Positions 1 through 50,020 of a DNA stretch of 50,020 bases are shown one piece after another. The notes beneath the pieces are model-generated. The model saw only the letters and a program-made list of their open reading frames with translations, was not told where the DNA came from and did no database searches. Source of the DNA: Nemertoderma westbladi (Eukaryota > Animalia > Xenacoelomorpha). The stretch covers positions 1 to 50,020 of the forward strand of contig JAUCBJ010002554.1 in assembly GCA_032718475.1 (NCBI GenBank). The letters are read 5' to 3'. Made by a program: the position numbers and the translations under genes. Each line of letters begins with the position of its first letter. Position 1 is the first letter of the stretch.

Positions 1-124
1 ATTGCCTACTGCAATACAGAAGCGATATCCGTTATTGTTCTTACCAGAACAATATTAAACTGTATTTAATGCCTACACTGCAATACAGACTAAATATCCG
101 TTATTGTTCGCGCTTTTAGACCTT

Positions 125-800
125 TGGCAGTTTAACCCGCCAAATTATGATGTCTTCTAGATAATAAATCACTTTTAGCCTATGACAAGTATTTAATTCA
201 CTACACTAGTCGAAACCAATCTGTGCGCGATCATTCACCCGCTGGATATACCCGGGAGATTGGGTTCGACGGCTTAATCTTATTGCTATGTAAGCCTAAT
301 GTATTATTCGACTGACAGTATTATATAATCTCTGACAATATTATTCACCTTCGGGAAATATTAACAGTTCCTTTAGGACGTGGCGCTCTATCTATATAAA
401 CAGAGTTATGACTTAAACTACTCACAACGATATGGCTTAGTTACAATTCACATATATGGCGCATTCTTTAGGAAATGCTTCGTTATCAGTCTCACTCATA
501 CACAATGCTGCACAATACTGCACACTAATCTGCCGATCTTCACTGATTTTAGTCACATATAAAAGGAACACGGACCGAATCATGTAGGGTCTATCAAATA
601 ACATTAGATTCACTTCAAACCACTTTAACATAAGTCACAATTGTTATATGTAACCCTTCTCTCTTACCTTCGGTATATCAAGAATATTGGGTTTCGGGGT
701 TATTTATCGTTATTCCAAATATAATAATTCATCAACCATATTATGAAGAACTGACAGTAAATAGCAGTATAACAATATAAAGTATGCACAGGTTGTTTGA
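125..800. mobile_element. Left part of an unclassified non-autonomous interspersed repeat (copy 1), interrupted by the CR1 LINE
   Basis: Colinear similarity to 24381-25060 (shared gcagtttaacc, tgcgcgatcattcaccc, ttcgggaaatattaacagttcctttaggacgtggcgctct, gcgcattctttaggaaatgctt). Right boundary approximate. Confidence 0.75.
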
Positions 801-1040
801 TTAGGTTGGTTGATATGATATTGGTTGATATGATGATACTGATACTTAACAGGGCAATGTGAAACATATTGAGTACCGGTACCAATTGGACACTTGGCTG
901 CAATTCTCATAAACTGCAATACTTCTTATTATATATAATTATCTGATCTTTATATCTTTATTTGATTTATTATATGTGCACGTGTAATAGTTCACTACCA
1001 TCGACGGCTGCATTGTCATTGTTACTATTATATTTCTGCA

Positions 1041-2189
1041 ATGAGCGGCACGAAGAAGGGTAAGCGGACTGCTGCTACACGAGTATCGCTCGCTACTGAC
1101 GCAGGGTCTAGATTACCAGTTTCTAGTCCTTTGCCAACTGCTAGGCCTACTAGAATCGATATGTCGAAGTTATTTTCGTGCGATTCGTGTTCAGCTTTGT
1201 TCGTATCCAAAGCAGACTTTGACATACACTCAACTTCATGCGGATTCGATTCTGTCTCCGAGAATGACTCGGTTAACGATTGTTGCCCCCATTGTGATAA
1301 GAAGGTGAGTGGCAGCAATTGTTTGGGGTGCGAGGTCTGTGGTCATTGGATTCACGGTTCCTGTCTTCGTCTTTCGGAGGCGCAACTTGCTGTGGTTGGT
1401 AACTGCAAAAACTGTAAGATCGTCTGCAACAAATGTGAAGGTCAATGGGATTCAGCAATCAGTGACTATTCTCGGTTGGATTCTACCTCGAAGAGAGATA
1501 ATGAACTGCTAAATAAACTCGAGAAATCTCTAAAAGATCACACTGCTCTATTAAACACTAAGTTTGAAGATTTGCGGAGTGAAATCGCAGCTAGGGACGA
1601 CTCCCCGGTAGATAGCTCCTCCAACCCATGGTTCAAAGTACCTGTGACTACAACGAACAGGGGGAACACTAAAGCTTCCTCTTCTCGTGTCCCGATGATT
1701 TCTGTCGACGATGTAGGAAAGGAACTTCAAGAGCAGCAGAAACGGGAGAAAAACTTTGTTATACGCGGTCTCGATCTACCAGAGGATAAAGGCAAAGAGC
1801 TGGAATTCGTTAACAGTTTCATAAGTAAGGAATTATCCATCGCGGGATCCGTTGATAAAGTACTATTTAGGCGCAACAAACATGGCGAAGGATCATCATT
1901 GTTAATTGTACAAGCATCAAATCTCGTAAGCAAGTCCCAAGTCATAAAGGAGAAGTCGAAACTGAGAAATTCCGTTGATCATCGGAATGTCTTTATTGAC
2001 AACGATCTAACCAAACTACAGATGCAGCAAGCTTACCTACGTCGACAGTCGAGGGCTTCCAGACCACTAGGACATGCGACTACAACCACAGCCAGCGCGT
2101 TTACTCTGGCTACCCCAGCTGATTCCGCCAGACCTACTGCTACTGGCACCCAGGAGCATGCCGTCCGGGGAAATCTGGGAAACGCGTAA
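1041..2189 (+). CDS. LINE ORF1 protein: Zn-finger-like CxxC...H...C, PHD finger, coiled coil, CR1-type C-terminal region
   Basis: CPHC...CEVCGHWIHGSC...CNKC is a C4HC3 PHD pattern. REKNFVIRGL and VFIDNDLT are motifs typical of CR1-group ORF1. Confidence 0.85.
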   Translation: MSGTKKGKRTAATRVSLATDAGSRLPVSSPLPTARPTRIDMSKLFSCDSCSALFVSKADFDIHSTSCGFDSVSENDSVNDCCPHCDKKVSGSNCLGCEVCGHWIHGSCLRLSEAQLAVVGNCKNCKIVCNKCEGQWDSAISDYSRLDSTSKRDNELLNKLEKSLKDHTALLNTKFEDLRSEIAARDDSPVDSSSNPWFKVPVTTTNRGNTKASSSRVPMISVDDVGKELQEQQKREKNFVIRGLDLPEDKGKELEFVNSFISKELSIAGSVDKVLFRRNKHGEGSSLLIVQASNLVSKSQVIKEKSKLRNSVDHRNVFIDNDLTKLQMQQAYLRRQSRASRPLGHATTTTASAFTLATPADSARPTATGTQEHAVRGNLGNA

Positions 2190-4564
2190 CGGGGGAATAC
2201 CAGACGCACTGTGTCTCGCCTTTCATAGAATGTTGTTGCTTCAACGCCCAATCTCTAGGTAACAAATTGGCCGAATTGAACGCTTTTTTGGCCGACTGCG
2301 AATTTGACGTAATCGGAATTACGGAAACCTGGCTGACGAGCTCCTTTACTGATGGTATGCTGTCCGGGAACGGGAAGTTTAGTGTTTATCGCAACGATCG
2401 TGTTTTAAGGGCAGGCGGTGTCGCAATCCTTATCCGTGACTGCGCCCTGGGAGCACCTATCCATCGAATTGAACTTTCTGGTGAAAAATTCGAAGGTCTG
2501 GAGATCGTCGCCCTCGATCTCGTAGGTCAGCATCCTTGCCGTTTGATTTGCGTTTATCGAACCCCTTCCTCGTCAAACGATGATGATCGCCGGTTATGTC
2601 TGGGTTTATCAGATTTATGCAATGTGGACTTTCCTGTAACAGTTTTTGGTGACTTTAATTTGCCTCTTTTTAACTGGTCTGATGGATCCCACCCTGATAA
2701 TAGTCTCTATAATACTTTTTCTAATTTTATTTTAGAAAGTGGCCTTGAACAACTCCAATTTAAACCAACTCGCTTAAATAGTGTGTTAGATCTTGTTTTC
2801 ACTTCTGAGGATATGTTCGTATCTGATGTTGATACTCGCGAAAATTTTTCGACTAGTGATCATTCAGGAATTATTTTTAGTATCGTTTCTCCTAAACAGT
2901 ATGTTCAAAATGATGATGCCGGTTTTTATAACTTTAAGAAAGGCAACTATATAAGCTTTGGTGCATACTTAGATAATTATAACTGGTCCGATGTATATAA
3001 CAATTGTGAATCTGTGGATGATTATTGGTTGGCATTTGCCGAAATTTTGAAATCCGGTATCGAAAAATTTGTACCTTTCACTAAAATTTCAAGTAATAAA
3101 TCACATCCGCGCTTTATAACGAAATTACAAAAGCGAAAGAAATTGTTATGGCGTCGTCGCCACACAGAAAACGGCCAAGAGGAGTATAAGAAATGTGCCA
3201 AGGCCGTTTCTAAAGGCATCTTTAGAGTGGCTTGTGCACGTGAAAACAAAATATTAACATCTGGCAAGCCTAACGCTATTTTTACTTATGTTAATAGCAA
3301 ACGTAAAGTCAGATCGGGTATATCTGCGTTTAAAATGAATGGCAAAGTAATAATTGATGACACTACTAAAGCACATATATTTTCTGAAGTTTTTTCTGAG
3401 AATTTTACAAAGGATAATGAATCAATGCCTATTTTTAACCGTAGAGTAGCTAATGGTGTACACATTTCCACTGTAGATTTTTCCCCTGGTGCTGTTTATT
3501 CTGTACTTAAGAATATTAAGGCTAAATGTGGAAAAACTCCAGATGGTTTTCCCAGTTTTATTTTTGCGAAACTACCTAAATGTTTATCTGTTCCGTTGTC
3601 TATTTTATTTAAAGTATCATTTGAATCTCACGCTTTACCCTCTATATGGCTCACTGCTAACATTATCCCCCTCTTTAAGAAGGGCAGCCACACTAATCCG
3701 TATAACTACCGCCCCATTTCGCTTACATGTGTAACATGTAAAATAATGGAGTTATGTATCAAAAATGATGTATTATTGTACCTAAGGTTGCATAATATTA
3801 TTAGTAAGTCGCAACATGGATTTATGAAACGTCGCAGTACTTGTACTCAATTGCTTGACAGTACTAATAAATGGTTTAAGCTGCTTGACAGTCGCAGCTC
3901 TATAGACGTTATATACATAGATTTCGCCAAGGCGTTTGATTCTGTCGTTCACTGTAAACTTTTGGCTAAACTTGCTAGCTACGGTATCTCGGGTCACTTG
4001 TTATTGTGGATTGGTGCTTTTCTATGTAATCGTACCCAACAAGTCTTGGTTGGTAATACTATTTCTGTCGTAAGCAAAGTTATATCAGGTACAATTCAAG
4101 GAAGCGTTTTAGGGCCATTATTATTTTTACTCTATGTTAATGATTTACCTGATATTATAGGTACCGGCACCTGTTGTAATTTATTCGCTGACGATCTCAA
4201 GTTGTACAGCAAATCATCAGACATCCATTCATTGGCAGAAGCTCTCAAATCACTAGAGACTTGGGAAAATGAGTGGCAGGTCAAGATAGCTGCACACAAA
4301 TGTTCAGTAGTTCATTTATCTACAACTTGTATAAAGGTGTCACCTGTGCAATACTTTCTTAATGGTAACCTTATAAAAAATGATGACTTTTGTAGAGATC
4401 TTGGTGTAATTGTGAATCATGATTTGAAATTTGATCTTCACTACCGTGAACAAGTAAAGAAGGCGTATAGAGTAGTGAATATTTTATTTAAGTGTTTTTA
4501 TACCGGTAACCTGAAAGCCATTTGTACAGCGTATAAGTCATATGCCAGACCATTACTAGAATAA
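2177..4564 (+). CDS. LINE ORF2: apurinic endonuclease plus reverse transcriptase (no in-frame ATG before the first APE motif; premature stop at 4562)
   Basis: APE motifs CFNAQSLGNK (upstream of the TTG called at 2267), GITETW, GDFN, LDLVF, SDH. RT motifs YRPISL, QHGF, DFAKAFD, QGSVLGP, FADD, DLGV. The frame is open from 2123. Confidence 0.9.
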   Translation, partial: GKRVTGEYQTHCVSPFIECCCFNAQSLGNKLAELNAFLADCEFDVIGITETWLTSSFTDGMLSGNGKFSVYRNDRVLRAGGVAILIRDCALGAPIHRIELSGEKFEGLEIVALDLVGQHPCRLICVYRTPSSSNDDDRRLCLGLSDLCNVDFPVTVFGDFNLPLFNWSDGSHPDNSLYNTFSNFILESGLEQLQFKPTRLNSVLDLVFTSEDMFVSDVDTRENFSTSDHSGIIFSIVSPKQYVQNDDAGFYNFKKGNYISFGAYLDNYNWSDVYNNCESVDDYWLAFAEILKSGIEKFVPFTKISSNKSHPRFITKLQKRKKLLWRRRHTENGQEEYKKCAKAVSKGIFRVACARENKILTSGKPNAIFTYVNSKRKVRSGISAFKMNGKVIIDDTTKAHIFSEVFSENFTKDNESMPIFNRRVANGVHISTVDFSPGAVYSVLKNIKAKCGKTPDGFPSFIFAKLPKCLSVPLSILFKVSFESHALPSIWLTANIIPLFKKGSHTNPYNYRPISLTCVTCKIMELCIKNDVLLYLRLHNIISKSQHGFMKRRSTCTQLLDSTNKWFKLLDSRSSIDVIYIDFAKAFDSVVHCKLLAKLASYGISGHLLLWIGAFLCNRTQQVLVGNTISVVSKVISGTIQGSVLGPLLFLLYVNDLPDIIGTGTCCNLFADDLKLYSKSSDIHSLAEALKSLETWENEWQVKIAAHKCSVVHLSTTCIKVSPVQYFLNGNLIKNDDFCRDLGVIVNHDLKFDLHYREQVKKAYRVVNILFKCFYTGNLKAICTAYKSYARPLLE

Positions 4565-5016
4565 TGTACTGCCATTTGCTCTCCATTTACGTTAGGTAGT
4601 ATTGATTTAATCGAACGGGTTCAGCGTTACTTCACCCGGCGTCTTTTTAAGCGCTGTAACCTCGGCAGCCGTAGTTACATGGAGAGAATTAATTTTCTTA
4701 AGCTACAACCTCTAGAAGTACGTATATTTATGATTTAAAAATGGTGTATAGTATTTTTCATAATGATGTTGATCTAAATTTTAATGACTTTTTCACTTTA
4801 AGTACCAATATTAGAAATAGAGGCCATAACCGTAAGCTTTTCAAATCGTTTTGCCGTCTACAAATTGTAAAAAACTCTTTTTCAAACAGAACTGTAGATA
4901 TTTGGAATTCCTTACCCGAAGAAATTGTCAATTCTGCAAATGTAAATATTTTTACTGATAAATTGAAAGATGTTGATCTATTGCCATATTGTCATTTTAA
5001 CAGATTTTTAAATTAA
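4565..5016 (+). pseudogene. Disrupted C-terminus of LINE ORF2
   Basis: TAA sits where Y of the PLLEY motif is expected. The frame continues IERVQRYFTRR, shifts near 4730, then gives NRGHNRKLFK...FSNRTVDIWNSLP (CR1 C-terminal motif). Confidence 0.8.
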
Positions 5017-5719
5017 CCACATATATTTTTTATTTGTTTTTATTTATATTTAATCTACCAAATAGTTTTTAATATTTTTGTCATTTTTATAATAAGGATC
5101 AACAAATTATGTTTTTTTTACTTGATGATATAATCTCTGTTTACTTGGTTTTATTTCGTTGGTCATTCTTGTAGTTTTATTGTTGTTGTTTGTATTTTAG
5201 CGTTTATCCCTCTATCTGTTGCCTTTGCCCTTCTACTTAAATGTGTATTTTATCCACCTGTAAGTGTAATTTTATATATCTAATTATAACTTCTAATTAG
5301 GTATTTGTACCTAGGTGGTGTTCCCCCTGTTTATATTTTATTCTTTAAAATTAAACTGAGTGTTTTAAATAAATAAATAAATAAATAAATAGGTATGGTA
5401 TGTTATGTTGTGATAAATGCAGTGATCAGACATCAGATAACGGATATATGTCCTTATAATTAAGCCTACTAGTGTAGGGCTAAAGCCGTTCTTCCTGGCT
5501 TAGAATCACCAACAACACTAAAAACTGATAAGAATAACTATAAGAATACCAGCTACCCTTATTCTACAAAGATCTCACCCACCACAGAGAATGAGCATAC
5601 AGATAGGAAATTCAGTTCAGTAGATCTGTGATAGGTCAAAATCAAAACCAACTCAAATCCTATTGGCAGATACAGAAGGCAGGGCTATGGGGCAACGTGG
5701 CAATATCAGCCGTTAGCCG

Positions 5720-5932
5720 TCGTCATGGTAGCGACACTGTTTTCAAGAGTATCGAGCTTTTACGTCACGAAATTGCAGATTATGTCCTCTAAAGTACAAA
5801 TACAGAAGAAATGGCTTTTATGTCCTCCAAAACACCAGTACAGCAAGGACACGGCCTTTTTATGCCTGGTAAACCAACCACAGAGTACTTTACGGGGATA
5901 ATAACCGGCTAATTACGCAAAAGCTTTTACAA
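5720..5932. mobile_element. Right part of interspersed repeat copy 1
   Basis: Matches about 25360-25549 (repeated atggcttttatgtcc units, cagagtacttt..cgggga, cgcaaaagc.tttaca). Confidence 0.7.
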
Positions 5933-5968
5933 CATTTATAGCACAAACTACAAGCAGCTACTCATGGA

Positions 5969-6367
5969 GTGGATCCACATGCATTCTTATCTTTCCTGGG
6001 TGACTTTAATGTCTCCTTCACTCCTCAACATCGCCATGAGTCTACATCACAAATCACACGATTCATACAGTATCGCAGTTCGAACCAAGATTTATCCGTA
6101 CACGAAATCTATAAGACTTCAAACCTGGTCGACAATATTATAATGTCCTTCACACGATTTAGAGTTTCTTCGCACAATCTACTGTCTGAAAAAGGACGAT
6201 GGAAGATTCCACCATTATTGCAACGAGGCTCGAGGAAGTGCACCTGTTCCGATGAAATCCAAGACGAGTTACATGTGGTATCCTTGTGCAAGATTACATT
6301 GTCTCAAAGAATTTTCCACGGACTTTACCCTTGCAATCTAACGGTGTTTGAGTTGCGCCGATATTAA
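5969..6367 (+). pseudogene. 3' fragment of another LINE ORF2 (C-terminal Cys/His motif region)
   Basis: TRFRVSSHNLLSEKGRW...RKCTC..EIQDELHVVSLC resembles the RFRxSSHxLxIExGR / C..EDExH..C C-terminus of L2/CR1-group ORF2. Confidence 0.65.
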
Positions 6368-6539
6368 AAAGTTATGTATCTTGCTAACAAAAATCCTAAA
6401 TAAGTTCAATTAGAATCGCCGTACAAAAGTCCATATCTACTCCAGAAGGAAATACATTGCAAACCTGGGTCATATAAATCATAATGAACGAGAACTAAAC
6501 TTCGTCAAGGAATCATATTCAGATAGTCCTGGTTTCACA

Positions 6540-7280
6540 TCAAACAGCTGGAAACGGGCAAATCAGACTGGGCTGCGTACCGATTCACGCACTACAGCTG
6601 AGCAACAGGTATGAGGCTCTTACCTCTGAAGAAGCAGATCAATAGTGAGGGCTATACGGCCTTCAAAGAGACAGTTAAGGCAGCATTTGCAGAAACAGTT
6701 CCTGTACCCTCGAAGCAGAAAATGGGCACCCTGGATGGTATGACCACATAAAGACTAAGGCGGCCAAGAATGGGCCAATTCATCAGTTAAGACTACTTAT
6801 AGGTCCCTGAACAGGCAGTACTCTGATAATCTAAAGGAACTTATAAACCTTCAGGTTCATGCCATTACTGATACCGATGACAGCAGGCAATCAGCCCCGG
6901 CATGACATTCGATCAACCTGTCGACTGAGAGGAAAAACCAGCCAAAGTTTATTGCAGAATCGCCATGTGATCGCATCAATGGTTAGAAATCCCGCTTTAA
7001 AAAGCTCCTACTGTAAATATTGACAGGGTAATGCCTGGTAAGTGGAACAAAAAGTCTTTACCCCCAGACAAATACTGTAAGTTGGTGCCAGTTGCTAAGA
7101 AGGGCACCTAACACTATGAATCTTTACGTGGAATCTCATTTAACTCGTTTGCTGCAAAGCTATACAATAGAATTCTATTAAATCGCATCATGGATCCCAT
7201 CCCATTGAGAGACTGCTCCGTGGAAATCAGAACGGGTTCCGTAAAGGTCGAGGGACCATGGAGCCTATTCTGGCTCTTAG
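6540..7280 (+). mobile_element. Degenerate RTE-clade LINE fragment
   Basis: Reverse-complement homolog of 27540-28530 (cagctgagcaacaggtatgaggctctt; gctgcaaagctatacaatagaattctattaaatcgca; cagaacgggttccgtaaagg), with many stops and indels. Confidence 0.8.
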
Positions 7281-9063
7281 CTACTTCCCGCTATATTTTT
7301 CACCCATATTTGACTATTTATTCTCAAGGGGTCATATTTTTACTGTCACCAGATCCTAAAATGTTTACTCCATTATACTTTATGTAAATCTTCGTCATTT
7401 TATTCTTGATATATTTCGTTTCGTTTTCTTCATTCAAAAATATATTGGTATTCAGTAGAATTGTTAAACAGTTTGGTGAAATACACACAGACTTTCGGCT
7501 GTCATATTTCACTTTTAAGTTTACCCCCCTTGTTAAGAATTCCAGGTTTTCACTAAAAATCCAGGTTATAGAAGGGCTGAATCTAACCAAAACAATAAGC
7601 GAATTAGTATATGTAGTGGTTATAAGGTAGAGGTTTTTCGTATCCACTAACATTAGTTTATTGATTTCTTTGTTGGTTAAGTAAATTAAATAATGTGCGA
7701 TCTTTAATTATTTTTGCTAGAAATTTTTACTGTTTGTATATTTGTGAATCTCTCCCAGTTGTATTTTGTATGTAAATACATAATGTAAATACTTATGTTT
7801 AGTGTGCGACAGGCCTAATATAATCAGGTAATAAATAAATAATAAATATTAAATAAATAAGTATTAACAAACGTTTTTAGTCTCACTAAAAGCAATAAAC
7901 TGTAAATAGGTTATAAGATAGAAATAAGCGCTATAAAACACAATTACTTTAAGACATAGACTTGTTTGTTATCTAGAACCCAGCACCTGAAACGGAACTG
8001 TTATACTATACTTTAAGTGAACATAATTGTTAGGAATTATACAGAGAGAATCAATCGAATGATACATAACCATCCCAATTCTAGTAAGCAGATATATTTC
8101 AGGCTCCCTTACGGGCCATACGCCGCGCTAGCTGATTTATATCTGATGTTAAAACGTTTTGCCAAAAACATTAAACAAGATTTCTGTGATAATAAAATTT
8201 GACGGTGAATATTATCGAAGTCTTATAAAAGCGCGAACATAAAACCCGGCCAATAAAACCTTCGGTAACCCCTGCCCTACTAAAATAAATTCATCTAAAT
8301 ATTTGGCTAGTGATATCCGCACAGCAGGTGAAAACATCAGAATTATCATAATCACAATAAACTTTGATTATAACGTGAACTTTATCCTTATCCTTAGGCT
8401 CGCCCCAGTACATCATACGGAACTGGCATAATGAGTCCGGGCTATTTCACTACGTAATTGGGCTGGGAGGCAGGAGTCATTTTATAAGTTTTGTAGATCT
8501 TGTCTCAAAAATTACAATTTTGATGGTATAAGGGTTTTCGAGGTCGCTAATCAGGATGAAACTAGTTAAAATATTTCTGAAAATCCAAACATCATTTTTA
8601 GGCGCCATTCTGGTGCCACAGAACGAAAAGTTTAAGTAGCAAATATTTAAAACTTTAAATTTTGCCGTTGCTTTGTTAATTCTGAAGGTAATTCTTTTCT
8701 GGTTTTCAAGGGCGCTGATCACGATGCAACTCGTTACAAATCATTCGTGGTAACGCAACAATCATTTGTGGGACGAAAAATACAAGTAGCATAACATTTC
8801 AAACGCGAAAATCGAATTTGGTTGGTTTATTACGCTAATTTTGACTTTGAGTGTCATATTCGTGATCAGCATCTCAGATAAATTTTAGGAAAAGTCACGA
8901 AGTCTCGACTTTCACAACAAAGCTGACTCAAAGATACAGATGATTTACAAAAAATGTATAAAATGACCCCCCACACCCCCCCCCCCCCCCCCCCACCCCC
9001 ACCCCCCACCGGGCCAAATAGGATTAACAATAGAGACGTGGACAACAGAATCCCCAGTAAGCG

Positions 9064-9163
9064 AACATATATTCAGTGGGATTACCGTAACATATATTCA
9101 GTGGGATTACCGTAACATATATTCAGTGGGATTACCGTAACATATATTCAGTGGGATTACCGT
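9064..9163. repeat. 25-bp tandem repeat x4 (aacatatattcagtgggattaccgt)
   Basis: Four exact copies, about 800 bp upstream of the ro ATG. Confidence 0.9.
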
Positions 9164-9949
9164 TTGGGTTATTTGTGTATGTTGAACAGAATAATTCAGT
9201 CAAGTTTTGGCTAGTAATATTGGCATCGCAGAGTTACTATTCGTATTATTATATTAAATTATTGTTAATGTTTATTGATATAATTCAAAAATCTCTCGAA
9301 AAACATAATCCTTGTGTATTCGGGGGAATTTCATTATAGTAACAACTATTTTATGTCCTTATCTCGGTATACGAACGGCCCTTCTCCAAGCCACAACTCT
9401 GATACAATAAAGTTTAATTCGTGGCTCATTAAATGCAGCTAAGGCCTCAAGCCTTCATCGATTGACTATAGAAATACCGGTACTTACAATATAGGCGCCG
9501 TTACAGTACAGTTAAATAGGGCCAGCATTATACTGAGCTGTACACACAGCTTCGTACACCATTACCAACATACCTTTGATTTATATTAAAGTTCCCCAAT
9601 CAATAAACTTGTTTAGATATATTAAAGGCCTATGGGCACTGGCTTACAGTGGATCATCAATCTTTGCTCTCGCTTTTTATTAAAACACTAAATATTCTGG
9701 AGAAAAAGGGCTGCGATCGTGAAGTTAATTAGAAACTGCCTTTGGGGGAAATTCGATCGCCGATTTTTCACTTTAATTTGACAGTTATTTCGGGTATTAA
9801 AGGCGAGTTCCTCAAAATTGTAGTTTATCCAAATCACTAAAATATTAAACTACTTTGAATAAATTGTATTGTATTTGTTTTATTTATTATTATAAATTGC
9901 CGTTTTATTTAAAAATAGGAAAGAAGTTGTACATAAAATATATATTAAA

Positions 9950-10293
9950 ATGTCCTCGTTTAGAGAAATTCAGAATTCTGGAAGTTTAAACAAAGAGCAA
10001 GAAATATCGATTAATCAAAGTTTCGGTCCTATAGATTTGCGTAACTTTTCAAATCAATCCGAATTATCTCACAAGTCTAGCATTTTCACATCTATCGATA
10101 AACTTTCTAAGTCAGATTCCGTGACTGCATTCAACGTACAGACGGTTGAAGCAGACAACAGCTCCTACAGTGTACCACTGCCTAGGAGTTTAACCTACCA
10201 TTCATTGGTTATGCCTCTCCAGCTGGCTGCTGATATGTCTGCTGGGGTTTGGCGACCAATCACAAGGAAGGATAATAAACATCGCAGACAAAG
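9950..10293 (+). CDS. ro: rough-class homeobox gene, coding exon 1 (ends in homeodomain N-terminal arm HRRQ-R)
   Basis: ORF ends ...KHRRQ then AG|GTGAGT, a consensus donor at 10294 in phase 2. The AG joins A at 32768 to give AGA (homeodomain R5) in frame with TTFT. Confidence 0.8.
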
Positions 10294-11652
10294 GTGAGTG
10301 CAAATGAGGAATTCCAAACTGTTAATTATTATTATTCAATGGGAGTATCTTTTTAGATGATAATTATTATTATTCAATGGGAGTATCTTTTTAGATGATA
10401 ATTATTATTATTCATTCCCTATAAATTTTTGAATACTTTTTTTACAAATAAGGGGATTACAGGCATCAATACTACGAATACTACTGCTGTAAAGTACACC
10501 TGCTATTCGTATCTTCAGTCAGTAAACCTTTTTCGTTGGATTTCTGGTATTTACATCTACAGCTGCATTCACACACCACTCCTCCACACTGCGGTAGGTA
10601 TGGCTACCGGTTCTACATGGAAGCCATGTGTCTATGAATCTATTGCAAGGTGTCTTCTCCGGTAGAGGTTTACAAACAGGAAAAGGGTGCTGAAAAGGTA
10701 GTTGTGGAATAAATTTATAAAACTATTAGCAAAAGTCCGTACACGGGTATAAAGTATGTGTGTTTAAAGGAGCATAATTTATATACCGCCGGGATAAAAT
10801 AAGAAGAATCTTATATTCGGCAACTAGAGTATGTTGCCGGATGCATTGGTCCTATAATTTGGTAATAATGGAAATATTTAGGAATATATTTAATTTTAAT
10901 TATAATTTTGTTGTTTAAGTCATGTAAAATCAGTTATGTAGTTTCGTGAACATAAGGTTACCTAATTGAAACTCAAAAAATTTAAAAATTAAATCAGAAC
11001 AAAAGGATTACTTTTACAATAATATATTTCTTATTTACCAGTGAAAAAAAATCAGACTTACGGTCGAAATAAATATCATATATACTCTTATATAAGTATG
11101 AGTATGACGCCGCTGCGCTTGGCGACTTTTATTTTCCAACTTTATATCGCAGTGCGTCATTATTTCTCAGTTTGTCCCTATATCATACGTTTACGATGTA
11201 AGTACATTATGTCACCGTGTCTATACACCAATTAACCTATATATATATATACACTTAAATATACACTTATATCTATCTATACATCTAAATACACCATTCC
11301 CCAAATACATAATGAAGTTTATAGTTAATATTTATTAACTTCTTGCGAAATTATATCGTCCGTACGTAGCCCACTTTATTTAACACTTCACTATTTAAAA
11401 CATCAATGTCAAAATTCATTATGTCCAGTACATGCCATACCAATAATATAAACTCGAACATTTCGAACACTAACTTCCATAAATAATACACAATACGTAC
11501 ACGATATTGAGATTCAGTCGTCTAGTATGAAAAAACAATTATAATGGCAGAACAATTTGAATTACAATTACAAAACTAAATGTCATTTAAACACATAAAC
11601 TAATAACATTGTCCAACAATGCCATTACCAATAGATTCAATAATTCTGTTAA

Positions 11653-11872
11653 CTAATTACTATCTGGTCTGAGTTGAGATTCACATCGAGTTAGTAAACA
11701 ATACACAAGTAAACAAGTTTCTACAATTACAATAGCTGAAAGTATTTTACACCTGTAGGCCTTAAATGTTGTCCACCAACCGCCTTTGTACTGAACCAGT
11801 TCTGAATCTTTGACTTTCAGATGCGCAGAACATAAACTTTGTCCGCAGTCTGACTCACTTACAGCTTCATAT
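11653..11872 (-). CDS. Ig gene B exon 4: end of Ig4 plus C-terminal hydrophobic segment (putative tail anchor), stop
   Basis: Acceptor ttctttag|A TAT GAA. RYEAVSESDCGQSLCSAHLKV completes the F-G strands, followed by ILSAIVIVETCLLVYCLLT and about 11 polar residues. Confidence 0.75.
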
Positions 11873-12244
11873 CTAAAGAATAACAAATATATTTAACTTC
11901 ACTAACGTAACCTATATACATTATATATGTAGGCCTATATACGATGGAACTCATTGATCTTCATTATATAGACTATCGGTACATTAGTTTGTTTATTTTA
12001 GTAGATGTTTCAGACAATGGCTGACCTTAATGTTTAGTCTTACCAGCCAGCTGCCATATTTTAGAACAAGACATTGTAATATTGTGAATTCCCTTTTATG
12101 TAGGCCGACAATTTTCCAACTCAAATTACGTCAGTTAGTCAGCTAATGCATTACAGTAATACTGGAGAAAATGTACTTTAAGATATTATTATAGTGCTAA
12201 TGTTCAATAAAAATTACACAAAGGATAAAATATGAAATACAAAC

Positions 12245-12532
12245 CTTCCCTCATGGTGCTTTCCAACTTCTCTAATGATTAAAGCGTGGAGATTATCATC
12301 AACAACTATTGTGATATTCTTAGACGGATATAATTGTTTTCCGTTATGGAACCAAGAAACTTTCGGTTTCGGTTCACCAGACACCTCACATTCAAACTGA
12401 ACAAGATCTCCTTCTCTGCACACGGAATTCTTTATGGATTCAACGAATGTCGGTGGAGTTTCTTCTATACTCACAACTAATTGGGCAGAAGAAATAGTTC
12501 TTCCAACACCATTGTCAGCGATAGCTTCGTAT
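12245..12532 (-). CDS. Ig gene B exon 3 (288 nt I-set cassette)
   Basis: Acceptor ttatctag|A TAC GAA, donor GGA AG|gtttgt. Translation YEAIADNGVG...PPTFVESIKN...VQFECEVSGEPKPKVSWFHNG...LHALIIREV..HEGR. Confidence 0.9.
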
Positions 12533-12638
12533 CTAGATAATACATCATTGCAATTGGTTGTGTTAATGAGGTTCCGTCACTCCGTAATTGTTATAGAGAT
12601 AACACTTTATACCTTATATGCATCGCATATCCAACATT

Positions 12639-12974
12639 GAAGGTAGGACAATTCCGACTCGGACAATTCCGACTAATGAAAATTTCATTCGATCTCTGAA
12701 TCGGTCGGAATTGTCCGGGTCGGAATTGTCCGTGTCGGAATTGTCCGTCGGAATTGTCTGGGTCGGAATTGTCCAGGTCGGAATTGTCGTGGTCGGAATT
12801 GTCTGGGTTGGAATTGTCCGGGTCGGAATTGTCGTGGTCGGAATTGTCGTGGTTGGAATTGTCCAGGTCGGAATTGTCGTGGTCGGAATTGTCCGGTCGG
12901 AATTGTCCAGGTCGGAATTGTCCGGGTCGGAATTGTCTGGGTTGGAATTGTCCGGGTCGGAATTGTCCGTACAC
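12639..12974. mobile_element. Mutator/foldback-like non-autonomous element made of 15-bp repeats (gtcggaattgtccgg)
   Basis: Two inverted units (ggacaattccgac) at the left end face about 18 direct units. Flanked by the 9-bp direct repeat tccaacatt (12630-12638, 12975-12983). Confidence 0.7.
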
Positions 12975-13079
12975 TCCAACATTGTGTGATGATACATGAT
13001 GGTATTGCTGAATATAAAAATAAATCTTTTAATAACACCTACAAATTATATAACAAACTCATTTAGGAACATTCAATGG

Positions 13080-13140
13080 ACAGACTATACCGACAGACTA
13101 TACCGACAGACTATACCGACAGACTATACCCACAGACTAT
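13080..13140. repeat. 13-bp tandem repeat (cagactataccga) about x4.5
   Basis: Read directly. Confidence 0.85.
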
Positions 13141-13344
13141 CACCGAATCATAATCCTAAAAAGTAAAAGTATAGTTTTCTATTTCTATATTTTCTATTTT
13201 CTATATAATTACACATAAAGTCTTACGATTTATATCGAGTGCGGTCCCCCAAGAAATTTACTCCTCAGGGAAAACTGTTACTCATTTAGCTAATATTTTA
13301 GGATGCTAGGCAACGATGCGCCCTGGTTAGTCCCCCCTTTACAG

Positions 13345-13375
13345 CATTCAGGGATCGAACCCATGACCTCTAGAG
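13345..13375 (-). mobile_element. Remnant of a tRNA-derived SINE head (B-box)
   Basis: Minus strand gaggtcatgggttcgatccctg looks like a T-arm/B-box. No complete cloverleaf. Confidence 0.35.
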
Positions 13376-13460
13376 AGATGTGAATTCGAGGCAACGAATT
13401 TAACTACTACGGAAGGATTCGGATCTGAGTAGAAACTTCAAACAATTGATGTTCTTGGCA

Positions 13461-13588
13461 TTACGTGGTTGGTTGGGTACTAATAGAGTAGAGTTACGTG
13501 ATTGGTTGGGTACTAACAGAGTAGAGTTACGTGATTGGTTGGGTACTAACAGAGTAGAGTTACGTGATTGGTTAGGTACTAACAGAGT
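13461..13588. repeat. 33-bp tandem repeat about x4 (ttacgtgattggttgggtactaacagagtagag)
   Basis: Read directly. Confidence 0.85.
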
Positions 13589-13817
13589 ATAATACTGTTC
13601 AAAATGTACTGTTATTATAATTGTATTTTTAATTTTAAATTTAAATTGATCGCTGTTACCCAAGTTTTCGAGGTTTCTTAAATTAACCATCATCGTTGAC
13701 AGCGCAATATAGAACAAAGCCGCAATTCTTGTTCAGATGAACAATACCATGTTTATCATAATATATGAATGTATTTAAATAGTTGTTAACATGTTGATAA
13801 TGTTGCTCAACACTCAC

Positions 13818-14105
13818 CTTCCCTCATGATGTTTCTCAACTGTTCTAATAATCAATGCATGCAACTCTTCATCAACAACTATTGTGATATTCTTAGACGG
13901 ATATAATTGTTTTCCGTTATGGAACCAAGAAACTTCTGGTTTCGGTTCGCCAAACACCTCACATTCAAACTGAACCAGATCTCCTTCTCTGCACACGGAA
14001 TCGGTGATGGATTCGATAAAACTCGGTTCAGCTTCTTCGATATTGAGAACTAATTGCGCAGTTGACGATGTTTTCTCAATACCATTGTCAGCCACAGCTT
14101 CATAT
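13818..14105 (-). CDS. Ig gene B exon 2 (288 nt I-set cassette)
   Basis: Acceptor tttacag|A TAT GAA, donor GGA AG|gtgagt. Very similar to exon 3. Confidence 0.9.
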
Positions 14106-14291
14106 CTGTAAATATTTACATTATTTTCAGTTCGTTTGACTTTTTGTACCATGGAATGTTAGTGAATAGTGGCTGTTGAGTGAAAAGTACACGGTAACCT
14201 GTATTTGGATATAGATGGGACATTATCATAGACACTATGTATGACATGTTAGTGTTATACATTGGATTCGGGTTTGTTTTCTTCATGATTT

Positions 14292-14552
14292 TCGCAGATA
14301 GAGGGGGAAACTGGACGCAATAAAATCTATCCAGGGGAAATTAGACGCAAATAACAGCTGATTACTCTCAAAAATAAAACTTTAACCTGTTCTATTGTGT
14401 TTAGTTTATTGTTTTGGTTAAAATAACGTGCCACTGTAACCTGTTCCTTTCCCTAAATTGAGAATTTAACATTGAGGCGGGATATTAATTCGCCAAGGCA
14501 GGATTTGCGTCCAGTTTCCCCCCCCCCCCCCCCCCCCCACCCCCTTGTCTCG
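14292..14552. mobile_element. MITE with terminal inverted repeats (ggggaaactggacgcaa / ttgcgtccagtttcccc)
   Basis: TIR pair is visible. The interior is homologous in inverted orientation to about 20640-20850 (taacagctgattactc, tattgttttggtta, ccactgtaacctg). Confidence 0.7.
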
Positions 14553-15390
14553 ATTTTCGGGGAATTAATAGTTGGCATCAGAGCACCATACGCTGCAACA
14601 GCAATGTATCATAAAGTCAGAAGAGGGTCATTTCACGTTGGCGCTCATTGGGGACTTCATAACTTTTATTGAAATAATATATTACTTTATATACTCAAAT
14701 CGACTGCTTATTGCTCGCGGGAGTGAAATATTATTTGTAACACTATGTCAGCTTATCAGCGCAGCGTTCTGTTTCTATTTTCATAACGTAGCAATGTACT
14801 TTGCAGCGTTGCGGCCTTTAGGATGGAATGCTACAAAGTAATCACTAACTTAGTAACTTCTGAACTTGTCCTCAGTATTCTCCATTGCCGATAGCCATTG
14901 CAGGCTACGTGTAAGATTATTTACTGTACAGTTGTATCAGTAACTGCAACTTATTGCATAAAAAGGATACGACTTTCATCAATATTCCCAAATATTACAA
15001 TATTAAAGGTAATAATTGCGCGTTTCGAACGTCGATAAGTAGACATAATGTAACAAAATTACATACACCATTGTGTAAAAAGAGCACCAAATATTCAGCG
15101 TTTCTGACCCTTATATATTTATGTAAACCTCCTTCCCAGCACTCGCTCGGTACATAAATACCCTCGAGGTCAGAACGCTGATAAGTGCTACTTTTCATAC
15201 AATGATGTAAAATGGTTGTATATATTTATGTTATATTTTATAAAAATAATTTATATTTATATATGGAGAGACATACATTTTAGTTAAATGAGTTGAAATA
15301 AATAAATAAAAAATTTAAAAATAAATGGTTAAAATACTCCTTAAATTTTCTAGAACCAAATTGCTATATATGCCACATCGCTGTACTCAC

Positions 15391-15920
15391 AGGCCAATGT
15401 CGTCTTCAGTAGCATTCCGTATCATAAGCGCATGGTAACCATCTTCAGCAACAATTGTTATATTATTCGTTTCTTTTATTTTCTTTCCTTTATGATACCA
15501 AGAAACCCTTGATTTTTCGCCCTCTTGAACATCTGTTACTTGGCACTCGAACTGAACTAAATCCCCAACCATAAATGTTGTGTCTCGTATTTCGTCACCG
15601 AATCTAGGTGGTTCTACATTGTCTGGTAGATCGACGTTTAATCGAGCTGATGAAGTAACTTCCCCATCATCATTCTTAGCTACTATCTTGTAGACACCTT
15701 CATCGCTTCTCTCTACACCTTTGATAATCAGTGCAAATTGTTCTATATCTTGGACATAGATGATCTTCCTGGATGGTACGAGTTTTTTATCGTTATGATA
15801 CCAGGATACACTAACATCTGGGGAGTCAATGTCGCATTCGAACTGGACTATATCGTTTAGACGACCTGTACGATCTTCTGGGAAATGGGTGATTTCCGGT
15901 CCTACTTTCTGAATTGACAT
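15391..15920 (-). CDS. Ig gene B exon 1 (Ig1 plus most of Ig2). Full gene join(15920-15391,14105-13818,12532-12245,11872-11653), 441 aa
   Basis: ATG at 15920. I-set motifs VQFECD..WYH...ALIIKGV..DEGVYKIVAKN. Donor GGC CT|gtgagt in phase 2. No signal peptide. Confidence 0.85.
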
Positions 15921-17137
15921 ATTTCCAGGAAAATATAATAAAGTTTTTAAGTATATCAGTTGATACAGTTAATTAGTTGACATCTATAGTGAGCATCAAC
16001 TACACCCACGTGAGAATATTATATAATAAGATCTATTAAACAGACTTTTTGTCCAGAAGCAGCAACTAAATAAAACAATAACTTCGCAGTCACATAAAAT
16101 TGTTTTGCACCATAGTATTTATGTTTAACAACATTACATTAGATTTAATATTGTACATTATATAGTTGGACATTTTTGCAGTAGTATATTGCATAACAGT
16201 AGGTAGGTCTACACTAGGTGCTCGTACATAGATATTATGACAGCCTTTCGTACTGGGACTATTTAGATCGTCTATTAACACACACCTGTGTCAACTGGGG
16301 GTGGTTTCACTGTTGAGGGATTATTGCACTGCTTTGGCTATCTCTCTATATTTACACAAATTTACTATGGTAATATTCCAAGATTCATCACTTTATTGTT
16401 AATTAATAGCGTTTCGAAACGTTGGGTAATATGGTTGGGATTGCTTGAAAAATTTTGGCACATTCTAGCGATTACTTGAGCTAATTATTAATAGCTAGCT
16501 AGTTATGTGTTGTTCCCTCCCTTGTTGTTGACCTTGAAAAGTCTAACCCGGCTGCACAGCACCAACTAACTGTACCAAATGGTGAACGGTGAACCGGTGA
16601 ACCAAATGCAGTACAATAGTGCTCAACTTTGGTGTTCGTCTTTATCCTTTATCCCGGGGATTACGCACAAAGCCTGGTAAGATAATTTACAGTGCGGTCC
16701 AGCTCTCTACTCTTCTTCTCTGTCAGAGTATTCGGTATCGCGATAATCTGTAATATTTATTATCATACATAAATGTTTACCTGTAATTTTATATGAGTTT
16801 GATTCCGCTATAGGATTTGTTTTATAGTTTATGTTGTTATTAATGAGTTATGTTGTATCCATGCAATTTAACAAGATATTTAACTTACTTTTTCGAGTAA
16901 AAAAAGCGGTGTTTTCCGCTTACTTTTTTTTGCCGATTAATAGTCCTATAGTAAAGGAAAAATATAGTGGAAGAACGAATTAGTATATGTACAGGTTATA
17001 AGACAGAAATAAGCGCTATAAAACACTTAATAAAGATCAATTAAAAAAATAAAAAATCTTCATATAAAATTCCAATAAAAGTCGACCGAAAAGTGAAATC
17101 CTGGTATTCTTCACATGGGCGTCTAATCTTATCTAAA

Positions 17138-17612
17138 ATTATGTGTGAGCATATTAATTATGTGTGAGCATATTAATTATGTGTGAGCATATTAATTATG
17201 TGTGAGCATATTAATTATGTGTGAGCATATTAATTATGTGTGAGCATATTAATTATGTGTGAGCATATTAATTATGTGTGAGCATATTAATTATGTGTGA
17301 GCATATTAATTATGTGTGAGCATATTAGTTATGTGTGAGCATATTAATTATGTGTGCACATATTAATTATGTGTGAGCATATTAATTATGTGTGAGCATA
17401 TTAATTATGTGTGAGCATATTAATTATGTGTGAGCATATTAATTATGTGTGCACATATTAATTATGTGTGCACATATTAATTATGTGTGAGCATATTAAT
17501 TATGTGTGAGCATATTAATTATGTGTGAGCATATTAATTATGTGTGAGCATATTAATTATGTGTGAGCATATTAATTATGTGTGCACATATTAGTTATGT
17601 GTGCACATATTT
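17138..17612. repeat. 19-bp satellite (attaattatgtgtgagcat) about x25
   Basis: Read directly. Degenerate inverted units follow at about 17680-17800. Confidence 0.95.
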
Positions 17613-18645
17613 ATCGTCCAAATTCCATTTGTGTTCACTTCCCTGTTTTCAATTTCAATGTACACTCTAAAATAAGTGTGAACACATATAAATTAAGAGC
17701 ACAAGCACATAAATATGTGTACACACATAAATTAAGAACAGGAATACTTAAAATATGATCATGAACTCTTAAAATAAGAACAATAATTCTTAAAATAAGA
17801 ATATGGACTCTAAATACTCACAGCCGAGTGTAAACATCTGACAATACAGGAAACAGGACAGGGGGGGGGGGGGGGGGGGGGGGGCATTTACATCAAACAC
17901 TGAATAGACTTTAACCAACTTGGTAAGGCTTTTGTGATTTATCAATGGTGGTAACATAAAGTTGATGATATTCCCAACTCAAATTCAGAGGGCACAACTT
18001 TATCGTAGGTTTCTGAATGGAGTACTGTTGCCTTGGTTACCGAAGATCCACGTTATTTCGATACAACTTGTTCGACGAACCTATATAATGGTAGTTGTAA
18101 ACTGAAAGTTGGTAGTTGGTAATACGATTTTATATGTGTAGAACGTTCCACATCATTACGTTATATGCAAACAAGTAATGCAGAAGTCTCAGTCAGAAAC
18201 TAAGTAACCAGGAAATCAGAGGTGTAAACTGGAAATCCTATTTGTGACATATTTTTTTACAAATCTGCTTCTACGGTATAGTAAAGAGATACTCGATGAA
18301 GGAGGAACGGGGGGGGGGGGGTGGACTTATTAATTAATTAATTAATAATACCGTTATTACCGTTGCAGTTATTCATTGTTGTAAGTGAGTGATACGTTTC
18401 GACCGACGCGAACCGCAACCCGTATGTCTATTTACCCCAGACGATTGCAACATTTTGGTGTGCTGTCGATTATTTTTAGTCCCAGATATGTTTCTCTTCG
18501 GCAATGTTACTAGACGAATCGGGTTGAAAAAATATGAGGCATTAAAAGTGTCAGAAATGCGATTAAATACGATAGTTTCAGGTTAAACCAACTAGACCTC
18601 TAGCTTTGATAAACCGCAAATAATCATACATCGATAGGCATAATA

Positions 18646-19662
18646 GGTCTCAGGTCTTTATATCCCAGGGGTCTTTATATCCCAAGGGTCTTTATATCCC
18701 ACCCTAAAAAAATGGGTCTTTATATCCCAAGGGTCTTTATATCCCAGGGGTCGTTATATCCCACTTCTAAACTAAAATCGGGTCTTTATATCCCAGGGGT
18801 CTTTATATCCCAAGGGTCTTTATATCCCAGGGGGCTTTATATCCCACCAGTTATTCTGGGAGAATAAATTCTTTGGTGGGAAATTCAAACTTTTGGCTTG
18901 TACTGCTGTACAGTACTACTTACAGTACGGTGGAGGAGAGGGTGGACTAGGTGTTGGTGGAGGAGAGGGTGGACTAGGTGTTGGTGCCGGTGTGGGTGGA
19001 CTAGGTGTTGGTGGAGGAGAGGGTGGACTAGGTGTTGGTGGAGGAGAGGGTGGACAAGGTGTTCGTGGAGGAGAAGGTGGACTAGGTGTTGGTGGAGGAG
19101 AGGGTGGACTAGGTGTTGGTGGCGGTGTGGGTGGACTAGGTGTTGGTGGAGGAGAGGGTGGACTAGGTGTTGGTGGAGGAGAGGGTGGACTAGGTGTTGG
19201 TGGCGGTGTGGGTGGACTAGGTGTTGGTGGAGGAGAGGGTGGACTAGGTGTTGGTGGCGGTGGTCTAGGTGATAATGGAGGAGGCGGTGGATTAGGTGTT
19301 GGTGACAGGGTTTACCTTCAATTGTAAATATTTTAATAATTAATTTTTATCCTTAATTATTATACTAGTTATTGTTATATTTCCTCAGAAGTATATTTAT
19401 TGAAAAGTTGCGGGACCATTACAAAAAGGACCTACTGGATATAAAGCCCCCTGGGATATAAAGCCCCTTGGGATATAAAGCCCCTTGGGATATAAAGACC
19501 CCTGGGATATAAAGACTCGCTTTTAGTGTAGAAATGGGATATAAAGACCCCTGGGATATAAAGACCCTTGGGATATAAAGACCCATTTTTAAGGCTTTTT
19601 TTAAGATGGGATATAAAGACCCCTGGGATATAAAGACCCCTGGGATATAAAGACACCCAATC
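18646..19662. mobile_element. Foldback/Mutator-like element: inverted arms of 16-17-bp repeats (gggtctttatatccca) around a 27-bp GC-rich minisatellite
   Basis: Arms 18646-18846 and 19436-19662 are reverse complements. The 8-bp direct repeat gcataata flanks it at 18638-18645 and 19663-19670. Confidence 0.8.
18929..19305. repeat. 27-bp minisatellite (ggtggaggagagggtggactaggtgtt) about x13
   Basis: Read directly. Translates as GGGEGGLGV (+) or TPSPPSPPP (-). Confidence 0.9.
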
Positions 19663-20639
19663 GCATAATATAATACCGGTATAATCCACAGCTTGCAGCG
19701 CATAGCGGCGTGGCAAATAGAATTCAGGTGACAAACAATAGCATTTTATGTACTCGTTTGTATTAATTTTGGGTCTAATTGTATTTTTTCTACATCAATT
19801 GGACATCTACTGAGTACCAGACCCCCATCTTAGTAATGCCGTACAGCTATTTAATAAAGTTATAGAATCTTGAGTTCTTTCGAAGGTTTAACAAATTAAA
19901 GGTTGCTTTATGTATTTTTAAGCCAATAAATAAAAAATAATTAATATATACTATATACATTCTGATAAATTACATATCAAATATTTACATAGATGAATTT
20001 ACCTACTAAAATGTTTACAATATCATCATTAAGTAAAAGAGAAATTCTAAAACATCTAAAATCGTCAGTTGTAGTCATTCTAAATTATGATTTTGCTCTT
20101 GAAAATCATAAGAAGATATTTTAGTTAGTAAAATAAAAGTCTTTATTATATTGTAAATATTTCCTATCTAGTATTTATTGAGTTAATATTAAAAACTTAT
20201 TTATATATACTCTATATATACACTTATTTTCTGTTTTTGCTACAACAACTTGAAAACAACTAACTTTTCTTTGTCTTTTAAATAACTAACAATTACTTAT
20301 ATTATAACTTATATTACTTATATATGCATCAATACATTTACTATAAATATAAATAAGCGGTACCGGTACCTAAATAGTTTTGTCGCTAGATGGGGGGGTT
20401 GTAGAATCAGCCTCAGTGAATAACAGAGGGCGCATAATTTTTAGTACAAATTTTAAAATTTAATTTAAAATTTACAACTTGGATCACTCAATAGAAAAAT
20501 CAATTCATAAAAAGATAATAACTAGAAGGGTTCTGCTCTGTGTCCGTTTGTCTGTTAGCTAGGAACAGTACGAACATTCAGACAAACAAATCAGAAAAGT
20601 CCTGCTAATATATTTCGTTGGCTGTGTCTCCCTGAGAAG

Positions 20640-20850
20640 GGGGGGGGGGGGGGGGGGCTTGATATAAAATCCATTGATTTTTTATAAAAATCTTATCTCA
20701 ATATTAAATTATCAATTATGGGAAAAGAGCAGGTTACAGTGGTTCATTATTCTAACCAAAACAATAAACAAATGTTAATACAACATTATACTGTTTATTT
20801 TTCGTGAGTAATCAGCTGTTATATACGTCGATTTTCCCCTGGAGATGGAT
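20640..20850. mobile_element. Degenerate inverted copy of the 14292-14552 MITE family
   Basis: Shared blocks caggttacagtgg, taaccaaaacaataaac, gagtaatcagctgtta, ttcccctgga. Confidence 0.65.
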
Positions 20851-20944
20851 GACCCTATCTGGTAGCCCCACATCCTAATATTAAGATTATTTACAGAATG
20901 TGTACATCCTTAATATTGAGAAGTTTAATTTATCATTTATGAAT

Positions 20945-21308
20945 TTACACCATTAAACAATAGGAAGCGATTTCGTCTCGTGTAAGATAGTCCCTTTTCC
21001 CCTGACCTATAACCAGCAGGACTTTATGCTTGGCTGCAGACAGTTCATTGTGACTCAATTCCTGATTCCGCAGGTCGAATAGATCCTTTAGGAATGTTAT
21101 TAATTCAGTACCGTTGAGGTTCCCATCCGAATCTTTATCGTAATAGGCAAAGACTTCATTGTACTCGGCTCGTGTCAGCCGCAAACCAAATCGAAACTTC
21201 CTCATAACATTTACGTAGCTATCGGTTTCTACGGGTTTCTTCACTTCCAGATTTAGTGTGGCGGACAAAGTTTGATTTCCTTCGGAATTCTGTGCCACTG
21301 CATCATAT
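20945..21308 (-). CDS. Ig gene A exon 3: end of Ig3 plus calretinin/calbindin-like C-terminal EF-hand pair, stop
   Basis: Acceptor ttttag|A TAT GAT. EF loop DKDSDGNLNGTE within LTRAEYNEVFAYY...LITFLKDLF. Second, degenerate hand ...KRDYLTRDEIASYC. Confidence 0.85.
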
Positions 21309-21814
21309 CTAAAATAAATAACATTCAACTGAATATTTTTTACTAACTAGTTAAACATCTCCCTTTGTTAGGAATAATCACAGTTTTGAATGTTCGTGCA
21401 AACAATATCACGGAATATAGTGTATTAATTAAGGTACCGGTACTCCAACTCGGATACCGGTATCCGGGTTCCAACTCCTCAAACAAATTACTCTGAATTA
21501 AAGTAGAAACACAAAATTTGTATCCGTTAGTACCTAAACTTTTTGCACACATTTTTTCATTCCATATCCCGTCACTTCAAAGCAATACTCTAATGTTCAA
21601 ATAAATATTATTAAAGATGTATTTCTTTCAAATGTAAATTAAAGAATAATAAGAGTGTTCTAAAGGTTGTGTAAGATTTCTTAAATTCTAGTTTTTTTTA
21701 CTAAGGTTCATTCAGGTTTTCTATGATTTTATGGTTACTGCTACCACACAGGAGCGAGAAACTTGTACGTCCTCTGGAAGTCCTCTAGCTCCTATGTAGG
21801 TCTAGAATACTCAC

Positions 21815-22102
21815 CTGCCTGTGTGCTCCTGAGATACTTCTCTTATTATTAAAGCATGTAAATCTTCATCTACAACTATTGTGATATTCTTAGACGGCTG
21901 TAGTCGCTTTCCATTGTGGTACCAAGAAATGTCAGGTTTTGGTTCACCAGTTACTTCGCACTCAAACTGAACTAGATCTCCGGATTTACATAGATTGTCG
22001 TTCATCTTTCCAACAAATGTCGGTGGCGATTCCTGAGCTTCGACATTCAGTGTCGCTGTTGATTTGGCTACATCAATTCCGTTATCAGCTACAGCATCGT
22101 AT
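21815..22102 (-). CDS. Ig gene A exon 2 (288 nt I-set cassette)
   Basis: Acceptor tcttttag|A TAC GAT, donor GGC AG|gtgagt. Paralogous to gene B exons 2 and 3. Confidence 0.9.
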
Positions 22103-22182
22103 CTAAAAGATTTAAGTTCAACATCTCTTTTAATTAGTTGGGGACTACAAACACTAATGATTTGTATACAAAAATGTGATAT

Positions 22183-22416
22183 CAAAGCAAACAGTTGGCC
22201 GAGGCCGGAGGCGAGCCGAAGGCTCCTCTTTCGATAGCTGCTACCCGAAGGTAGGGGTGGGCGCTACTCCTATCCCTTGATTTGCTCCCATTAATTTTCT
22301 GGTTCTCATTTTATCAACAGCAGTGGATGAAAAGCTTAGTGGAACCTGGCGGGGTTGAACCTACAACCAATAGACTGCAGGCCCGGCGCTGAAACTAACT
22401 GAGCGAGCGCCCCACC
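22183..22416 (-). mobile_element. tRNA-derived SINE in intron 1 of Ig gene A
   Basis: Minus-strand head gggcgctcgctcagttag...ggttcaaccccgcc (A and B boxes). Central taagcttttcatcc...gataaaatgagaacc. GC-rich tail. Near-perfect 11-bp flanking repeat aaa(t/c)gtgatat. Confidence 0.75.
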
Positions 22417-22786
22417 AAACGTGATATTATACATCAAGTGATAAGCAGTGAGTTAGCTAATCTGTAACCCTAGATGAATGGAAGGTATTCTAAAGAGACT
22501 AAACTAGGAGAAGACAAAGTTTGTATGTAAGGGCAGTTAAACGAATAAATATATCGTTGCCAAGCGAATAAGCTTTTAAGACTCTCTGTTAAGGTTCTCT
22601 ATTAAATAGATAAGGCTTTTAACATTAATACATATATTTACTTAAGCACCTTCGCCTTCAATTCAATTATTTGAAACAGTTAAAACAATAATACTTAGAA
22701 CAATAATAAATAAAAGTGTATGGTGTTAGATAGTGTAATATTGAAACAAATCAATAATAAAATGGTATTTTACAATAATTACTAAC

Positions 22787-23301
22787 ATTCCTTTATGTTC
22801 CCTTTCAACTGTTCTTATAATGAGAGCCCGTAGATTGTCATCTTGTACTATTGTTATATTTTTCGATGCTTCCAGCTTCCTACCATCGTGGTACCATGTG
22901 ACTAACGGTTGGGGTTCGCCAGTAACTTCGCACTCGAATTGAACTAAATCCCCGGCCCGACAGGATGTATTGCGGATATGTTCGAGGAATACCGGTGGTT
23001 CATTGACTACCTCGAACCCGAGCCGTGCCGAACCAGAAACCCGGCCTTCACTGTTCTCCGCAACGAATTTGTAGACCCCCTCATCCCCCGGTTTAACTCC
23101 CTTTATTATCAACGCGAATTGCTCAACATCTTGAACGTATATAATTATGTTACTGGGCTCTAGTAGCTTGTCTTCGTGGTACCAAGTTATCTTTGCCTCT
23201 GGAATGTTGAGGTCAAAGTCGAATTGGACGAAATCCCCGACTCTAGCGATGAGATTGTCTTCGGGAAAGTGCTGGATTATTGGTGCGACAACTCGACTCA
23301 T
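22787..23301 (-). CDS. Ig gene A exon 1 (Ig1 plus most of Ig2). Full gene join(23301-22787,22102-21815,21308-20945), 388 aa
   Basis: ATG at 23301. Paralogous to gene B exon 1 (HFPED, YVQD.EQFALIIKGV, DEGVYK). Donor GGA AT|gttagt in phase 2. No signal peptide. Confidence 0.85.
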
Positions 23302-24380
23302 GTTCCAATGATATAGACAAAGTTATGTTTAATAAAATAAGCGAAATAAGATATAAATACAAATTTAGTTGAATTGTACTAAATCTAACAAAATGTCTAC
23401 TGAACAGTTCCGAGCATGTAACTTTTTTCACTAATTTTTATACTTAAATAAAAACGAATACACATACAATAATCATTATAAATACTACTTATACCCCTTA
23501 TCCTTATATACCAATGGTTTAGTGTACAAGTAAAATTATTTTTTAATTATATAATAAATGGTTTATAGAAAATAACGGTATTTCATATTTTTAACTTTTC
23601 TGTTGTTTTCAAATGATCAGTTGTAAATGTACAACATGTAGACATTATAGAACAAATTATACGAAGAACACAATGTGTAGCTCTTATTTGTGACTCGAAC
23701 TAAATTGTAAACCTGAATTTGAATCCTATAAATGTAGATTAGATATGTAGCCATTGGATTGGATATTTCAAATTAGCATCTATTATTTTTAAGATAACTG
23801 TTTGTAAGTTATTGCCAAGAATATCACTATTAAACACACACACACCTAACAACAGTGGGTAAAACAATACTATTGAATTGTGTAGGGCAGTAAGGGTTAA
23901 TCTATCTACTTTACCTTTGATTGAATAACCGCCAGTCAACATAACCATAGCCTATGTATGTAAGTATACCTTCTATATGTCCGTGCCAATAAGAGCTAAT
24001 TGTTGGTAGGGTTGTTAGTAATACTATTGATATATTGTGGGGGATTATATTTTTTTTATAATTATTGCATTCATAGACAGATATTCCACACAAAGATCGA
24101 GAAATAATCCAGCACTCTATTCATTTGATCCTGAGGTTTTATAACTTTCAGTAATGACCATAGAAGGATTAGTTTTTGAATATCTCACAGATTATGTTGT
24201 ATTCTTGGATGTTGGAAAATGTTTTGCACCTAACCACTTAAATGCAAAAAAGAAGTAATGTAACAATAAAGTGCATTCTACAGATTCAACATTATCTATC
24301 TCCTGATACTGCATTGCTTTCTGCTGTCCCCAAACCAGATATTAAACATTAAAAAAACTGTCCATCTAAAAATTAATTGT

Positions 24381-25548
24381 TAGCAGTTTAACCTGCCAAA
24401 TTTAGGTGTCTTCTAGGTTATAAATCGACTTTAGCCTATAACAAGTATTTGATACACATAAAGTTACATTAGCCGAAGCCAGCCTATGCGCGATCATTCA
24501 CCCACGGTTAAGGGAGACTGGATTCGGATGCTCTGACCTTATTGCGGTGTAGACTTACTGTACTATTCGATTGATCGTTAATATATAATCTCTGACAAAT
24601 ATTATTCACTTTCGGGAAATATTAACAGTTCCTTTAGGACGTGGCGCTCTAAGTATGTAAACAGAGTTATGACTTACACTAAACACAACGGGATGGCTAA
24701 TGATTTTCGTATAAAGCGCATTCTTTAGGAAATGCTTTGTTATCTGTCACACTCATGCACAATACCTCACACTGCTGCACACTGATCTGCCGACCTTCAC
24801 TAAATTTGATCATATATAAGGAGAACAGCAACTGACACATGTAGGGTCTATGAAATAGCATTCAATTCACTGCAAAACCACTATAATGTAAGTCGCAATT
24901 GCTATATGTAACCGGTCTCTCTAACCTTCAGTATATCAAGAAGATTGGGGTTTTATGATTATTTATCGATATTCTCCAAATACAACAACATATCCATCAA
25001 CTTCTAACAATTAATAACCGACAGTAAATAGCAGTAAAATAATGCGGTGAAAGGTATGTATAGTATGATATGCTGAGTTGATGTGACTTGACTTGCGATA
25101 ACAGTTATACGTTTCTATAATCAAAGCCGTTCTAATGTTTGGCTAAAGTCTGAAACACAGAATAATTCCAAAGCCGATGTTCTGGGCTCAGGAAAAAAGG
25201 TAAACAAAGACCATAATGCATTGCGCGATCTTCCGTAGGCTTCTGTACAAGATAAAATGAAAATCGCTCTGATTGGTCGAGCGAGCCGAACAAAGAAAGC
25301 GAAAAAGCTCCACATCGACATATCAGCTGATAGATGTCGTCATCTGAACTACACTGTATTAAGAGTATTTTGGCGTATTGCGGCATAAAATGGCTTGTTA
25401 TGTCCGCTAAAGTACACATACAGAAAAAATGGCTTTTTATGTCCACTAAAACACCTACACAGTAAGAAAACGGCTTTTTATGTCCGCTAAAACACCTACA
25501 GAGTACTTTGCGGGGAAAATGACTAGCTAGATCCGCAAAAGCCTTTAC
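24381..25548. mobile_element. Uninterrupted copy 2 of the unclassified interspersed repeat, 9-bp flanking direct repeat
   Basis: Homologous to 125-800 plus 5720-5932. attaattgt at 24372-24380 and 25549-25557. No obvious TIR. Confidence 0.7.
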
Positions 25549-26445
25549 ATTAATTGTCCAAAGCCATTAAATTTTTATTATTACACAAAAGTGATCTTTA
25601 ATAATAAAGCAATCAGTCATCCCCCCTCTCCATCTTTTCTGATCAAAAGGCTGCAGTTCTTGTTATTAGCTACCGGTAGCTTTGTACAACACATTACCAA
25701 TAATAAGATAAGATAGTAAGAATAGTAAGATAGTAAGAATCTAATAATAAGATAATAAGATGCAGATATTTATTTATGGTAATTTTAATTTAACAAACAT
25801 CTGGCGGAACTGGTGAGATGGTAAAATATAAGGTTTTAACAAATTAAAATAATTGAAGAATTAATGATGGTTAATGCAGAAAGAAAATAATACAATGTAA
25901 GAAAAAACAATAACATTAATTAAGGAAAAAATTTCATAAATTGTTATTATTTCATCTAGAATTTAATGTGGATTTCAAATCTGAAAACCGCAAAGAGAGA
26001 TCTCTTTTAGTTCTTTAGTTATCCTGGAATATCTGGCAGTCAATCTTTCTGTCAAAATGTAAGAAAGACAGACAGACAACCTACCGACGGACAGACTAGA
26101 TTCCACCAAAAATTAAACCGACAATGGAAATGAAGTCAGCGTCCCCGAAATCACCCGAAATTATAATTTTAGCTCGGTGGTTTGCTTCCTTCCTGTCAGA
26201 CACTATAAGGTAATTTTGCGCGGGAAAGTTTGAATTTTGGAGATAATTATCTCTGAATGACATTTAATCACACGAAAAATACTATTCCTCCACCATTTCA
26301 TAACCGTTTTGGGCAATTTTTTATTTATATGAAAGGTAATTTTATAGGCTTTAATCAATTTCAACCAGTTTTCTGAATTTCATAATATTTTCCCACTTTT
26401 TTTTATGAAAAATTAGAAACAACGTGGGGTGTTAAATTTTTACTA

Positions 26446-26632
26446 ATTTCTCTCGATATTTTTACTCTCAAAATTTTTAGACTCGATATATTTTACTCTC
26501 GATATTTTAACTCTCGATATTTTTACTCTCGTTATTTTTACTCTCGATATTTTTACTCTCAAAATTTTTAGACTCGATATCTTACTCTCGATATTTTTAC
26601 TCTCGATATTTTTACTCTCGATATTTTTATTC
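26446..26632. repeat. 15-bp tandem repeat (tttttactctcgata) about x12
   Basis: Read directly. Abuts the RTE 3' tail. Confidence 0.85.
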
Positions 26633-26633
26633 T

Positions 26634-28530
26634 CTACTACTACTACGAGGATCGGCATGCTGCATTGCAGCTGCATTTTTAAGAATGCTGTGCCGGCGTG
26701 TCGACAAAATTGCGCCGCCACAACTCCCTATCACCCATGACATTTGCTAGATCATCCGTTCTTCAAGGACAGTGTCGTTTAAGATGCCTCTCAAGAAAGT
26801 CATGGGCTGTCCACCGTGCTTATTCACTCCATGAGGCTGCCAAAGCACAAGATTATTCACTGGCTGGTCCTCACGGCGAAAGCAATGTCCTGCAAAGCGG
26901 AGGCGACTTTGTTGTAGCGTCAAGCTTACCGGCGTAACATTCTTGTGAATGTGCCATAGAGCAGTACTGGAACTACTGCTGCTCTAAATAATCGGACCTT
27001 AAGTTTCCAATTAATTCTCTGTGACTTCCAAATCCTGGAAAGCATATTCAAGGCTGCCCATGCCTTTCCCTTACGTATTCGAAGGTCCTCACCTGACTTC
27101 CGGATCCATGATCGCAGGTAACAGAAGTCGTCCACATGCTCAAGCATACCATCCTTTGAGCTTATGCTCATCTGGTCAGAAACTTGCTGAGGACTTTCAA
27201 AGTTAACTGTCAAAATTTTGGTCTTTTTGGAGTTAATAAAGAGACCAACACTAGAATCAGCATGTTCTAATGAGCTGAGGAGCCGTTGGGCTCCCTCTAG
27301 TGATTCTGAGAGTACTCCTAAGTCATCAGCAAAGTCTAGATCAGTTAGGTACTTGGCAGGATTTCCTCGACTTCTGGAGCCAATAGATGGAGTTACCATC
27401 ACCCCTTCATCATTGTGATGATCTAAGGACATGCGTAGAACATAGTCAACCACAATTATGAACAAGAATGGCGCAAGTGTGTCTCCTTGCAGGACTCCCC
27501 ATAATTTTTTATAAATAATATTTTGATAACTCTTCAATTATCCTTCTAAGTGCCACAATGGGCTCCATGGTCCAACAACCTTTACGGAACCCATTCTGAT
27601 TTCCACGGAGCAGTCTCTCAATGGGATCCCTGGTGCGATTTAATAGAATTCTATTGTATAGCTTTGCAGCAATCCAGATTAATGAGATTCCCCGAAAAGA
27701 ACCATAGAGTGTTAGGTTACCCTTCTTGGGAACTGGCACCAACTTATTTGTTTTCATTTCTTGTGGGACTCTTGTTGTTCTGTACATGACTACTATGATG
27801 GGATAGATGAGCTTTAAACACTCAGGTACTTTAAAGACCTTAGGGGGAACACCATCTACTCCACTGGTACGATTGGTCTTAATGCTCTTTGCAGCAGTCT
27901 TTACTTCTGCAAAGGAGATATCGCCAATGGGAATATCTGGGAGTTGAGACTCAGACAGTTTTACTTCTATAAAGTTATCAGGTAATACCCTGTCATTATT
28001 GAGGAGCTTTTCAAAGTGGGCCTTCCAACCATTGAGGCGATCGGCTGGTGATTCAGCCTTAACCTTGGTGGTTGGTTGGCTTTTCCGCCCAGTAAGCAGA
28101 TTGATCGATTTCCATGCCTGGGATGATTGCCTGCTGTCGTCAGCATCATTGATGGCATCAACCTGTTGGTTTATTAGCTCCTGTAGATTAGCAGAGTACT
28201 GCCTGTTCAGGGACCTAGATGCAGCCTTAACTGCATTCTTAACTGTAGTCTGTTTGAGTCGGGACTCTTTCTGCGCCTTATGAAGGTCATTTCGGCACTT
28301 CTGAATTTTGTTGTCAGTCCAGGGGGCCCTTTTCCTGTTTCGAGGGTATACAGGAACTGTTTCTGCAGCTGCTAACTTAACTGCTTCTGTAAAGGCAGTA
28401 TAGCCCTCACAGTGATCTGCCGCCTCAGAGGCAAGAGCCTCATACCTGTTGCTCAGCTGTAGTGTGAAGCTGGATCTCACACTTGGCTGTTGCAACAGAG
28501 AGGACCAGTCATGCCGCGGCAAGGCAGATT
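26634..28530 (-). mobile_element. 5'-truncated, internally deleted RTE-clade LINE (RT pseudogene)
   Basis: VPVPKKGNL...FRGISL...AAKLYNRILLNR...NQNGFRKG (27509-28522), then a frameshift/deletion to GVLQGDTLAPFLF, LDFADD, KVRLFRAAV..VLLYG (26926-27537). Short (GTA)n tail at about 26634-26646. Confidence 0.9.
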
Positions 28531-28789
28531 TTCACGTTTTGTAACAGCATGACTAGTCTATTATAAACACCTTCTAATAACACTGAATTATTACTAATCC
28601 AACTTTCTGCACCGTAAATAACTTTCGCTACCACAGACGCTTCAAATACTTACTTCTTAAACCGTAAAGGGTGGCGTGTTTTGCCCGGGCGAAAAAATTG
28701 CAAATATAATAATCGCGTTTGTTAGAGAAACCCAAATATATTTGTCTGGAATCCATGTTGTACATGTACACTGTGTGGAGGTTCTAACA

Positions 28790-31700
28790 GGGAGCAACTA
28801 GTTTCTGTAACTTGTTGCAGGACTCCTCACACACAGAAACTTGTTGCTGGACCCCCTCACACACAGAAACTTGTTGCTGGACTCCTCACACACAGAAACT
28901 AGTTGCTGGAACTTTCCGAAACTTGTTTCTGTGTGTGAGGAGTCCTGCAACAAGTTTCTGTGTGTGAGGAGTCCAGCAACAAGTTTCTGTGTGTGAGGAG
29001 TCCAGCAACAAGTTTATGTGTGTGAGGAGTCCAGCAACAAGTTTCTGTGTGTGAGGAGTCCAGCAACAAGTTTATGTGTGTGAGGGAGTCCAGCAACAAG
29101 TTTATGTGTGTGAGGAGTCCAGCAACAAGTTTATGTGTGTGAGGGGGTCCAGCAACAAGTTTCTGTGTGTGAGGAGTCCAGCAACAAGTTTATGTGTGTG
29201 AGGGGGTCCAGCAACAAGTTTATGTGTGTGAGGAGGTCCAGCAACAAGTTTATGTGTGCGAGGAGTCCAGCAACAAGTTTCTGTGTGTGAGGAGTCCAGC
29301 AACAAGTTTATGTGTGTGAGGGGGTCCAGCAACAAGTTTCTGTGTGTGAGGAGTCCAGCAACAAGTTTATGTGTGTGAGGGGGTCCAGCAACAAGTTTAT
29401 GTGTGTGAGGAGGTCCAGCAACAAGTTTATGTGTGCGAGGAGTCCAGCAACAAGTTTATGTGTGCGAGGAGTCCAGCAACAAGTTTCTGTGTGTGAGGAG
29501 TCCAGCAACAAGTTTCTGGGTGTGAGGAGTCCAGCAACAAGTTTCTGTGTGTGAGGAGTCCAGCAACAAGTTTATGTGTGTGAGGAGTCCAGCAACAAGT
29601 TTCTGTGTGTGAGGGAGTCCAGCAACAAGTTTCTGGGTGTGAGGAGTCCAGCAACAAGTTTCTGTGTGTGAGGAGTCCAGCAACAAGTTTATGTGTGTGA
29701 GGAGTCCAGCAACAAGTTTCTGTGTGTGAGGAGTCCAGCAACAAGTTTCTGTGTGTGAGGAGTCCAGCAACTAGTTTCTGTGTGTGAGGGAGTCCAGCAA
29801 CAAGTTTCTGGGTGTGAGGAGTCCAGCAACAAGTTTCTGTGTGTGAGGAGTCCAGCAACAAGTTTATGTGTGTGAGGAGTCCAGCAACAAGTTTCTGTGT
29901 GTGAGGAGTCCAGCAACAAGTTTCTGTGTGTGAGGGAGTCCAGCAACAAGTTTATGTGTGTGAGGAGTCCAGCAACAAGTTTATGTGTGTGAGGAGTCCA
30001 GCAACAAGTTTCTGTGTGTGAGGAGTCCAGCAACAAGTTTCTGTGTGTGAGGGAGTCCAGCAACAAGTTTCTGTGTGTGAGGAGTCCAGCAACAAGTTTA
30101 TGTGTGTGAGGGGGTCCAGCAACAAGTTTATGTGTGTGAGGAGTCCAGCAACAAGTTTCTGTGTGTGAGGAGTCCAGCAACAAGTTTATGTGTGTGAGGA
30201 GTCCAGCAACAAGTTTCTGTGTGTGAGGGGGTCCAGCAACAAGTTTCTGTGTGTGAGGGAGTCCAGCAACAAGTTTCTGTGTGTGAGGAGTCCAGCAACA
30301 AGTTTATGTGTGTGAGGGGGTCCAGCAACAAGTTTCCCACGTGTGAGGAGTCCAGCAACAAGTTTGTGTGTGTGAGGAGTCCAGCAACAAGTTTCTGTGT
30401 GTGAGGGAGTCCAGCAACAAGTTTCTGTGTGTGAGGAGTCCAGCAACAAGTTTATGTGTGTGAGGGGGTCCAGCAACAAGTTTATGTGTGTGAGGAGTCC
30501 AGCAACAAGTTTCTGTGTGTGAGGAGTCCAGCAACAAGTTTATGTGTGTGAGGAGTCCAGCAACAAGTTTATGTGTGTGAGGGGGTCCAGCAACAAGTTT
30601 ATGTGTGTGATGAGTCCAGCAACAAGTTTATGTGTGTGAGGAGTCCAGCAACAAGTTTCTGTGTGTGAGGAGTCCAGCAACAAGTTTATGTGTGTGAGGA
30701 GTCCAGCAACAAGTTTATGTGTGTGAGGGGGTCCAGCAACAAGTTTATGTGTGTGAGGAGTCCAGCAACAAGTTTCTGTGTGTGAGGAGTCCAGCAACAA
30801 GTTTATGTGTGTGAGGAGTCCAGCAACAAGTTTATGTGTGTGAGGAGGTCCAGCAACAAGTTTATGTGTGTGAGGAGTCCAGCAACAAGTTTATGTGTGT
30901 GAGGAGTCCAGCAACAAGTTTATGTGTGTGAGGAGTCCAGCAACAAGTTTATGTGTGTGAGGAGTCCAGCAACAAGTTTCTGTGTGTGAGGAGTCCAGCA
31001 ACAAGTTTCTGTGTGTGAGGAGTCCAGCAACAAGTTTATGTGTGTGAGGAGTCCAGCAACAAGTTTATGTGTGTGAGGAGTCCAGCAACAAGTTTATGTG
31101 TGTGAGGAGTCCAGCAACAAGTTTGTGTGTGTGAGGAGTCCAGCAACAAGTTTATGTGTGTGAGGGGGTCCAGCAACAAGTTTATGTGTGTGAGGAGTCC
31201 AGCAACAAGTTTATGTGTGTGAGGAGTCCAGCAACAAGTTTATGTGTGTGAGGAGTCCAGCAACAAGTTTATGTGTGTGAGGGGGTCCAGCAACAAGTTT
31301 ATGTGTGTGAGGAGTCCAGCAACAAGTTTCTGTGTGTGAGGAGTCCAGCAACAAGTTTCTGTGTGTGAGGAGTCCAGCAACAAGTTTATGTGTGTGAGGG
31401 GTCCAGCAACAAGTTTATGTGTGTGAGGAGTCCAGCAACAAGTTTCTGTGTGTGAGGAGTCCAGCAACTAGTTTCTGTGTGTGAGGAGTCCAGCAACTAG
31501 TTTCTGTGTGTGAGGAGTCCAGCAACAAGTTTCTGTGTGTGAGGAGTCCAGCAACTAGTTTCTGTGTGTGAGGAGTCCAGCAACAATTTTCTGTGTGTGA
31601 GGAGTCCAGCAACAAGTTTATGTGTGTGAGGAGTCCAGCAACAAGTTTCTGTGTGTGAGGAGTCCAGCAACAAGTTTCTGTGTGTGAGGAGTCCAGCAAC

Positions 31701-32695
31701 AAGTTTATGTGTGTGAGGAGTCCAGCAACAAGTTTATGTGTGTGAGGAGTCCAGCAACAAGTTTATGTGTGTGAGGAGTCCAGCAACAAGTTTGTGTGTG
31801 TGAGGAGTCCAGCAACAAGTTTATGTGTGTGAGGGGGTCCAGCAACAAGTTTATGTGTGTGAGGAGTCCAGCAACAAGTTTATGTGTGTGAGGAGTCCAG
31901 CAACAAGTTTATGTGTGTGAGGAGTCCAGCAACAAGTTTCTGTGTGTGAGGAGTCCAGCAACTAGTTTCTGTGTGTGAGGAGTCCAGCAACTAGTTTCTG
32001 TGTGTGAGGAGTCCAGCAACAAGTTTCTGTGTGTGAGGAGTCCAGCAACTAGTTTCTGTGTGTGAGGAGTCCAGCAACTAGTTTCTGTGTGTGAGGAGTC
32101 CAGCAACAAGTTTCTGTGTGTGAGGAGTCCAGCAACTAGTTTCTGTGTGTGAGGAGTCCAGCAACTAGTTTCTGTGTGTGAGGAGTCCAGCAACAAGTTT
32201 CTGTGTGTGAGGAGTCCAGCAACTAGTTTCTGTGTGTGAGGAGTCCAGCAACAATTTTCTGTGTGTGAGGAGTCCAGCAACAATTTTCTGTGTGTGAGGA
32301 GTCCAGCAACAAGTTTCTGTGTGTGAGGAGTCCAGCAACAAGTTTCTGTGTGTGAGGAGTCCAGCAACAAGTTTATGTGTGTGAGGGGTCCAGCAACAAG
32401 TTTATGTGTGTGAGGAGTCCAGCAACAAGTTTCTGTGTGTGAGGAGTCCAGCAACTAGTTTCTGTGTGTGAGGAGTCCAGCAACTAGTTTCTGTGTGTGA
32501 GGAGTCCAGCAACAAGTTTATGTGTGTGAGGGGGTCCAGCAACAAGTTTCTGTGTGTGAGGAGTCCAGCAACTAGTTTCTGTGTGTGAGGAGTCCAGCAA
32601 CAAGTTTATGTGTGTGAGGGAGTCCAGCAACAAGTTTCTGTGTGTGAGGAGTCCAGCAAACAAGTTTCAGAAATAAGTTGATCCGCGTGAGGGGG
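28790..32695. repeat. About 3.9-kb 29/30-bp satellite (gtgtgtgaggagtccagcaacaagtttct, roughly 125-130 copies) inside a TIR-bounded MITE-like element
   Basis: About 3.5 inverted units at 28810-28910 face the direct array 28925-32665. The ends agcaactagtttctgtaacttgttgc and gcaaacaagtttcagaaataagttgat are imperfect inverted repeats. Confidence 0.9.
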
Positions 32696-32767
32696 ACATA
32701 AAAGATAAAATCCTAGATTTCTGGAACTGGCGAAATATATAATCGACCGTTTAACTTCTGTTTTCAG

Positions 32768-32885
32768 AACAACATTCACTTCTGAGCAAACTCTGAACCT
32801 GGAGATAGAGTTCGAGCGAAGCGAGTACATATCGAGACCCAGAAGGTTCGAGATTGCAGAACTCCTTGAACTTACAGAAAATCAG
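32768..32885 (+). CDS. ro: rough-class homeobox gene, exon 2 (homeodomain residues 5-44)
   Basis: Acceptor ttttcag|A, donor CAG|gtaat. [39 protein letters not shown] carries the Rough-type motifs EQTLxLExEF and EYISRxRRFE. Confidence 0.92.
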
Positions 32886-33065
32886 GTAATTGATTATCTA
32901 ACATTCAGATAGTTATTGCAGATGTTAAATTATTAAATAAAATAAAATATGAATGCATTAAGAAAGAATCGATGTAGCAGTTGTACATTATTTAGTAATT
33001 ATAATTAGCTAATTAATAAAAAATTAATTAATTTACATAATCAATGGTCAACCGATTTGTTTCAG

Positions 33066-33230
33066 ATAAAAATTTGGTTCCAGAACAGGCGGGCAAAAGA
33101 CAAACGACTAGAAAAGATGCAATTTGATCAGCAATTTCGTTACATAAATTGGGCAAATGCATTCCAGAATCAATGTCCGGGTTTCGCATTGGAGAATAAT
33201 TCTACGACTCAATTAAAATATTATAATTAG
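33066..33230 (+). CDS. ro: rough-class homeobox gene, exon 3 (helix 3 plus C-terminus)
   Basis: Acceptor tttcag|[26 protein letters not shown]; RRAKDKRxEK is characteristic of Rough. TAG at 33228-33230. Confidence 0.92.
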
Positions 33231-33462
33231 AAGTTGAAGTACTGGGTAGCTGTTGTGGTTTCATTACAGTATCGCACCGCTGTTTTTCAATATACAACAT
33301 AATATTGCATTTGTTATATAATATAAAACTATTTAATGTTTCATGTTAATTCTAATTATTCCACATCGTATTACATTTGACCATAACAATTCTATAATGT
33401 TGTCCATCATTTGTTGGCAATTAGTTTTACCACCCTCGGCAATCTCAAAAGGTAACATCCAA

Positions 33463-33528
33463 AATGTCAATCTGTGTGTCAATCTGTGTGTCAATCTGTG
33501 TGTCAAATGTGTGTCAATCTGTGTGTCA
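33463..33528. repeat. 12-bp tandem repeat (tgtcaatctgtg) about x5
   Basis: Read directly. Confidence 0.85.
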
Positions 33529-33583
33529 ATTAAATTATGACAGTATATTATTTATATTTAGTATTATTCCTTCCCGTGATGGG

Positions 33584-33815
33584 GTGTATGTGTGTATGTA
33601 TGTGTGTGTGTATGTGTGTATGTATGTATGTATGTGTGTATGTATGTATGTATGTGTGTATGTATGTATATATGTATGTGTGTATGTATGTATGTATGTA
33701 TGTGTGTATGTATGTATGTATGTGTGTATGTGTGTATGTATGTATGTATGTGTGTATGTATGTGTGTATGTATGTATGTATGTATGTATGTATGTATGTA
33801 TGTATGTATGTGTAT
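33584..33815. repeat. (TATG)n/(TG)n microsatellite
   Basis: Read directly. Confidence 0.95.
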
Positions 33816-34108
33816 AAATTTAACTGAATTTTAAAATTGTTTGTTTCAAAGATAAAATGCCACACGTGCCGTGCAGTCAAGCCAGGTCCTTATTGTAGTT
33901 ATATTAATATATTACATAAATATTTACATATAAATGCTACACAGCACTAGTTTATTTTGATAGTCTCGCTTCCTCTTATAGAAAACTCCTCGACCTTAGA
34001 CCCACATTGTGTAAAGTTGGTTTGTAAACAGTTGGTAAAGTAAAAATTGCAAACAGTTTAAAAAAATGATAAATTGGTCGGAAATCGACGGGCGGACATG
34101 TAAACATC

Positions 34109-34459
34109 TCAGTTTACTAGTTTATTTTTCGATAACTTTGATTCCACATTGTGGTGGACGATATGCCCGACACTGCTGTATGTTGACTTCGATTTGAGTA
34201 ACAATTTTTCCGGTTTCTTGGAAGGTTCCTCCACTGTTTTATTCTTCACTTTCCTCGACTCCAATAAACTTCCCGAGCTCTCCGATCTAATTGGCCTCGG
34301 TTTGGCGACTTCTGGGAGAGGTTTACTTTCTGGTATTGGTCGACAACCTTCAGTCTGATGACGACGTAGCCCCTGTTTCGGAGCCCCGTTCCCCGCAGTT
34401 GGAAAGTTTGGTAAACTCATTCTGGTCTGAAAGGGAGGACGTTTATGATGGCTCGTCAT
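34109..34459 (-). CDS. Possible exon or small gene, basic K/P/S-rich protein of unknown function
   Basis: Non-repetitive 116-codon ORF, more GC-rich than its flanks, preceded by AT-rich sequence ending ...ccgaag|ATG. No recognisable domain. Confidence 0.4.
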   Translation of the reverse strand: MTSHHKRPPFQTRMSLPNFPTAGNGAPKQGLRRHQTEGCRPIPESKPLPEVAKPRPIRSESSGSLLESRKVKNKTVEEPSKKPEKLLLKSKSTYSSVGHIVHHNVESKLSKNKLVN

Positions 34460-34905
34460 CTTCGGTTAAATAATATATAAATAATAGCCATGCAATAAAA
34501 TAATTCAACGATTAATATTTTATGGAAAGAATTAACAGTTTAAGCGTTAATCGTTAAACGTTTAAGTATTAATTTAAAACTTAAAGATGGAATACAATTC
34601 CCTTTAAAAACCCATTAAAACCTTAAAATAATATACAATGTACAACTCAACCACAATCACATCGTGCAGATGGATAATTCATTAATTATTGCAATGTCTT
34701 AACTCTGTTGCAATTTATCTTTAGACATAGGCAGTAATATACAAAACATTGGCCACAAACACAGTAACATAAATATATATTATCTTTGCCAATTCTTGAT
34801 TATTTTGATATGTATCCGCCTGTGGATGGTGTTGTTTCATTCCCAGAATAGAAACCCTCCAGGATTCTGGCATTTAATTCATTGTCGTACTACGAATAGT
34901 ATATA

Positions 34906-35701
34906 CACCATGACCCGTAATATAGTGTAATTTTCTGATGACACCCCCCCCCCCCCCCCCCAGATTTTTATACAAATCTTTATCATATTGCTTGAAATTT
35001 GAAACACAACTAGTTCCACTCACCATGGTTGTTACCATGAAGACGGAATTTTCGATTTTGCTTTTAAATTTTTTTTATAGTCGTTTTAAAAAAGTGTCTT
35101 TTGCGAAATCGAACCTTCCGTGTCATGGCCATTCTTCACATTAGTCGTAATTGTATCATATCATTAGAAAGCTAGTGGAAAGTTGAAAGAAAGTTATTTA
35201 TTTTATGAGTTGGTAGGAAACAGCGGAATGCCTATCCAATAGATCTAATATGTAGCTATTCATACATAAACAAAATGTTCCAGAACATCGTGTATTTATT
35301 AAATAGAATAAATGGCTTGCAGCGAACAATACTTCTTGCAATCTTTGAACTCCTATATCTCAGCTGTTTCTTAACGAAATTCAGACATTGTTACATATTT
35401 GGAATCCTTGCAACGCAAGCTTTCTATTGATGTGAAAAAATTACGACTAAAGTGAAGAATGGCAATGATACAGAGGGTGCGATTTCGAAAAAGACACTTT
35501 TTTAAAACGCTTATAAAAAATTTTTTAAGGCAAAATCGAAAATTTCGGCTTCATGGTAACAACCACGGTGAGTGGAACTAGTGGTGTTTCAAATTTCAAG
35601 CAATATGATAAAGATTTGTAGAAAAATCTGGGGAGGGGGGGGGGGGGGGGGGGTGGGTCCGTGTCATCAGAAAATGACATACTATATTACGGGTCATGGT
35701 G
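34906..35701. mobile_element. MITE with about 250-bp imperfect TIRs, TA target (Tc1/mariner-like)
   Basis: tata|caccatgacccgtaatatagt ... actatattacgggtcatggtg|tata. The inverted match continues to about 35150/35440. Confidence 0.85.
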
Positions 35702-37994
35702 TATACATCTATATCAATAAAATTCTTCCCTTTGTACCTGTAATAACTGCTACCCTATAATAATTTTGTGTTGATCCCATCCTCGGAAATATACCAGAAA
35801 ATATACCATACATAAGTACTCATTTGAGTTGTTTTTCACTCTTCTAGGTCTAATAACGTAGCAAGCATTCGAATATTAGAGCAGCATGGAAACCTATAGC
35901 TTAGTTAAAGGTAAAGTATAGGTGTTTGTTACGAAACTTAAACCGATTTTGAAGAAATTGAGGAAAGCGTAGCACCGAAAAAAGATACCATGGCGTTGCC
36001 TTCTAACCGGTCAGTCGCAACATTGCGGAAAAAAATAACTGGTGGAAAAATAAAAGAAATTGTCCGGGAAAAAAATGTTTTGGTTTTAAACAATCGAATA
36101 TGGGATAAAACGTAATAGTAAAGTTTCTTCGACCGTTAGGCCAGCGCCCTAGCTGGTCCCTTTAATTTAGGGCATTCGTGCCGAAACAAATTGTATATAA
36201 CGTTTGGAGCCATAGAGCAACGGATTAAACCACTACGCCAAGGTGCGCAGAATTAAAATGAGGGATATCATGCTGCCTTGCGGAGAGGTTGTCATTGGTT
36301 TTCCCAAACAACCACACAATGTTACATTTTTAATATAGGCCAGACAACAATGTGATAGACCCTGTGTTCCTTAAAACAGACTAAACTTAAAAGCATATTA
36401 ATTCTATGACAGTCTGCCGATTTCTTGACATTATAAATATGCGTCAGATCTCCAAACTCGAATTCAATCGGAAAACTAATATACAGATTATAATCTACCA
36501 TTACCTGCCCAATAGAGTTGTTGAGAGAACAACTACATGCCATTACTCGTCATCCATCATCGGCAATAATTCTTACTTAATGATTGTGCAATGGGACATT
36601 GTATAATCAATGATTAATTAAAAAGATAACCGAGTCGTCATGTCATGTGTCATGCAAATGGGAATTCATAGAAAATCATTAACGATCGCAGAGTTAATCA
36701 ACTGAGGTTCATTTAATTATGTATACCCATCGCAGACAGTAACTGTAGCTATTGGAATTTTAATTGCAAGTTTGTTGACCTGTTTGCATTGTGATAAAAT
36801 CAGTTTAATGCAGAGCTGGATGTTTCTTAGTTAACAACCATTGCAATTATATGAACTTTGACCACAGAATCAAGACAAACAAAATAATACATAAAAATTG
36901 GAATAATTGATAATCCGATTAAAGTAACTTAGTAGTTAGTTATACATCTCAAATAAATAAATTGACATTGAAAAGCCTACATACAGTTTGAAAAACAATA
37001 GTTCTCCAAAAAGTCAATATCGGGTCGTATAGTTTCTATTGTGTGAAACTGGAGTGAATATGTTCGAAATTTAGATACGTTTTGTGACAAGCCCGTGTCA
37101 ACATTCAATTAATAGATATAATACATTGTTGTTTGGTTGTTGATGCCCGCTTTCAACTTTCTAGTAAGATAGGACACATGACTAGTGCATTTTGAAAGTT
37201 TTATGTTGAAAGTTAACTGTTTATGTGTGAGCATCTTCTTAGGCAACAAGGCGTTCTATCTGTTAATTGAAAGTTGAAAGCTCATGTTCATACTTTTGAG
37301 TCAGCAGCGGTATATCGAGGTGAGATTAAAGCTGATACAATTGTCATTTAATAATTTCTCGATATTAAGGTTTTGTTTGTATTGCTATGTTTATGGAGAT
37401 GACACTCATTACAATCCGGAGCTAATAATGTCACTGCTAATCTTGCTTGTCTTTGCTAATACCAGCTGAGCTCACATAGAGCTCAGCCTTTCACTTGATA
37501 CATTGTCTTTGAAGAAATTCTTCAAATATTTCCCGTTGTCGGCAGTGGTTGTCGACTGTCGTTTACACCTGTAAAAAAGGCAAATTTGGCCTCAGTATTT
37601 TGCTAGCGGTTTGTTTAGTCTGTGTAAATCTGAAGCTATTAGCTTCTGGGGTCTATTGAAATAAGCTGTATCACAATTGGCCATTTTTTAATCTTTTACC
37701 AGCCTATGGCGTGGATGATCTTGTATAAAATCGCTCACTCTATAATCAACTCTAACTGTTAAGTCTGTAGTCTTTGCCTGACAGGGATGGGCGGGGGGGT
37801 CCTCTTTCATCATCGAATGTGTGTAGGATGTGCAACAGGAAACTGAGAAAATGTGACTTCCTCTATTTAAATGTAATTTCTTGTCTCCATGACATCCATC
37901 TTGTCTCCATACACGAACAGCACACATATCAGTAGCATCTCTCGCTATAGTTGGCCTGTTGCATTGCAGCAGCACGTTGAGATGTTATGATGGC

Positions 37995-38300
37995 TTAACA
38001 AAAAAATTTGCGCCACCACCATGCAATCTTCAATTGACTTGCCGTAATGCAGCGTGCATTAAGAAAAATATGCCGGTTTGTCGACAAAATTGCACCGCCA
38101 CAACTCTCTATCCCCCATAACTTTCATGAGGATTATCCGCATCTTTAAGGCCTGTGTCATTTAAGATGCGTCTTAAGGAAAGTCATGGGCTGTCCACCAT
38201 GCTTATTTTCTCTATGAGGCTGCCAAAGCATTCTACGCAGGCTGGTCTACAAGGCGAAAGCAATGTCCTCAGAAGCGGAACGGCTTTCTCCAAGTCTCAA
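37995..38300 (-). mobile_element. 3'-end fragment of the same RTE family
   Basis: Matches 26660-26900 (gtcgacaaaattgc.ccgccacaactc, aagtcatgggctgtccacc, atgaggctgccaaagca, ggcgaaagcaatgtcct). Confidence 0.8.
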
Positions 38301-39096
38301 GATTGCGGGGACCGATGGGACACCTCCATTTTTACTATGTGTTCTCATTAATTAAAAATTAAAAACACTAAATTAGAAAGTGGTAAGATCTAATGAAATG
38401 TAAAATAAATAACCTACGGTATGTAGACCGACTGTAGTTCTAAATGTCCCCATCTCACACTACACATCCCTCTCATTCTTCCACACCATTATTGTGCCTT
38501 TCTCACCGTAATCATGCTCTCCTCATGCTGATGTTCACTGTCTCCATTTCATTGCGTGTGATGCACCTTAGCCCACATGTTGGAGTCTGTCTAGGAGACA
38601 ATGAGTCTGCACTCTTACACTCGTAACTGACCGCCTTATCTGCCCACCTACCTTCCCTAAATCTGCAGTAGTAGTGCTTCTCCCCATGGACAATGCCTGA
38701 CTTTCTACCATTGATTGAGCTATAATCTGCACTGGGCTATGTAGGTCTTCCAAGCCCTCCCAAAAAGCCCCCACCACTCTTTTACCTCTGCAAACTGCCC
38801 TTGTTTAATCTCCGCGGGACCAACCTCCACTTGTGGGGTCTTTACATACTGTCTGTCAACTTCTCTTGCTTTCTCTGCTATTCTCCCTGTAGTAGTTTTT
38901 GACCTCCTGTCTGTAGCCCTGTTTGTAGCACCGGGTAGTCCGGGTATTGTCTACCTATTTTCTTCCTATTAGGCCTTCCTGTGGCATTAAGTGGCCGAAT
39001 AGACCAAAAACCTCACATGTCACAGGTACCTTGCTCCAAACGCAGAGTCTGTTTATTTCCCTCAAAATCAGCTCCATGAGAAAATAATTTAATTTT

Positions 39097-39195
39097 GTGT
39101 GGTCCATAACACGTGTTGTCCATACCACGTGTGGTCCATACCACGTGTGCTCCATACCACATGTGGTCCAGACCACGTGTGGTCCATACCACACC
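39097..39195. repeat. 16-bp tandem repeat (gtggtccataccacgt) about x6
   Basis: Read directly. Confidence 0.85.
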
Positions 39196-40051
39196 AAAAA
39201 ACTCCATCTATGTAGCTGAGTATCTCGATTCGGTTGTTGTGATTGTTATAGAACCATAACTGCAGTCTTGCAGGGGCTTGAGCTGCATTGGTGTTTAACA
39301 ATAGTGGAACTTTGTGGATATAGCTACTAAGTACTCTCAGAGACATAAAGATGTATATGATTTATTTGAACTCTTTTTATTTGGCTGTGAAAGCCATAAG
39401 GTGAGATTTATAATAAGTTTTACGGCGGGCATGGCACCACGTCAACATTCATGGCTTGAAACTGATGGATAAGGATAAGGCCACTACTACTGTCACGGAA
39501 GATGGCCTGTCCACATCTGTACTCGATTTGGGTGTCAGAAAGTTTCTGAGTGTATTTGCTAGGAGGTATAATTTACTGTAATATTTAAATATTATATTAG
39601 CCCATTAATGTTACTATTATTTATCCGATTATGTTATGTTGTTGTGGAATGCCTGAAGTAAAATGCCCAAGTTCCTGAAACAACCTGATCTTTTCAATGT
39701 TTCAAAATTGCCTTTCATAATCGTTATATTATCGATTATTAAATAAATTGCTCTCTGTATTGATTTCTCTCTGTATTGAAAATTGTTCTTTGTTACCTCC
39801 TTCAATTACCTAACTGATTTCTATTTTGTGTTTTAGGTGATAAGAAGTAGGCCCTATCTATATATAGTATTCTGGTATGTTTAATTATTTTAAAAAAATG
39901 CTTCAAATTTTAAATTGAGAGTAAATTGCACCGGGCAAACTGGCAATATTAAGGGTTTTGAATCCAACAATTCAAATTGAATGTTATTATATAGATAATG
40001 GTTATAGTACAATAATCAATTAAGTAAATAGGTCGGGATGTACTCAACTCT

Positions 40052-41124
40052 CGCGCTGGTAGGCAGGGCAGGGGTTCGGGCTGGTAGGCAGGGGTTCGCG
40101 CTGGTAGGCAGGGCAGGGGTTCGGGCTGGTAGGCAGGGCAGGGGTTCGGGCTGGTAGGCAGGGCAGGGGTTCGGGCTGGAAGGCAGGGCAGGGGTTCGGG
40201 CTGGTAGGCAGGGCAGGGGTTCGGGCTGGTAGGCAGGGGTTCTCGCTGGTAGGCAGGGCAGGGCTTCGCGCTGGTAGGCAGGGCAGGGGTTCGGGCTGGT
40301 AGGCAGGGCAGGGGTTCGGGCTGGTAGGCAGGGCAGGGCTTCGCGCTGGTAGGCAGGGCAGGGGTTCGGGCTGGTAGGCAGGGCAGGGGTTCGGGCTGGT
40401 AGGCAGGGCAGGGGTTCGGGCTGGTAGGCAGGGCATGGGTTCGGGCTGGTAGGCAGGGCAGGGGTTCGGGCTGGTAGGCAGGGCAGGGGTTCGGGCTGGT
40501 AGGCAGGGCAGGGGTTCGGGCTGGTAGGCAGGGCAGGGGTTCGCGCTGGTAGGCAGGGCCTAGGGGTTCTCGTTGGTAGGCAGGGCAGGGGTTCGGGCTG
40601 GTAGGCAGGGCCTAGGGGTTCTCGTTGGTAGGCAGGGCAGGGGTTCGCGCTGGTAGGCAGGGCAGGGGCTCGCGTTGGTAGGTAGGGCAGGGGTTCGGGC
40701 TGGTAGGCAGGGGTTCTCGCTGGTAGGCAGGGCAGGGCTTTGCGCTGGTAGGCAGGGCAGGGGTTCGGGCTGGTAGGCAGGGCAGGGGTTCGGGCTGGTA
40801 GGCAGGGCAGGGGTTCGGGCTGGTAGGCAGGGCATGGGTTCGGGCTGGTAGGCAGGGCAGGGGTTCGGGCTGGTAGGCAGGGCAGGGGTTCGGGCTGGTA
40901 GGCAGGGCAGGGGTTCGGGCTGGTAGGCAGGGCAGGGGTTCGCGCTGGTAGGCAGGGCCTAGGGGTTCTCGTTGGTAGGCAGGGCAGGGGTTCGGGCTGG
41001 TAGGCAGGGCCTAGGGGTTCTCGTTGGTAGGCAGGGCAGGGGTTCGCGCTGGTAGGCAGGGCAGGGGCTCGCGTTGGTAGGTAGGGCAGGGGTTCGCGCT
41101 GGTAGGCAGGGCAGGGGTTAATCA
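40052..41124. repeat. G-rich 25-bp minisatellite (ctggtaggcagggcaggggttcggg) about x43
   Basis: Read directly. Flanked by the 10-bp direct repeat actcaactct (40042-40051, 41125-41134). Confidence 0.95.
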
Positions 41125-41602
41125 ACTCAACTCTAGGGAGGAGTTCCCGGCTTTAGTCTGGGGTTCCGGCTTCAATATGAGGCCGAACCAGTTGCAATAT
41201 CGTAAATATCGAAATCATTGTATTATATATATTTGTAATTTATCCGTGATTATATTGCCAAGTTTGCCCAGCTTGATTTACGTAGAAATTATTGGCATTA
41301 GTATGGTCGGTCATCTTACCCTTGCAACTAGTATTTCTGCAAAAATGTATAACTATCTGGGCGAGCTTAGCTCCATTCACTTGTAGTGAATACGATAATA
41401 TCTTAATAAAAAATAATACAATTAGGAAACAATTAAAAATAAACGATTGCTCAACTTTTGCCATATAATTTACATCCATATTTATTTTAGGCACTGCGGT
41501 TAGAAGAATTAACTTTAATTTATCCCTCTTAATTTGTTTAAAGACTAAACTTATTTAAAGTGCAACTACGTTTCGATTTCAAATTTCCACTGACTCCTGA
41601 CC

Positions 41603-42541
41603 ATGTCTCATAAAATATTCGTGTTATTGTTTATTGGAGCATTATTGCTAATACATGTTACTAATGGACAGAGCACTGTACCAACAACTTCAACTATACC
41701 ACCAGCTTCCACCCCAGTTCCCACCCAAACTACTGACACAACTTCCCCAAAAATAGACACAACAACGGTATCCACAACAGTATCCTCAATAACACCAACT
41801 ACTCACATTCCCCCTGTCACTACACCTTTGCCCACCCAGAAACCAGGTCCACCAAATCAACGATCATACTCTGTGAATGGAACTGATGATAAACCGTGCC
41901 TATTAGTTGACATCGCTGTCCAGTTTCAATTCAACTACACCGACAAAGACAACAACACACACGAAGTCACATTCAACCTTCCCAATAATACACAAGTGGA
42001 TCAAATAGGCTCACATTGCTATGACAACACAACCAAAACAGCTGTAATTGACATGGTATTCCGCACTGATTGGGTTCTCATGCTGACATTCAGAAATCTG
42101 AATTCTTCTTCACTGAAAGATACCGGTACCATGGCCACCGGTAAGGAAATGTTTGGTATGACTAATATACGGTTCGCATATAATTCCGGTGATCAGAAAG
42201 TTTTTCCAGGTACCCAAGATACCGGTATAAAAATAGCTCAACTGGAAACTAATGAAACTTTCTTCAGCGCAACTGTTGGGAAGTCTTACCTTTGTAATTC
42301 GCCGGCTCTGATTCCGCTCTCAGGAGGTGTAACAGTTGATGTACAAAAGATCCACCTACAACCAATGGGATTGAAGAATGGAGTATTTTCTGATGCTGAG
42401 GATTGCAAGGCTGACACTGATGGTAATTATATAGTGCCCATAGCTGTAGGCTGTGCATTGGCGGCCCTGGTAGTCATTGTTCTTGTGGCCTACCTCATCG
42501 GTCGAGCTAGACAGAAGAAACGTGGTTATGAGCAGGTTTAA
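41603..42541 (+). CDS. LAMP: Lysosome-associated membrane glycoprotein (single LAMP domain with N-terminal mucin-like segment), intronless CDS
   Basis: Signal peptide, T/P-rich stalk, four LAMP cysteines (PCLL, SHCY, SYLCNS, EDCKAD), TM IVPIAVGCALAALVVIVLVAYLIG, tail RARQKKRGYEQV (GYxxPhi). Confidence 0.95.
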   Translation: MSHKIFVLLFIGALLLIHVTNGQSTVPTTSTIPPASTPVPTQTTDTTSPKIDTTTVSTTVSSITPTTHIPPVTTPLPTQKPGPPNQRSYSVNGTDDKPCLLVDIAVQFQFNYTDKDNNTHEVTFNLPNNTQVDQIGSHCYDNTTKTAVIDMVFRTDWVLMLTFRNLNSSSLKDTGTMATGKEMFGMTNIRFAYNSGDQKVFPGTQDTGIKIAQLETNETFFSATVGKSYLCNSPALIPLSGGVTVDVQKIHLQPMGLKNGVFSDAEDCKADTDGNYIVPIAVGCALAALVVIVLVAYLIGRARQKKRGYEQV

Positions 42542-42939
42542 ATCAATTTGTTTATCCAACTAAATAATTATATATACTATAAAACTATCAATTTGTATTG
42601 CTCGAGAATCCATTACTAATATTAAGCGATACAGCATTAATCAAGTTACATGATTCTTTGATGCATGCACTTTGTCGAAGATAGTTACTTCGGTTTTTTA
42701 TATAGTAATTCAGGAATAAATTTTTCACTTGTTTATTTAAATAAATCGTTGAGTATTTGGAACGGTAATTCATATTATTATACATGTATAACAATATAGT
42801 ACAATAAAGTGTATCTTTATACTACACATTTCCACGCCAACCTGAGACATTGATCATATTATCACAATCATAAAAGACTTACGGTATGGAATGTTTGTCG
42901 TATCGTCCATTCATCCATCCAGGTGTGATTAGTTAATGG

Positions 42940-43372
42940 TGGGGTTGGTGTGCCAATAGTCTGGTAGGCTGCCCAAGTGCACAATAATGGCTGAGTTGGT
43001 GTGCTAATAGTCTGGTAGGCTGCCCAAGTGCCCAATAATGGTTGGTTGGTGTGCTAATAATCTGGTAGGCTGCCTAAGTGCCCAATAATGGCTGAGTTGG
43101 TGTGCTAACAGTCTGGTAGGCTGCCCAAGTGCCCAATAATGGTTGGTTGGTGTGCTAATAATCTGGTAGGCTGCCCAAGTGCCCAATAATGGCTGAGTAG
43201 GTGTGCTCATAGACTGGTAGGCTGCCCAATAATGGCTGAGTAGGTGTGCTCATAGTCTGGTAGGCTGCCCAATAAATGCTAAGTTGGTGTGCTAATAGTC
43301 TGGTAGATTGCCCAATAATGGCGAAGTTGGTGTGCTAATAGTCTGGTAAGCTGCCCAATAATGGCTGAGTTG
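42940..43372. repeat. 51-bp (and 42-bp variant) minisatellite (ctggtaggctgcccaagtgcccaataatggctgagttggtgtgctaatagt)
   Basis: Read directly, about 9 units. Confidence 0.9.
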
Positions 43373-44230
43373 AAATGCTGGTGGTTGGTTGTGTATTAGG
43401 CACCGCGTACGGAAATCTGCAATTCAAGCTAGTTACAGCTTGTTAGGTCTGCCCACCCAGCCTATTCCCAGCCAGAGCACAATCTTGAATATTGTTCCAT
43501 AGCAGCAATGAAGAGATCCAAAGAAATAAAGTCCATCAAAGAAATAAAGTCCATCATGATGAAACTTCTAATGGGTATATTTATTGAGAATGTTATTGAT
43601 AGGTTTCATGAATTGTTGAGCCAGATATGTGTTGGGGTATTCTAGTTGTGAGTGGTTTGTTTACCTATGTGTTGCGTGATTTATGTATGTATCAGCTGAA
43701 TTCATCTCACCCTTACCCTGTCCCATTAGCCAATCATTAGTAAACATGAATTAATTAATAAACTATTTTAATTCATATTCTACTGTATCATTAATTTGAA
43801 ATCTGTTCTCCCGTTGCAAATATTAAATAATTTAATTATATTTATGTTTATAACCTGTATGATGAATGCCATGGTTGATTTTTTCGGCTTCAGTGCCCTT
43901 ATTTAATTTGTATATGTTTTTTTAAGTTATTTATGCCTATTAACTACAATATTAAGGATAGGTTGTTACGTAAGAGTGTATCGCGTAGTATTTAATCTGT
44001 ATTAATTACTTCAATATTTAAAATCAGTTCATATTTAACTGCAATGATTTTAAATTGAAAAGTATTAAACAAAGAAACAAGTTCATGTTCCTACATTAAT
44101 TTAGTCGAATACATAAATATATTATTATAATATACAGGTTTATGTGACTGCTTGTATTATTCCATTGTGATACAATAATGTATTGTATTTATAATGCCAT
44201 TAATTTTTTAATATAATCGATTAGTTGAGT

Positions 44231-44612
44231 TCGGGATAAATCGGGATAAATCGGGATAAATCGGGATAAATCGGGATAAATCGGGATAAATCGGGATAAA
44301 TCGGGATAAATCGGGATAAATCGGGATAAATCGGGATAAATCGGGATAAATCGGGATAAATCGGGATAAATCGGGATAAATCGGGATAAATCGGGATAAA
44401 TCGGGATAAATCGGGATAAATCGGGATAAATCGGGATAAATCGGGATAAATCGGGATAAATCGGGATAAATCGGGATAAATCGGGATAAATCGGGATAAA
44501 TCGGGATAAATCGGGATAAATCGGGATAAATCGGGATAAATCGGGATAAATCGGGATAAATCGGGATAAATCGGGATAAATCGGGATAAATCGGGATAAA
44601 TCGGGATAAATC
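44231..44612. repeat. Perfect 10-bp tandem repeat (tcgggataaa) x38
   Basis: Read directly, no variant units. Confidence 0.97.
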
Positions 44613-45015
44613 AAACTATCTTATATTTCGCTCAAGAATGTATATTAATTTCTGACTCAGAGAATAATTCAGTAATAACAAATGGATAACGAACAATTAA
44701 ATAAAAAAAAAGAATTATAACTCCACAATTCATTGATATGCGACATAAAAAAGTATTTTTTCCGGTACATCAGCACAGCCTACTCACTCAACTCAATCGT
44801 ATTTGCCACGGTATGTACTATCAGTTTTAGTTATCATTATCAAACTGTTTGGCAGAAATATATAATTAATTATAAGTAAGTAAAAGTAATTATAATAATT
44901 ATTGCTGGAATCAATTACCTAGATATATTTTATATTGTCCCAGATATCCGTGTTATATTGTATTTTTGGTTATAATATCAAACTGATTATTCAAGGAAGA
45001 TAAACTGTTTTAACA

Positions 45016-47082
45016 ATGAATATTAAAATAAATTTGTTTACTCTGTTGGCGCTAATTTTAGTTGGTGTATCATTGGTCAACACGACTGACCCACCGGCCA
45101 CCAATCCACCAGCCACGGACCCACGGGCTACCGATCCACCAGCCACAGACCCACCGGCTACCAATCCACCAGTCACAGACCCACCGGCTCCCAATCCACC
45201 AGTCACAGACCCACCGGCAACCAATCCACCAGTCACAGACCCACCAGTTACCAATCCACCAGCTACGGACCCACCGGCTACCAATCCACCAGCCACAGAC
45301 CCACCAGCTACCAATCCACCAGCCACAGACCCACCTGCTACTAACCCGCCAGCCACAGACCCACCAGCAACCAATCCACCAGCCACATTCCCACCGGCTA
45401 CCAACCCACCAGCCACAGACCCACCAGCAACCAATCCACAAGCCACAGACCCACCTGCTACCAACCCGTCAGCAACAGATCCACCGGCTACCAACCCACC
45501 AGCCACAGACCCACTGGCTACCAATCCACCAGCCACAGAACCACCAGCAACGAATCCACCAGCCACAGAGCCACCAGCTACCAATCCACCAGCCACAGAC
45601 CTACCTGCTACTAACCCGCCAGCTACAGACCCACCGGCTACCAATCCACCAGTCACAGACCCACCGGTAACCAATTCACCAGTCACAGACCCACCAGCTA
45701 CCAATCCACCAGCCACAGACCCACCTGCTACCAACCCGCCAGCCACAAACCCACCGGCAACCAATCCACCAGCCACAGACCCACCGGCTACTAATCCACC
45801 AGCCACAGACCCACCAGCAACCAATCCACCAGCCACAGACCCACCGGCAACCAATCCACCAGCCACAGACCCTCCAGCTACAAACCCACCAGTCACAAAC
45901 CCACCAGCTACCAAGCCACCAGCCACAGATCCACCGGCTACCAACCCACCTGCCACAGACCCACCTGCTACCAATCCACCAGCCACAGATCCACCGGCTA
46001 CCAATCCACCAGCCACAGATCCACCGGCTACCAACCCACCTGCCACAGAACCACCGGCTACCAATCCACCAGCCACAGATCCACCGGCTACCAATCCACC
46101 AGCCACAGATCCACCGGCTACCAACCCACCTGCCACAGAACCACCGGCTACCAATCCACCAGCCACAGATCCACCGGCTACCAATCCACCAGCCACAGAT
46201 CCACCGGCTACCAACCCACCTGCCACAGACCCACCGGCTACCAATCCACCAGCCACAGATCCACCAGCAACGAATCCACCAGCCACAGAACCACCGGCTA
46301 CCAATCCACCAGCCACAGATCCACCAGCTACTGAACCAACAGTCACGGACCCACCAGCTGCCACTACTGCAGGTATACCAACATCGAAGACTTATGCAGT
46401 TGAAGATGCTGCTAACGTAACTTGCTTTACCGTTGATGTTGCCATACAATTTCAGTTCACATATCCCAACAAGGACCTTGTAACCTACAACACTGTTGCT
46501 ATCAACCTACCAACTGGTAATGAAAGCTACGTCAATCATTCTGATTCAACTTGTTATAATAATGAAACTCGAACCAGCTCAATCTCCATTGTGTTCCACA
46601 AAGATTGGGTCCTCAGATTGGTCTTCAGGAATAAAAATGCAACAGGCAGTGAATTCCTAGAATTCTTAGGGATTACTGAAAATAAAGATATCACTGGTCT
46701 GTATAGTATGTCGGTGCTCTACAATGCCTTTGACGAGGCCTACTTCCCAGAGACGAGCGACACAAAGCAGAAGAAGTCGATTCCAACATTCAAGACTTTA
46801 CGTGCATCTAGAGTCGGGAACTCTTTCATGTGTTATCCTCCCTGCCTAGTTAACCTTACAAGAAGTACCGTGGCTGATATCCAAGAACTAACGTTCCATG
46901 CTGTAGGAGTGCTTACGGATGTGGCTGCGGAAACCAAAGAAGGTGTTAACAAAGGGTCATTTGTTGTGCCAATAGCAGTGGGATGTGCTCTTGGGGCCAT
47001 GTTTGCTGTTATCGTTGTAGCTGCTGTTGGTAATATTCGTCGGAAGGTAATTCGTCGCCGCCGCGGTTATACAAAGCTTTAA
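45016..47082 (+). CDS. Divergent LAMP-family paralog with about 85 PPAT(D/N/E) mucin-like repeats, intronless CDS
   Basis: Signal peptide; repeats about 45085-46360; LAMP domain similar to the neighbour (VD.A.QFQF.Y, DWVL.L.FRN, VG.S..C); TM VVPIAVGCALGA; tail RRRRGYTKL. Confidence 0.9.
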   Translation: MNIKINLFTLLALILVGVSLVNTTDPPATNPPATDPRATDPPATDPPATNPPVTDPPAPNPPVTDPPATNPPVTDPPVTNPPATDPPATNPPATDPPATNPPATDPPATNPPATDPPATNPPATFPPATNPPATDPPATNPQATDPPATNPSATDPPATNPPATDPLATNPPATEPPATNPPATEPPATNPPATDLPATNPPATDPPATNPPVTDPPVTNSPVTDPPATNPPATDPPATNPPATNPPATNPPATDPPATNPPATDPPATNPPATDPPATNPPATDPPATNPPVTNPPATKPPATDPPATNPPATDPPATNPPATDPPATNPPATDPPATNPPATEPPATNPPATDPPATNPPATDPPATNPPATEPPATNPPATDPPATNPPATDPPATNPPATDPPATNPPATDPPATNPPATEPPATNPPATDPPATEPTVTDPPAATTAGIPTSKTYAVEDAANVTCFTVDVAIQFQFTYPNKDLVTYNTVAINLPTGNESYVNHSDSTCYNNETRTSSISIVFHKDWVLRLVFRNKNATGSEFLEFLGITENKDITGLYSMSVLYNAFDEAYFPETSDTKQKKSIPTFKTLRASRVGNSFMCYPPCLVNLTRSTVADIQELTFHAVGVLTDVAAETKEGVNKGSFVVPIAVGCALGAMFAVIVVAAVGNIRRKVIRRRRGYTKL

Positions 47083-49889
47083 AGATGTTATACGGAATGG
47101 CAACTGTGACCAAGCTGTATGAATTATAAAGGATAATAATATACATTATAGTTTACGAGAACAATAAATAAGTAACTAAAGGAAGAATATTTAAATTGAA
47201 ATAGATCTAAATGAATAATCTTAGATTTATGATATCTTAGACACTTGATTCAAGTCAAATTGACTGTGAAAAACTGCAGTAATCGATTTAAATATATTAG
47301 TATTATTTGTGCAAAAAATTATATATACTGTACAATATTATGTACGTAAATAATCATTTACCTGTTATATACTGTACTAGAATCAAAAGAGAATAATAAA
47401 CTGGCTATATATATGTTGTGCTATATATTCTGAATGTATATTGTTAATATGTAATGTTATCACGATTTTAGTATTTTATTTAGCATTACTTATATTAAAA
47501 TTGTGTTTCTTGAAAATATTATCATTGATATACATAATTTATTACTTATGTAATTTATTTGATTAACAATTTGGCAAAAAAATTTGGCAAAAGGATTCCT
47601 CATTTTATTGAGATGCACAGTACATGTACATTACTATATCATGATATAAAATATTTAGCAGATTTGTTGTTAGCAGATTTGAAATTCTACCGATGGTGTA
47701 TGAGTTACCAAATTGTAGCAGGTCTGTACCAGGTCTCTTTGTTAACAGATATTTCGTGGGGCATTTGTGTAGGATAAAAAATTAGCAAGTTATCATATGG
47801 GAACCACTATTTCCTAGTAGCCATCTAGTGGGAGACTGGATAATTTCTGACCCCCCTCGCCCTTCCAACCGAAATTATATTTAACATATTTGACAAACTA
47901 CATGTGTACCAAGTTTGATTTAAGTTCATCAAAGATTAACTTGAGTTACTAATAATGATGTAGTGAGGAAAACGGGCCTTCTAAGTATTTCACAATTAAA
48001 GTGACAATGTAGTGATGGTTTCCTCACATTCATGCGCATGTACGTACATCTACCGATCAAACTAATGAACTGAAAACAAACAAGCTAGTCTCTATTCCAA
48101 TGAAAGTACCTAACCGAAATAGAAGCACCATTATTATTATATTATACTTATTCTACTAATTCTACTACTACCTTCACCCATTTATGCTACATGTCTTTGA
48201 ACAGAAAAGACGAATGTCACAATATGCTTCAGATAAGGCATGTTAGTTAGTATGTTGGTTAACTATCATAGTGAATGGAAGTCACCGATTCATTTTGAAA
48301 AATTTAGAGGAAGCTCTTTAATATGTTTGGTAAGTTGTTCAACATCACAAAGACTAAATTAATGATAATAAACTTGAACATAGAATATTAGAGATGTTGA
48401 AAATTTATAATCGTTAAAAATGGTAATTGAGTTCATGTAGGTGCATTATTGCTTCACCAATTCACAGCTCATTTAACGACCTAAAGATATGAAAGGGGAC
48501 GGGACTGGTGGAACTTAATATGGTGAAACCGCATCTGGCTGTCTGCCAGTATCCCCTAAATCGATCTAATGGATGCATCCATGAGCTGCCCATAATGCCA
48601 TAGATGATGACTTACATCTATAATATAATAGTTATATACCTATAAGAAGTTCAATATAATTAGCAATCAATCGTAATTGAGTACATGTTTCACCGTCAAG
48701 TTATACAATATTATTCTAATAGAACGACACGCCGACTTAGAAGGGGATTTCGGTACATTGTTAAGACAGATAGATTCAGTGCTGGAGACCCCCTTGTTTC
48801 TAAAATGGATATATTATCCGATCGATTTCGAGACATATATATCACAAATTTATAGATACAGTAGGTACCGGTATTATTTACATAGTCTATGAATACTAAA
48901 TAGCTATTTAGTAGCTATTTAATATTAGTAGCTATTTGGTATTCATAGGTAGTTCTATGTAAATAATACCGGTACCTATCTATATAAATTTGTGATACAT
49001 ATGTATGTAACATATATGTAATATTCATAAGTAACTGTAACGTCCTTGAAAAGGAGACCAGCTCTCGAAATCGATTGGATGATATGTACAATATTATGAC
49101 AGTGAACCTTGACAACCTCAATAAATGTCTGATTGTAAGGGCATAAGCTCCAGGTAAAAACCGTTTGAGCATATGGATGACATCAGATATTTGGGAAAAT
49201 GGATCCAGAACTTGGTATAATATAGTTTATTAATATAATTTACTTTTGTTACTTGTGATCATGGATCTAGAAGTCAGGTGAAGCGACCTTTGGATACGTA
49301 AGGGGAAGCAATGGGCAGCATGGAATTGTCTGCTCAAGGATTTGGAAGTCGAATAAAATAAAACGGAAACTCAAGTTTCGATTTTTTGGACAGTAGTATA
49401 GCCAGTACCCTTATATGGGAGTCTATGCTGGGCTCTAACTGCAGAGGACACCAAATCTCTGGATGACACTTATACAAGAATGCTGCGCCGGGTTCATTGT
49501 GTCAAGTACAATGAACACATCTCCATTTCAAATCTATGCAACATGGGATGTGTTTCAGTGGTTCCCCTAGCTTGCTGCTCGGCACTTGAACGGAGCTACC
49601 TCCGCTTTGCAGGACATTGCATATCAACTCGTCCCGGCACCGGCGGCTCAAACGGGACTCTCCCCGCCCAGCGAGCAATGTCGGATTTAGTGGGTCCTTC
49701 CTTTTGGCTGACACGGCGGACACTTTTGATGCATAGCACAGATCTTTATCTTTTATAGACTAATCTAATCTTGTATTCTCCTCTTATTCTTATATAGACA
49801 TATATATTTTCTTATTTACGTAATTATCTCTATATAGATATATATCATTACCATGTCTTCAATATTAATTTTTATAACTTTTATTATGT

Positions 49890-50020
49890 CTACGACCATA
49901 TATCAATGACGCAGTGATTTCCAGTATTAATGGCCTTAAGATTGCATTCTACAACTGTAACTCAGTTCGCACATCCCAGCTATTGTATGTAGTGAGAGAG
50001 CTGTGCAATTTATCTACCCC
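49890..50020 (+). mobile_element. Probable start of another LINE ORF2 (APE N-terminus), truncated by the window end
   Basis: 49932 onward reads GLKIAFYNCNSVRTSQ...VRELC, resembling the first APE motif (LKIxxxNxxS). Confidence 0.45.

Follow-up and report, generated by a model that had tools for sequence, protein, structure and literature searches.

In the window analyzed here (the whole stretch of 50,020 nucleotides of Nemertoderma westbladi contig JAUCBJ010002554.1), a gene on the minus strand, gene 1, encodes three I-set immunoglobulin (Ig) domains followed by an EF-hand pair of 86 residues. On its profile scores, the pair is likely the last third (domain C, EF5–EF6) of a hexa-EF-hand protein. 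The combination of Ig domains with a calbindin-type domain is apparently undescribed and is built from two known kinds of parts. Proteins of the hexa-EF-hand family are known to stand alone. Provided that gene 1 is expressed, the target-binding third domain of that family can become a module carried by a titin-type scaffold, and gene 1 offers a natural isolated EF5–EF6 pair for probing what role the EF5 site, with its low affinity, plays in calretinin. With gene 1 and its neighbor gene 2 as paralogues whose C-termini are swapped, this step of evolution can be traced. Fusions of domains that are restricted to one lineage are common among invertebrates and, here, both parts are well known.

Gene 1 consists of exons 23301–22787, 22102–21815, and 21308–20945 (minus strand), with GT–AG ends and both introns in phase 2. 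The joined exons (1167 nt) form an open frame of 388 amino acids plus a stop. Coding exon 1 (22787..23301) carries the ATG, Ig1 (about 23286–23011), and strands A to E of Ig2. Exon 2 (21815..22102; 288 nt, phase 2–2) carries the F–G hairpin of Ig2 and strands A to E of Ig3. Exon 3 (20945..21308) carries the F–G hairpin of Ig3 (to about 21242), a linker of 12 residues (21241–21206), the EF-hand tail (20948..21205), and the stop. Candidate poly(A) hexamers occur at 20794..20929 on the same strand (ATTAAA from 20929 and AATAAA from 20799); the DNA being AT-rich, their weight as evidence is small.

Each intron splits an Ig domain at one position, directly ahead of the F strand, so that exon 3 starts with the F–G hairpin of Ig3. 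Exon 3 begins with 21 codons that a profile of the window's other six hairpins, with this one left out, recognizes as the hairpin; in a set of 1559 six-frame segments their E-value is 2.3e-4, and that of the best non-Ig segment is 0.82. The end of Ig3 and the EF-hand tail are encoded by that single exon and, since hairpin and tail are read in its frame, the fusion is independent of any predicted splice. The tail also has a coding-like base periodicity (GC1 0.52, GC2 0.30, GC3 0.48; 0.29 downstream). In simulated neutral decay to 60% identity, with database members as stand-ins for the donor sequence, 39 of 600 tails stay stop-free and none has a canonical EF5 loop. A chance open frame joining the hairpin to the tail was rejected on these analyses.

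The Ig domains score far above the Pfam cut-off for I-set (PF07679, 23.7 bits), with 96.7 bits in two stretches for exon 1 and 61.2 bits for exon 2. In I-set domains, Y-x-C is frequent at the F strand. In Ig1 to Ig3, either Y-x-F or Y-x-A is present instead, and the F-strand Cys is missing from all three; the B-strand Cys is kept in Ig2 and Ig3 and absent from Ig1. A first-pass annotation of this DNA, made from the letters alone, had described a spliced 388-residue protein with three I-set domains without F-strand Cys, no signal peptide, and an Ig/EF-hand junction within one exon, and each of these points is borne out. Folding exon 1 from its single sequence gave a poor model (pLDDT 46), which was set aside. 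Between Ig domains, dN/dS is 0.12–0.31 in five of six pairs (dS is saturated in the sixth); synonymous sites are far more diverged than replacement sites, which argues for purifying selection on both genes.

The best PDB sequence matches of the Ig exons are to titin, with the extracellular receptors Robo, DSCAM, and DCC close behind. Gene 1 shares with the titin tandems (PDB 1ya5, 2a38, 3b43) the succession of I-set domains with short linkers, besides the best PDB scores; in the titin pair of PDB 6fwx, the F-strand Cys is missing as in gene 1. The first-pass annotation had taken Cys-poor I-set domains as a hallmark of titin-type proteins. This holds for some titin domains, but not for all, both states being present among the PDB matches. 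Palladin, myotilin, and telokin are further titin-type cytoplasmic I-set proteins, and gene 1 has in common with this group the lack of a signal peptide and of a B–F disulfide. Gene 1 differs from titin-type proteins in having only three domains, with no fibronectin-III, kinase, or PEVK part, and in the acidic character of its Ig domains (pI 4.6–5.1). We know of no titin-type cytoplasmic I-set protein with an EF-hand tail.

Proteins belonging to the calbindin subfamily contain six EF-hand motifs in three pairs (PMC3296734); gene 1 has two EF-hands, not six, and these are fused to Ig domains. The tail is homologous across the whole EF pair to the hexa-EF-hand family (invertebrate calbindin-32 or Cbp53E and secretagogin, vertebrate calbindin-D28k and calretinin; PDB 2f33, 8ban, 8bav, 6jlh). 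Against PDB sequences, the top seven matches are of the calbindin/secretagogin type, with calmodulin lower, and the best stretch is residues 183–250 of calbindin (PDB 2f33; domain E-value 4.9e-7). The tail aligns with family members over about 80 residues, and in another alignment its identity to them is 21%–34%. An HMMER scan of exon 3, run in full, returned 206 matches. Of the 150 listed, those with the best single-domain scores are hexa-EF-hand proteins or fragments; they carry the names calbindin-32-like or secretagogin-like in their sources and come from cnidarians, from echinoderms, and from a nemertean. The general Pfam profiles are just missed (EF-hand_1, 24.3 vs. a cut-off of 25.4 bits; EF-hand_7, 28.4 vs. 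30; EF-hand_6, 23.6 vs. 25). These scores under the cut-offs, and a canonical loop in only one EF-hand of the two, qualify the EF-hand tail proposed in the first pass. Gene 1 has one pair only, and no other EF-hand segment is present in the six frames of the window.

Profiles of domains A, B, and C were built from 28 full-length hexa-EF-hand members, 10 of the 28 rows coming from one 90% cluster. The tail scores 59.3 bits with C, 40.1 with B, and 38.3 with A; in leave-one-out trials, 81 of 83 domains are placed correctly, both errors being toward C. An assignment to domain A or B was rejected on these scores. Against secretagogin alone, B is slightly higher than C (22.0 vs. 21.1 bits), and the structural comparison by VIA also places the tail on domain B of secretagogin. 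The assignment to C is likely, not certain, because B scores as well as C in that comparison. The C-terminus of the tail coincides with that of the hexa-EF-hand proteins, which favors domain C.

As to type, the proposal of EF5–EF6 of calretinin/calbindin is upheld for the domain, the C profile being the best, and has to be shifted for the subfamily, toward calbindin-32/secretagogin. A three-residue gap in the EF6 loop occurs in all 10 rows taken to be of the vertebrate calbindin/calretinin type and is absent from the tail, whose length fits the invertebrate calbindin-32/secretagogin type rather than vertebrate calretinin. In the tree, the tail falls outside the vertebrate calbindin/calretinin clade with support of 99/98, a provisional placement, and its position among the remaining rows is unresolved. 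Its branch is long (2.54 vs. a median of 0.31). The long branch and the scores under the Pfam cut-offs suggest that the tail may have drifted from the function of the family.

The AlphaFold2 model of the tail (from a 40-row alignment; pLDDT 81) has four predicted helices in two helix–loop–helix motifs. The nearest solved structures are those of secretagogin (Foldseek TMq 0.76–0.82, E-value about 3e-3; VIA Z 11.6, rmsd 2.2, 81 residues aligned). This closeness is not independent evidence, since the alignment fed to the prediction came from the hexa-EF-hand family.

The EF5 loop (residues 325–336; 21104..21139, minus strand) is canonical, with D, D, D, G at positions 1, 3, 5, 6 and E at position 12. 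The EF6 loop (residues 369–380; 20972..21007, minus strand) is full length; its ligand positions 1, 3, and 5 are taken by G, G, and R, and it is predicted not to bind Ca2+. From the loop residues, Ca2+ binding in the tail is to be expected of EF5 alone. The two halves differ also in conservation. Of 16 family-conserved columns in the EF5 half, 12 are kept, the four changes being conservative (39 family rows keep 9–16), and of 10 in the EF6 half, three are kept (family rows, 4–9); the 39 rows were chosen as matches to the tail, which biases them toward agreement in EF5. In the 29 other family rows, the invertebrate members, the EF6 loop is also of full length, and in 25 of these 29 it is canonical. 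A full-length loop without ligands makes the loss in the tail look independent of the vertebrate one. An active-type EF5 beside an inactive-type EF6, as predicted here from the residues, recalls calretinin, in which EF6 is inactive and Ca2+-dependent interactions are mainly via EF5 (PMC3913827). The EF5 site of calretinin has low affinity (Kd of 36 µM, or 0.5 mM by another method) (PMC3913827).

In secretagogin, the groove of the Ca2+-loaded C domain binds helices of SNAP-25 and syntaxin-4, and the change of Met229 to Glu blocks the binding of both peptides (PMC11032447). Met229 aligns with Leu344 of the tail and Val233 with Arg348; once the alignment is extended by one and four residues, Arg198 and Leu270 correspond to Thr313 and Cys385. 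The four groove positions are thus Thr, Leu, Arg, and Cys in the tail, one kept as a hydrophobic core residue and one partly. With the groove residues only partly kept, binding of SNAP-25 as such is not predicted, and the partner of the tail is probably not a SNARE.

The reading that we prefer, with about an even chance of being right, is that of a soluble cytoplasmic adaptor. The rod of three titin-type I-set domains would hold the protein on a scaffold. EF5 would take up a single Ca2+ with low affinity, by analogy with the unpaired EF5 of calretinin beside its dead EF6 (Kd 36 µM or weaker). Upon a local rise in Ca2+, close to Ca2+ sources, the loaded tail would then bind a partner helix. The Ca2+ dependence of target binding is suggested by the role of domain C, which is the groove for peptides in secretagogin and the site of interaction in calretinin; on the same findings, the captured piece would be the interaction domain of the family and not one of its high-affinity buffer pairs. 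From the likeness to titin, one may guess at a cytoskeletal location, in muscle or elsewhere, in line with the Ca2+-sensing cytoskeletal or sarcomeric adaptor that the first pass had proposed. In invertebrates, calbindin-32 is for the most part neuronal, and in the fly it has some expression in adult muscle (PMC4500412, PMC3296734).

The tail could alternatively act independently of Ca2+, as a structural cap or a constitutive binding module, or as a tethered one-site buffer, EF5 being kept for folding. This is unlikely, though several features fit it: EF6 is dead, two to three of the mapped groove residues are unlike those of secretagogin, and the branch is long. Constitutive binders are known among EF-hand pairs; EF3–4 of α-actinin binds the titin Z-repeats constitutively. 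However, folding needs both loops equally, and yet the EF5 ligands are all kept while those of EF6 are lost. One low-affinity site per 44 kDa would also make a poor buffer.

A comparable arrangement exists in amphioxus, where, in CaVP–CaVPT, a small protein of muscle that has Ig folds in tandem works together with an EF-hand Ca2+ sensor. There, two chains are joined via an IQ motif and the sensor is of the calmodulin type, whereas gene 1 is a single chain with a calbindin-type domain and no match to the IQ family in its exons (Pfam); the likeness is one of analogy.

Gene 2, a tandem paralogue, lies 5 kb downstream from gene 1 on the same strand (11653..15920; exons 15920–15391, 14105–13818, 12532–12245, and 11872–11653; 441 amino acids). 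It has four Cys-poor I-set domains, phase-2 introns positioned as in gene 1, and no EF-hand. The Ig1 domains of the two genes are mutually closest (58%), as predicted by a duplication of the whole gene, and Ig3 and Ig4 of gene 2 result from a later duplication (73%). Read through, its last exon ends with a hydrophobic 19-mer (mean 2.36), 11 residues ahead of the stop, with basic residues on its N-terminal side in the fashion of a tail anchor; a hydropathy of 2.36 is reached at 124 of 51,252 non-coding start points (0.24%; the points are not independent). On this profile the C-terminus of gene 2 is likely a membrane tail anchor, with the uncertainty that a possible donor (three of five consensus points) precedes the hydrophobic segment. 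Ahead of the anchor lies an aromatic and basic segment; over the final 32 codons, G + C occurs at 14, 13, and 2 of positions 1, 2, and 3.

The proximity of the two genes raises another organization, quite unlikely in our view, in which they form one transcription unit for a seven-Ig membrane-anchored form, the Ig3–EF-hand protein being a short and perhaps minor alternative isoform. The strand is the same, the distance is 5 kb, and a GT donor at 21214 within exon 3 (phase 0) matches in phase a CAG acceptor at 15909. That donor has three of five points on a simple consensus count, like three of the seven modeled donors, but it lacks both the G at −1 and the G at +5, and all seven modeled donors have at least one of these. 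The ATGs of the two genes are, moreover, at equivalent positions, both with A at −3, and the closest pairing is that of Ig1 with Ig1, both of which point to two genes. A single unit would leave the fusion of Ig and EF-hand domains standing.

The product of gene 1 is likely cytoplasmic, as the first pass had supposed. No signal peptide is found in its frame (the top 19-residue hydropathy is 1.07, and 0.58 near the N-terminus), an in-frame stop lies 22–24 nt above the ATG, and a B–F disulfide is impossible in all seven Ig domains of genes 1 and 2. The contrary view, that the protein is secreted or luminal via an unseen upstream signal-peptide exon, with the EF-hands working at high Ca2+ as in FSTL4 and FSTL5, appears very improbable. 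The EF-hands of these two proteins are not known to be of the calbindin family. FSTL4 and FSTL5 carry both kinds of domain in one chain and are secreted, with a follistatin/Kazal module (PMC8391210). Such a module is absent from the three exons of gene 1 and from 148 other frames of the window (Pfam). On the minus strand at 23948–23846, there is a short ATG-initiated frame with a hydrophobic stretch and then a GT donor, a weak candidate for a signal-peptide exon: its ATG is at 23948 or 23942, its donor at 23845 (phase 1), and its hydrophobic 10-mer scores 2.3. It is the one candidate in 21.7 kb of the upstream minus strand, against none in 14.4 kb of the control strand. Five N-x-S/T sequons in gene 1, three of them at an equivalent place in repeated domains, and the likeness of the C-terminal hydrophobic segment of gene 2 to that of a type I protein would also suit secretion. 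However, the exon would have to be joined at 23292 to a GAG acceptor that is preceded by another AG, when all seven modeled acceptors are TAG or CAG, and at the same threshold no such candidate exon exists between genes 1 and 2. The lack of any possible B–F disulfide speaks against it too and, in gene 2, the basic residues precede the hydrophobic segment, so that the positive-inside rule leaves the Ig domains cytoplasmic.

The absence of described relatives was anticipated by the first-pass annotation, and our protein, metagenome, and literature searches gave no protein with both parts. With exon 3, none of 185 candidates among proteins of 211–2000 amino acids was confirmed as a homologue. With exon 1, a word-limited search of proteins of 301–2000 amino acids, which in that size range also bears on orthology to a named member of the titin type (titin, MLCK, obscurin, palladin, myotilin), gave one out of 509, an Ig/Fn3 protein of 1520 residues (26% identical). 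The 150 listed of the 206 HMMER matches to exon 3 are all EF-hand proteins, none of which matches the Ig part (best E-value 0.15), and no Ig domain is present in the 37 of these 150 scanned with Pfam (best five families each). Two metagenome scans for the fusion confirmed none of 199 and none of 159 candidate stretches, and exon 3 finds only generic EF-hand clusters in the Atlas (0.78–0.79). No description of an Ig plus calbindin-type architecture was found in the literature searched, mostly outside subscription journals. The LAMP-type gene of the same window has only distant relatives in the protein collection searched (27%–48% identity over part of the length, in vertebrates, an echinoderm, and arthropods), which indicates that close kin of the animal are absent from it. 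The search blanks therefore have limited weight, and the fusion may span a whole unsampled group. The missing orthologue in protein and metagenome searches, the single assembly, and the LINE remains and satellites nearby would suit a fusion that arose recently by accident, a gene that is silent, or a false join in the assembly, in each case without a function under selection. This view has little chance of being correct against 388 open codons, intact splice sites, dN/dS well below 1, the coding-like periodicity of the tail, the selective keeping of EF5, and a host homeobox frame that closes cleanly over the whole region and so argues against a misjoin.

As to origin, a tandem-Ig gene would have acquired, within its last exon, the final third of a hexa-EF-hand gene, and capture as a 5′-truncated retrocopy and capture at the DNA level appear about equally probable. 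In human calretinin, exon borders fall in the EF5–EF6 region, and deletion of exons 8–9 truncates the protein at 192 amino acids (PMC3913827). With such borders, the intronless tail and the shared C-terminal end fit a 5′-truncated retrocopy. LINE reverse transcriptases are present in the window. The idea is weakened by the two LAMP-type genes of the window, which are intronless too. A bolder proposal, to which we give only a small chance, is a lineage-specific two-gene system inside the homeobox intron, where the Ca2+-gated peptide-binding domain of secretagogin, captured by one paralogue as a truncated retrocopy, and the membrane-anchored paralogue, as partners or isoforms, would constitute a membrane-tethered Ca2+ switch. 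If this were so, the captured domain, separated from the pairs that normally accompany it and with one of its sites gone, would by nature act as a single-site sensor of low affinity, tuned to Ca2+ microdomains.

Both genes lie antisense within the first intron (10294–32767; 22,474 nt) of a homeobox gene on the plus strand (9950..33230; exons 9950–10293, 32768–32885, and 33066–33230; 208 amino acids open), which may be rough-like. Its split homeodomain was detected in the Pfam scan of the 148 other frames of the window. The first intron divides the N-terminal arm, which exon 9950–10293 completes across the intron; the second intron falls ahead of the WFQN motif of helix 3. On the minus strand, convergent with the 3′ end of the homeobox gene, a basic low-complexity frame of 118 codons (34465–34109) has an AG ahead of its ATG and ends in a stop. 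It matches no Pfam family at an E-value of 0.001; possibly it is the final exon of a different gene. It was tried as a 5′ extension of gene 1 and rejected, since the frame ends in a stop and no fitting acceptor lies above the ATG of gene 1.

Farther along the plus strand are two tandem genes of the LAMP family (41594–42541 and 45004–47082), apparently intronless and with one luminal domain each; the second contains a mucin-like 30-bp repeat in about 41 copies. A LINE occupies 966–5016 (plus strand), with an ORF1-like frame (407 amino acids, Cys/His-rich) and an endonuclease–reverse transcriptase frame broken near its end. Broken LINE reverse-transcriptase remains occur at 26929–28531 (minus strand), in the homeobox intron upstream of gene 1, and similar-looking remains in the vicinity of 6560–7270 (plus strand). 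A 29-bp satellite of about 128 copies (28925–32668) ends 100 bp ahead of homeobox exon 2, and further satellite arrays are present at 12703–12969, 17137–17603, 18653–19584, 40055–41119, and 44231–44612.
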